Shown: positions 1 to 31,226 of the stretch, one piece after another
Position numbering within the stretch: the stretch's first letter is position 1
Layout of the letters: each line of letters starts with the position of its first letter
Assembly (NCBI GenBank): GCA_035293185.1
Contig: DATDOP010000014.1
Coordinates: 1 to 31,226 of the forward strand
DNA from: Dehalococcoidia bacterium
GTDB lineage: Bacteria; Chloroflexota; Dehalococcoidia; DSTF01; WHTK01
Reading direction: 5' to 3'
DNA length: 31,226 nt
The notes under the pieces: model-generated
The model's database searches: none
What the model was told of the DNA's origin: nothing
Seen by the model: the letters and a program-made list of their open reading frames with translations, nothing else
Program-made: the position numbers and the translations under genes

Positions 1-254
1 GCGGCCCAGACGTAGAGGCAGTCCTTCTCGCGCGCGGCGGTGATGATCGCCAGCTCTTTCTCCGGCGACTTGACGATGGAGTCGTAGCGGAAGTGGTTGC
101 CGAGCTTGAGGGCGTACTCGTCCAGCTGCGGGCTGAGCAGCAGGATGCTGTGCGGCCCGCGCAGCGCACCGAACACCTCGAGCACGCCCTCGACGACGTG
201 CTGGTACTCGGGCGCGACCTGCGATTTGTCAGAAACTGGTTGGACCCTGGGCAT
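1..254 (-). CDS. Carboxymuconolactone decarboxylase/AhpD-like protein, partial (runs off left edge)
   Basis: Not in the ORF track; manual translation from ATG at 254 gives MPRVQPVSDKSQVAPEYQHVVEGVLEVFGALRGPHSILLLSPQLDEYALKLGNHFRYDSIVKSPEKELAIITAAREKDCLYVWAA..., with the ELAIxTAARExxCxYxW pattern typical of CMD-family proteins; AGGAGG RBS at 269-264. Confidence 0.7.
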   Translation of the reverse strand, partial: MPRVQPVSDKSQVAPEYQHVVEGVLEVFGALRGPHSILLLSPQLDEYALKLGNHFRYDSIVKSPEKELAIITAAREKDCLYVWA

Positions 255-317
255 GGCACCTTACCTCCTCTGGCCGGGCTTGCATTCTACTGTCCCAAAC
301 AGAAGAGAGTAAGCGGA

Positions 318-3119
318 CTAAGGCGACGACTTGCCGGCCTTGGCTGCATCTCGTTCTGCCAGCTTCTTGTCGTAGTGAGAAGCCTCGGCAGCGATTTCGG
401 ACTTGTGACTCTTTTCCATGATCGCCGCTTCCACCGGATCCGCCGGCACCTTCTTGACACCCGAGAAGTCGATCGGGCGCCAGCGGCCGTCAGAACCGAC
501 GAGGCCCTGGGTATCACCGGTGGCGGCATAACCGAGTTTCCAAAGGGCGTCACCGTAGTTGCGCACGTCCTGGCCGGTTTGCGGTGAAAGCGCATCGATG
601 ACCGCATCGGTCTCAGCTTTCGCCTGGGCGAAGCCGGGTTCGCCCGGCTGCGCGTAGTTTTGCGTGAATCCGCCCTCGACCTTGCCCATGGCGAAGGCCC
701 AGTCTTTGTCCATGGGTACCACGCCGTAGAACTCCGGCCCGAAACCGGTCTCGGCGGCGGCCTTGGCCCCGGCGACCTCACGAGCGAAGAAGTCGGCGTC
801 GACGTTGCCGGTGTTGGGCTTGAGGATCTTGACCACTGCGTCGACTTCCTGGCCGTTGGGCAACTTGATGCGGGCTTCGAAGACGCCGTAGCGCTTGCGT
901 CCGGCGGTTGAGCCCTTGAAGCCGGACACGCCGATGGGCTTGGTGCGATCGATGGAGACGACCTCGGCGCTGTCGGAGACGACGCGGGAACGCGTTGCGG
1001 TACCGGCCGGCCCACCGCCGGCTTGTGTATCGACTGGGGCCGTCGTGGTCTCGCCGGTCTGAGCGTGCGCGTTATCGATGGCGGCCTTGCCGGCGGCGTC
1101 GGTGTCGCCTTTCGTGGTTCCCTCATCGGTGGTGGTCGTCTCGCCCGGCTTCGTGCCCTCGCCGGGAGTCCCCTCCTGCGTGGTCGTGGTCTCGCCGGGC
1201 TTCGTCCCTTCGCCTAGCTGTTTGAGGCCCGCAACGTCCTGTTCCGTGAGGTTGTTCCACTCTTTGCCTTTGAGGTTGGGAACGCCGGTCACGATATCGA
1301 CGGCACCGCCGACGATCACGCTCTGGACTGTGTTCTTGGCTACCTTGTCGATGAGGTCGTCCATGTCCTTGGGCCAATCGCCTTCGAGCATGCCGGTAAC
1401 CGTGATGTCGATAGGCGTCGTGAGAAGGCTGGAGCCGACGTCCGCGACGCGGGCAACCACGAACTGCCGCACTGCCTCGTTGGGGATGACAGTCGCCAGG
1501 CGCGGGCCCAGCAGGCTAGCGAACTTGCTACCCAGCGCACCACCGATCATCGAGCCGATGAACGTCATGGCGGCGTCTTTGCCGGTCTTGAACAGGATGG
1601 AGCCCGGATCGAACTTGCCCTGCGCCAGCTGCATCGCGGTCTCTTGCGTGAACGTACCGGTTGCCGCGCCGGCGGCAGACCCGGCGCTGATACCGATCAG
1701 GCCGTACGCCTTGCCCATGACGCCACCACCAACCGTGAGCACGATGTTGCAGCCGGCACGGACGTACTGGAGACCGGTGACAACGGTGCTTGCGCCCTGG
1801 TTGACGCGTTGACCATACGTGACGGTCTTGCGGTAGAACTCCTCGATCTCGTCGGCCACCATGGGCATCGCGACGAGAGCAGCCTCGTACTGGTCGAGGC
1901 CCACCGCGAGGTCAACCTTGAGCAGGTGGTTGTAGATCTTCAGGTAATCGTCGCTGGAGATCAGAACCCGCTTCACGCGATCGAGTTGGGCTTCGTCGAG
2001 GGAGCCGACGAACTCCATGATCTCCCACGGGTTCATGTCTTTGAAGGTCTTGCCCGGGGGCAGCAGCTTCTCGGCAGCCTTCAGGTCAATCTCGCTGCTG
2101 AAGAACTCAGAGACAGCGCTAACGCCGGGAAACTCAGCCTTGCGCTCGCGTTCGAATTCCCACTCGGACTCGGCCTTTTGCCAGATCTCCTGGAGTTTCT
2201 TGAGGTATTCTTTCGCGGCCCGCGCCATGGGGCTATTCATGACGCGGCTGTAGTAGTCGGTGATCGCTCCGGGGATGCTCAGCATCTTGTCCCAGGTGAT
2301 CAGGCCGCCTTCGGTGGGCAGGGCGACGCCGTTCCAGAACGGACCCTTGAAGCCCTCTTCGATGGGGAAGTCGCCGAGCAGGGTGAGGGTGGTTGGCTTC
2401 GATGCCAGACCGACAACCCAGCTCTTACGAAAGTCCTCCTCAGCCGTAATGTTCCATTCCTGGGGGGCGAGGATGGCGCGGTCGATCAACTTCGTGGTGT
2501 CGAGTTCGATGCGCGTGACAGCGGGCGCGTCTTCTGCCTTGTTCTGCAACCGCTCGAGCTTGTCCTGGTATTCGCCGGTGAAACGGTAGGAATTTGAACC
2601 GGGGGGTGCCCAGCCCTCGCGCTCTTGCTTCTCACGCTCTCGCTTGTCGAAATCCTGGATCTCCTGGTTGAGGTTCTGACGGCGCATGCGCCAGGTGATG
2701 GCGTCCTGTATGTCCTTGTAATGCTCAGGCAGCATCGCGGCCGCGAGGTGCGGGAACCGTGAGGCAACGATGTCCTCAGCGCGAGGTACCGCAGGTGCAG
2801 TCGTGCTCGCTGGACCCGGCGCGCGCTGGATCGAGGCGGCCGGCTCACGCTGGATTGCGCCGCCTCTGGGCAGGCTGCGCATCAGGGAGAGGCGCGAGAG
2901 GCCCGGCGCACCGGCTGCGCCCGCCAGCAGGGGCGCGTCGTCTGCTTCACGCCGGTTGCCGACCAACCTGGCGAACGCCGCGTTGCCGAGGCCGCTCTGC
3001 AGCTTACCGACGAAGTCCCGTTCGGCTTCGGGCTCCGGTTCGGGGTCGCGGCCGGCGGCCAGCGAATCGTGGTCCGCTGCGGCTTCGATTTCGTGGAGTT
3101 TGCGGCGACGGCGCTTCAT
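318..3119 (-). CDS. Large modular toxin/effector-like protein (933 aa) with C-terminal protein-kinase-like domain
   Basis: Long ORF; probable start ATG 3119 (MKRRRRK) rather than 3158. N-terminal LQSGLGNAAFARLV and two IQR motifs, charged helical region, Gly/Ala-rich hydrophobic segments, T/E/G/P linker, then kinase-like motifs (VVKIL, FAREV, GFGPEFYG, AMGKVEG, GDTQG, IDFS). ORF reality is well supported; function is inferred. Confidence 0.75.
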   Translation of the reverse strand: MKRRRRKLHEIEAAADHDSLAAGRDPEPEPEAERDFVGKLQSGLGNAAFARLVGNRREADDAPLLAGAAGAPGLSRLSLMRSLPRGGAIQREPAASIQRAPGPASTTAPAVPRAEDIVASRFPHLAAAMLPEHYKDIQDAITWRMRRQNLNQEIQDFDKREREKQEREGWAPPGSNSYRFTGEYQDKLERLQNKAEDAPAVTRIELDTTKLIDRAILAPQEWNITAEEDFRKSWVVGLASKPTTLTLLGDFPIEEGFKGPFWNGVALPTEGGLITWDKMLSIPGAITDYYSRVMNSPMARAAKEYLKKLQEIWQKAESEWEFERERKAEFPGVSAVSEFFSSEIDLKAAEKLLPPGKTFKDMNPWEIMEFVGSLDEAQLDRVKRVLISSDDYLKIYNHLLKVDLAVGLDQYEAALVAMPMVADEIEEFYRKTVTYGQRVNQGASTVVTGLQYVRAGCNIVLTVGGGVMGKAYGLIGISAGSAAGAATGTFTQETAMQLAQGKFDPGSILFKTGKDAAMTFIGSMIGGALGSKFASLLGPRLATVIPNEAVRQFVVARVADVGSSLLTTPIDITVTGMLEGDWPKDMDDLIDKVAKNTVQSVIVGGAVDIVTGVPNLKGKEWNNLTEQDVAGLKQLGEGTKPGETTTTQEGTPGEGTKPGETTTTDEGTTKGDTDAAGKAAIDNAHAQTGETTTAPVDTQAGGGPAGTATRSRVVSDSAEVVSIDRTKPIGVSGFKGSTAGRKRYGVFEARIKLPNGQEVDAVVKILKPNTGNVDADFFAREVAGAKAAAETGFGPEFYGVVPMDKDWAFAMGKVEGGFTQNYAQPGEPGFAQAKAETDAVIDALSPQTGQDVRNYGDALWKLGYAATGDTQGLVGSDGRWRPIDFSGVKKVPADPVEAAIMEKSHKSEIAAEASHYDKKLAERDAAKAGKSSP
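1120..1214. repeat. Two imperfect copies of a 51-bp unit (17-aa period, GEGTKPGETTTT[Q/D]EGT) in the linker of the large protein
   Basis: Copies start at 1120 and 1171 (ccctcatcggtggtggtcgtctcgcccggcttcgtgccctcgcc vs ccctcctgcgtggtcgtggtctcgccgggcttcgtcccttcgcc); differences are mostly synonymous. Confidence 0.85.
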
Positions 3120-3172
3120 GCGGCAGGCAACCTTCACTCGCGGCGAGACACACCACAAGGCCGCCGCGGCGG

Positions 3173-3191
3173 TCTTGAGACTGGCTCAAGA
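3173..3191. promoter_or_regulatory. Perfect dyad TCTTGAG-N5-CTCAAGA, candidate operator upstream of the large effector-like gene
   Basis: Seen directly; overlaps a TACTCT -10-like hexamer on the minus strand; no U-tract follows, so it is less like an intrinsic terminator. Confidence 0.35.
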
Positions 3192-3246
3192 GTAGCGGCG
3201 AAGGATTTACGCGCGGTTGAAGATTCCTTGAACCTTTTGCGAACTA

Positions 3247-4218
3247 TTACGAGTGGACCGGCTGGCCGGCGACCTTCATGCGGATGCGATAAACAGACGT
3301 GACGGCGGTGGCGTAAAGCGTGCGCCAGTCGTCGTCGCCCCAGGCGAGGTTGGAGGGGCCGCCGAGGCCTTCACCAAAGACGGCGGGCTCTTCTGCGAAT
3401 CCGATGCAGCCCAGCGGCTTGCCCGACGGATCGAAGACCCAGATGCCCTCGTTGCGGTTGCCCGCGACGTAGAGGTTGCCCAGCGAGTCCATCTTCATGC
3501 CGTCCGGCGCCCGCGTCGCGTTCTGGGCGAGGACGTAGTCGGCGAAGTCCTGGCGCAGGCCGTCGGCCTTGACTTCGCAGAAGACGCGGCCGTTGCTCAC
3601 GCTGCCATCCGCCGCCACGTCGAAGACCTTGACGTGCGCCTGGCGCGTGTCATCGACGTACAACCGCGTGCCATCGTCAGAGATCACGAGGCCGTTGGGG
3701 AATTCAACCTCGGCCGTGAGCTGCCGGAGCGAGCCGTCGCCGGCGGATACACGATAGACGGCGGGCACGGGCGGCGGGCTCGGCGCCTCGCCACGGGGCG
3801 AGAAGAAGGGGTCGGTGAAGATGATGTCGCCGTTGGGCGCGCAGATCACGTCGTTCGGCGAGTTGAGGGGACGGCCGTTGTAGGAGTCTGCCAGCGTCTC
3901 GAGGCTGCCGTCCGCGTTGGTGCGCACCACCTTGTGGCCAGACCCGACGCAAGTGATCAGGCGGCCCTGCAGGTCGAAGGTGCTGCCGTTGCTGTTTTCG
4001 CTGGGGCTGCGGAACGGCCTGGCGCCGTCTGCCTGGGTCCAGCGATGGATCGTGCCTCCCGCCGGGTTGGCAAACTCGATATCGACGAACAGGAGGCTGC
4101 GGTCGCGGTGGCTCCAGACCGGCCCTTCCGTGAACTTGAAGCCGGTGGCGATCTTCTCCGCCTGCGCGTTGAGGTCGATCAGCTCTGCGAGTTTAGGGTC
4201 CAGCGCGACAACCGCCAT
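3247..4218 (-). CDS. SMP-30/gluconolactonase/LRE family beta-propeller protein
   Basis: FTEGPVW, NSPNDV, FPNGL, APDGMKMDSLGNLYVA and GPSNLAWG motifs. Confidence 0.93.
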   Translation of the reverse strand: MAVVALDPKLAELIDLNAQAEKIATGFKFTEGPVWSHRDRSLLFVDIEFANPAGGTIHRWTQADGARPFRSPSENSNGSTFDLQGRLITCVGSGHKVVRTNADGSLETLADSYNGRPLNSPNDVICAPNGDIIFTDPFFSPRGEAPSPPPVPAVYRVSAGDGSLRQLTAEVEFPNGLVISDDGTRLYVDDTRQAHVKVFDVAADGSVSNGRVFCEVKADGLRQDFADYVLAQNATRAPDGMKMDSLGNLYVAGNRNEGIWVFDPSGKPLGCIGFAEEPAVFGEGLGGPSNLAWGDDDWRTLYATAVTSVYRIRMKVAGQPVHS

Positions 4219-4331
4219 GGTGCAACCTTTCGATCTGTATCAGCCCGCCGATTCGCCTGCCAGCTTAGACGACGCCACTCCTCGCCGTCACGTCTATAGT
4301 GTGCGCGGACGAATCTGGCTCGGAGACGGCG

Positions 4332-5918
4332 ATGGCGGGACGCTACCAGGTGATCATCGTGGGCGGAGGGCCGGTGGGCATGGCGCTCGCCGTGGAGCTC
4401 GGCCTGCGCGGCGTCGCCTGTGTGTTGGTCGAACGGCACCTGACGCCGCAGCGCATCCCCAAGGGCCAGGGCCTGACCCAACGCACCATGGAGCACTTCT
4501 ACTTCTGGGGCATCGACCAGGAGCTACGCGCCGCCCGCCTGCTGCCTCCCGGCTACCCGATCGGCGGTGTGACGGCTTACGGCGACCTGATGAGCGAGTA
4601 CTCGTACGCGCCGGCGGGCCGCGAGCTGGTGCGGTCGTACTACTTCCAGGACAACGAGCGTTTGCCGCAATACCTGACCGAGGAGGTCCTGCGACGCCGG
4701 GTGACGGACTTCCCTCACGTCGATTGCCTGTTCGGCTGGTCTGCCGAGACGCTGGAGCAGGACGATAACGGCGCGCGGGTGACGATCGCTGAAACGACCG
4801 GCGGCGCGACTCAGGTGCTCGAGGCCGACTACGTCGTCGCCTGTGACGGAGCGCGATCGACCATTAGGGAGCAGCTGGGGATCGACCGGGGCGGCGCCGA
4901 CTTCGACCAGCGCATGGTGCTGGCGGTGTTCAACTCCCGGGAGCTGCACGAGGGCCTGAAGCGCTTCCCGGAGCGGACGACGTATCGCGTCTTGCATCCC
5001 GACTTGAAAGGCTACTGGCGCTTCTTCGGCCGCGTCGACGTCGGCAACGGCTGGTTTTTCCACGCGCCCGTGCCGCCGGACACGACGCCGGACAACTACG
5101 ACTTTCACGGCCTGATCCAGCTCGCCGCCGGGTTCTCTTTCCCCGTCGAGTTCGAGCACGTGGGCTTTTGGGACCTGCGCATTGCCGTGGCCGGCGAGTA
5201 CCGGCGCGGGCGGGTGTTCATCGCCGGGGACGCCGCACACAGCCACCCGCCCTACGGCGGCTTCGGGCTGAACTCGGGGCTGGAAGACGTGGCGAACCTG
5301 GGCTGGAAGCTGGCGGCGGTGCTGGACGGTTGGGCCGGGGATCGCCTGCTCGACACGTACGGCGAGGAACGGCGGCCGATTTTCGTCGAGACCGGCGAGG
5401 CGATGATCGCCGGCGGCATCGAGGCCGACCGCGAGTTCCTGGAGCGCTACAGCCCGGAACGCGACCGCGACGAGTTCGTGCGCGCCTGGAAGGAGCTGGA
5501 AACCGGCTCCGGTTCGCGGCAGCAGTCCTACGAGCCGCACTACGAGGGCTCGTCGGTCGTCATGGGACCGCCGGGCGCTGCCTGCGGCATCCACGGCAAG
5601 CACTCGTTTGCGGCGCGCGCGGGGCATCACCTGACGCCGCAGCGCCTGTCTTCAGGGCGCGACGTCTTCGAGGAGTTGGGGCAGGCCTATACGCTGCTCG
5701 CGTTCGGAGCGGACGCCGCGGACGTCGCGCGTTTTGAACACGCGGCGTCATCTCTGCGCCTGCCGTTGAAGGTGATCCGCGATACGTTTGACGCGGAGCG
5801 CAAGGCCTACGAATCGCAGTTGGTCCTGGTGCGTCCCGACCAGTACGTGGTTTGGGCGGGGGATCGGCCGCCTGCCGACGTAGCAGAAATGCTCCGTAGA
5901 GTGGTGGGAGCGGCGTGA
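4332..5918 (+). CDS. FAD-dependent monooxygenase (PheA/TfdB/aromatic hydroxylase-like)
   Basis: VIIVGGGPVG, ADYVVACDGARS, RVFIAGDAAHSHPPYGGFGLNSGLEDVANLGWKLA, C-terminal LVRPDQYVVW; start set at ATG 4332 (GGAG upstream) rather than GTG 4299. Confidence 0.92.
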   Translation: MAGRYQVIIVGGGPVGMALAVELGLRGVACVLVERHLTPQRIPKGQGLTQRTMEHFYFWGIDQELRAARLLPPGYPIGGVTAYGDLMSEYSYAPAGRELVRSYYFQDNERLPQYLTEEVLRRRVTDFPHVDCLFGWSAETLEQDDNGARVTIAETTGGATQVLEADYVVACDGARSTIREQLGIDRGGADFDQRMVLAVFNSRELHEGLKRFPERTTYRVLHPDLKGYWRFFGRVDVGNGWFFHAPVPPDTTPDNYDFHGLIQLAAGFSFPVEFEHVGFWDLRIAVAGEYRRGRVFIAGDAAHSHPPYGGFGLNSGLEDVANLGWKLAAVLDGWAGDRLLDTYGEERRPIFVETGEAMIAGGIEADREFLERYSPERDRDEFVRAWKELETGSGSRQQSYEPHYEGSSVVMGPPGAACGIHGKHSFAARAGHHLTPQRLSSGRDVFEELGQAYTLLAFGADAADVARFEHAASSLRLPLKVIRDTFDAERKAYESQLVLVRPDQYVVWAGDRPPADVAEMLRRVVGAA

Positions 5919-5925
5919 GCGGCCG

Positions 5926-5934
5926 TGCTATAGT
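5926..5934 (+). promoter_or_regulatory. Extended -10 element (TGcTATAGT) for the dienelactone hydrolase gene
   Basis: Matches TGnTAnnnT, 38 bp upstream of ATG 5973, followed by an AGGAGG RBS. Confidence 0.45.
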
Positions 5935-5972
5935 CCGCGTCGCGGCGCGCTGACTCAGGAGGACGACGGACC

Positions 5973-6722
5973 ATGGCTAACGGCGGAATGCAGACCGAGC
6001 ACATCACGATCCGCGGCAACGGCGGCGACGAGATCGACGCGTATTTTGCCCAGCCGGAGGGTGCAGGGCCGTTCCCCGGTGTCGTGGTGATCCAGCATAT
6101 CTTCGGCGTGGACGAGTGGATCATGGAGGTCTGCCGCCGGCTGGCGCACCACGGATACATGGCGCTGGCCCCGAACCTCTACGCGCGCATCGGCAGCCTG
6201 GGCTCCGGCCCCGTGGAGGACCTGGCGGCGCGCCTGCGCTCGAAGGGCGGCCTGAACGACGACGTGGTGACGGGCGACCTGCAGGCTGCGGCGGATACGC
6301 TGCGTGCGCGCCCTGGGGCGAGCGGCAAGGTCGGGACGATTGGCTTCTGCATGGGTGGACGGTTCGCCTACATGGCGGCCTGCCGGGTCTCCGGCCTCGA
6401 CGCGGCGGTCGACTGCTGGGGTGGCGGCGTGGCGCCGGACCCGGCGCAGCCCGGCAACCCGCCCGGCACGCCGCCGATTGACCTCACCGCCGGCATGAAG
6501 GCGCCGCTGCTGGGTATCTTCGGTAACGACGACACGCGCCCCGACCGCTCGGAGGTCGACCGTACGGAAGCGAAGCTCAAGAGCCTCGGCAAGCGTTACG
6601 AGTTCCACCGCTACGACGGCGCCGGACACGGGTTCTTCAACTGGGCCAACATCGCCTACCGTCAGCAGCAGGCAACGGATGGCTGGGAGAAGGTCTGGGG
6701 CTTCTTCAACGCGAACCTGTAA
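5973..6722 (+). CDS. Dienelactone hydrolase family protein
   Basis: VVVIQHIFGV, GTIGFCMGG (Cys nucleophile), LLGIFGNDD, YDGAGHGFF. Confidence 0.92.
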   Translation: MANGGMQTEHITIRGNGGDEIDAYFAQPEGAGPFPGVVVIQHIFGVDEWIMEVCRRLAHHGYMALAPNLYARIGSLGSGPVEDLAARLRSKGGLNDDVVTGDLQAAADTLRARPGASGKVGTIGFCMGGRFAYMAACRVSGLDAAVDCWGGGVAPDPAQPGNPPGTPPIDLTAGMKAPLLGIFGNDDTRPDRSEVDRTEAKLKSLGKRYEFHRYDGAGHGFFNWANIAYRQQQATDGWEKVWGFFNANL

Positions 6723-6725
6723 CCC

Positions 6726-7409
6726 TCAGTCGCCGCTGGCTCCGCCTTCGAGGCTACGCAGGAAGGCGAGGAGGCTCTCGCACGCCTCCTGCCAGACATC
6801 TTCCCGAGTCCGGCCGGTCGCTTTCGCGACGTTGAAGCCGTGGTCGGCGCCCTCCAGGAAACGCAACGACGCCTTGCTCAGCTGCGATGCGGCGGCGCGC
6901 AGCTCATCGGGAGCTGCGAAAGCATCCCTGGTGCCCGAGCAGAACAGAGTGGGGACAGCAACCGAGCCGAGGTGCGCGTCCCGGGTGCGCTCCGGCCTGC
7001 CGGGCGGGTGCAGTGGATAGGCGAAAAGCGCGAGGCCCGCGACCTCCACGTCCTGCGCGACGACCTGCGAGGCGATCCGGCCACCCATCGAGCGTCCGCC
7101 GGCCACCAACCGCGGTGACATTTCGCGCGCCGCCTCGATGACGGCCCGCCACGTGGCCTCGAGGACCGGGTTGCGGTCGGGCATCGGCCGGCCCGCCTCG
7201 GTGTACGGGAACTGGAAACGCAGCAGCCCGTAGCCCGCCTCGGCCAGCCGCCCGGCGAGGAACACGCCGAAAGGGTCGCGCAGGCTCGAACCGGCGCCGG
7301 GCGCGTAGACCACCAGTACGCGGTGGCCTGGAGCCGCCGGGTTAGTCAAGAGAGCGGAAACCCGGCCCGACCCGGGGATTTCGACGGCGAGCGTCTGGTC
7401 CGGCATCAC
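6726..7409 (-). CDS. Alpha/beta hydrolase (KANL3/Tex30-like family)
   Basis: YAPGAGSS, GGRSMGGR, LFAYPLHPPG, SGTRDAF, GADHGF. Confidence 0.85.
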   Translation of the reverse strand: MMPDQTLAVEIPGSGRVSALLTNPAAPGHRVLVVYAPGAGSSLRDPFGVFLAGRLAEAGYGLLRFQFPYTEAGRPMPDRNPVLEATWRAVIEAAREMSPRLVAGGRSMGGRIASQVVAQDVEVAGLALFAYPLHPPGRPERTRDAHLGSVAVPTLFCSGTRDAFAAPDELRAAASQLSKASLRFLEGADHGFNVAKATGRTREDVWQEACESLLAFLRSLEGGASGD

Positions 7410-7464
7410 GCTGAGCGTAGCGCAGGACGGCGGTCATGCCCCAGCCCGGGACGCTTCGTTGCGG

Positions 7465-8283
7465 TCAGGCAGGTATCTCGAGGATCATCCCGACGTGGAT
7501 CTTGGTGGGATCGTCGCCGATCTTGGCACGGTTGGCCGCGTAGATCTGCGGCCAGCGGGCGCCATCCTGGTAGTAGAGCACAGCGATGCGGAACAGGTTG
7601 TCGCCGCCTGCCACCTCGTGTTGACGCGCACCCGGCGTTGCCGGTGCCGCTGTGGGCGCTGGCGTCGCGGGCTGGGCAACCGCGCTCGCGGGCGTCCCGG
7701 CCATCTCCGCCAGCACGCGCTGGATGAATGCCGGAGCATCGAACTTGCCGCCCGCCGCGAGGTCGCTGCCGGGGTCAGTCTTGCCGAGGCGGCGGCCGTT
7801 GTCCGTGTTTTCGTGGCCGGTGATGCCGGTTGGGACGGCGCCCGCCTGGTTGACACGATCGAGCCAGACCGGAGGGATGCTGTACTTGCTGCAAAGCAGC
7901 GCTACCTCTTTCGCCGCGCGCGCCAGGGTCGCCTCGGCGAAGTCCTCGGTGAAGTTGCGCTGAGCCAGCTCGAAGCTGATGGCGTACCAGTCGACCGACC
8001 AGTGGCTGCCCTCGAATCCGAAGCCGGCGGAGTAGGTGGGAGACATGTCGTCCGGCCAGGAGACGCACATCTGGCCTTCGTGGCTGATGATGCGGTTGGT
8101 CGCGCCACCCCAGCCTCCCTGGTTGTTGTTGGGGCTGAGCAGCCAGTTCTTGGTTGCCATGTACTGGCGGTCCTGCGTCGTATCGCCGCGCGTTGCATGA
8201 ATGACGATGAGCTGGATGGGATGGGCACGGGGGACGGCGAGCCAGGGCTGAGGGTTGATCGTCTCGTCGGGAAGGGTGGTCAT
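7465..8283 (-). CDS. N-acetylmuramoyl-L-alanine amidase (Amidase_2-like) with C-terminal LysM domain
   Basis: IVIHAT, ISFELAQ, TGHE and KTDPG zinc-amidase motifs; Pro/Ala/Thr linker; HEVAGGDNLFRIAVLYYQDGARWPQIYAANR...IHVGMILEIP LysM; no signal peptide visible. Confidence 0.85.
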   Translation of the reverse strand: MTTLPDETINPQPWLAVPRAHPIQLIVIHATRGDTTQDRQYMATKNWLLSPNNNQGGWGGATNRIISHEGQMCVSWPDDMSPTYSAGFGFEGSHWSVDWYAISFELAQRNFTEDFAEATLARAAKEVALLCSKYSIPPVWLDRVNQAGAVPTGITGHENTDNGRRLGKTDPGSDLAAGGKFDAPAFIQRVLAEMAGTPASAVAQPATPAPTAAPATPGARQHEVAGGDNLFRIAVLYYQDGARWPQIYAANRAKIGDDPTKIHVGMILEIPA

Positions 8284-8322
8284 CGCGCACCTCCAGGCAG
8301 GTCAAGAGATAGACGGTAGGCG

Positions 8323-8351
8323 ATTCTGTCGCACGCGCAGAGGCCTGTCAA
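8323..8351 (-). promoter_or_regulatory. Sigma70-type promoter for the amidase-LysM gene
   Basis: TTGACA-N17-CAGAAT on the minus strand, about 40 bp upstream of the ATG at 8283, with GGAGG RBS. Confidence 0.55.
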
Positions 8352-8387
8352 TCCCGCTGCCGGGCAGAGCCGCGCGTACGCGATTCG

Positions 8388-8417
8388 TTGACGGCCCGGC
8401 GTTGGCGGGTGGATCAT
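8388..8417 (+). promoter_or_regulatory. Possible sigma70-type promoter for the hydrolase-MFS-lactonase operon
   Basis: TTGACG-N18-GATCAT; AAGGAG RBS before ATG 8448. Confidence 0.35.
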
Positions 8418-8447
8418 CCGCGCGGTCAGTAGCGAAGGAGAGACGAC

Positions 8448-9290
8448 ATGCCAATTGCCAACGTGCGCGGCGCCAGCATCCACTACGAAGTTCTCGGCGA
8501 TTCGGGCCCCTGGGTTGCATTGTCCCCCGGCGGGCGCCGCGGTCTCGACGCCGTAGCTTATCTCGCTGAGCGAATTGCGGCCTCCGGGTTCCGCGTCCTG
8601 CTGCACGACCGGCGCAACTGCGGCACGTCCGACGTCATACTCGGCGGCGAGGACGCGGAGTACGAGATCTGGGCCGACGACCTGCACGAGCTGCTGCTGC
8701 AGCTGGGCGCGGCGCCGGCCTTCGTGGGTGGGACGTCGTCGGGTTGCCGCCTGGCGCTGCTGGTCTACACGCGCCACCTGGACGCTGTGCGCGGCCTGCT
8801 GCTCTGGCGGGTCACCGGCGGGGCGTTCGCCGCGGGACGGCTGGCCCGGAACTACTACGGGCAGTACGTCGAAGCGGCGCGCGCGGGTGGCATGGCGGCT
8901 GTCTGCGGGACGGAACACTTCAGTGAGCTGATCGCCGCCAATCCCGCGACTCGCGACCGGATCATGAACCTCAACCGGGAGCAGTTCATCGCCGACTTCA
9001 CGCGCTGGGAGCGAGGTTTCCAGGAGAGCGCTGACCTGCCGGTAATCGGCATGACGGCGGCAGATCTGGGCCGGGTTGCAGTGCCGGCGTGCATCGTGCC
9101 GGGCAACGACAAGACTCATCCGCGGGCCGTCGGCGAGCAGGCCGGGAAGCTGATCCCCGGCGCTGAGGTCTGCATCCTGCTGCAGACCGAGCACCCGGAC
9201 GTGGACGTGTCGCCCGCGGAGGAGCTGGAGGAGGTCGCGGACCAACACGCGAAGCTCTACGTGGACTTCATGAGGAAACACGGCGCCTGA
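8448..9290 (+). CDS. Alpha/beta fold hydrolase
   Basis: HYEVLGDSGP, LLHDRRNCGTS, GGTSSGC nucleophile elbow, IVPGNDKTHP. Confidence 0.85.
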   Translation: MPIANVRGASIHYEVLGDSGPWVALSPGGRRGLDAVAYLAERIAASGFRVLLHDRRNCGTSDVILGGEDAEYEIWADDLHELLLQLGAAPAFVGGTSSGCRLALLVYTRHLDAVRGLLLWRVTGGAFAAGRLARNYYGQYVEAARAGGMAAVCGTEHFSELIAANPATRDRIMNLNREQFIADFTRWERGFQESADLPVIGMTAADLGRVAVPACIVPGNDKTHPRAVGEQAGKLIPGAEVCILLQTEHPDVDVSPAEELEEVADQHAKLYVDFMRKHGA

Positions 9291-9323
9291 AGTGACCGGC
9301 GCGGCGCGGAGGTACTGCCGGCG

Positions 9324-10751
9324 ATGAGGTCTCTCGGCCTGCTGAAGGGCCTGACGGAGGCGGAGGTCAGGCTGCTCGTCGTGCTGGGCGTCGGCGCCTT
9401 CGTGCTAGCGAGCACGTACAGCAGCATCAACGTGGCGCTGCCGGAGATTCAGCGCGAGTTCGACGTTAGCCTGTCAGCGCTGAAGTGGGTCTCGATCATC
9501 GGCGCGATCATGGTGGCGAGCCTGTCGTTGAGCTTCGGACGCGTCGGCGACCTCGTGGGACGCAGGCGCATCTACAAGGCCGGCATCATTATCTACACGC
9601 TGGGCTCGGGGCTGACGGCGCTGTCGATGTCGTTCCCGCAGTTGATGGCTTTTCGCGTGTTCATGGCCATCGGCCTGGCGATGTCCAACCCGCTGGCCGG
9701 GGCGATCATCGCCGCGACGGTGGCGCCGGAGCGGCGGGGGCAGGCGGTGGGCATCTTCGCCTCGTTTCAGGCCGCGGGGCAGCTCACCGGCCCGACGTTC
9801 GGCGGGATCATCCTGGACTTGCTGAGCTGGCGGGCGATCTTCGTCAGCTACCTGGCGATTGGCATTGTGCTCTGCGTCGCGCAGCAGTTCTTCCTCAAGG
9901 GCACGGAGGAGCGGCGCCACGAGGCGTTCGACTATCCCGGCGCCGTGTTGCTGCTCGTCGGTTACCCTTCGTTGCTAATTGCCCTCAGCGTGGGGCCGGG
10001 CTCTGGTTGGGGCTCCCTGCTGACCCTGGGTTGGTTTGCCGTGGCCGCCGTGGGCCTCGCCAGTTTCACCGTCCGGGAGTTGAGGTTCGATAAGCCGATC
10101 TTCCACTTTCGCTTCTTCCGCAGTTCGACGTTTTGCGTAGCCATGTTTACGCTGGTGGTGGCGTCGTTCGTGCAGAACCCGATCACGCTGTTTGCGCCCC
10201 TCTATCTGCAGAAAGTGCTGACCGTCGATCCGCTGACCGTCGGCTTCGTCATGATGGCGCTGCCGCTTTCGACTCTCATCGCCGGTCCGATCGGGGGCAG
10301 CCTTGCTGACCGGTACAACCCCCGCATCGTCGCCGGGGCCGGCGTGATGATCACCCTGCTCGCGGTCCTGATCTATTCGCGCCTCGGCGTGGACGAGACC
10401 CTGCTGCCGGTCGTGTTCGCACTAACACTCGTTGGTTTGGGAGCCAGCCTGTTCCGGCCGGCCAATCAGGTCGCGGTGTACGCGCAGACCGAGCGTCGCG
10501 ACTTCGGGGCGCTCGCCGCCATGCTGGTGTTGATCCAGAGCCTCGCGGGGACGCTGGGCACTACAATCGCCGTGGCCGCGAACGAGACCCGGGCGACGGG
10601 CGACGACCCCGCGAACTTCGTCAAGGGGCAGCAGTTCACGTTTACGGCGCTTCTGCCGCTGCTGGCCCTGTCTGTGCTCGTCTCGTTCATCGGAAGAGCG
10701 ACCTCGGGCAGGAAAAAGGCCGTCGAGGGCGAGCTTGAAGTCACCGGCTAG
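9324..10751 (+). CDS. MFS transporter, DHA2 (EmrB/QacA-like) drug:H+ antiporter family
   Basis: Many hydrophobic helices; INVALPEIQREF, FGRVGDLVGRRRIY (motif A), GPTFGGIILDLLSWRAIF, FDYPG. Confidence 0.92.
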   Translation: MRSLGLLKGLTEAEVRLLVVLGVGAFVLASTYSSINVALPEIQREFDVSLSALKWVSIIGAIMVASLSLSFGRVGDLVGRRRIYKAGIIIYTLGSGLTALSMSFPQLMAFRVFMAIGLAMSNPLAGAIIAATVAPERRGQAVGIFASFQAAGQLTGPTFGGIILDLLSWRAIFVSYLAIGIVLCVAQQFFLKGTEERRHEAFDYPGAVLLLVGYPSLLIALSVGPGSGWGSLLTLGWFAVAAVGLASFTVRELRFDKPIFHFRFFRSSTFCVAMFTLVVASFVQNPITLFAPLYLQKVLTVDPLTVGFVMMALPLSTLIAGPIGGSLADRYNPRIVAGAGVMITLLAVLIYSRLGVDETLLPVVFALTLVGLGASLFRPANQVAVYAQTERRDFGALAAMLVLIQSLAGTLGTTIAVAANETRATGDDPANFVKGQQFTFTALLPLLALSVLVSFIGRATSGRKKAVEGELEVTG

Positions 10752-10774
10752 GCAGCCGAGAACGGGGGCAGCGT

Positions 10775-11584
10775 TTGGCGACTAACGAGACGTATCAGGT
10801 CTTCGCCGTGCGATACGCCAGGCGCGACGCCAAGCGCGTCGACCACTTTCTCGACAAGGCCGGCGTGCCCAACCCGGACGGACCAATGCCGATGGACTAC
10901 TTCGTCTGGCTGGTGCGCAACTCCTCTCGCACTCTGGTCGTCGACACCGGCTTTACCGAGCCCGTTGGGACGCGCCGTGGACGCACCTATCTCCGCACAC
11001 CCGCCGCGGGCCTCAAGCTGCTCGATGTCGACGCAGGGTCCGTTGAAGACGTGATCGTCACGCACATGCACTACGACCACGCCGGCACCGTGAGCGACTT
11101 CTCGAAGGCCCGGCTCCACCTGCAGGAGCAGGAGCTGCGCTGGGTCACGAGCAGCGAGATGTTCGCGCGGGGCGCCCGCGGCTCCTTCGAGGTGGACGAC
11201 GTGGTCAACATGGTGAGGGGGCTTTACGACGAGCGAGTGGAGCTGCACGACGGAGACTGGGAGGCGGCGCCGGGCATCAGCGTGCACCTGATCGGCGGGC
11301 ACACGCCTGGCATCCAGGTGGTGCGCGTGAACACGGATCGCGGCGCCGTGGTCCTGGCGTCTGACACGACGCACTACTACGAGAACATGGAGACGGGCCG
11401 CCCCTTCGTGACGACGCACGACGCAGCGAAGGTCCTCGCCGGCTTCAAGACGCTGCACCAGCTGGCGGAGTCGCCGAAGCACATCGTCCCGGGGCACGAT
11501 CCGCTGGTCATGCAGCGCTACCCGGCCGCGTCGGCGAAGCTCGAAGGCGTAGCCGTCCGGCTGGACGCCCAGCCGTCCTACTGA
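10775..11584 (+). CDS. Metallo-beta-lactamase fold N-acyl homoserine lactonase family protein
   Basis: THMHYDHAG (HxHxDH), GGHTPG, LASDTTHYY, VPGHD; TTG start. Confidence 0.88.
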   Translation: MATNETYQVFAVRYARRDAKRVDHFLDKAGVPNPDGPMPMDYFVWLVRNSSRTLVVDTGFTEPVGTRRGRTYLRTPAAGLKLLDVDAGSVEDVIVTHMHYDHAGTVSDFSKARLHLQEQELRWVTSSEMFARGARGSFEVDDVVNMVRGLYDERVELHDGDWEAAPGISVHLIGGHTPGIQVVRVNTDRGAVVLASDTTHYYENMETGRPFVTTHDAAKVLAGFKTLHQLAESPKHIVPGHDPLVMQRYPAASAKLEGVAVRLDAQPSY

Positions 11585-11610
11585 TCCTGGCTTCGAGGTC
11601 GATCTGGGCG

Positions 11611-12471
11611 TCAGGCCGCGGGCTGGCGATTGGACCGAAGACGGCCCTTGCCTCTGCCGAACCAGAGGCGGCGGCCGGACTCCCAGGCGTTACCGATTAG
11701 GAGCGCGGCCGGCAGGTAGTAGACGGCGCCCAGGGTCATGAACACGAGATACGCCAGGGTCGCGACCATCAGGCCGTAGACCACCTGGTCTTCATAGCGG
11801 ACGGGCGAGGTCGGCGGGTCGTCCAGCATGAAGAAGGCGAAGAACAGCGCTGCCTGTGCGTCCGGCGTGCGAAAGATCTCAGAGGCCGCGCCGGCCTGAC
11901 CGAACAGGGCCGCGATGGTGAACAGGCTCAGGTAGGCGCCGAAGAACGCGAGGATCATCGGCAGTTTGTTCGTGTGATCGGCCAGGTAGTAGCCGGTTAC
12001 CCCCAACGCGACCAGGCCGAGGATGCCTACGTCCGGCAAGGCGCCCCACCAGCTCTGACCAGAGCCCAGAAAGACGCCGGACACGACCAGGCCGGCGGCA
12101 GCGGGGTTGAGTACGTTGGACCAACGCGTGCGCAAGAGGTGCTTCGAGGCGATAGCGGCGGTCACTGCGAGGACCACGGTAGAGTCGGCTTCTTGTGGTC
12201 GCAGGATGAAGGCGACGATCGCTCCGGTGAGGATCGCCCCATCCGGCAGCAGCCATTCTCCGCGCCGGATCAGGCTGATAGTGAGATCGAGCGCAGCAGC
12301 CACGGCCGTCGCGAGCAGGAGGTTGTGCACGATTCGGCCGTCCGGGGCGGAAGCGATGGCGAGGACGGCCAGCGCGGCGAAGATCGCGATCAGGATGCCC
12401 TTGGGGGTCCGGAAGAACCGAAGGGATGGCAAGACGAGCTGAGCCGGCTTAGTCGAGGCGATGGGCGTCAT
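11611..12471 (-). CDS. RnfD/NqrB-like membrane protein
   Basis: Hydrophobic; DGAILTGAIVAFIL, AIASKHL, NVLNPAAAGL, FFAFFMLDDPPTSP motifs of the NQR2/RnfD/RnfE family; ATG overlaps the upstream apbE stop (ATGA). Confidence 0.8.
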   Translation of the reverse strand: MTPIASTKPAQLVLPSLRFFRTPKGILIAIFAALAVLAIASAPDGRIVHNLLLATAVAAALDLTISLIRRGEWLLPDGAILTGAIVAFILRPQEADSTVVLAVTAAIASKHLLRTRWSNVLNPAAAGLVVSGVFLGSGQSWWGALPDVGILGLVALGVTGYYLADHTNKLPMILAFFGAYLSLFTIAALFGQAGAASEIFRTPDAQAALFFAFFMLDDPPTSPVRYEDQVVYGLMVATLAYLVFMTLGAVYYLPAALLIGNAWESGRRLWFGRGKGRLRSNRQPAA

Positions 12472-13376
12472 GCCAGGTAGGTCGCCAGTCCAGGTGTCGA
12501 GATGAGCCTGCCATCAGACGTGAACATCAGCCCCTCGACGCCCTGACGTTGCAGAAACTGTGAGGCATTCTCTGCCCCCAGGACAAACGCAGCCGTGGAC
12601 AGCGCATCGGCCAGCATGGCGGAGGGCGCAACGACCGTGACGCTGGCAAGGGAAGCTGCGGGAGCTTGCGAACCTGGCTCGAGGAGGTGATGGCCGGATT
12701 CGGTTCGCCGTTCGTAGTCCCCCGAGGTGCAGACGGCGCCCTCAGTTAGAGACACCACAGACAGCAGTTGATCGGGACGTCTGGCATCCTTGACGCCGAC
12801 TTGCCACGGAGCGCCAGCGGCGTTTCGGCCCCGCACAAGCACGTCGCCGCCGGCGTTGATGGCGAAGTTGCCCAGAGGCGCCAGTTCGGCGCCGGCGAGG
12901 TCGATTGCGAAGCCCTTGGCGATGGCGCCGAGGTCGAGCAGCAGGGGTTGGCGTAACATCACGGTGCCGGCCACCGGATCGAGAATCACGTCGCGGTAGG
13001 TGGTGTCGCTGACGGCGATGCCAGACGACCCAGCCGTGCCGGTGAGGTAGCTTCGATTGAAGCCGCGGGCCTCCATCGCCGCGCCAACCGTCGGGTCGAA
13101 GGCGCCGCCGCTGTCGCGTGCAACTTCCAACGACATCTCGATTGCGCGCAACAGCAACGGCGTCACTGGCACCGGGCGGCCGGCGGTCTCACACAACCGG
13201 CGCAGCTCGCTGGCCCCGTCGAACCGGTTGCAGACCCGCTCGACTTCGGCGAACCAGCCGAACGCGTTTTCGACCAGCCCGGCGGCGCGATCGCAGTCGC
13301 CGGGCAGCGGGATCTCGATGGTGACGAGTGTGTCCATGTAGATGCGGGTTTGGACGTAGCTCCAACCGTCTGACAT
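12468..13376 (-). CDS. apbE: FAD:protein FMN transferase (ApbE family), copy 1
   Basis: MDTLVTI, GAFDPTVG, LDLGAIAKGFAID, NAGGDV, CTSGDYER, HHLLEP, ADALSTA; no signal peptide or lipobox. Confidence 0.92.
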   Translation of the reverse strand: MSDGWSYVQTRIYMDTLVTIEIPLPGDCDRAAGLVENAFGWFAEVERVCNRFDGASELRRLCETAGRPVPVTPLLLRAIEMSLEVARDSGGAFDPTVGAAMEARGFNRSYLTGTAGSSGIAVSDTTYRDVILDPVAGTVMLRQPLLLDLGAIAKGFAIDLAGAELAPLGNFAINAGGDVLVRGRNAAGAPWQVGVKDARRPDQLLSVVSLTEGAVCTSGDYERRTESGHHLLEPGSQAPAASLASVTVVAPSAMLADALSTAAFVLGAENASQFLQRQGVEGLMFTSDGRLISTPGLATYLA

Positions 13377-13381
13377 GTTCT

Positions 13382-14014
13382 CTAGCCCTGCTTGGCCTGC
13401 GCCAGAGCCTTTGAGACGGCGGTCTTGTAGGCAGTAGAGCTATCGGTGGCGCCGGAAACGTGGTTCACCGGGACCGTCTGCTGCGATACAACCGACTTGA
13501 CCAGGGAGGCAACGTCCGAGCAGGGGTAGCGCGTATTGCAGCTGCTGATCGAGGCGGAGACGATCTTGCCGTTCTGGATTACGACCGTGGCCTGGATGCT
13601 GCCGTGGCGGCTGGTGCCGGCGCCAACGTACGTGCCGTCCCTGTAGCCCGCTGTCGTGCCAGGGATGGGACTTGCCGTTGCGGTCGGAGGTGTCGTCGTG
13701 GTGCTGCCGGCCCTACCTGCGCCAGCTGCCGTTGTGGGGCTCGGCGGGGCGGAGGTCGAGGGGGACATAGGAGCACTGGCGTTGGTGGCAACAGTGCGCT
13801 GGGTCGCTTGGCCAGGCACGTCAGTCGAGACGACGCCGGCTTCGGCCGCCAGCTTGTCGACGGATGCTTGTGTGCTGACGTAGCCGATGGTGTAAATCGA
13901 CGTGATTGCTGCGGCGCTCAAGGCGAGAAGGCTGCCGCTGAGCTTGCGGCGGCTTTTCTTCACCTCGTGAACGGGCGGTATCTGGATCCGTGGTTCTTCC
14001 TGTGGCGGGAGCAT
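13382..14014 (-). CDS. Membrane-anchored/exported FMN-binding domain protein
   Basis: SRRKL followed by a hydrophobic helix, Thr/Pro/Ala linker, YRDGTYVG...GSIQATVVIQNGKIVS, and the flavinylation motif VSGATDSS (SGAT at 13456-13445). Confidence 0.9.
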   Translation of the reverse strand: MLPPQEEPRIQIPPVHEVKKSRRKLSGSLLALSAAAITSIYTIGYVSTQASVDKLAAEAGVVSTDVPGQATQRTVATNASAPMSPSTSAPPSPTTAAGAGRAGSTTTTPPTATASPIPGTTAGYRDGTYVGAGTSRHGSIQATVVIQNGKIVSASISSCNTRYPCSDVASLVKSVVSQQTVPVNHVSGATDSSTAYKTAVSKALAQAKQG

Positions 14015-14103
14015 CCTCGGGCCTCACATCTCTTCGCGGCCGTTGATTCCGTGGCCCGGCAACGGCGACTAACGTCAGACTAGCGAAGCGGCCTGGCGAA
14101 GTG

Positions 14104-14131
14104 TTTAGGCTTCTGGTAAGCGATTGCTAAA
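14104..14131. promoter_or_regulatory. AT-rich operator-like element upstream of the FMN-binding gene
   Basis: TTTAG-N18-CTAAA inverted ends; on the minus strand TTTAG/CTTAC/CCTAA recur with 11-bp period. Weak. Confidence 0.25.
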
Positions 14132-14199
14132 TGAGTGCGAAGGCCATCCCGCTTAGCCGCAACAAGTCAGGACGCCCTCACGCAGGTAGACCGAGCAGT

Positions 14200-15252
14200 T
14201 CAATCCTCCGACTCGTCCTCATGCTCCGGCTCGTCGTGCTCTTCGCGATCTTCCTGGTGCTCCTCATCCTCGCCGCCTTTTGAGTCCTCGTCCTCGTGTT
14301 CGTCTTCAACCTCGGGCCCATCTTCGTCTTCGTCTCCGTCATCATCCCCACCGCCTGTACCTCCGGCGGTGGGTGTGCCGCCGGGCGTGGATGCGACGGC
14401 AGTGGGTATTGCCCCGGGGGAAGACTTGCGGTCGTCGTCCCCGCCGTCGGAGTCGTCATCCTCAGCTTCGATCTCCAGAGCCCTGAGCGTGCCGTCACTC
14501 AGGCGCAGGACCTTCACCTCGACGTAGGAGCCCACGCGGATCGGTCCTTCGATCTCGGTGTCACCAGTGATCGCGATGGCGTGTTCGGTCTGACCGGCGC
14601 GCAGGCGGAGGACATCGCCGGTCATGGCGATGACGGTGCCAAAGAGACGATCCTTGACCTCGACCGCGCTGGCGACCACGCCGCTGTCGGAGCGGTTGCC
14701 CTTGAGGACCACGGTCTGGCCGGCGTTGAGCGAAGAAGCCTGCAGGGTATTACCGAAGCTGTCCGTCAGCACGGTATCGCTGCTCAGCTGGATCAGCTCG
14801 GCTGAGCCGGCGGTGCTGATCGTGACGGCTCCGTTGCTGATTTCCGACACGCTGCCTTCGATGACCACTGCTTCGACCCTGGCCGGGCCGTCGCCGTTCA
14901 AGGCCGGCAATCCCAGGATGAACGCCAACGCCAGGGCCGCCGCGGCGAGGGATGCGCCGGCCAGAAGAGGAGGTCGGGCGAAGGCGGCCAGGAGACCCCG
15001 CGAAGCCGGCGCAAATGTAGGCTCCCTGGCGGCATCGAGCTGTCTTACCAGCTGGAGGAGCTCCTGCTGCCGGCGTGCGGCGGCGGAAGGCGCGGGCGAA
15101 ATCGCCAGCAGCTCTTGTCCCGTCTGATGAGCAAGCCGTACCGCTTGATTGAGCTGGTTACGCCAGGCTGGGACAGTGGCCAGGAAGGCCTCAACGGCAG
15201 CGGTATCGCCGGAGAGGTCCAGGGCTGTTTCGAGTGCTTCGTCGTAGTTCAC
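14200..15252 (-). CDS. Putative anti-sigma factor: N-terminal helical domain, TM helix, two DUF5666-like domains, acidic/His tail
   Basis: GTG start 4 bp after the ECF sigma stop; one TM (LLAGASLAAAALALAFILGL); IEGSVSEIS...GQTVVLKG and LFGTVIAM...GSYVEVK...ALEIEAEDD repeats. Role inferred from position. Confidence 0.7.
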   Translation of the reverse strand: MNYDEALETALDLSGDTAAVEAFLATVPAWRNQLNQAVRLAHQTGQELLAISPAPSAAARRQQELLQLVRQLDAAREPTFAPASRGLLAAFARPPLLAGASLAAAALALAFILGLPALNGDGPARVEAVVIEGSVSEISNGAVTISTAGSAELIQLSSDTVLTDSFGNTLQASSLNAGQTVVLKGNRSDSGVVASAVEVKDRLFGTVIAMTGDVLRLRAGQTEHAIAITGDTEIEGPIRVGSYVEVKVLRLSDGTLRALEIEAEDDDSDGGDDDRKSSPGAIPTAVASTPGGTPTAGGTGGGDDDGDEDEDGPEVEDEHEDEDSKGGEDEEHQEDREEHDEPEHEDESED

Positions 15253-15256
15253 TGCC

Positions 15257-15919
15257 TTATCCTGCGGCCTTCTCGTCCACCGACATCCTGCGTTGGAGGG
15301 TTGTTAGCGCCCGGTGCTGCAACTGCTTCACAGCGCCTGTGCTCTTGCCCATGAGGGCGGCGGCTTCGGCCAGGCTGCAGCCATCCACGAATCTCAGCTG
15401 GATGACGGTCTTCTGGTCGTCAGTAAGGTCATCGAAGGCGACGAGGAGGTCGGCGCGTGTTTCGGCGTCCGTCGCCGGACTGGACTCGTCCAGCCAGGTC
15501 TCTTCGAGTGGCACCCGCGGCCGCCGAAGATCAGCCTTGAGGTAATCGGCTGTCAGGTTACGCGCGATTCTGTAGAGCCACGCCCGGAAGGGCACGCCGC
15601 GATAGCGGTAGCTGCGGATGTTCGCCGCCGCCTCCGCGAAAGTCTGGGCGGCGATGTCTTCGGAGACGCTGCTCTGCTTCGTCCGGACGTAGACCAGGCG
15701 GAAGATCGACGTGAAGTAGCGCTCGAAAACCTCTCGCCAGGCTTCAGCCTCGAATGCGGCGAGCTGACGGACCAGAGTCGCTTCGTCAGCCGGGAACACG
15801 ATTGTCTCTGTGACTTCGATGGGTCGCCTCACGGTACCCCTGACTGCCGGCGCTGTATCCAGGAATTCCTGGCTCACACGCTTTCTGTCTAAGGTTAAGA
15901 CTCCGTTCTCTCTGAGCAT
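15257..15919 (-). CDS. ECF RNA polymerase sigma factor
   Basis: AWREVFERYF, SEDIAAQTFAEA, FRAWLYRIARNLTADYL, LTDDQKTVIQLRFVDGCSLAEAAALMGKSTGAVKQLQHRAL; true start may be a downstream GTG. Confidence 0.92.
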   Translation of the reverse strand: MLRENGVLTLDRKRVSQEFLDTAPAVRGTVRRPIEVTETIVFPADEATLVRQLAAFEAEAWREVFERYFTSIFRLVYVRTKQSSVSEDIAAQTFAEAAANIRSYRYRGVPFRAWLYRIARNLTADYLKADLRRPRVPLEETWLDESSPATDAETRADLLVAFDDLTDDQKTVIQLRFVDGCSLAEAAALMGKSTGAVKQLQHRALTTLQRRMSVDEKAAG

Positions 15920-15941
15920 CAGTGCCGAATGGTCCTGGCGG

Positions 15942-16577
15942 TCAAGCCGCGCCGGAGACCTGGCGTCCTGTCTCCCGTGCCACGGGTCGCTCCGCAGGCT
16001 TCTTCTGGCTCCTCACCGCGAGGATCCTGTAGAGGACAAAGAAGACGAGTGCAATGCCAAGGGCCAGGAAGACGTAGCGCACACCGAGGACGCCGCTGTC
16101 CGTGCCAGCCCAGATCGCGTGTACCGTCCCGCCCATGTAGGCAATGAAGGTCAGGTAGTGCAATTGGCGCCAGGCGCGCTGACCGATCCACTTTGTCAGG
16201 TAGAAGCTCAGGCTGAGCAGCGCCAGGCCGTAGAAGCTAACGATACCGACCGCGGTGGCTTCCGGCATGATCTGCGACCGCAGTGGGATCAACAGGTCGC
16301 CCACCGTGTAGTTGGCGTAGGGGTCCGGCAGCATGATAAAGGCGTGGAAGACTACCGCGCCGAGGAGGAACAAGGAAACGAACTTGTGCAGCTCGAAGAA
16401 CCAGCCGCGGGCCAGCAGGCCGTCAAAGATGCGGGAGCTGATCGCGACACCCATGATCACGGAGACGAACATCAACCCAAACGCGACGAATCCTCCGGCT
16501 CTGCCCAGATACCAGTACGTATGCAGACCAAAGTCCACTGAGTCAGGCAGGAGCGTCGCCGGCAGACCGATCAGCAT
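15942..16577 (-). CDS. Ferric reductase-like/MsrQ-like transmembrane (heme b) protein
   Basis: WYLGRAGGFVA, ELHKFVS, VFHAF, WRQLHYLTF, VHAIWAGTDS: four conserved His in TM helices. Confidence 0.85.
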   Translation of the reverse strand: MLIGLPATLLPDSVDFGLHTYWYLGRAGGFVAFGLMFVSVIMGVAISSRIFDGLLARGWFFELHKFVSLFLLGAVVFHAFIMLPDPYANYTVGDLLIPLRSQIMPEATAVGIVSFYGLALLSLSFYLTKWIGQRAWRQLHYLTFIAYMGGTVHAIWAGTDSGVLGVRYVFLALGIALVFFVLYRILAVRSQKKPAERPVARETGRQVSGAA

Positions 16578-17129
16578 TCAGGAACCCTTGGTCTTTGCGC
16601 TTGAGCCGCCGCCGGAGCTGGAGCCACCGCCGGTGGGAGCCGAGGCTCCGGTTGGGCTGGAACCTCCGGTTGGGGCTTGAGCCGGTGGGCTCGATCCGGC
16701 GGTAGTGCCGCCGCTATTGCCCGCGCCGGCGGACGGCTGGCCGCCGGTAGACGCCGTGGTGGTGTCGGTCGGGGCCGTCTGGCGCGTGGTTGCGGGCGGT
16801 TGCGTCGCCACCAGCGGGATCGATGTGGGGTTTGAGGGCGGCGAGGTTGGTAATGACTGGCTCTGGCCCGCTGCAGAGGCGGTGACGTTGCCTTGCGAGT
16901 CCACCACACGAGAGACGACCACGACGCGGCGGATGATCACGGGCGGCGGCGTCGCGGTAGGGACGGGAACCTCTGTTGCTACGACCTCTTCAACTACGGG
17001 CGCGACAGCCGCTGTCTCCGGGCTCGCTGCGGTCCACTGAGGCCAGGCCAGCGCTGCCCACACCAGGGGAGTCGCGACGATTGTGCCCGTGACCAGGACG
17101 AGCTTCGTTCCCAGGTACTTGATCCTCAT
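16578..17129 (-). CDS. Membrane-anchored low-complexity protein with TGAS motif and C-terminal AKTKGS
   Basis: N-terminal hydrophobic helix; Pro/Thr/Ser/Gly-rich body; PTGASA at 16652-16641; stop directly abuts the ferric-reductase-like ATG. Confidence 0.75.
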   Translation of the reverse strand: MRIKYLGTKLVLVTGTIVATPLVWAALAWPQWTAASPETAAVAPVVEEVVATEVPVPTATPPPVIIRRVVVVSRVVDSQGNVTASAAGQSQSLPTSPPSNPTSIPLVATQPPATTRQTAPTDTTTASTGGQPSAGAGNSGGTTAGSSPPAQAPTGGSSPTGASAPTGGGSSSGGGSSAKTKGS

Positions 17130-17166
17130 CGGCTAACTCGCCCGCCCGGGCTGCGGGGCTCGCGGC

Positions 17167-17661
17167 CTAGTCGTCATCTTCGTGTTCTTCGTGCTCGTCT
17201 TCGTGTTCGTCTTCGTGTTCGTCGCGGTCGTCATCATCGTCGTCACTGGAGCCGTTCTTGGGGCTGCTGGTCGGGTTAGTTGGCGCGCGTGCAGCCGGCG
17301 GCTGTTGCGTGGGCTGAGGCGCCTGGCGCGGCGCGGCGGTTGCCGCCGTGCCGGTTCCAGTCGATTGCGTGATGGCAGCCGTCGGCTGTGGCGTAGGTGC
17401 GGCAGGCGGCGCAGTCGCGACTACTGGCGCGCTCGCTGGAACGTCCACGTAGACGTACTCCGTGATAACGACGGGCTCTTGTTGCACGTTCGCTGCCGGC
17501 GGAGGCGCGGCAGGCTCGATAGTCTCTTCAACGGCCGCAGCTTCGTCATTCGTTTCAGACCTGGCCTCAAGCCAGCCAGCCTGAGAGGCGAACGACATCA
17601 GCGCGAAGGTCACGACGATGGTTAGAGAGAAAGACAGGGCAAGGGCAATCCTGCGGGACAT
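17167..17661 (-). CDS. Exported/anchored low-complexity protein with Asp/Glu/His-rich C-terminal tail
   Basis: MSRRIAL plus hydrophobic helix ending ASQA; GGAGG RBS; tail DDDDDDRDEHEDEHEDEHEEHEDDD. Confidence 0.8.
   Translation of the reverse strand: MSRRIALALSFSLTIVVTFALMSFASQAGWLEARSETNDEAAAVEETIEPAAPPPAANVQQEPVVITEYVYVDVPASAPVVATAPPAAPTPQPTAAITQSTGTGTAATAAPRQAPQPTQQPPAARAPTNPTSSPKNGSSDDDDDDRDEHEDEHEDEHEEHEDDD
17179..17223. repeat. Short tandem repeats (about 12-bp period, EHED) encoding the acidic His tail
   Basis: ttcgtgttcttcgtgctcgtcttcgtgttcgtcttcgtgttcgtc on the plus strand. Confidence 0.7.
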
Positions 17662-17682
17662 AGGAACCTCCAGTATTTGTCG

Positions 17683-18633
17683 TTAGTCTGCGTGCCAGCC
17701 GGATGTCTGCTTCAGCGACCCATCAGCAAGGACGAGCAGGCCGTGCACAGCCTCCGATTCGAGAAAAGCCAGCCCCACCTCCGGACCGAGGATCAGGGCG
17801 CACTTGGCAAAGACGTCCGCTTCCACGGCGCGAGGTGCAATCACAGTTACGCCGATGACACCGCTTTGCGCCGGCAGACCGGTACGCGGATCGATGAGGT
17901 GATGCGCCCAGCCACCGCCGACGCGCCAGCGCCGCTTTGTGGTCCAGGACGTGGCAATCGCCATGTCGGAAAGGCGCACCACGCCGATCGACTCTTCAGG
18001 CGCCAGCGGACTCGCGACTTCGACCCGCCAGGGAGTGCCGTCGGCTGAGAGCCCGGCAGCGTAGATGTCGCCACCCGCGTCGATCAGGAAGCCCCCGGCC
18101 CCGGTCAGCAGTGATCCAGCGCGGTCCGCGGCAGAACCTTTGCCGATGCCGCCGAAATCAAGCCGCAGACCAAGAGGGAGGGTTGCTTCGTGGCGTTCAG
18201 GGTCAAGGTCGAGGCATTGCAGCGATGGCGGCGCAGCCTTCGACGCATCCTCTGGGGCGGATTGTCCGTCCAGCAGCTCGAATGACGCGCCGTAGCCCGC
18301 CGCCTCGAGGTTGTCGATGATCAGCGGGTTGAAGATCCCTTCGGTTGTGCGGTGAAGGCGTAAGCACTCCGAGAGCAACGCCATCATTTTGGGGGAGACC
18401 GCTTCCGCGGCCTGAGGACGATTGTTGAAGCTGGAGAGCTCGCTGTCGGCTCTGAATCGGCTGAACCTTGCCTCGAAGGAGCGAAAGTACGTTTCCGCAC
18501 GCGGCAGCAGGCTCCCGTAGCGCCAGTCGGCGAGCATGATCTCGACGTCTGTATTGAACACCCGGAAGCTCGATTTCGCTTCGAGGCTCAGGCCATCGAC
18601 TGTCTGGTGAGGGTTGGCGGAATGACCCATCAC
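17683..18633 (-). CDS. apbE: FAD:protein FMN transferase (ApbE family), copy 2
   Basis: FRVFNTDV, RFSRFRADSELS, LDFGGIGKG, IDAGGDI, ATSWTTKRRW, HHLIDPRTG, ADVFAK; no signal peptide or lipobox. Confidence 0.92.
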   Translation of the reverse strand: MMGHSANPHQTVDGLSLEAKSSFRVFNTDVEIMLADWRYGSLLPRAETYFRSFEARFSRFRADSELSSFNNRPQAAEAVSPKMMALLSECLRLHRTTEGIFNPLIIDNLEAAGYGASFELLDGQSAPEDASKAAPPSLQCLDLDPERHEATLPLGLRLDFGGIGKGSAADRAGSLLTGAGGFLIDAGGDIYAAGLSADGTPWRVEVASPLAPEESIGVVRLSDMAIATSWTTKRRWRVGGGWAHHLIDPRTGLPAQSGVIGVTVIAPRAVEADVFAKCALILGPEVGLAFLESEAVHGLLVLADGSLKQTSGWHAD

Positions 18634-18733
18634 TAGTCCTATCTGCCGTCAGCGCGAAAAGGTCACGCAAGCACCAGAAAAATTCCGCAGCACACCGATG
18701 CGGGGATCTTGGCCTGGACGGCCTGATGAACCG

Positions 18734-18762
18734 AAAACGGATTCAGTGGTAAGGTGGTTACA
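18734..18762 (-). promoter_or_regulatory. Candidate ECF-sigma promoter for the apbE2-...-sigma/anti-sigma operon
   Basis: TGTAAC-N17-CGTTTT on the minus strand, containing the -35 AAC and -10 CGT hallmarks of many ECF promoters, about 100 bp upstream of apbE2. Confidence 0.5.
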
Positions 18763-18908
18763 GTTCTCTTCGATCCTGAGGAGCCGTCGCTGAGATTCGA
18801 CGAGTCGCAGTCTCGCTGTTTTCGTTGCCAGCCAGTCCGCCTCGAGGAAGTTGACTTCGCAAGGAGTCTCGCGGGGCACGAGTCCGAGTTCGCTTGGACA
18901 GGGAGAAT

Positions 18909-19160
18909 GTGACCAACCGAATGCCCGAAACCGTCCAGATGTCCTTCGAAGGTGCGTACGAGGATCCTTCGCCGCTCGTAGTGGTGTACAACCCGCGGGT
19001 GCTGCCCGCCGCGCTCCTCAGTCAGGTGATGCGCTTTGGTCTTGTCGGCGCGACGGCCAAGCGCCCGCATCTCTCCGGCAAGCTCAAGGGCAGCCGCAAG
19101 GCGCTCACAGAGATGATCCAGTCCTACGGCCTCGGAGTCGAAATCGTACCGGCCGTCTAA
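18909..19160 (+). CDS. Small hypothetical protein (about 83 aa)
   Basis: GGGAGA RBS before GTG 18909 (ATG 18921 also in frame); globular-looking sequence, no recognised family. Confidence 0.55.
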   Translation: MTNRMPETVQMSFEGAYEDPSPLVVVYNPRVLPAALLSQVMRFGLVGATAKRPHLSGKLKGSRKALTEMIQSYGLGVEIVPAV

Positions 19161-19237
19161 GTTCGGGCTAACTCAAAGCGCTGCTCGATTCCCGGGCCGA
19201 GGTGCCTAGCGCCGCGGGATAGGCTCACGAATGCGGG

Positions 19238-19354
19238 CTATCCGGCCTTCGCCTTTGCGTCGGTGGACGGCGCCTGCCTCTGGCTGACCTGGCTCTTCTT
19301 GCTGGCCTTCTGTTTCTTGGCCTTCGAGTTGTTTCTGGGACTCTTGTCACCCAT
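19238..19354 (-). CDS. 38-aa Lys/Ser-rich small protein (below ORF-track cutoff)
   Basis: MGDKSPRNNSKAKKQKASKKSQVSQRQAPSTDAKAKAG; GAAAGGTGG RBS; consistent AAG/GCC codon use in an otherwise empty intergenic gap. Confidence 0.65.
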   Translation of the reverse strand: MGDKSPRNNSKAKKQKASKKSQVSQRQAPSTDAKAKAG

Positions 19355-19719
19355 TGGAACCACCTTTCGAGTGCAATCGCGGGACGACTGGTGCCGTTCT
19401 GGCTGAGTGCGCGTGCTCCCAGGACGGAGCGATCAGCTTCAGCGCACTTCGATCATAGGTCGCGGTTGGTGATTTGAATAGCCCGGTGCAACCCAGGCGT
19501 GGATTCAAGGCTCACAAGCGGAGTCGGCTTTGTCGCAGCCTGTGAAGCCGGGCGCATCAGCGGCGAAATGTTCACAAATCAGCCTGTTATGTCCGGGAAA
19601 TGCGGCGAAACCAGAGTTTGGAACAGAGACGATTGACGGCTTCGGATTCCGTCCTCACAAACCCGCGACTAAGAGTCGCCGTAAGACATGCCCAAAACCA
19701 ACCGAAAGAATAGTGCGGA

Positions 19720-21180
19720 ATGTCAGCCCCAATCAACGCCAAACGTGTCCCGCCGTTCTTTCCTCGATTGGTAGATGCCTTTCCGGGTGGAGTTGCCTAT
19801 CTGGATTCGAGTCTAGGTTTCGCCTTCTGCAATGATGTCCAGGCCGCTTACTTCGGCCGCACGTCCGAAAGCATGATGGGCGTGGGGCTGCACGATGTTG
19901 TGCCCAACAACCCGGACTTCTGGAGTGCCGTCGACCGCGTCCTGCTGACGGGCGAGCCTTATTCCCAGGCTGCCCTGTCTGTCACCTGGTCTGACCGCCC
20001 AGATCAGGGTGAGCAGCACTTCATTGTCAGCTACGTAGCCGACCTGGACCGTCGTGGCCGCGTTCGCGGCGTGTTCATGACGTCTCTCGAGGTCACTCAA
20101 GCGATTCTGGGAGAGCGCGAGGCTGCGAGGGGACTGCTCGAACGGAATGCCAGGCTGGAAGAGATCGTCCAGGAGATGAGCCTCATCTCGGCCGGCGTCG
20201 CCAACGATCTGGCCCAGGGCGTGGCGCCTGCCGACTTGAGGCGCCGTCTCAACTTTACCCAGAACGACGAAATTGGCGCGGTCGGTCGTGCCTTCGACAT
20301 CATGGCGCAGGCCCTCGAGGACCGTTCGGCAGCTCTGGAGGTCACGGCGGAGGCGCTGCGGATTGAGGCAGGCGTCCGTGCCGAAGTCGAAAGGAAGCTG
20401 CAGCTTGCGCACGACGAACTCGAGGCTACGGTTGAAATGCGGACTGCGGAGTTACGGCGCTCCAATGCCGAGCTGGAGCAATTTGCCTACGTTGCCTCGC
20501 ACGACCTCCAGGAGCCGTTGCGCATGGTAAGTAATTACACGCAGCTCCTGGCGCGGCGTTACCGAGGACGTCTGGACGACAACGCCGACGACTTCATCGG
20601 CTTCGCGGTCGAGGGTGCTAGCCGCATGCAACAGCTGATCAACGATCTGCTGGAGTTCTCCCGCGTCGGGAGCAAGGGCCAGGACCTGTCTGCGGTCGCC
20701 ATGGAATTGGTCATGGATCGGACCTTGTTCAACCTGGATGCGTTGCTCAAGGAAACCGGAGCGCAGGTTGAGCACGGGCCGTTGCCGATGGTTAGCGGCG
20801 ACGAAGTCCAACTAACGCAGCTCCTGCAGAACCTGATTGCCAACGCGATCAAGTTCCGCCGCGCGGAAACACCGCGTATCCAGGTGAGCGCAGAGCTGAT
20901 CGATGGCGCCTGGACGGTCTCGGTGAGCGACAACGGCATCGGAATCGATCCGAGTTATGGAGAGAGGATATTCGTGATCTTTCAGCGGCTACACACGCGT
21001 GACGACTACCCGGGGACGGGAATCGGCCTGGCGGTCTGCAAACGGATCGTCGAACGCCATGGGGGCACCATCTGGGTCGAGTCGAAGATTGGCGCCGGCG
21101 CTACGTTTCGTTTCACGCTGCGAGCCACCGAGGCTGAAGCCGCCCGCCCCCTGCTGCTCGCCGGTGCGCGAGTTGCCTGA
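19720..21180 (+). CDS. Cytoplasmic sensor histidine kinase (PAS, HAMP-like, HisKA, HATPase_c)
   Basis: PAS (FPGGVAYLD...FCN), NDEIGAVGRAFDIMA HAMP half, ELEQFAYVASHDLQEPLRMV H-box, NLIANAIKF, DNGIGID, FQRLHT, GTGIGLA. Confidence 0.93.
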   Translation: MSAPINAKRVPPFFPRLVDAFPGGVAYLDSSLGFAFCNDVQAAYFGRTSESMMGVGLHDVVPNNPDFWSAVDRVLLTGEPYSQAALSVTWSDRPDQGEQHFIVSYVADLDRRGRVRGVFMTSLEVTQAILGEREAARGLLERNARLEEIVQEMSLISAGVANDLAQGVAPADLRRRLNFTQNDEIGAVGRAFDIMAQALEDRSAALEVTAEALRIEAGVRAEVERKLQLAHDELEATVEMRTAELRRSNAELEQFAYVASHDLQEPLRMVSNYTQLLARRYRGRLDDNADDFIGFAVEGASRMQQLINDLLEFSRVGSKGQDLSAVAMELVMDRTLFNLDALLKETGAQVEHGPLPMVSGDEVQLTQLLQNLIANAIKFRRAETPRIQVSAELIDGAWTVSVSDNGIGIDPSYGERIFVIFQRLHTRDDYPGTGIGLAVCKRIVERHGGTIWVESKIGAGATFRFTLRATEAEAARPLLLAGARVA

Positions 21181-21189
21181 GAAAAGCAA

Positions 21190-21738
21190 GTGAAGTCAGA
21201 GCCAGGACGCCCCGTGGAAATTCTACTCGTTGAGGACAATCCGGCGGACGTTCGCCTCACGCAAGAGGCGTTCAAGCTGGCTGGTCGTGTCTGGAACACT
21301 CTGCACATTGAAGACAACACGGCGGATGCGCGCCTTATGGCAGAGGCGCTCAAGAGGGACGATGGCAAGTCCTGGAATAAGCTGCACCACGTGGCAGATG
21401 GCGTGGAGGCACTGGCATTCCTCGCTGGTGAAGAGCCGTATGTCGGCGCTCCCCTCCCGGACATCATCCTGCTGGACCTGAACCTGCCGCGTAAGGACGG
21501 CAGGGAAGTGCTCGCGACCATCAAGGCAAACCGGCGCCTGGCGAGCATACCCGTCATCGTGCTCACGACCTCCCAGGCGGAGGAAGACGTGCTCAAGAGC
21601 TACAACTTGCACGCCAACTGCTACATCGTCAAGCCGTTTGACCTGGACGAGTTCACCGCAATAGTGAAGTCGATTGAGGATTTCTGGCTGCGTATCGTCA
21701 AGCTGCCGCCTTCGGCCGGCGCGGCCTGGAGAGCCTGA
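21190..21738 (+). CDS. Single-domain response regulator (Rcp1/CphB-like) with internal duplication
   Basis: [35 protein letters not shown]; about 26 residues longer than normal because of a repeated N-terminal element. Confidence 0.9.
21229..21387 (+). repeat. Diverged in-frame tandem duplication (78-bp period) of receiver beta1-alpha1-beta2
   Basis: [26 protein letters not shown] followed by [27 protein letters not shown]. Confidence 0.85.
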
Positions 21739-21739
21739 C

Positions 21740-22882
21740 ATGCGCGTGATGCTCGTCGAGGACTCCCCGGGCGACGCTCGCCTCGTGGAAGAGCTGCTCA
21801 AAGAAATCAAGACGCCGCCGCTGACGTTTGAGACGGTGAGTAGTCTGGCGCTGGCGTTGCCCCGCCTCGCCGAAACAGCGTTCGACGTCTTGCTGCTCGA
21901 CCTGGGCCTGCCCGACAGCCAGGGACTGGAAACTCTGATCAAGGCTCGTCAGAGCGCGCCCCATATGCCAATCGTGGTCCTCACCGGCTTCGATGACGAG
22001 GAACGAGCGGTGGAGGCCATGCAGCTTGGCGCCCAGGACTACCTGGTCAAAGGCGGCTTCAAGACCAGCATGACCCTGAGGCGGGCGATCCGCTACGCGA
22101 TCGAGCGGTCGCAGGTCCAGGCAATGCTGCGTGAAACGATGCAGGAGCTCGAAGCGCGCACCGAGGAGATGGAGGCGTTCACGAACAGCGTCTCGCACGA
22201 CCTGAAGGAGCCCCTGCGCACCATCGAAGCGTTTAGCCAGTTCCTGTTGGAGGATTGCGCAGACGCGCTGGATGACCAGGGTCGCGACTACCTGGGCAGG
22301 CTGGCTAAAGCCAGCGCACGGCTCAAGAACATGATCGAGGAGCTGCTAATCCTCTCTCGCCTGGGAAGACGGCCACATGAGCTCGAGAAAGTGGACATGG
22401 CCGAGACCGTGGCGGAGATAGTGTCGGCCAATGAATTCACGATCAAGAAACGTCGCGCTGTCGTGAATATCCAGGCCGGCTTGCCACCCATACTGGCTGA
22501 TCAGTCGCGGGTGGAGCAGGTGTTTGGCAATCTCATCGGCAACGCCCTGAAGTTCAACCGCAGCGATAGGCCGGCCATCGAGATCGGCTGCGACGAAGGG
22601 AGTGGTGGCTTCGCCACGTTCTACGTGCGCGATAACGGCATCGGCATCGACCCCGCGTACCACGATCGCATCTTCGGTATCTTTCAGAGGCTGCACGTGC
22701 CGGAGGAATTCGAGGGCACCGGGGCGGGCCTGGCGATCGTCAAACGCGCCGTCGAAGCATTGGGAGGTAGCGTTTCCCTGGAATCGGGCCTCGGCCTCGG
22801 CTCGACTTTCTACTTACGCTTACCGCTTTGGAAGCCTGCTTCCGAAGCTCCTCTAGCGGGGGCGATCAAGGATGCAGCGTGA
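21740..22882 (+). CDS. Hybrid receiver-histidine kinase
   Basis: Start ATG 21740 (MRVMLVEDS); [12 protein letters not shown] receiver; [15 protein letters not shown]-box; [23 protein letters not shown]. Confidence 0.93.
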
Positions 22883-23304
22883 ACCAGCTGCGGCTCGCCA
22901 GGATCTTCCTGGCGGAAGACAACCCAGACGACGTGGAAATCACGCGGCGTGCTCTGAAGCGCCGCCGCCTGGGCTGTGAGCTGATGGTCGCGCGTAACGG
23001 AGAGGAGGCCGTGGAGCTGCTCTGCCGCCCAGACGTTTCACCGCACCTCGCGCTGCTGGACATAAACCTACCGAGGCTGACCGGCCTGGAGGTCCTGGAG
23101 AGGATACGGCGCGAACCGTCCTGCCTGGCGTTGCCGGTGGTCATGCTGAGCGCTTCGAATCAACGCAAGGACGTGCTGCGCAGCTACGAACTCGGGGCCA
23201 ACAGCTACATTCAGAAGCCCGTGGCCTTCGAGGACTTTGTTGACGCGCTGGAAGTGCTCTACAAGTACTGGTTTGAACTGGCAAGTCTGCCGCGCTCTTT
23301 GTAG
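22879..23304 (+). CDS. Single-domain response regulator (Rcp1-like)
   Basis: GTG start overlapping the upstream TGA; IFLAEDNPDD, LLDINLPRLTG, MLSAS, ANSYIQKP. Confidence 0.92.
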   Translation: MNQLRLARIFLAEDNPDDVEITRRALKRRRLGCELMVARNGEEAVELLCRPDVSPHLALLDINLPRLTGLEVLERIRREPSCLALPVVMLSASNQRKDVLRSYELGANSYIQKPVAFEDFVDALEVLYKYWFELASLPRSL

Positions 23305-23314
23305 GAGAACAGTG

Positions 23315-24283
23315 ATGAATGGAGACGAAGTAAAGGTCCTGCTGGTGGACGACAATCCAGACGATGTCTCGATAATGCGGCGCCTGCTGGGTCAGTACGA
23401 GCGGACGCACTTCGAGGTGTCCTCTGCCAGTACCACGGGTAACTGCCTTGCTCTGCTTGAAGCGGATGGCGTTGACCTGCTCTTCCTGGATTACGCCATG
23501 CCCGGGGAGGACGGCATCGCCTTTCTCAGACGAGCCGCCGGCGTTGTGGACCTGCCCCCCGTGATCATCATCACGGGTTCGGCCGACTACCGGCTGATCG
23601 CAGAAGCGATCCGCTGGGGTGCCAGCGATTGCGTCTACAAAAACGCGATGACTTCGCACACACTGGGCATGGCGGCCCAGCAGGCACTCGCGAAGTCCCG
23701 TCATGAAATCGAGCTCAGCCGCTACGACCAGCACATCATCACTGCCCTGGTCCGTACCTCCGCAGACGTTGACCCCACCACCGGTGGGCCGCGGCTGGCC
23801 GCGCTGGCGGAGACGCTGGGCCGCGGGCTGGAACTGAACGACCACCAGGTGCAATTACTGGGCCAGGGCGCCTTGCTGCACGACGTCGGGAAGCTGGGTG
23901 TGCGCAGCGAGCTGATCATGAAGCCCGGCCCGCTTACAGAAGAGGAGTACGAAGAGGTGCGCCTGCATCCCCTCATCGGAGAGCGTTTGTGCGCGCCTCT
24001 ACGCCTATCGCGTGAACTGGGGCCGATCATTCGCCACCACCACGAGCGTTGGGACGGCAAAGGTTACGTCGATGGCCTCGCCGGGGACGAGATACCGCTG
24101 TTGGCGCGCGTAATCAGCGTCGTCGACGCCTTCGATGCGATGACCACCAACCGTCCCTACCGCGCGGCCCTCTCCGAGACGGTGGCGTTGGGCCGGCTGC
24201 ACAAGGGCGCGGGCACGCAGTGGGACCCCGAGGTCGTGGAGGTGTTCCTCGAGCAGATGGACGTGCGGCAGCTTGCCGCTTGA
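23315..24283 (+). CDS. Receiver plus HD-GYP domain protein (possibly degenerate cyclic dinucleotide phosphodiesterase)
   Basis: AGGAG RBS, ATG 23315; LLVDDN, FLDYAMPG; LLHDVGK, HPLIG, HHHERWDGKGYV, VVDAFDAMTTNRPYR. Confidence 0.9.
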   Translation: MNGDEVKVLLVDDNPDDVSIMRRLLGQYERTHFEVSSASTTGNCLALLEADGVDLLFLDYAMPGEDGIAFLRRAAGVVDLPPVIIITGSADYRLIAEAIRWGASDCVYKNAMTSHTLGMAAQQALAKSRHEIELSRYDQHIITALVRTSADVDPTTGGPRLAALAETLGRGLELNDHQVQLLGQGALLHDVGKLGVRSELIMKPGPLTEEEYEEVRLHPLIGERLCAPLRLSRELGPIIRHHHERWDGKGYVDGLAGDEIPLLARVISVVDAFDAMTTNRPYRAALSETVALGRLHKGAGTQWDPEVVEVFLEQMDVRQLAA

Positions 24284-24436
24284 TGGACTCCTTCTGTCCG
24301 TGAAGGCGTGGAACTCCGGCCTTCAATCTCTGTGAGTTCACCTAATTTCGCCCGACCATAAGTGTCAGAGGTTTGTTCGCTCTGCCGCGGTAGTTCGTTT
24401 GGACCCGGAGGACGCTTCGGGCGATGGGAGGTTTAC

Positions 24437-25270
24437 ATGCTGGAAACGCAACTAAAACCCAGGGACGCGCGCGTCTTGATGGTTGAGGACAGTCCCAACG
24501 ATCAGGAGATTGCGACTCGAGCGCTGAAGAACTTTGGCATCCGCCACTGGCGCCTCGCCAAGACGGCAGAGGATGCCCTGCATGAAGTGGCGAAGCACGA
24601 GTTCGATGTGGTGCTCGTCGATTACTCCCTGCCCGGCATGAACGGATTGCAGTTCGTGGAACAGCTGCGCGCGATCGCTCCGGAAACCCGCATCATCATG
24701 GTGACCGGGGCGCGTCAGGAGAGTGTGGCGGTCGCCGCGATGAAGCTGGGCGCCTCGGACTACATCAGCAAGGACGAGTTCCTCACCTCCGGCATCATCC
24801 GCTCGCTGCAGGCGGCGCTGCGAGCACGAGTAACTGCCGGCGAGACCGTGCAACGCGAAACGCTCTCTACGGCCAGCCTTGAGCCACGCGACGCGAGCAT
24901 TGAAGGGGCCTGGTTGGTCCAGGCGCTGGACGATCGGCACGGCTACACTCCGGCCGACCAGGGGATACGCGACGCTCTCGGTGAACAGTGGGCCGATGCC
25001 GTGAGCTCGTTCGTCGCCTACTTGCGAGCCAGCTACGAATCGTTTCCGGATCCGGCGACGGAACACGAGGATGCGGTAATCCGGATCCTGAACTGGGCCG
25101 GCGCCAGTCCCAGAGACGTCTTTCGTGTCTATGTCGCGGCGATCCGGGAGATGACGCAGGATGTGGAGACCAGCAGCGACCGGTCCCTGATCAAGCCGAT
25201 CTACTTCTTGACCCACATTCTCGCCTGCATGATCGAGGAGTATCAGTTGATGCTCGTGATGAAGGCGTGA
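24437..25270 (+). CDS. Response regulator: receiver plus C-terminal all-helical KaiA/RsbU-like domain
   Basis: GGAGG RBS, ATG 24437; VLMVEDS, LVDYSLPGMNG, MVTG, DYISKD; C-terminal helical region ending FLTHILACMIEEYQ. The C-domain assignment is by-eye recall. Confidence 0.85.
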   Translation: MLETQLKPRDARVLMVEDSPNDQEIATRALKNFGIRHWRLAKTAEDALHEVAKHEFDVVLVDYSLPGMNGLQFVEQLRAIAPETRIIMVTGARQESVAVAAMKLGASDYISKDEFLTSGIIRSLQAALRARVTAGETVQRETLSTASLEPRDASIEGAWLVQALDDRHGYTPADQGIRDALGEQWADAVSSFVAYLRASYESFPDPATEHEDAVIRILNWAGASPRDVFRVYVAAIREMTQDVETSSDRSLIKPIYFLTHILACMIEEYQLMLVMKA

Positions 25271-25315
25271 CGATCGCGCCCATCGATTCGCGCCGAGGCC
25301 CCGGGAGCAGCAGCA

Positions 25316-25344
25316 CGCAGCCCCTGGCTCGGCCAGGGGCTGCG
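25316..25344. terminator. 13-bp perfect GC-rich hairpin between convergent genes (likely bidirectional terminator)
   Basis: cgcagcccctggc-tcg-gccaggggctgcg; no U-tract on either side. Confidence 0.55.
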
Positions 25345-25396
25345 CGTCGTGGGGAGCTGGCGAACGCGCCGTCTGGCGCCGCGAAACCGCGTACGG

Positions 25397-26941
25397 CTAA
25401 TCCTCGCTACGTATCCAATCGGCCACGCGCTCACCGATCATGATGCAGGTCAGGTTGGTGTTGGCCCGCGGCAGGTTCGGCATCACAGACGCATCCACGA
25501 CCCGCAGGTTGTCAACGCCGTGGACGCGGCAGCGCTCGTCAACGACGGCCGCCGGGTCCGCCGCCGGGCCCATCTTCGCCGTGCCCACCGGATGAAAAGT
25601 CGTGCCTGCCGTGGCTCTGACCGCATCTTCCACCGCCGCATCGTCCGCCACAGCTTCGCCGGTCAGGCCAACCACGCCCTCCGTGAGCGCCTGCACCTCG
25701 GGCGCGTGCGCGATCTGCCAGCAGATACGCAGGCCTGCGACCATTCGCCGCATGTCTTCAGGGTGATCGAAGTAGTTCAGGAAGATGCGCGGCTGGATCT
25801 GCGGGTCCTTGCTGGTTAGCGTCAGGCGCCCTCGAGAGCGCGGACGCTGCAGTGACGCGACGAGCCTCGGCAAGACGCTTGTGCCGAGCTCGTCGGCGAT
25901 CGACGGGTTCAGGCCGGCCATATCCAGCTGATTGACCGCGAAGATCTGCAGGTCGTTGAACTCGCTGGAGCCTGGAGTTGTGGTCCGCAGGAGCATTTGC
26001 ACGGACGGGGTGTTCAGGTCGCAGACTCCGGGCCTGGGCAGCAGCATCAAACTCGCCGTCGGGTGGTCGAGGAGGTTCGCGCCCACCCCCGGTAGGTCCG
26101 CCACGGGTTCGATGCCCAGCTCCGCGAGGTCGGACTGCGGGCCGATCCCCGAACGCAACAGGATCGCCGGTGAAGCGATTGCTCCCGCGGACAGCGTGAT
26201 GCGCCGGCCCTCTACCCTTTGCAGCTCGCCGCCTGACTCGACCTCGACTCCGATCGCGCGGCTGCCTGCGAAAAGCACCCGGTTCACCAGGCAGTGCGGC
26301 CGGATTGTCAGATTCAGACGATGGCGCGCGGGCAGAAGGTAGGCGATCGCCGTCGACACGCGGATGCCACCGCGCTGGTTCATCGGGTAGGCGCCGAAGC
26401 CGGTCGACTCCGGGTGGTTGTGGTCGCTGACTTCCGGGTAGCCGAGGCTGCGGAAGGCGGCTGCAACTGCCTGGGAGAACGGATGCAGTTCATCCTGGCG
26501 CCAGCGGCGGATGTAAACCGGCCCGCTGCGGCCATGGAGGTCGCCGCCCTCGTCCTGGTCGTCCTCGAGACGCCGGAAGTAGGACAGGACGTGCTCCCAG
26601 GCCCAGGCTGGATTGCCGAGTGACGCCCATTCGTCGTAGTCGGCCGGGACGCCGCGCAGCGCGACGGTTGCGTTCACGGCCGAGGAGCCGCCCGTTGCCT
26701 TTCCCCGCGGGTAGGCAATCGAGTGGCCGGGGAGGGCCTCCGCGGTGAAGTGCCAGTCGTGTTTGACCACTGAGATGTTCTTGCCGTCCAGCAGGTCGGC
26801 CGGCGTCTCATCGATTGAGGCGAAGTCCGGGCCTGCCTCGAGCAGCAAAACGGAACGAGAAGGGTCTTCGCTGAGACGGGCCGCCAGGACTGCGCCGGAG
26901 GAGCCGGCGCCCACGATGATGTCGTCATAGACAACCGGCAT
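25397..26941 (-). CDS. GMC oxidoreductase (choline dehydrogenase-like)
   Basis: Start ATG 26941 with GGAGGT RBS; DDIIVGAGSSG, RGKATGGSSAVNA, GVGANLLDHP, FHPVGTAKMG, LRVVDASVMP, NTNLTCIMIGER. Confidence 0.93.
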   Translation of the reverse strand: MPVVYDDIIVGAGSSGAVLAARLSEDPSRSVLLLEAGPDFASIDETPADLLDGKNISVVKHDWHFTAEALPGHSIAYPRGKATGGSSAVNATVALRGVPADYDEWASLGNPAWAWEHVLSYFRRLEDDQDEGGDLHGRSGPVYIRRWRQDELHPFSQAVAAAFRSLGYPEVSDHNHPESTGFGAYPMNQRGGIRVSTAIAYLLPARHRLNLTIRPHCLVNRVLFAGSRAIGVEVESGGELQRVEGRRITLSAGAIASPAILLRSGIGPQSDLAELGIEPVADLPGVGANLLDHPTASLMLLPRPGVCDLNTPSVQMLLRTTTPGSSEFNDLQIFAVNQLDMAGLNPSIADELGTSVLPRLVASLQRPRSRGRLTLTSKDPQIQPRIFLNYFDHPEDMRRMVAGLRICWQIAHAPEVQALTEGVVGLTGEAVADDAAVEDAVRATAGTTFHPVGTAKMGPAADPAAVVDERCRVHGVDNLRVVDASVMPNLPRANTNLTCIMIGERVADWIRSED

Positions 26942-27063
26942 GCTCGACCTCCGCAGCTGCTTCTCTGCCGACCTGGACCAGTATGACGCACGCCGCGAAC
27001 CGCGCGACACCGGTGCTCATCGAGGCGGTCGCTGGGCGGCCGGAGGGCGAAGGCGGGGACGGA

Positions 27064-27092
27064 TTGACAGGGTCGTGGAGGCGGCCTAACGT
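27064..27092 (+). promoter_or_regulatory. Sigma70-type promoter for the membrane protein-GMC operon
   Basis: TTGACA-N17-TAACGT. Confidence 0.6.
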
Positions 27093-27183
27093 AGCCGCAT
27101 TCTGCGCGAACGAATAGGCAGTAAGGGGCAGCCTCGCCGCGGCGCAGGCCTCGCGCCGGGGTGCTCCTCAACGGAGTTGCTGA

Positions 27184-28035
27184 TTGATCTCTGAAACCGC
27201 GGCCCGATTCGGGTTGACCCGTTCCGAGAGACAGCTCGCGATTCTGCTCACTGCCGCGGGCTGGCTAACCATCGTCTTTGCTGTAGCCGGCGGCGTCCTC
27301 CAGAACACCTTCGAGGCGGACGGGTTCGCCGGCGGCCTCCTCGTCGCGGAAACGGCGGTTGCCGGCGTCGTCCTGCTGCTGGGCAGCACCGGCCTCAGGC
27401 AGAACCGCGCCGCGCTGGAGCTGGGCTACCTGCTCTTCTTCATCGGCGCGGCTGGCTGGCTGGCTTTGGGGGTCATCACCGGCACGCTCGCCTCAATAGT
27501 CGCCGGGGTCGTGCTTCTGGCTGCCGGCTGGGCGATGGTGATCATGCGCCGCAGGGCGATCCGGGAGCGCTTCGGGCCGACCTTCCTCAACCTGCGGCAG
27601 TTCGAGACGATGGTGCAGATTGCCGACGCCATGATCGACGGCGAAGGCGATGCGGTGCTTTCGCCGATCGACATCGCGCACAACGTCGACCGGGCGCTGG
27701 AGGTGTTGGAGACGCCACTGCGCAAAGACATTCTGCTCGTCCTCTTCCTGGTGGAGTGGTTTCTGCCCCTCGGCGCGACCCTGCGCCCGTTCACGTTCAG
27801 CGCGCTGGGCACGAATGACCGCCGCCAGGCCATAACGAAGGTCATAGCGGCCCGCGGGCTCTTCCGGGACGTGGCGAGATTCCTGAAAGTGCTCTCTTGC
27901 ATCGGTTACTACTCAACGCCGGAAGCGATGCGGTCCGTCGGCTACGTGCCTTTCGACGAGCGCGAGCGGGGCCGTGTTGACCAGACAGCGCTCACGTTCC
28001 CGGACGTGCTGCCGCTCGAGGAGATACGACGCTGA
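27184..28035 (+). CDS. Membrane protein with C-terminal gluconate-2-dehydrogenase subunit 3-like accessory domain
   Basis: About four N-terminal hydrophobic helices; C-terminal FLKVLSCIGYYSTPEAMRSVGYVP resembles the small accessory subunit of flavoprotein dehydrogenases; adjacent to a GMC gene. Confidence 0.7.
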   Translation: MISETAARFGLTRSERQLAILLTAAGWLTIVFAVAGGVLQNTFEADGFAGGLLVAETAVAGVVLLLGSTGLRQNRAALELGYLLFFIGAAGWLALGVITGTLASIVAGVVLLAAGWAMVIMRRRAIRERFGPTFLNLRQFETMVQIADAMIDGEGDAVLSPIDIAHNVDRALEVLETPLRKDILLVLFLVEWFLPLGATLRPFTFSALGTNDRRQAITKVIAARGLFRDVARFLKVLSCIGYYSTPEAMRSVGYVPFDERERGRVDQTALTFPDVLPLEEIRR

Positions 28036-29474
28036 ACGCGACGGCCGACGCCATCGTCATCGGCTCCGGGGCCGCGGGTGCCGTCATGGCGTACGAGCTC
28101 GCGCGTCGTGGCAAGAAGGTCATCGTCCTCGAGAAGGGTGTGCGTCAGGACCCGACGACCTTCGAGCACAACGAGCTGGCGATGTTCATCCGCCTGTACA
28201 AGCACTCGGGCATGCAGATGACCTCCGACCACGACATTTCGATCGCCCAGGGATCGACGGTCGGGGGGTCCACGGTTATCAACAACGCGATCTGGCTGCG
28301 GCCGGACCTCGGCCGCGTGCTGCGGGATTGGTCGAATGCCGGCGCGCAGGTCGATCGTCAGCAGCTGGAGGCGAGCTACGCCGCTGTCGAGCGGTCGGTG
28401 CAGGTTTCTCCGCTCGATACGGCCGTGGCCAACGCCGGCCTCGACGTGTTCACGCGCGGCTGCGCGGCGGCCGGTATTCCCTCCCGGGTGCTGGAGAACA
28501 ACCGCGAGGGTTGCATTGGCTGCGGTTGGTGCAACTTCGGTTGCCGGTACAACCGCAAGCTTTCGATGCTCGTGACCTTCATACCGTGGGCGGAAGCTCG
28601 TGGTGCGCAGGTCCTGGACGGTTGCGACGACGTCACGATTGACACGGCCGCGGGCCGAGCCACCGCCGTCTCCTTCGTCCGCGGCGGCGAGCGAAACGTG
28701 GTGTCTGCGGACGAAGTCGTCGTCTGCGCCGGGGCGATTGGGTCCAGCCTTGTCCTGCTGCAGAGCGGTATCAAGCAGCGGGGCAACGTCGGGCGCGGGC
28801 TGCATGCGCTTTGCGGCATAACCGTCTCAGCCGACATGGATACGGTGGTCAACGGCTTCGACGGCATCGGCCTGACCGCACTGGCGGAGGCGGGCGACGA
28901 GTGCGTGATCGAGACCTTCTTTTCGCCGCCCCTGGTCTACTCCCTGGGCCTCGGCGGCTGGTTTGCGGACCACTTTCGCAACATGCAGCGCTACGCAAAC
29001 TACGTTCAGGGCGGCGTGATGGTCGGGACGGACCCAGTGGGCAGAGTGCGGCTCGACTGGCGGAAGCGGCCGGCGATCGACCTCAAGGTCTCAAAGCGCG
29101 ACATCGAGAGGCTCAAGGCCGGCGTGAAGACCCTGGCGCGCATATTCCTCGCCGGCGGCGCCCGGCGCGTCCTTCCTGCCACTCATCGGCCGCTGGAGTT
29201 TCGCCAGGAGTCAGACCTGAGCCGGATAGACTCCCTGGTCAGACGCTCCGAAGACCTGTTCCTGGGGACGGCTCACCCGCAGGGCGGCAACGCCATGGGC
29301 AGCGATGCCAACCGTTGCGTGGTAGGCAACGACTTCCGCGTCCACGGTTTCGACAACCTCTTCGTGGTCGACGCGAGCGTGTTTCCGACCAACATCTGGG
29401 CCAACTGCCAGGCCACCGTAATGGCGCTATCGCACTACGCGGCGCGTTACGTGTCCAGCGAGGCAACGCTCTAG
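28032..29474 (+). CDS. GMC oxidoreductase with Cys cluster; probable non-canonical CTG start
   Basis: FAD motif ADAIVIGSGAAG lies upstream of the first ATG (28086); QGSTVGGSTVINN, CIGCGWCNFGC, AHPQGGNAMG, FVVDASVFPT; CTG 28032 is 8 nt after GAGGAG and overlaps the upstream TGA. Confidence 0.85.
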   Translation: MNATADAIVIGSGAAGAVMAYELARRGKKVIVLEKGVRQDPTTFEHNELAMFIRLYKHSGMQMTSDHDISIAQGSTVGGSTVINNAIWLRPDLGRVLRDWSNAGAQVDRQQLEASYAAVERSVQVSPLDTAVANAGLDVFTRGCAAAGIPSRVLENNREGCIGCGWCNFGCRYNRKLSMLVTFIPWAEARGAQVLDGCDDVTIDTAAGRATAVSFVRGGERNVVSADEVVVCAGAIGSSLVLLQSGIKQRGNVGRGLHALCGITVSADMDTVVNGFDGIGLTALAEAGDECVIETFFSPPLVYSLGLGGWFADHFRNMQRYANYVQGGVMVGTDPVGRVRLDWRKRPAIDLKVSKRDIERLKAGVKTLARIFLAGGARRVLPATHRPLEFRQESDLSRIDSLVRRSEDLFLGTAHPQGGNAMGSDANRCVVGNDFRVHGFDNLFVVDASVFPTNIWANCQATVMALSHYAARYVSSEATL

Positions 29475-30580
29475 CGCGGCGACTGCGACCTCAGCCATTC
29501 GAGGGCGTTCGGCCACTTGGAGACCTTCAGCCACGGTGGCTCCGGCGCGACGAAGTCACGGATGCGCGTGTGGCTTGAACCCCAGGCGCAATGGAGGTTC
29601 ATCCACCACCAGTCGTCGTCATCGACGGCCGCGCTTTCCGGCATTAAGAGGACCTTCGGGTAAACCAGCGTTCCCTGATTGCCGTCACCCTCGTCATCGA
29701 TGGAGGCGGTGTAGTCCCGTACGCCCCAGAAGTAGAGCAGCTTCATCGCCACCTTCTCGAGGACGATCACGATCTCCTTGAACGGGAACTTCAGGCCCTT
29801 GTCGAAGGCGAGGTGCGCTGTTTTGTGGCCCAGCGGCATGTGGTCGAGATACGCCGCGTGCGAGCCGCGAGCAACGTGGACCACGGGGCGGTCCTGCCTG
29901 CGGGTGATGCCCTCCCACGTCCGTCTCGCGCCGCCGTCGTGGCCGGCGAAGGCGACCTGGACGGGCCCTTTATCGAGATCGATCTCGATGGCGACCGTCT
30001 CCCAGTCGCCCTCGTGCGTGTTTCCGGCGTCGTTATACAGATACAGGTACCAGTACTGCAGGGCGACGGCGCTGCCGCTCTTCTCGCGATGCAGGCGGCC
30101 GTAGGTGACGCAGGCCTGCGCCGCCGGTTCCTGGCCGACCCAGGTCAGGTAGTTCTGCCACGCCCGCTTGGCGTTGCCACTGCTGAAGGGCGCTAGGTCA
30201 ATCTCCCAGCCCGCCGTCTGGCCGTTTGCCTCCACGACTTTGTTCCTGATGAAGCCGGGTTCCTCCGGCTGGCCCTTGCTGCCCCCTTTGAGCAGGCCGC
30301 GGCGCTTGGGGTACCAGGCCAGCTTGGAAATGAAGAACTCGGCGCTGCAGGGGTGATAGTCCCCGCGGCCGCCGCCGCGCCACCAGGAGCCCGGCCGTCG
30401 CGGATTCAGGGCAGGATCGTTCGGGAGGAGCAGGAGTATCGGGTTGTAGCGCTCCAGCAGCTGCTGAGCCGAGACCCGCTCGCCCAGGTAAGACAGCGTC
30501 TCGTCCTGGGCGCCAGCCTGACGGGCCTCGCCGAGTCCAGCCCCCGGCACCGTAGCTTGCGGTTCGTTATGAGTCGTCAT
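29471..30580 (-). CDS. Hypothetical protein with Vps62-like domain
   Basis: ALQYWYLYLYND...THEGDWETVAI...AFAGHDGG...PVVHVARGSHAAY pattern; N-terminal LLERYNPILLL; no signal peptide. Its TAG shares the CTAG palindrome with the convergent GMC stop. Confidence 0.7.
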   Translation of the reverse strand: MTTHNEPQATVPGAGLGEARQAGAQDETLSYLGERVSAQQLLERYNPILLLLPNDPALNPRRPGSWWRGGGRGDYHPCSAEFFISKLAWYPKRRGLLKGGSKGQPEEPGFIRNKVVEANGQTAGWEIDLAPFSSGNAKRAWQNYLTWVGQEPAAQACVTYGRLHREKSGSAVALQYWYLYLYNDAGNTHEGDWETVAIEIDLDKGPVQVAFAGHDGGARRTWEGITRRQDRPVVHVARGSHAAYLDHMPLGHKTAHLAFDKGLKFPFKEIVIVLEKVAMKLLYFWGVRDYTASIDDEGDGNQGTLVYPKVLLMPESAAVDDDDWWWMNLHCAWGSSHTRIRDFVAPEPPWLKVSKWPNALEWLRSQSPR

Positions 30581-30590
30581 CGAGTAACGC

Positions 30591-30623
30591 AGTATAGACA
30601 GACCTCAAACGGTTGTCTATGAT
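30591..30623. promoter_or_regulatory. Overlapping divergent sigma70-type promoter pair built on an inverted repeat
   Basis: Plus: TAGACA(30595-30600)-N17-TATGAT(30618-30623). Minus: TAGACA(30619-30614)-N17-TATACT(30596-30591). Confidence 0.55.
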
Positions 30624-30665
30624 TTCGCAGCGAACCCAACACGCCACGTTTATCGGGGAATTGCC

Positions 30666-31226
30666 ATGTGCGCAGCTTCGTCTGCAGCTACCTCGACACA
30701 CCATCGATCGTTGGCCCTGGTCGTTCACGGCATTGGCACGCAACCCAAGGCGTCCACTCTCAAGGTAGTGAGCGAGAACTTTCTGCCGCTGATTCGGCGC
30801 CTGGACCCGCACGCGGAGGTCGAAGCAAAGCCGCTGGACGCCGAGGGGCTGGCGGACGTCACCTTCCGCTTCGCGCCCCAGGGTTCAACGGACCATTACG
30901 AGGTGCGCTTCGCGGAGATATGGTGGGCGCAATCGTTTCAGGCGCCGGGGCTGGGTGCGCTCCTGGTGGGGGGCATTGTCGCCTTCTGGCAGCGCTGGAT
31001 TCGCGAGGGCGCGCCGGCGAAGTGGTACACGTACGTCATCCGTCTCCTGGGCGAGGCGCTAAGCGCCGTCCTGTTCAACGCGCTCGCCGTGGTCATGGCG
31101 GCGCTTCTCATCCCGCTCGGACTGGTGTTGAGTGTCATCGCCGCGCTGCCGAAGAAGCCGCTTTGGACGCCGCTGATGGCCAGCTGGCATGAAGGCGTCC
31201 TGGCGCGCGTCGGCAAGATCCAGCCC
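30666..31226 (+). CDS. Membrane protein with alpha/beta-hydrolase-like N-terminus, partial (runs off right edge)
   Basis: Not in the ORF track; manual translation MCAASSAATSTHHRSLALVVHGIGTQ...EVRFAEIWWAQSF...ALSAVLFNALAVVMAALLIPLGLVLSVIAAL... is open to the window end. Confidence 0.7.
   Translation, partial: MCAASSAATSTHHRSLALVVHGIGTQPKASTLKVVSENFLPLIRRLDPHAEVEAKPLDAEGLADVTFRFAPQGSTDHYEVRFAEIWWAQSFQAPGLGALLVGGIVAFWQRWIREGAPAKWYTYVIRLLGEALSAVLFNALAVVMAALLIPLGLVLSVIAALPKKPLWTPLMASWHEGVLARVGKIQP

What the first reader, a model, noticed from the sequence alone, without database searches (positions are those of the whole stretch)
318..960. Minimal atypical kinase with a D-x-Q-G catalytic loop
The last ~200 aa show kinase elements in the right order: Gly-rich start (GFKGSTAG...YGVFEA), beta3 Lys (VVKIL, K at 830-828), alphaC Glu (FFAREV), GFGPEFYG, hinge AMGKVEG, catalytic loop GDTQG (518-504) and DFG-like IDFS (473-462), followed by one helix. 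The canonical HxDxxxxN Asn is absent. D-x-Q-G is the catalytic signature of alpha-kinases (eEF2K/TRPM7 type), while the IDF and the very short C-lobe recall minimal effector kinases such as OspG/NleH. The hybrid could define an unnamed kinase-toxin family (inference).
Basis: partly seen in the sequence, partly recalled or inferred. Interest (0 to 1): 0.68.

Follow-up and report, generated by a model that had tools for sequence, protein, structure and literature searches.

The report
Minimal kinase warhead on injection-system toxin
The last ~210 residues of a 933-residue protein form a very small protein-kinase-fold domain with an unusual active-site loop, from an unnamed family that serves as the swappable toxic end of cargo proteins of phage-tail-like injection machines; the idea of such a warhead is known, but this family and its loop are not described.

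Summary
All motifs sit at the stated coordinates on the minus strand, in a 933-aa gene (318-3119).

- **Family:** the C-terminal ~210 aa belong to a real family with no Pfam, NCBIfam or PADLOC model. There are 113 cluster representatives, with E-values down to 1e-98.
- **Fold:** AlphaFold gives pLDDT 96.4. The model superposes on protein kinases only: Rio1 Z 12.8, NleH1 11.3, HopBF1 10.7, OspG 10.3, plus LanKC-type kinases. No alpha-kinase is in the top 50.
- **Active site:** K777, E794, D882, Q884 and D897 are jointly kept in 72 of 77 homologues. Four homologues lose several of them together.
- **Catalytic loop:** HxDxxxxN is replaced by [D/E]-x-Q-G running straight into strand 7. This is the same solution as in alpha-kinases, but here by convergence rather than kinship.
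- **Context:** the ~550-aa upstream region recurs fused to other toxin ends (Tox-SHH and others). Fifteen of 45 homologues carry the eCIS_core/DUF4157 tag, and three lie in or beside eCIS operons.
- **This genome:** it has an eCIS cluster on another contig, whose DUF4157 protein shares the N-terminal xGNxAxxRL motif.

Most likely this is an orphan eCIS cargo toxin with an ATP-dependent kinase warhead of unknown target. The scan has noted kinase-like eCIS cargo on other DNA before, but of the PI3K/PI4K type.

The parts
318..3119 (-). Whole gene, 933 aa from ATG 3119 (an upstream in-frame TTG at 3158 would give 946 aa); stop codon at 318-320.
   Evidence: ORF list and translation. A 99%-identical 933-aa protein, P0115, starts at this Met.
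3003..3119 (-). Hydrophilic N-terminal leader, basic at its tip (MKRRRRK...). Candidate cargo-loading sequence.
   Evidence: Kyte-Doolittle sum is -47.5 over the first 50 aa, with net positive charge in the first 21. This matches features reported for eCIS cargo leaders (PMC11297309; bioRxiv 10.64898/2026.05.27.728243). The function is inferred.
2961..3002 (-). Conserved N-terminal motif LQSGLGNAAFARLV (consensus LQxxxGNxAxxxL[LIV]).
   Evidence: The motif occurs within the first 200 aa of about 15 other family members (16 regex hits counting this protein; one of them, P0026, looks like chance). It lies ~40 aa upstream of eCIS_core in P0015 and P0017. In this genome it recurs only in the DUF4157 protein of the eCIS cluster on contig C263, as LLSALGNSGVQRLM.
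1209..2861 (-). Constant 'carrier' region, residues ~100-650, shared with toxins that carry other C-termini.
   Evidence: It is 47-85% identical over ~550 aa to P0116-P0125, which end in Tox-SHH, other unrelated domains or a second kinase-like domain. AlphaFold is confident only for residues ~122-460, and no PDB fold could be assigned.
1272..1751 (-). Gly-rich, moderately hydrophobic helical segments (residues 470-491, 532-551, 611-629). Possible membrane-insertion or tape-measure-like part.
   Evidence: Hydropathy scan. These are nearly invariant Gly/Ala columns in alignment A4. The segments are low-confidence helices in the model. The analogy to Tme (PMC11126660) is inference.
1257..1292 (-). 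Junction motif VTGVPNLKGKEW, after which homologues diverge into different toxin domains.
   Evidence: BLASTP end-points of P0121-P0125 against P0001, and their printed C-termini.
966..1241 (-). Low-complexity Thr/Gly/Ala/Glu linker with a repeated GEGTKPGETTTT unit.
   Evidence: Composition count; translation.
333..965 (-). Minimal protein-kinase-like domain, residues 732-942. Elements in order: five-strand N-lobe, alphaC, hinge, two helices, four short strands, one long C-terminal helix.
   Evidence: AlphaFold pLDDT 96.4. Foldseek, VIA-align and Atlas shape searches return only kinases. The profile matches the fructosamine-3-kinase N-lobe at E 0.005.
828..830 (-). Lys777, the beta3 ATP-binding Lys (VVKIL).
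   Evidence: K in 73/77 homologues. It aligns with the beta3 Lys region of FN3K.
777..779 (-). Glu794, the alphaC acidic partner of the Lys.
   Evidence: E in 52 and D in 21 of 77 homologues. It lies in helix 64-79 of the model.
504..518 (-). Catalytic loop G-D882-T-Q884-G (family consensus G-[E/D]-x-Q-G), running directly into strand 7.
   Evidence: Conservation: acidic residue 73/77 (E 46, D 27), Q 75/77, G 71/77. DSSP shows no helical turn between residue 158 and strand 160-163. The assignment as catalytic base plus Asn-substitute rests on topology and is inferred.
462..473 (-). I-D897-F-S, the DFG-equivalent metal-binding Asp at the end of strand 8.
   Evidence: D in 74/77, N in the other 3. 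It sits right after strand 169-172.
405..407 (-). His918 in the C-terminal helix, nearly invariant, role unknown.
   Evidence: H in 73/77, and also kept in the degenerate members.

Best explanation
The gene encodes an orphan polymorphic toxin of the kind loaded into extracellular contractile injection systems (eCIS, or PVC-type phage-tail-like particles).

**Proposed working model, N- to C-terminus**
- A hydrophilic N-terminal leader with the xGNxAxxRL motif directs the protein to the particle encoded on another contig of the same genome.
- A constant ~550-aa carrier with Gly-rich hydrophobic helices, followed by a Thr/Gly-rich linker, carries the warhead.
- The C-terminal ~210 aa are the warhead: a minimal protein-kinase-like enzyme.

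**Proposed catalytic roles in the warhead**
- Lys777 and Glu794 hold the ATP phosphates.
- Asp897 (IDF) binds Mg.
- The shortened loop G-D882-x-Q884-G supplies the catalytic carboxylate, plus a Gln amide that stands in for the missing catalytic-loop Asn.

Once delivered, the domain would phosphorylate a target-cell molecule, most likely a protein.

**Shown:** the fold, the conservation of the residues, the domain swapping, the eCIS linkage of homologues, and the eCIS locus in this genome.

**Inferred:** loading into the particle, catalytic activity, the kind of substrate, and toxicity.
For: **Fold**
- AlphaFold gives pLDDT 96.4.
- Foldseek finds 471 PDB hits at E<=1e-3; every listed hit is a kinase or kinase-fold domain.
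- VIA-align: Rio1 Z 12.8, Rio2 12.7, NleH1 11.3, HopBF1 10.7, OspG 10.3.
- The Atlas shape search returns Pkinase and LanKC clusters at TM 0.56-0.65.
- The family profile matches the FN3K N-lobe.

**Active site**
- 72/77 homologues keep K/[ED]/[ED]/Q/D together.
- Four degenerate members lose several of these at once, while the structural Gly, Thr and His positions stay.
- Strand 7 starts two residues after the acidic residue. This matches the linear D-x-Q arrangement described for ChaK, where Gln replaces Asn171 (PMC1261164).

**Toxin architecture**
- The domain is C-terminal in 68 of 85 near-complete representatives.
- The carrier region recurs with Tox-SHH and other ends.

**eCIS link**
- eCIS_core is present in 15/45 full-length homologues.
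- P0049 and P0051 lie inside eCIS operons, and P0004 lies just 3' of the AAA ATPase.
- This genome has an eCIS cluster on contig C263: Pvc16_N, sheath, two tube genes, VgrG-like spike, gp25, Baseplate_J and DUF4157.
- That cluster's DUF4157 protein carries the same N-terminal motif.

**Literature**
- In AlgoCIS the N-terminal region is needed for loading and DUF4157 is not (bioRxiv 10.64898/2026.05.27.728243).
- PVC-type toxins usually lack immunity genes (PMC3482391). No conserved downstream gene is seen here or in L007 and L008.
Against: - No biochemical evidence exists for any member of the family.
- P0001 itself has no eCIS_core domain. It sits among housekeeping genes on a different contig from the eCIS cluster.
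- Similarity of its leader to the in-cluster DUF4157 protein is limited to a ~14-aa motif; pairwise BLASTP gives only E 0.008-0.66.
- The presumed catalytic base is Glu in 46 and Asp in 27 homologues. That interchange is unusual for protein kinases and may point to other chemistry.
- The Gly-rich loop is long and atypical: about 21 residues between the first two strands, and the lowest pLDDT block (88).
- I could not inspect model coordinates, so the Gln-for-Asn role rests on topology alone.
- The family is rare: it was found in 2 of 301 genomes sampled from the phylum.
Confidence: 0.6

Rival explanations
1. The domain has the kinase fold but is not a protein kinase. It would phosphorylate a small molecule, lipid or nucleotide as APH, FN3K or choline kinases do, or carry out another ATP-dependent transfer such as AMPylation or glutamylation, as SelO and SidJ do.
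For: - The only sequence-level PDB match is to fructosamine-3-kinase, a small-molecule kinase.
- Stray weak Pfam hits among members go to ABC1 and Choline_kinase.
- The Asp/Glu interchange at the 'base' position and the missing catalytic-loop Lys and Asn are atypical for protein kinases.
- There is no activation segment or substrate-binding alphaG lobe.
Against: - The closest folds are protein kinases with equally minimal C-lobes that do phosphorylate proteins: NleH1, OspG, HopBF1 and RIO (PMC9950578).
- LanKC peptide kinases are the nearest Atlas shapes.
- APH- and CK-type kinases have large helical C-lobes that are absent here.
Confidence: 0.2
2. The kinase warhead is real, but this copy is not eCIS cargo. 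It would be exported another way (Sec-independent release on lysis, a T7SS-like route) or act inside the producer.
For: - The gene is not linked to the eCIS cluster and lacks eCIS_core.
- The same domain occurs in a 4996-aa WXG100-like protein of Kribbella, a T7SS-type context, and in one PT-TG protein.
- The same-genus copy (L007) is also orphan, and its frame is broken.
Against: - The constant carrier region is otherwise found with eCIS_core at its N-terminus.
- The leader motif is shared with the in-cluster DUF4157 protein of this genome, and with no other protein in it.
- DUF4157 is dispensable for loading in AlgoCIS.
Confidence: 0.15
3. The domain is a catalytically dead pseudokinase that acts as a binding or scaffolding module.
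For: - The catalytic-loop Asn and the canonical GxGxxG are missing.
- Four relatives (P0051, P0064, P0070, P0079) have clearly lost the Lys and both acidic residues yet persist, two of them as tandem giant genes in an eCIS operon.
Against: - 72/77 members, including this one, keep all five residues.
- The joint loss in a minority is what one expects if the residues form a working site in the majority.
Confidence: 0.04
4. The domain is a bacterial relative of eukaryotic alpha-kinases (eEF2K/TRPM7 type), as the D-x-Q-G motif suggested to the first reader.
For: - The D-x-Q-G loop feeding directly into strand 7 is the arrangement described for ChaK (PMC1261164).
- A sister C-terminal domain (P0121) even reads DDLQF...ADP.
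Against: - There is no Alpha_kinase Pfam match for any of the 77 members.
- No alpha-kinase appears in the top 50 of Foldseek or VIA-align.
- The domain has no Cys, so it cannot form the zinc module of alpha-kinase C-lobes.
- The N-lobe and hinge align with RIO-, FN3K- and NleH-type kinases instead.
Confidence: 0.02

Closest known systems
Minimal bacterial effector kinases NleH1/NleH2, OspG (Pfam OspG_kinase PF22303) and HopBF1
   Same: The stripped-down PKL fold is the same: N-lobe, hinge, catalytic strands and one C-terminal helix, with no activation segment or alphaG-I. VIA-align gives Z 10.3-11.3 and covers nearly the whole of each crystal chain. All are delivered as toxic or effector domains into other cells.
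   Different: No sequence match to PF22303. The catalytic loop is [D/E]-x-Q-G instead of a loop ending in Asn. The domain is fused to an eCIS-type carrier rather than secreted by a T3SS, and it comes from environmental Chloroflexota and other phyla.
RIO kinases (Rio1 1zp9, Rio2 1tqi)
   Same: These are the best structural matches: Z 12.7-12.8, rmsd ~3 A over 162-166 residues. They are small atypical kinases without an activation loop.
   Different: No RIO1 Pfam hit. RIO kinases keep the D-x4-N catalytic loop, which is my own knowledge of the family and was not tested here. They are housekeeping ribosome-biogenesis factors, not toxin modules.
Alpha-kinases (ChaK/TRPM7, eEF2K, MHCK)
   Same: The D-x-Q-G arrangement is the same. 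In ChaK the Gln amide replaces Asn171 and the 3-10 catalytic-loop helix is absent (PMC1261164).
   Different: No sequence or top-ranked structural similarity, and no zinc-binding Cys. The resemblance is best read as convergence.
Tox-Peptide Kinase of PVC-SS toxins (Zhang et al. 2012) and class III lanthipeptide synthetase (LanKC/CurKC) kinase domains
   Same: It is a kinase-fold toxin domain behind the PVC-metallopeptidase/DUF4157 tag (PMC3482391). CurKC is the top Foldseek hit, and LanKC clusters are the nearest Atlas shapes.
   Different: The defining motifs YKP[KR] and DxHxEN are absent from this family. That family was reported from Firmicutes, and it keeps the canonical Asn.
eCIS-associated toxins (EATs) and tape-measure-related effector Tme (DUF4157 N-terminus, hydrophobic helices, exchangeable C-terminal enzyme)
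   Same: The overall architecture is the same: disordered leader, long carrier with hydrophobic helices, and a swappable C-terminal enzyme. Homologues P0049 and P0051 are ~2000-aa eCIS_core proteins placed after the sheath and tube genes of eCIS operons, as tme is (PMC11126660; PMC8213781).
   Different: This copy lacks DUF4157, is unlinked to the operon and is shorter. No homology was found to the protein at the tape-measure position of its own cluster. The warhead is a kinase rather than a nuclease.

Membership tests
Protein kinase-like (PKL) superfamily | Bilobal fold: five-strand N-lobe with alphaC, hinge, and C-lobe with catalytic strands | tested here: met
   AlphaFold pLDDT 96.4. Foldseek finds 471 hits at E<=1e-3, every listed hit a kinase or kinase-fold domain. 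VIA-align Z is up to 12.8. Atlas TM is 0.56-0.65 to Pkinase clusters.
Protein kinase-like (PKL) superfamily | beta3 Lys paired with an alphaC Glu | tested here: met
   K777 in 73/77 homologues; E794 acidic in 73/77. The profile alignment to FN3K puts both in register.
Protein kinase-like (PKL) superfamily | Catalytic Asp, and Mg-binding Asp of the DFG motif | tested here: met
   The acidic residue at 882 is kept in 73/77 (E 46, D 27). D897 of IDF is kept in 74/77. Four members lose these residues together.
Protein kinase-like (PKL) superfamily | Catalytic-loop Asn five residues after the Asp (HRDxxxxN) | tested here: not met
   The domain has no D-x4-N. Gln884 (75/77) lies at +2, at the start of strand 7.
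Protein kinase-like (PKL) superfamily | ATP-dependent phosphotransfer | not testable with these tools
   Needs biochemistry.
Alpha-kinases (Pfam PF02816) | Sequence match to the Alpha_kinase model | tested here: not met
   No Alpha_kinase match: none for the query at E<=10, and it is not among the 25 families listed for the 77 members at E<=1.
Alpha-kinases (Pfam PF02816) | D-x-Q catalytic motif with a linear link to strand 7 | tested here: met
   description of ChaK in PMC1261164.
Alpha-kinases (Pfam PF02816) | Zinc-binding Cys/His module in the C-lobe (from my knowledge of ChaK and MHCK structures) | tested here: not met
   The domain has zero Cys and two His.
Alpha-kinases (Pfam PF02816) | Alpha-kinase structures as nearest neighbours | tested here: not met
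   None in the top 50 of Foldseek or VIA-align.
OspG/NleH effector kinases (PF22303) and HopBF1 | Sequence match to the family model | tested here: not met
   No PF22303 match. The only pointer is an Atlas language-model lead at 0.92.
OspG/NleH effector kinases (PF22303) and HopBF1 | Minimal kinase fold without an activation segment or the lower C-lobe | tested here: met
   4lrj Z 11.3 with 154/160 residues aligned; 6pwd Z 10.7 with 168/176; 4q5h Z 10.3 with 160/169.
Tox-Peptide Kinase (Zhang et al. 2012) | Motifs DxH, YKP[KR], DxHxEN, DxE | tested here: not met
   D.H.EN occurs in 0 of 114 family proteins. YKP[KR] occurs in 1, probably by chance. Motif list from PMC3482391.
eCIS-associated polymorphic toxins (EAT / PVC-SS toxins) | N-terminal eCIS_core (DUF4157 / PVC-metallopeptidase) domain | tested here: not met
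   Absent from P0001. Present in 15/45 full-length homologues and in carrier-region relatives P0122-P0125 and P0004. Published work shows the domain is optional for cargo.
eCIS-associated polymorphic toxins (EAT / PVC-SS toxins) | Constant N-terminal part joined to variable C-terminal toxin domains | tested here: met
   Residues ~100-650 are 47-85% identical to proteins ending in Tox-SHH, other unrelated ends or a second kinase-like domain, with the break after VTGVPNLKGKxW.
eCIS-associated polymorphic toxins (EAT / PVC-SS toxins) | eCIS structural genes in the same genome | tested here: met
   Contig C263 carries Pvc16_N, sheath, two gp19 tube genes, VgrG-like spike, gp25, Baseplate_J, Tail_P2_I and DUF4157.
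eCIS-associated polymorphic toxins (EAT / PVC-SS toxins) | Gene inside or next to the eCIS operon | tested here: not met
   The neighbours are a lactonase, a monooxygenase and hydrolases. The feature is met for homologues P0004, P0049 and P0051.
eCIS-associated polymorphic toxins (EAT / PVC-SS toxins) | Physical loading into particles and delivery to a target cell | not testable with these tools
   Needs particle purification and proteomics.

The most novel reading that the evidence does not exclude
This is the founding member, for annotation purposes, of an undescribed kinase family. The family would be an RIO/NleH-like minimal scaffold that has independently arrived at the alpha-kinase solution: [D/E]-x-Q-G, no catalytic-loop helix and no Asn. 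It would be an active warhead spread by contractile injection systems and other polymorphic-toxin carriers across several phyla. It would act on a target that the producer lacks, or that needs a target-cell cofactor, which would explain the absence of an immunity gene.
Probability: 0.4. Interest if true: 0.72.

Novelty: new variant of a known kind. Interest (0 to 1): 0.58.

Why it matters
**For eCIS biology.** Very few eCIS cargo activities are known, and the experimentally validated ones I found in the EAT papers read here are nucleases, deaminases, ADP-ribosyltransferases, lipases and the like. A compact (~210 aa), confidently modelled kinase warhead would add a signalling-type activity to that list. 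Its target would hint at which organisms these environmental particles attack.

**For kinase evolution.** This is a second, independent lineage in which the catalytic-loop Asn is replaced by a Gln two residues after the acidic residue, and in which Asp and Glu are interchangeable at that position. That makes the minimal requirements for phosphotransfer testable on a very small scaffold.

**For annotation.** More than 100 cluster representatives currently read 'hypothetical protein'.

Tried and rejected
- **Family libraries and PDB sequences:** Pfam, NCBIfam, PADLOC and PDB sequence searches with the single domain gave nothing.
- **Pfam on all 77 members at E<=1:** only scattered chance hits.
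- **The search for related loci with the 77-row alignment:** failed because no block was conserved enough. A 12-row alignment found just two loci.
- **Carrier region (residues 90-720):** AlphaFold gave mean pLDDT 60. Foldseek found nothing below E 1, and VIA-align found only generic helical bundles, so no fold was assigned.
- **Tape-measure homology:** the 723-aa protein at the tape-measure position of the genome's own eCIS cluster is not similar to this protein.
- **PF26324:** this precomputed label on the sister C-terminal domain of P0121 could not be named, because it is not in the local Pfam.
- **Leader similarity:** pairwise similarity to the in-cluster DUF4157 protein is weak beyond the motif.
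- **Immunity gene:** none found. The downstream gene is a truncated open frame at the contig end with no Pfam hit (by eye it looks like an AhpD/carboxymuconolactone-decarboxylase-type protein). Downstream genes differ in L007 and L008.
- **Composition:** GC of the gene (~0.64) does not stand out from the contig.
- **Residue-level superposition:** model coordinates could not be read, so the residue-level superposition on Rio1, NleH1 or ChaK was not done.

Full report
**1. What is there**

The finding lies in the 3' end of a long minus-strand ORF (318..3158).
- The likely start is the ATG at 3119, giving 933 aa. A 99%-identical database protein (P0115) and the Atlas record both begin there.
- The domain contains no D-x4-N at all, so the canonical catalytic-loop Asn is truly missing.
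- The window is an entire 31-kb contig (C14) of a 2.57-Mb, 73%-complete metagenome-assembled genome.
- A same-genus genome is labelled an uncultured Chloroflexia bacterium, and close homologues are labelled Dehalococcoidia.

**2. Is it a real, conserved domain?**

Single-sequence searches of Pfam, NCBIfam, PADLOC and PDB sequences find nothing. An exhaustive phmmer search over 1.84 billion cluster representatives does find relatives: 113 in total, 85 at E<=1e-10, with a best E of 5e-98.

| Position | Role proposed | Conservation (of 77) |
|---|---|---|
| K777 | beta3 Lys | K 73 |
| E794 | alphaC acidic residue | E 52, D 21 |
| D882 | loop acidic residue | E 46, D 27 |
| Q884 | loop Gln | 75 |
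| Gly after Q884 | loop Gly | 71 |
| D897 | IDF Asp | D 74, N 3 |

- Seventy-two of the 77 keep all five catalytic-type residues.
- Four of the five exceptions lose the Lys, both acidic residues and the IDF Asp together.
- Those four still keep the invariant glycines, T861, D864 and H918.
- This joint loss is the usual signature of a working active site that has decayed in a few pseudo-enzyme copies.

**3. Fold**

With A1 as input, AlphaFold gives pLDDT 96.4 and pTM 0.91.

The order of elements is:
- five N-lobe strands, with K777 in strand 47-55;
- a helix at 64-79 carrying E794;
- strands 86-89 and 95-100, ending in the AFAM-x-x-x-G-G hinge;
- two helices;
- four short strands;
- one 35-residue C-terminal helix.

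Search results:
- Foldseek against the PDB returns 471 hits at E<=1e-3. Every listed hit is a kinase or kinase-fold domain: CurKC lanthipeptide kinase first, then EphA3, CDC7 and the RNase L pseudokinase domain.
- A Foldseek-independent VIA-align pass over 48,161 chains ranks Rio1 (Z 12.8), Rio2 (12.7), RNase L (12.3), NleH1 (11.3, 154 of 160 residues), HopBF1 (10.7, 168 of 176) and OspG (10.3, 160 of 169).
- The ESM Atlas shape search gives Pkinase and class III lanthionine synthetase (LanKC) clusters at TM 0.56-0.65.
- The A1 profile matches the N-lobe of fructosamine-3-kinase at E 0.005, with the Lys, the Glu and the hinge in register.

The domain is a minimal PKL fold and the residues are conserved.

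**4. The catalytic loop**

In the model, the helix 135-150 (alphaE equivalent) is followed by strand 153-155. Then come G157-D158-T159, and strand 160-163 begins at the Gln (domain numbering).

In PKA the order is strand 6, R-D166, a 3-10 turn ending in N171, then strand 7 (established knowledge). Here the turn is missing, and the conserved Gln sits two residues after the acidic residue.

Scheeff and Bourne describe exactly this arrangement for the alpha-kinase ChaK: no catalytic-loop helix, a nearly linear link to strand 7, and Q1767 placing its amide where N171 would be (PMC1261164).

The spacing from strand 7 to the IDF Asp (11-12 residues) is as in ordinary kinases. I therefore read D882 as the catalytic carboxylate, Q884 as the Asn substitute and D897 as the DFG Asp. 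This is inference from topology, because I could not read the model's coordinates.

The resemblance to alpha-kinases stops there:
- there is no Alpha_kinase Pfam match: none for the query at E<=10, and it is not among the 25 families listed for the 77 members at E<=1;
- no alpha-kinase is among the top 50 structural matches;
- the domain has no cysteine from which to build a zinc module.

Convergence on an RIO/NleH-like scaffold is the economical reading. The free exchange of Asp and Glu at the 'base' position is unusual, and it is the main reason I keep a non-protein-kinase chemistry as a live rival.

**5. The rest of the protein and its relatives**

The domain is C-terminal in 68 of 85 representatives that hold most of it, and in 46 of 60 that are at least 500 aa long.

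Searching with residues 100-700 of this protein finds 17 proteins. BLASTP shows that residues ~100-650 are 47-85% identical to proteins that diverge right after the motif VTGVPNLKGKxW into different ends:
- P0124 ends in Tox-SHH, an HNH nuclease toxin;
- P0122, P0123 and P0125 end in unrelated domains;
- P0121 ends in a second small kinase-like domain. hhalign against A1 gives E 0.0034 and aligns DDLQF...ADP with GExQG...IDF.

Most of these carry eCIS_core (DUF4157) near the N-terminus, as do 15 of 45 full-length members of the kinase family. This is the classical polymorphic-toxin design for PVC/eCIS cargo: a constant N-terminal part with swappable C-terminal toxins, usually without immunity genes (PMC3482391; PMC8213781).

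Genomic contexts agree with this:
- P0049 (2033 aa) lies between the tube genes of an eCIS operon.
- P0051 (2051 aa) is the first of three tandem ~2000-aa eCIS_core genes after the sheath and tube genes.
- P0004, the closest eCIS_core-bearing homologue, follows the AAA ATPase at the 3' end of an operon.

The giant in-operon versions match the 'tape-measure-related effector' layout described for Streptomyces Tme (PMC11126660).

**6. This genome**

P0001 lacks eCIS_core and is flanked by ordinary metabolic genes. However, the same genome has an eCIS cluster on contig C263. It holds DUF922, DUF4157, Pvc16_N, sheath, two tube genes, a VgrG-like spike, gp25, Baseplate_J, Tail_P2_I and Ig-domain fibre-like genes.

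P0001's leader has these features:
- It is strongly hydrophilic and basic at its tip.
- It carries LQSGLGNAAFARLV at residues 53-66.
- The same motif type occurs in about 15 other family members, and about 40 residues upstream of eCIS_core where that domain is present.
- A genome-wide six-frame scan finds it only once more. That hit is near the N-terminus of the in-cluster DUF4157 protein, at a similar distance from the start.
- Beyond the motif, the two leaders are barely alike.

A 2026 preprint on AlgoCIS reports three relevant points (10.64898/2026.05.27.728243). The disordered N-terminal region is required for loading, DUF4157 is dispensable, and cargo of one system share N-terminal similarity. 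An unlinked, DUF4157-less cargo is therefore plausible. Loading of this protein is still inference.

No conserved downstream gene exists here or in the two fetched relatives, so no immunity candidate was found.

**7. Distribution**

The family is patchy.
- It was found in 2 of 301 genomes sampled across the phylum: this one and a same-genus genome.
- Other members come from unnamed metagenomes.
- One is a 4996-aa WXG100-like protein of Kribbella, an actinomycete.

**8. Comparison with what is known, and novelty**

- **Function:** it most resembles the minimal effector kinases NleH, OspG and HopBF1.
- **Structure:** RIO kinases and LanKC kinase domains are closest.
- **Catalytic loop:** it resembles alpha-kinases.
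- **Membership:** it is a member of none of these by sequence.

A kinase warhead on PVC-type toxins was already recorded as 'Tox-Peptide Kinase', but that family's motifs (YKP[KR], DxHxEN) are absent here. Full-text searches found no paper describing this family.

Earlier notes of this scan report kinase-like eCIS cargo in other genomes, but of PI3K/PI4K type. I did not test those. A companion note on this same gene (e1-5301527) proposed the injection-system/polymorphic-toxin architecture, and the present work supports it.

I class the finding as a new variant of a known kind: an undescribed PKL family with an altered catalytic loop, used as an eCIS/polymorphic-toxin warhead.

**9. Verdict**

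| Claim | My confidence |
|---|---|
| Observation | confirmed |
| PKL fold | ~0.97 |
| Active ATP-dependent transferase | ~0.7 |
| Protein substrate | ~0.45 |
| eCIS delivery of this copy | ~0.6 |

Interest is moderate to high. It is limited by the lack of any biochemical data and by the fact that the general concept is known.

Noticed in passing
G000 contig C263 (locus L009) 1-19643, minus strand: A near-complete eCIS cluster in the same genome. It holds DUF922, DUF4157 with an acidic EEEELAMSR repeat tail, Pvc16_N, sheath, two tube genes, an unassigned 723-aa protein at the tape-measure position, a VgrG-like spike, gp25, Baseplate_J, Tail_P2_I and three Ig-domain fibre-like genes. No AAA+ loader is on this contig.
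   Followed up: partly
P0121 residues ~690-893 (database protein sharing the carrier region): A second, different small kinase-like C-terminal domain on the same carrier. It has a Gly-rich GSGGNKDVFE stretch, a VLK Lys, and DDLQF...ADP in place of GExQG...IDF. It carries a precomputed Pfam label, PF26324, that the local Pfam copy does not hold. It may be a sister family with the same D-x-Q loop.
   Followed up: partly
L014 5042-21197 (Logan contig of SRR31638523): Three tandem ~2000-aa eCIS_core genes follow the sheath and tube genes. The first (P0051) ends in a degenerate copy of the kinase domain (Lys to Thr, with the loop acid lost). The third is the same length as P0079, 2112 aa (identity not checked); P0079 also has a degenerate copy, which has lost the IDF Asp as well. 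These are apparent pseudokinase warheads.
   Followed up: partly
L007 7905-11386 (same-genus Chloroflexia MAG, contig CAVQCN010000001.1): The same-genus copy is only 40-50% identical and sits at a different locus, next to cytochrome bd oxidase. Its frame switches near 9375, and the reading frame runs on for 254 codons past the kinase domain. This is either a sequencing error or a decaying gene.
   Followed up: no
P0082 (WP_452236094.1, Kribbella sp., 4996 aa): Two internal copies of the kinase-like domain (about residues 1517-1663 and 1878-2001) lie in a giant WXG100-like protein. The module is therefore also used outside eCIS-type carriers, and not only at the C-terminus.
   Followed up: no
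window 2871-2939 (residues 74-96 of the 946-aa frame): A second, degenerate copy of the leader motif (DAPLLAGAAGAPGLSRLSLMRSL) aligns with the motif region of the in-cluster DUF4157 protein (BLASTP E 0.008). It is followed by IQR-type repeats.
   Followed up: no
window 7465-9281, minus strand: An Amidase_2 + LysM cell-wall hydrolase gene overlaps by 4 bp with an upstream 333-aa ORF that has no Pfam match. Neither is linked to the toxin gene.
   Followed up: no
P0034 (1119 aa) and L009 18059-18805: DUF922 occurs both as the gene next to DUF4157 in this genome's eCIS cluster and as the N-terminal domain of a homologue that ends in the kinase domain. DUF922 may therefore be another eCIS cargo tag or processing domain.
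   Followed up: no

Follow-up and report, generated by a model that had tools for sequence, protein, structure and literature searches.

Introduction

ApbE-linked electron-transfer systems of the MsrQ-like and the NQR/RNF-like kind have been published as separate types (Meheust et al., 2021; PMC8238504), as was recognized in an earlier note on the DNA analysed here. The two-subunit NQR/RNF-like system, described by Meheust et al. (2021) and by Huang et al. (2024; bioRxiv 10.1101/2024.03.13.584918), the latter with a model from Ktedonobacter racemifer, comprises a membrane-anchored NqrC/RnfG-like FMN_bind protein with an S-G-A-T site and an NqrB/RnfD-like subunit without a flavinylation site of its own, with apbE in the cluster; the long-form NqrB/RnfD-like model and its lost Thr are also published (bioRxiv 10.1101/2024.03.13.584918). 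The MsrQ-like system is built on a six-helix, four-histidine cytochrome b with a ferric-reductase domain, encoded beside apbE (Meheust et al., 2021). The survey of 2021 dropped clusters without any signal peptide (PMC8238504). Other precedents are a cytoplasmic ApbE in Klebsiella pneumoniae, with a soluble fumarate reductase as its flavinylation substrate (PMC12052999), and the FMN_red proteins, whose unstructured C-terminal extensions are flavinylated (Huang et al., 2024).

Here we analysed a stretch of 31,226 nucleotides (the window) in which two gene cassettes, A and B, lie in tandem. Both share the core features of the published MsrQ-like (A) and NQR/RNF-like (B) systems, yet both depart from the published definitions. 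We consider it probable that A and B are membrane electron-transfer cassettes inherited independently of each other, each equipped with an ApbE of its own, and that they have become neighbours only in this soil Chloroflexota species.

Organization of the Locus

The window belongs to a recovered 2.57-Mb MAG of 417 contigs. Two ApbE genes and a single FMN_bind gene were found in this MAG, all within the locus, and at 73.5% completeness counts of absent genes are provisional. Nine open reading frames were read, all on the minus strand (Table 1); the earlier note had placed them at the same positions and named their genes and domains correctly (ORFs, Pfam). The ApbE signatures that it quoted, CTSGDYER/ADALST and ATSWTTKRRW/ADVFAK, are both present, and so is its 185-bp gap (14015-14199). 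ApbE1 and ApbE2 are 34% identical. Genes of cassette A are separated by 0–37 nt, with the stop of the tail protein gene directly abutting the start of the MsrQ-like gene and the anti-sigma gene beginning 4 nt past the sigma gene, while in cassette B the ApbE1 frame opens 5 nt past the FMN_bind stop.

Table 1. Features of the two-cassette locus, in order of transcription (positions in the window).
Feature	Position	Strand	Characteristics
Promoter-like element	18636..18668	-	GCGTGACCTTTT-N10-GCAGATAGGAC; ends 2 nt 5' of apbE2 GTG start
Cassette A	18633-14200	-	ApbE2, two anchored low-complexity proteins, di-haem MsrQ-like protein, ECF sigma, DUF5666 putative anti-sigma
ApbE2, FAD:protein FMN transferase homologue, non-canonical clade	17683..18633	-	Pfam ApbE 185 bits
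Signal-anchored protein with Asp/Glu/His tail	17167..17661	-	no Pfam family
Signal-anchored Ser/Thr/Gly/Pro-rich tail protein	16578..17129	-	no Pfam family; ends T-K-G-S-stop (Ser183)
MsrQ-like / ferric-reductase-domain di-haem b membrane protein, 211 aa	15942..16577	-	Ferric_reduct 21.6 bits, below 28-bit cut-off
ECF-type sigma factor	15257..15919	-	Sigma70_r2, r4, ECF domains
Putative anti-sigma factor	14200..15252	-	DUF5666 43.8 bits
Spacer between cassettes, 185 bp	14015..14199	.	bridged by independent contigs
Cassette B	14014-11611	-	FMN_bind protein, ApbE1, short RnfD-like protein
NqrC/RnfG-like FMN_bind protein	13382..14014	-	FMN_bind 24.9 bits
ApbE1, canonical-type FMN transferase	12468..13376	-	Pfam ApbE 201 bits; C-T-S-G-D-Y-E-R, Asp257...Thr261
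Short NqrB/RnfD-like membrane protein, 286 aa	11611..12471	-	NQR2_RnfD_RnfE 39.5 bits

The fragmentation of the MAG and the uniqueness of the arrangement among the genomes searched could point to a chimera of metagenome assembly or binning. We regard this as highly improbable, as independently assembled Logan contigs of other soil runs cross the junction: one covers 13491-15514 with 3 differences (X2 record 6) and another 13784-14378 with 0 differences (X3 record 11). Both edges of the gap are also covered in a sediment run of 2020, by a population of roughly 97% identity (records 27, 28). The adjacency of the two cassettes is thus real in this population.

Conservation and Linkage of the Cassettes

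We found that the gene order of cassette B is kept in 80 further loci centred on the RnfD-like gene (FMN_bind in 77, ApbE1 in 76, RnfD-like in 80), distributed over Chloroflexota, Acidobacteriota, Gemmatimonadota and other phyla, whereas the published NQR/RNF-like system was reported in Actinobacteria and CPR. Within 10 kb, these 80 loci contain no gene of cassette A, and no other neighbour is conserved around cassette B in them. Cassette A shows its own pattern. Its core (ApbE2, one or two RR-TM proteins, the tail protein and the MsrQ-like protein) was detected in ten loci (L001-L005, L007, L008, L130, L131 and L133) and, by reading of open frames, in L129; L006 and L132 are cut by contig ends. 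No FMN_bind domain was found in any cassette A locus. In five same-genus relatives the full set, including the ECF pair, is retained, the contig of a sixth being cut. Eight relatives carry both gene types, in each case on separate contigs or with 26 kb or more between them.

The earlier note had read the nine genes as a single integrated redox system of the cell surface, its two parallel conduits being under the common control of the ECF sigma factor, and had proposed a search for co-occurrence of the two halves. They were linked in none of the 80 RnfD-like loci and in none of the eight relatives that carry both gene types, and cassette B is widespread in phyla where its loci have no cassette A gene close by. 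We therefore hold the integrated reading to be improbable, even though the adjacency recurs in several soil and sediment samples, the genes share one strand across a short gap with no recognisable terminator, and, of the six same-genus genomes that carry a close cassette B, five have a close cassette A at another place in the genome. Of 17 same-genus genomes, 14 have MsrQ-like matches and 6 have the RnfD-like gene, and therefore co-occurrence at the genome level says little. No functional link between the two cassettes was found. The observation that no terminal enzyme is encoded is supported, in that none is conserved beside either cassette.

The ECF Sigma/DUF5666 Pair and the Upstream Element

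The best NCBIfam model for the ECF sigma factor is of the BldN family (TIGR02952), with 128 bits, below the cut-off of 206. The DUF5666 protein consists of an N-terminal helical domain, one TM helix, the DUF5666 domain and an Asp/Glu/His tail, and from this architecture and its position we infer an anti-sigma function. The pair is kept together in L001-L006, always with the sigma gene 3' of the MsrQ-like gene, and in same-genus relatives (five whole loci and a sixth contig that ends at the MsrQ-like gene) it closes cassette A on the 3' side. Among the other families sampled it is missing beside cassette A, L133 having only a sigma-like match, 1.4 kb upstream. What had been taken for a dedicated regulator between two halves is accordingly the 3' end of cassette A and not a 5' element of cassette B, which further argues against joint control of the nine genes.

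The promoter-like element upstream of apbE2 follows the same distribution. It is kept in the window and in L001-L005, and is the sole strong match in the whole MAG (41.3 bits; runner-up 18.1). It was not found at cassette A loci lacking an adjoining sigma/anti-sigma pair (≤12.5 bits) or at any cassette B locus, including the gap and the region before the FMN_bind gene of the window (best ≤12.5 bits). The element thus occurs where the ECF pair adjoins cassette A and is missing from every other locus scanned, the joint control of both cassettes being again not favoured. The ECF pair would autoregulate the cassette A operon from this conserved element. In the spacer neither a terminator-like nor a sigma-70-like site was called, and its RNA fold is no better than that of shuffled sequences (z = 0.23). 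With both cassettes on one strand and no terminator between them, read-through from A into B, and hence an influence of the ECF factor on B, may occur in this species.

Cassette B

In the FMN_bind protein, a basic N-terminus is followed by one TM helix and a Pro/Thr/Ala linker, which leads to an FMN_bind domain containing N-H-V-S-G-A-T, in which Thr190 is the predicted site of FMN attachment; [ST]G[AS][ST] lies close to the C-terminus in 74 of 77 orthologues. The membrane subunit is short: in the window and in 80 relatives of about 280 aa it has no NAD-binding domain, unlike the published NQR/RNF-like subunit, and therefore NAD(P)H bound by the RnfD-like protein cannot be the cytoplasmic donor. 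Its invariant residues include no Cys and no His. An AlphaFold2 model (pLDDT 85, pTM 0.82) retrieved only RnfD or NqrB chains among the top 15 hits of a PDB fold search (TMq 0.59-0.68; 8RBQ_D, 9ERI_D, V. cholerae NqrB). The membrane-subunit fold and an FMN_bind partner with a covalent-FMN motif are thus shared with Na+-NQR (NqrB/NqrC) and Rnf (RnfD/RnfG). In contrast to those complexes, no NqrA/D/E/F or RnfA/B/C/E genes lie nearby, and the RnfD-like profile aligns with A. vinelandii RnfD over residues 49-143 and 206-310 only, leaving 144-205 without a counterpart. The flavinylated Thr of RnfD falls within this skipped part.

Cassette B differs from the published NQR/RNF-like clusters also in the lack of a signal peptide on its ApbE; for many orthologues, just 2-11 residues of open frame precede the homologous region. 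ApbE2 likewise lacks a signal peptide and its N-terminus is not hydrophobic, the longest frame beginning MMGHSANPHQ. Yet the presumed target residues of both enzymes are predicted to lie outside the membrane (positive-inside rule, by eye). Because neither ApbE carries an export signal, the proposal that flavinylation is extracytoplasmic becomes uncertain. The K. pneumoniae ApbE also has no signal peptide, but its substrate is a soluble cytoplasmic enzyme, while the candidates in the window are membrane-anchored with their modified ends predicted to face outward.

We propose that cassette B is a self-contained three-gene unit, a minimal form of the two-subunit NQR/RNF-like complex already published. 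ApbE1 would place FMN on Thr190 of the NqrC/RnfG-like protein, which may then dock on the NqrB/RnfD-like subunit, so that electrons could move between the tethered FMN and a partner in the membrane or the cytoplasm. As the RnfD-like subunit has neither an NAD-binding domain nor conserved metal ligands, this partner would most likely be the quinone pool, with a non-covalent flavin leading to it, and the path would parallel the leg of Na+-NQR that runs from FMN(NqrC) over FMN/riboflavin(NqrB) to quinone.

Cassette A

As for ApbE2, alignment to E. coli ApbE (2O18/4XGV) indicates that Asp273 is retained and that Lys277 stands in place of the A-D-x-x-x-T threonine. In the Treponema pallidum Ftp structures, this threonine is a Mg ligand. 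The position is occupied by Lys in 100% of 42 ApbE2-type and by Thr in 100% of 79 ApbE1-type sequences, and the glycine of T-S-G varies within the ApbE2 clade. Each ApbE stays with its own cassette and bears the active-site signature of its own clade, which fits cognate pairing and to that extent the suggestion of paralogue-specific flavinylation. Cassette A of the window contains no FMN_bind, DUF2271 or DUF3570 domain (Pfam and domain searches), and the candidate substrate of ApbE2 is instead the tail protein. Of 17 members of the tail family, picked solely for their N-terminal homology, 15 have T-x-[GA]-[ST] at the end, a 4-mer whose frequency inside the tails is 0.8%; these ends are kept also at loci without the ECF pair. 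From its sequence, the C-terminus is a candidate new flavinylation site, matching the canonical D-x-x-[S/T]-G-A-[S/T] in part only, mostly with Lys/Arg at the expected Gly. Like the FMN_red extensions, the motif sits on an unstructured C-terminal extension; those, however, fold back on a flavodoxin-like domain and carry canonical motifs, whereas the tail protein has no folded domain and bears its motif, with Lys/Arg for Gly, at the extreme C-terminus. As a point against such a site, pairs of ApbE2-type and MsrQ-like genes elsewhere in the phylum have no tail-protein gene between them (loci reaching 1.5 kb to each side), and their MsrQ-like proteins have no such C-terminal motif.

Alternatively, cassette A might not serve covalent flavinylation at all: the Lys-type ApbE2 could act as an FAD hydrolase, a flavin trafficker or a non-covalent flavin loader, and the tail C-terminus as a docking or recognition signal, e.g., one bound by the MsrQ-like protein or by a PDZ-type protease feeding the anti-sigma pathway. 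The invariant Lys, the variable T-S-G glycine, the tail motif without the canonical Gly, the unexported ApbE2 and the missing flavin-protein domains would all suit such a role. We nevertheless rate it as the less likely explanation, though one of some weight, since ApbE2 retains the Ser, His and acidic residues aligned to the Ser241/His257/Asp285 triad (PMC12052999), the tail motif ends with Ser/Thr after Gly/Ala like known sites, and the FMN_red extensions offer a precedent (bioRxiv 10.1101/2024.03.13.584918). A role in anti-sigma signalling only is further opposed by the motif being kept where the ECF pair is absent.

The MsrQ-like protein has no NAD- or FAD-binding domain. Seven of nine orthologues match the Ferric_reduct family (best E 1.8e-7), His64/His78 (H-x13-H) and His140/His153 (H-x12-H) are invariant, and the orthologue profile covers both His pairs of PDB 8QQ7/8QT6 (E 0.023), entitled 'FAD-binding FR-type domain-containing protein'. 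The cytochrome is thus the element held in common with the published MsrQ-like system, from which cassette A differs by the lack of an FMN_bind gene and of an NAD-binding fusion, by two signal-anchored low-complexity proteins, one with the conserved C-terminal T-x-[GA]-[ST], by its Lys-for-Thr ApbE clade and, in this genus, by the appended ECF/DUF5666 pair. Cassette A probably forms one operon of six genes, whose two-haem MsrQ-like protein may move electrons across the membrane. On the flavinylation reading, which we prefer, the acceptor is probably an FMN that the Lys-type ApbE2 puts on the tail protein, at its conserved C-terminal Ser.

The acidic and His-containing tails, together with the DUF5666 domains, point to metal cations as a possible ligand or substrate. 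The other low-complexity protein (17167-17661) starts with MSRR and continues with one TM helix, a V-I-T-E-Y-V-Y-V-D-V-P motif, a disordered linker and the Asp/Glu/His tail. Its orthologues keep the RR-TM start and a T-x-Y-V-Y-x-D motif, and its paralogues in other families carry a C-terminal DUF5666-like domain, with sub-threshold scores of 17.7-26.5 bits.

Gene content of the window

ORF listing and translation reproduced the nine consecutive minus-strand genes described in the earlier note, and its domain calls hold in Pfam, Ferric_reduct being sub-threshold. The genes form cassette A (18633–14200), encoding ApbE2, an acidic/His protein, a protein with a Ser/Thr/Gly tail (hereafter the tail protein), an MsrQ-like protein, an ECF-type sigma factor and a DUF5666 putative anti-sigma factor, and cassette B (14014–11611), encoding an FMN_bind protein, ApbE1 and a short RnfD-like protein. 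A gap of 185 bp (14015–14199) separates them. The two low-complexity proteins of cassette A matched no Pfam family, and NCBIfam added only a BldN-family top match for the ECF sigma factor (128 bits, below the cut-off). ApbE1 and ApbE2 share 34% identity.

Positions and domain matches of the genes of cassettes A and B
Product	Position	Strand	Match
ApbE2	17683-18633	-	Pfam ApbE (PF02424) 185.1 bits, cut-off 25.6
MsrQ-like protein	15942-16577	-	Pfam Ferric_reduct (PF01794) 21.6 bits, below cut-off 28
ECF-type sigma factor	15257-15919	-	Pfam regions 2 and 4 and ECF model
DUF5666 protein (putative anti-sigma factor)	14200-15252	-	Pfam DUF5666
FMN_bind protein	13382-14014	-	Pfam FMN_bind 24.9 bits, cut-off 22
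ApbE1	12468-13376	-	Pfam ApbE (PF02424) 201 bits, cut-off 25.6
RnfD-like protein	11611-12471	-	Pfam NQR2_RnfD_RnfE 39.5 bits, cut-off 27.7

The genes flanking the nine-gene stretch are ordinary ones on the other strand. One flank encodes a metallo-beta-lactamase-fold protein and an MFS transporter, the opposite flank a histidine-kinase relay. The window is an entire contig of a 2.57-Mb MAG (73.5% complete) in which no further ApbE or FMN_bind genes were detected. Between cassette A and the histidine-kinase operon, a small ORF read by eye (19238-19354, minus strand) would encode a Lys-rich basic peptide of 38 residues (MGDKSPRNNSKAKKQKASKK...).

The two cassettes in other genomes

To place the window genes in context, 60 relatives were searched with the RnfD-like and MsrQ-like proteins, 17 loci were fetched and all nine window proteins were mapped onto them. 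The genes sort into the two units named here. Cassette A, including the ECF sigma and anti-sigma genes, is present in six loci of the same genus (L001-L006, the L006 contig stopping at the MsrQ-like gene), and in two loci of another family (L007, L008) it occurs without the sigma and anti-sigma genes. Cassette B occupies the remaining nine loci (L009-L017). Eight relatives (G001, G003, G005, G006, G012, G017, G048 and G054) possess both gene types, in all eight cases on separate contigs or far apart; the closest pairing is that of G012, where an RnfD paralogue (32% identity) lies 26 kb off cassette A. The absence of linkage also holds on the other seven relatives when G048, flagged as unpublished, is left out. 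An RnfD-like alignment run against about 185,000 species genomes picked up 262 relatives, of which the best 80 loci were taken with flanks of up to 10 kb. These belong to Chloroflexota, Acidobacteriota, Gemmatimonadota, Binatia and others, and keep the order of cassette B (FMN_bind in 77/80, an adjoining ApbE1 gene in 76/80, RnfD-like in 80/80), while a gene of the MsrQ-like, ApbE2, ECF, anti-sigma or tail-protein type was found near none of them.

The earlier note had read the window as one two-module flavinylation locus wrapped around an ECF sigma/anti-sigma pair, and had proposed linkage of the two halves elsewhere as the check on that reading. Since the halves are unlinked in every genome searched, among both the 80 RnfD-like loci and the eight relatives, the integrated locus gives way to two independent cassettes lying side by side. 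Judged by gene order, their arrangement in the window is a species-specific juxtaposition, and the claimed two-conduit system around one regulator reduces to a chance neighbourhood. Cassette B appears to lie near its usual surroundings in the window, as indicated by weak synteny: a dienelactone hydrolase gene and an Abhydrolase_11 gene lie near it in relatives, and the window has them at a distance of 4-5 kb. The surroundings of cassette A in the window have no context in common with any relative. No additional conserved neighbour of either cassette was found in the relatives' loci examined, and, in keeping with the earlier note, neither has a conserved terminal enzyme beside it; recurring extra gene clusters considered for this role were shadow ORFs, hydrolases, or acetyl-CoA synthetase in a few loci.

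The juxtaposition is not an assembly chimera, as independent contigs bridge the gap. The 2-kb junction is present in runs from several soil studies, with records covering 13491-15514 (run X2, record 6) and 13784-14378 (run X3, record 11), and in a sediment run of 2020 a population of about 97% identity covers both gap edges. One X2 contig matches as far as about position 14069 within the gap and then runs on into unrelated sequence for 255 nt or more, so some related population may hold cassette B in a different context.

Two relatives show irregular copies of cassette B. In G003, two copies (L013 on C24, L014 on C4) have equal percentage identities to the window proteins, near-identical upstream sequence and the same Abhydrolase_11 gene downstream of each, which suggests either that the cassette was duplicated recently or that the assembly has doubled it. 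In L016 (G006:C2:516000-535900), the ApbE1 homology at about 9600-11970 is spread over several frames or pieces, and the RnfD-like ORF is broken in two; this is probably a pseudogenised copy.

Upstream elements and regulation

Cassette A genes are spaced by 0-37 nt. Upstream of apbE2 lies an element of the form GCGTGACCTTTT-N10-GCAGATAGGAC, which is conserved between the window and L001-L005. These six sites were used to build a PWM, which matched the MAG once (41.3 bits, the next best scoring 18.1); its scores did not exceed 12.5 bits in cassette A loci without an adjoining ECF pair, or 8.3 bits in cassette B loci. Because training sites score high by construction, it is the absence elsewhere that is informative: the element goes with the adjoining ECF pair, which suggests a putative autoregulated ECF promoter or operator. 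Its CGTGAC/CGTAAC-N16 layout resembles that of BldN-type promoters. The DUF5666 gene starts 4 nt past the sigma stop, and its product has one TM helix and the DUF5666 domain; no anti-sigma domain family was detected in it, and a literature search for DUF5666 gave incidental mentions only.

A promoter common to both cassettes was considered and rejected, as neither the 185-bp gap nor the cassette B loci yielded a PWM match; a GCGTGA...GCTAAG resemblance seen by eye in the gap was below threshold and was dropped. Within the gap no terminator and no sigma-70 promoter were called and RNA structure was not unusual. Read-through from cassette A into cassette B may occur in the window species. A different motif, TCCAAT...TTTC.AA...GAGA, precedes the FMN_bind gene in three relatives (L013-L016) and is not found in the window.

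Cassette B lacks the NAD-binding domain of its published counterpart

In the FMN_bind protein, a basic N-terminus is followed by one TM helix, a Pro/Thr-rich linker and a domain with the site N-H-V-S-G-A-T (Thr190), the flavinylation motif being present in 74 of 77 orthologues. Compared with the seven-residue ApbE substrate motif D-x-x-[S/T]-G-A-[S/T], whose last Ser or Thr is the one modified, this site is canonical save for Asn in place of Asp, and exchange of this Asp for Ala in ApbE substrates has minor effects only (PMC12052999). The RnfD-like protein (286 aa) ends soon after its last helix. Its structure model, computed from a 31-sequence alignment, has high confidence scores both per residue (pLDDT 85) and for the overall fold (pTM 0.82), and its top 15 PDB fold matches are without exception chains of RnfD or NqrB. 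The profile aligns with Azotobacter vinelandii RnfD (E 1e-10) over residues 49-143 and 206-310, so that residues 144-205, where the flavinylated Thr of RnfD presumably falls, have no counterpart. The window protein has no [ST]GA[ST] motif, and the 31-sequence alignment contains no invariant Cys or His. A NAD-binding domain (PF00175) was found neither in the window protein nor in longer orthologous ORFs, for which (L012, L017, L019) Pfam gives PF03116 alone. In L012 (8941-9600, minus strand) and in 7 loci such as L019:1799-3289, the RnfD-like gene continues into an extension of about 210 residues at the C-terminus; that of L012 comprises an extra TM helix and a Ser/Gly-rich domain of no Pfam family.

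In Na+-NQR, one leg of the electron path runs from FMN of NqrC via FMN/riboflavin of NqrB to quinone. The route through cassette B would mirror this leg, with the quinone pool as the likely donor or acceptor on the inner side.

On the basis of domain composition, cassette B corresponds to the published NQR/RNF-like two-subunit complex minus the PF00175 fusion. The RnfD-like subunit of that complex, modelled from a Chloroflexota species, likewise lacks the Thr site (Huang 2024, bioRxiv 10.1101/2024.03.13.584918). The NQR/RNF-like type is defined by a C-terminal, cytosolic PF00175 fusion (Meheust 2021, PMC8238504) that the RnfD-like family of cassette B does not have, whereas an NqrC/RnfG-like FMN_bind partner with a flavinylation motif and an apbE gene in the cluster are common to both. 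Because both the NAD-binding domain and the signal peptide are absent, cassette B falls outside published operational definitions and has probably escaped surveys of flavin-based extracytosolic electron transfer. In soil Chloroflexota, Acidobacteriota and Gemmatimonadota this three-gene cassette is widespread, with 262 relatives in the genome scan.

Two types of ApbE without signal peptides

With the conserved triad (Vibrio cholerae Ser241, His257 and Asp285; PMC12052999) placed by motif position, not by direct alignment with the V. cholerae enzyme, the Ser of T-S is present in 100% of both ApbE1- and ApbE2-type clades and the HH His in 98% and 100% of the two; the Asp of A-D is found in 98% of the ApbE1 type, while the ApbE2 type has Asp or Glu (Asp in window ApbE2). 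Four residues past this Asp (A-D-x-x-x-T), the ApbE1 type always carries Thr (100%, n=79; Thr261 in the window) and the ApbE2 type always Lys (100%, n=42; Lys277); E. coli ApbE aligns with Thr at this position. This Thr is a Mg ligand in the T. pallidum Ftp structures. The glycine of T-S-G is variable in the ApbE2 type. By these residues, ApbE2-type enzymes are a distinct clade, with a gene in 80 of 301 genomes (a 300-genome sample of the phylum plus the window's own). In 25 of the 29 fetched loci, the same strand carries an MsrQ-like gene no more than 1.5 kb away.

Neither ApbE1 nor ApbE2 has the N-terminal signal peptide or lipobox that is typical of extracytosolic ApbEs, their longest ORFs opening straight into the catalytic fold. 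ApbE1 orthologues are signal-less across phyla, with 2-11 residues of open frame ahead of the fold in many loci. The FMN_bind domain and the tails are predicted to face outward (positive-inside rule, applied by eye), which would imply either that these proteins are modified before they are translocated or that there is an export route not yet recognised. Tat export does not provide a general answer: TatC is present, but only 40 of the 77 FMN_bind orthologues have a twin Arg among their first 60 residues, and many have KK instead. For cytoplasmic ApbEs, soluble substrates only are on record (PMC12052999). Clusters without signal peptides were excluded from the survey of Meheust et al. (PMC8238504), which may explain why the variants represented by cassettes A and B, each a new form of a published type, are undescribed.

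Cassette A and a candidate ApbE2 substrate

The MsrQ-like protein has two invariant His pairs, His64/His78 (H-x13-H) and His140/His153 (H-x12-H), spaced as in the ferric-reductase-domain superfamily. Seven of nine orthologues match Ferric_reduct (best E 1.8e-7), and their profile aligns across both His pairs of PDB 8QQ7/8QT6 ('FAD-binding FR-type domain-containing protein'). No FMN_bind domain, cryptic or otherwise, was detected in cassette A by Pfam on the window proteins or by a lineage-specific FMN_bind HMM on all cassette A loci; in the MsrQ-like system of Meheust 2021, which is characterised by a PF01794 protein encoded in a cluster with apbE, an FMN_bind gene in the cluster is typical, not obligatory.

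Members of the acidic/His family have an RR-TM N-terminus in common, as well as a T-x-Y-V-Y-x-D motif, and an atlas search with the window member matched unnamed Chloroflexota clusters only. Paralogues in other families combine acidic/His segments with a DUF5666-like C-terminal domain (sub-threshold, 17.7-26.5 bits); on this domain evidence, their ectodomain make-up is the same as that of the putative anti-sigma factor. In turn, the tail proteins end in unalignable Ser/Thr/Gly/Pro/Ala tails, and a word-indexed protein search with the window member gave 3 matches only. Among 17 family members, picked by N-terminal homology alone, 15 end in T-x-[GA]-[ST]-stop (A-K-T-K-G-S in the window) and the other two in S-T-G-S and T-H-V-S, while such 4-mers occupy 0.8% of positions inside the tails. 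An internal T-G-A-S of the window tail protein was rejected as a flavinylation site, as the C-terminal motif alone is conserved. The tail end agrees with D-x-x-[S/T]-G-A-[S/T] at -3, -1 and 0 only, a partial match. On MsrQ-like proteins of ApbE2 pairs from the wider phylum, a C-terminal T-x-[GA]-[ST] was not found.

The conserved tail end, together with a Lys-type ApbE2 clade paired with MsrQ-like proteins, leads us to propose the C-terminal Ser of the tail protein as a candidate ApbE2 substrate. The substrate would be a membrane-anchored, fully disordered 'leash' whose extreme C-terminal Ser/Thr (T-x-[G/A]-[S/T]-COOH) is flavinylated by a Lys-type ApbE, and the mobile FMN on this leash would take electrons from the di-haem MsrQ-like protein. 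Flavinylated unstructured C-terminal extensions have a precedent (bioRxiv 10.1101/2024.03.13.584918). Taken as a whole, the reading of cassette A as a new ApbE-substrate class providing a mobile FMN for MsrQ-like electrons, with signal-less ApbEs serving outward targets, is speculative and rather doubtful. For the MsrQ-like cassette no flavinylation substrate is known, but its strictly conserved C-terminal tail motif and distinct ApbE clade open to direct test what remains of the 'orphan ApbE' problem to which Meheust et al. (PMC8238504) drew attention.

One locus departs from the otherwise constant linkage within cassette A: L128 (G057:C41:1-7000) has the acidic/His protein, a short tail protein ending in TRAS and the MsrQ-like gene, the ApbE2-type gene being absent from the 7 kb fetched. 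Runs X5, X3 and X4 carry in-frame length variants (3 or 12 nt) at window positions 14200-14330 and 17167-17240; these fall in the acidic/His tails and the Ser/Thr/Gly tail, and tail length therefore differs within the population.

Follow-up and report, generated by a model that had tools for sequence, protein, structure and literature searches.

The closest described counterparts of the locus considered here are the MsrQ-like flavinylation-associated gene clusters, in which apbE is found together with a PF01794-type two-haem membrane protein and an anchored extracytosolic flavin carrier (PMC8238504; Huang et al. 2024, 10.1101/2024.03.13.584918). Their proposed role is transmembrane electron transfer, possibly in iron reduction (Meheust et al. 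2021, eLife, PMC8238504; Huang et al. 2024). ApbE places FMN on the last residue of the motif D-x-x-[S/T]-G-A-[S/T], for which seven residues suffice; a synthetic Flavin-tag of seven residues, when placed at a protein terminus, is flavinylated completely by ApbE, and such tags perform best at protein termini (PMC12052999). In FMN_red from Lactococcus (L. lactis), flavinylation was confirmed in vitro at an unstructured extension of the C-terminus (Huang et al. 2024, 10.1101/2024.03.13.584918). The natural ApbE substrates in the literature that we surveyed (FMN_bind, NqrB/RnfD, DUF2271, DUF3570, Flavodoxin_4 and FMN_red) hold their flavin in a folded domain, and our literature search found no description of a natural flavin carrier without one.

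The window, by which we mean the whole stretch of 31,226 nt that was analysed, comes from contig DATDOP010000014.1 of a Dehalococcoidia bacterium (GCA_035293185.1; Chloroflexota). We propose, with moderate confidence, that ApbE2 encoded in this window flavinylates the C-terminal Ser183 of a small anchored protein, which would make that protein a naturally occurring "flavin-tag" carrier that serves a two-haem conduit. As in the MsrQ-like clusters (Meheust et al. 2021), a PF01794-type membrane protein (FR; its score is below the cut-off, and it has the FRD fold) is encoded near apbE2, which lies upstream at a distance of two genes. Unlike in those clusters, the putative carrier has neither an FMN_bind domain nor any other fold, and the proposed acceptor stands at the very end of a disordered tail; in addition, FR has five helices only and no NAD-binding domain, and the ApbE has no signal peptide. 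A carrier without a folded flavin-binding domain would thus represent a new form of the known MsrQ-like flavinylation systems.

Other flavin carriers offer further points of comparison. NqrC, RnfG and the PplA-type FMN_bind carriers, whose FMN is attached by ApbE, are likewise anchored, extracytosolic and located beside a membrane electron conduit; in them, however, a folded domain, about 120 residues long, surrounds the flavin, and the motif is internal. The site in Lactococcus FMN_red (Huang et al. 2024), which was confirmed in vitro, likewise sits on an extension of the C-terminus that is unstructured, as is predicted for the site proposed here, but that extension folds back on a flavin-holding FMN_red domain, for which the putative carrier described here has no folded equivalent.

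The apbE2 operon and its small anchored protein

Along the minus strand, apbE2 is followed by a 164-aa gene, the 183-aa ORF, FR, an ECF sigma factor gene, a gene for a DUF5666 anti-sigma-like protein and then a second, canonical flavinylation module (Table 1). The first-pass annotation had described the 183-aa product as membrane-anchored, lacking a folded FMN_bind domain and ending in S-A-K-T-K-G-S, with a stop codon that abuts the ATG of the haem protein gene, and had placed the ORF between apbE2 and that gene. All of this is borne out except for part of the placement: FR does follow directly downstream, but the 164-aa gene separates apbE2 from the ORF. The 183-aa ORF is real, with homologues in other genomes. 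Its product starts with MRIKYLGTK followed by a hydrophobic helix and ends in a tail of about 100 residues that are nearly all Ser, Gly, Thr, Ala or Pro, and its stop codon TGA (16578-16580) is followed immediately by the FR start codon. The protein has no Pfam match (E up to 0.1), hence no PF04205 FMN_bind domain, and belongs to no NCBIfam family; the Pfam search likewise gave no match to FMN_red or Flavodoxin_4, and the tail is predicted to be disordered. AlphaFold2 (AF2), run with an alignment of 18 sequences, gives the N-terminal helix as the sole confident one, whereas residues 34-183 have a pLDDT of about 50 and no secondary structure; this includes the conserved segment 64-77, which is unfolded in the monomer model.

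Table 1. Features of the apbE2 operon and of the neighbouring canonical module (window coordinates)
Feature	Position	Strand	Basis or remark
Small anchored carrier protein (putative), 183 aa	16578..17129	-	ORF list; homologues found
Membrane helix, residues 3-27	17049..17123	-	AF2 pLDDT 81-93; predicted N-in/C-out signal anchor
Conserved hydrophobic, basic, beta-prone segment V-I-I-R-R-V-V-V-V-S-R-V-V-D, residues 64-77	16899..16940	-	Aligned block in long forms
Internal T-G-A-S, residues 160-163	16641..16652	-	Taken as chance match; unconserved
C-terminal tag S-A-K-T-K-G-S, residues 177-183	16581..16601	-	T180 and S183 invariant in long-form alignment
FR, Ferric_reduct/MsrQ-like membrane protein, 211 aa, five helices	15942..16577	-	PF01794, 21.6 bits (cut-off 28)
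ApbE2, FAD:protein FMN transferase, no signal peptide	17683..18633	-	PF02424, 185 bits
Anchored partner protein, 164 aa, acidic beta-prone segment and Asp/Glu/His-rich tail	17167..17661	-	ORF list; syntenic in long-form loci
ECF sigma factor	15257-15919	-	Pfam; syntenic in closest relatives
DUF5666 anti-sigma-like protein, acidic/His tail	14200-15252	-	Pfam; syntenic in closest relatives
FMN_bind protein with HVSGAT	13382-14014	-	Pfam
ApbE1	12468-13376	-	Pfam
RnfD-like protein	11611-12471	-	Pfam

The 164-aa partner contains no [ST]GA[ST]-like motif, and in some relatives its Asp/Glu/His tail is replaced by a C-terminal domain of DUF5666 type, a likeness judged by eye. BLASTP between the 183-aa and 164-aa proteins gave nothing significant, and the idea that they are paralogues was dropped on that result. 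The adjacent sigma/anti-sigma pair carries an acidic tail of the same kind, which suggests that whatever ligand binds the tail of the partner also acts in regulation. The canonical module spans 11611..14014 on the minus strand, with its FMN_bind gene 1.9 kb downstream of the apbE2 operon. The same FMN_bind-ApbE1-RnfD-like arrangement is present in six further loci (L081-L086), and a seventh (L087) has ApbE1 and the RnfD-like gene at a position where the FMN_bind gene would fall beyond the contig end; most genomes with an apbE2-type operon do not have the module. Within the apbE2 operon and its syntenic loci, no gene for an FMN_bind, DUF2271 or DUF3570 carrier was found.

FR itself scores below the PF01794 cut-off, and its paralogue, on contig C308 of the same genome, reaches 30.6 bits. 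Four His residues are invariant and form two pairs, each within a single helix (H64/H78, 14 residues apart, and H140/H153, 13 residues apart), and because of these FR probably holds two haems. The AF2 model (pLDDT 88) consists of five long helices and matches the folds of STEAP4, cytochrome b561, Dcytb, SpNOX and NOX5 with Z-scores of 12.5-13.2. FR thus shares its fold, and the two His pairs in two helices, with the FRD proteins of the NOX, STEAP and FRE groups; unlike these it has no dehydrogenase domain, and its alignments to the six-helix domains begin only after their TM1. If the basic C-terminal tail of FR faces inward, the N-terminus would lie on the outer side, and in such an arrangement the helix of the small protein, running from in to out, may stand in for TM1 as the sixth helix of FR. 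The invariant residues of FR are mostly His, Gly, Arg, Trp and Pro and include no flavinylation-like [ST]GA[ST] site, and we therefore dropped FR itself as a carrier of such a site.

Short-form operons have genes for a DUF1800 protein and a Tat-signal DUF1501 protein as neighbours, and members of another family of the same phylum (G110, G122) encode a small protein (ending ...ARTRTRAS), ApbE and FR in one operon. A profile search of 401 genomes drawn evenly from the phylum, in which 13 candidates per genome were scored and sensitivity was consequently low, returned few matches. Searching genome contigs with the single protein found only close relatives and two actinobacterial MAGs. One of these has the order acidic-tail protein, small protein (...PTSSGS), ApbE and FR; the small protein of the other ends in ...SSAN, which does not fit the tag.

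Conservation of the extreme C-terminus

To gauge conservation, FR homologues were located in 60 related genomes and the regions upstream of them were then read. The loci were picked through FR rather than through the small protein, and the C-terminal motif had no part in their choice; rows from genome G048 and locus L019 were excluded from all tallies. The preceding gene ends in [ST]-x-[AGSVP]-[ST]-stop in 45 of the 47 FR loci with readable upstream sequence, which come from about 30 related genomes (Chloroflexota), relatives that are not independent of one another. The two exceptions end in ...TRAR (L036) and ...VQSS (L107). In the 45 loci the tagged gene precedes either FR or an intervening apbE, and its product consists of one N-terminal membrane helix and a tail that, apart from the tag, cannot be aligned across homologues.

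The family consensus is H/D-T-R-T-R/K/H-A/G-S-stop. Numbering back from the last residue as position 0, the 60 non-identical homologues have Ser in 58 cases and Thr in one at position 0, Gly (29) or Ala (26) at -1, a basic residue in 52 at -2 (Arg 33, Lys 12, His 7) and Thr (57) or Ser (3) at -3. Further upstream, Arg occupies -4 in 42/60, Thr occupies -5 in 38/60, and -6 is His in 27 and Asp in 5. The window protein has Gly at -1, Lys at -2, Thr180 at -3 and Ser177 at -6. Against the background of the genome, the terminal T-x-G-S is conserved far beyond chance: among 12,900 ORFs of at least 60 aa, 1.46% end in the loose pattern and 0.155% in T-x-[AG]-S. Just two ORFs genome-wide end in [RK]-T-[RKHQ]-[AG]-S, each immediately upstream of one of the two FR genes; the second encodes 79 aa and lies directly upstream of the second FR gene on C308.

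Metagenomic homologues behave in the same way. All ten long forms end in [KRT]-T-[KR]-G-S, and the 14 full-length short forms end in H-[TA]-R-T-[RH]-[AG]-S, so that the terminal Ser is present in 24/24 full-length homologues of both forms; a fifteenth short-form match (P0025) is a 46-aa fragment that stops short of the C-terminus and was not counted. A short-form profile run against 1.84 billion representatives returned 133 clusters. Of the 131 newly fetched, 127 end in Ser, most commonly as HTRTRAS, a count that is partly circular since the profile included the tag; position -1 in these 131 is Ala in 73, Val in 29 and Gly in 17. Members of these clusters are annotated only as "hypothetical protein".

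Conservation next to a gene junction could have its origin in the DNA, for instance in a ribosome-binding site or in translational coupling to the abutting FR gene. The window itself invites such an explanation, with its TGA abutting the FR ATG and its last codons, AAG GGT TCC, at the Shine-Dalgarno position. However, the tag is retained where the next gene lies 10 to more than 900 nt away, or where apbE follows instead of FR; across loci the gap before FR can be as short as 1 nt or exceed 900 nt, and in some of them apbE intervenes. The terminal Ser is encoded by both TCN and AGY codons (TCG, TCC, TCA, TCT, AGC and AGT), and TAG, TGA and TAA all serve as stops. This variety of codons, stops and spacing contradicts a Shine-Dalgarno or coupling constraint, which we regard as scarcely credible, and points to selection of the tag at the protein level.

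The first-pass annotation had also singled out an internal T-G-A-S in the tail as a canonical match and had asked whether it or the terminal T-x-G-S is kept in genes upstream of FR. The two fare very differently. The terminal sequence, as T-x-G/A-S, is maintained in the FR loci and homologues as described above. The internal T-G-A-S is present and fits [S/T]GA[S/T] exactly, which would allow its Ser to be the flavinylation site and the C-terminal likeness to be incidental. However, at least one [ST]GA[ST] match arises in 30% of trials when the S/G/T/A/P tail is shuffled; an internal match occurs in only 3 of the 60 non-identical homologues, the 57 without it including the closest ones; and the T-G-A-S has no Asp at -6. 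Because shuffled tails match so often and so few homologues have one, we take the internal T-G-A-S to be a chance match; it was dropped as a flavin site, and we consider it very improbable that its Ser is the one modified.

The C-terminal tag as a proposed ApbE substrate

Compared with the ApbE motif, the tag agrees at position 0 (Ser183) and at -3 (Thr180). In place of the Ala at -1 the window protein has Gly, and the family mainly Gly or Ala. The Asp at -6 is replaced by Ser177 in the window and is matched by His or Asp in part of the family. The clear departure is at -2, where the canonical residue is Gly and the tag has Lys in the window and a basic residue in most relatives. One relative (L013) ends in the fully canonical S-T-G-A-S. 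Judged by sequence, then, the family tag H/D-T-R-T-R-A/G-S appears to fit the ApbE motif at 0, -1 and -3 and partly at -6, and to depart from it at -2. For a model substrate, changing the Asp to Ala has a minor effect, and the G-to-A and A-to-V changes each leave about 50% flavinylation (PMC12052999).

A short unstructured terminal peptide, at minimum seven residues ending in the acceptor Ser or Thr, also suffices in the synthetic Flavin-tag as far as the available accounts of it describe (Tong et al. 2021, via PMC12052999; PMC9400968). In those accounts the Flavin-tag is engineered and canonical (D-x-x-S-G-A-T), whereas the tag here is natural, has a basic residue at -2 and would leave a free carboxylate on the proposed acceptor. 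The commonly used F1 Flavin-tag, GVDGLSGATLTS, continues for three residues after the acceptor Thr; nothing follows Ser183. The window protein would therefore present its acceptor as the very last residue. We know of no test of an ApbE acceptor in that position.

When ApbE2 is aligned with E. coli ApbE (4xgw), the HHLIDPRTG (HxIDPxTG) and EAD motifs of the catalytic site are intact. Its gene is tied to FR and the small protein in several ways. An apbE adjoins in 14/20 large loci; long open frames had hinted at an FR-ApbE fusion, which was dropped when the frames turned out to be separate genes. Among the 60 relatives (without G048), FR is present in 29 and ApbE in 28 of those genomes, and ApbE without FR in none; the single FR genome without ApbE is a 78%-complete assembly. 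FMN_bind is found in only 6 of the 60 and RnfD-like genes in only 8, and 20 ApbE-bearing genomes, 14 of them at least 90% complete, yielded neither FMN_bind nor NqrB/RnfD. In five genomes that are at least 92% complete and have a single apbE next to FR, DUF2271 and Flavodoxin_4 were not found either; a DUF3570 search of the same five gave no match, with the control search likewise silent. The ApbE sequences form two clades that are 34% identical to each other. ApbE1-type enzymes always belong to FMN_bind-ApbE1-RnfD-like modules and ApbE2-type enzymes accompany the small protein and FR, which suggests that the ApbE2 type is an enzyme clade dedicated to the latter loci. By these comparisons the C-terminal tag is strongly conserved, linked to ApbE and the mark of an unannotated family.

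The tag could instead serve in docking or assembly, for example by attaching to the acidic partner or to FR on its outer side, and carry no flavin; ApbE2 would then act on another target, for example FR itself or the product of a gene at a different place. Arg or Lys at -4 and -2 would suit acidic surfaces or haem propionates, and it is at -2 that the tag deviates from the canonical motif; ApbE is predicted to be cytoplasmic and the tag to be outside; and a five-helix FR may need the helix of the small protein as its sixth, so that a structural role is plausible regardless of flavinylation. Against this, FR has no conserved [ST]GA[ST]-like site and the 164-aa protein has none, and ApbE would be left without a substrate in the minimal operons of small protein, ApbE and FR and in genomes without FMN_bind, RnfD, DUF2271 or Flavodoxin_4. 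Moreover, the invariant tag positions (Ser/Thr at -3, a small residue at -1, Ser at 0) are those that matter for ApbE. We consider a flavin-free docking peptide unlikely.

Less likely still is a signal for some other processing (proteolysis, sorting, cell-wall attachment or another modification of Ser or Thr), with only an indirect link to ApbE. Sorting and processing signals typically look like this, with a conserved extreme C-terminus at the end of an exported, disordered tail, and Thr or Ser flanked by basic residues could be modified in other ways. However, the protein lacks the sortase-type architecture of motif, helix and basic tail, no Pfam or NCBIfam family fits it, and ApbE is the only conserved enzyme in the operons, with no conserved processing enzyme beside it. 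The first-pass annotation had suggested that ApbE2 flavinylates an unstructured peptide, possibly at a non-canonical C-terminal site, to serve the MsrQ-like protein, and the comparisons favour that idea too. We favour flavinylation of the tail by ApbE2 because the tag is conserved and resembles the ApbE motif, because apbE, FR and the small-protein gene are syntenic and co-occur, and because in many of the genomes no other known substrate turned up among the families searched; on balance, the terminal Ser is probably the ApbE site.

Membrane topology and a possible electron path

Lys and Arg are richer before the helix than after it in 180 of 186 family members (means 4.4 vs 0.87), and because of this concentration in the N-terminal flank the tail of the small protein is predicted to be extracytoplasmic. 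The 32 ApbE homologues of these loci all lack an N-terminal hydrophobic segment, a signal peptide and a membrane helix. With a leaderless ApbE and a tail that is expected outside, the membrane would separate the enzyme from its proposed site, which raises the question of when and where flavinylation would take place. The canonical FMN_bind/ApbE1 module of the same genome and lineage presents the same conflict, which for that reason is not peculiar to the putative new carrier. Export of already flavinylated proteins by the Tat route is unsupported: the twin-Arg that precedes the helix of the FMN_bind protein is kept in only 3/7 FMN_bind homologues, and the small protein has no RR. An attractive explanation would be cytoplasmic flavinylation before the unfolded tail crosses the membrane.

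Under the reading that we favour, the helix would anchor the 183-aa protein with its N-terminus inside and its tail outside, the tail serving as an unstructured tether whose length in the family would range from about 40 to 200 residues. ApbE2 would attach FMN to Ser183 through a phosphoester bond, as on D-x-x-[S/T]-G-A-[S/T] motifs. The two haems of FR would pass electrons across the membrane to the tethered FMN, which, being on a flexible tether, could take them up at the outer haem and hand them on to an external acceptor; in long-form operons this acceptor might be a metal that the 164-aa partner binds through its Asp/Glu/His-rich tail. We infer, rather than observe, the flavinylation of Ser183, its membrane side and timing, the path of the electrons and their acceptor, and we hold the mobile, swinging-arm role with less confidence than the modification of the terminal Ser. 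A more complete version, in which leaderless cytoplasmic ApbE loads FMN onto the tail end before translocation, the helix completes the five-helix FRD and the tether ferries electrons through the cell wall to metal-tail acceptors, is possible but doubtful as a whole; such loading would spare the cell the export of FAD or of a folded flavoprotein.

If the small protein is indeed flavinylated at its last residue, a helix, a floppy tether and a tag of five to seven residues would correspond in nature to the engineered Flavin-tag, and the known specificity of ApbE would extend to motifs in which -2 is basic and the acceptor is C-terminal. It would also explain "orphan" apbE genes in genomes without known substrates, and would provide soil Chloroflexota with a new route for electrons across and beyond the envelope.

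Second copy and decayed operons

The genome that carries the window (G000) holds a second copy of the system (locus L047, contig C308), in which the gene order is DUF1800, DUF1501 (with a Tat signal), a 79-aa small protein ending in ...PHTRTRAS, and FR, the Ferric_reduct/MsrQ-like membrane protein. The same neighbours recur in relatives (L020, L035, L039 and L041), with apbE added between the small gene and FR; L044 has this same small gene-apbE-FR spacing. L017 and L036 have a DUF1501-like gene, and no apbE intervenes between small gene and FR. Decayed apbE2 operons are seen at L088 and L089 (G002) and at L094 (G013). They lack FR and carry a frameshifted small gene, but keep apbE2 as well as the genes for the ECF sigma factor and the anti-sigma protein. 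The other small protein of G013 terminates in ...TRAR, not ...TRAS.

Features of the operon region
Feature	Location	Strand
ApbE1	window 12468-13376	
DUF5666 anti-sigma-like protein with Asp/Glu/His-rich tail	window 14200-15252	-
FR	window 15942-16577	-
Basic segment, small protein	window 16899-16940	-
Asp/Glu/His-rich tail, 164-aa partner	window 17167-17240	-
164-aa partner	window 17167-17661	-
ApbE2	window 17683-18633	
L047	C308 178-3629	

ApbE export and acidic tails

None of the ApbE proteins of these operons (32 homologues in the loci compared; ApbE1 and ApbE2 in the window) has a signal peptide or membrane helix. This includes ApbE1, which serves a canonical FMN_bind protein predicted to face outwards.

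The 164-aa partner resembles the DUF5666 anti-sigma-like protein in having a long Asp/Glu/His-rich end (EDEHEDE-type). The two tails suggest a shared ligand, which would probably be a metal.

Possible contacts of the small protein

The 164-aa partner contains an acidic beta-prone segment, VVITEYVYVDV, and the small protein a basic one, VIIRRVVVVSRVV. By-eye comparison indicates that the two segments, with these opposite charges, recur in syntenic relatives. The pair may form an intermolecular beta-sheet. FR has five transmembrane helices, not six, and its alignment to NOX/STEAP domains begins only at their TM2; the helix of the small protein could be a split-off TM1.
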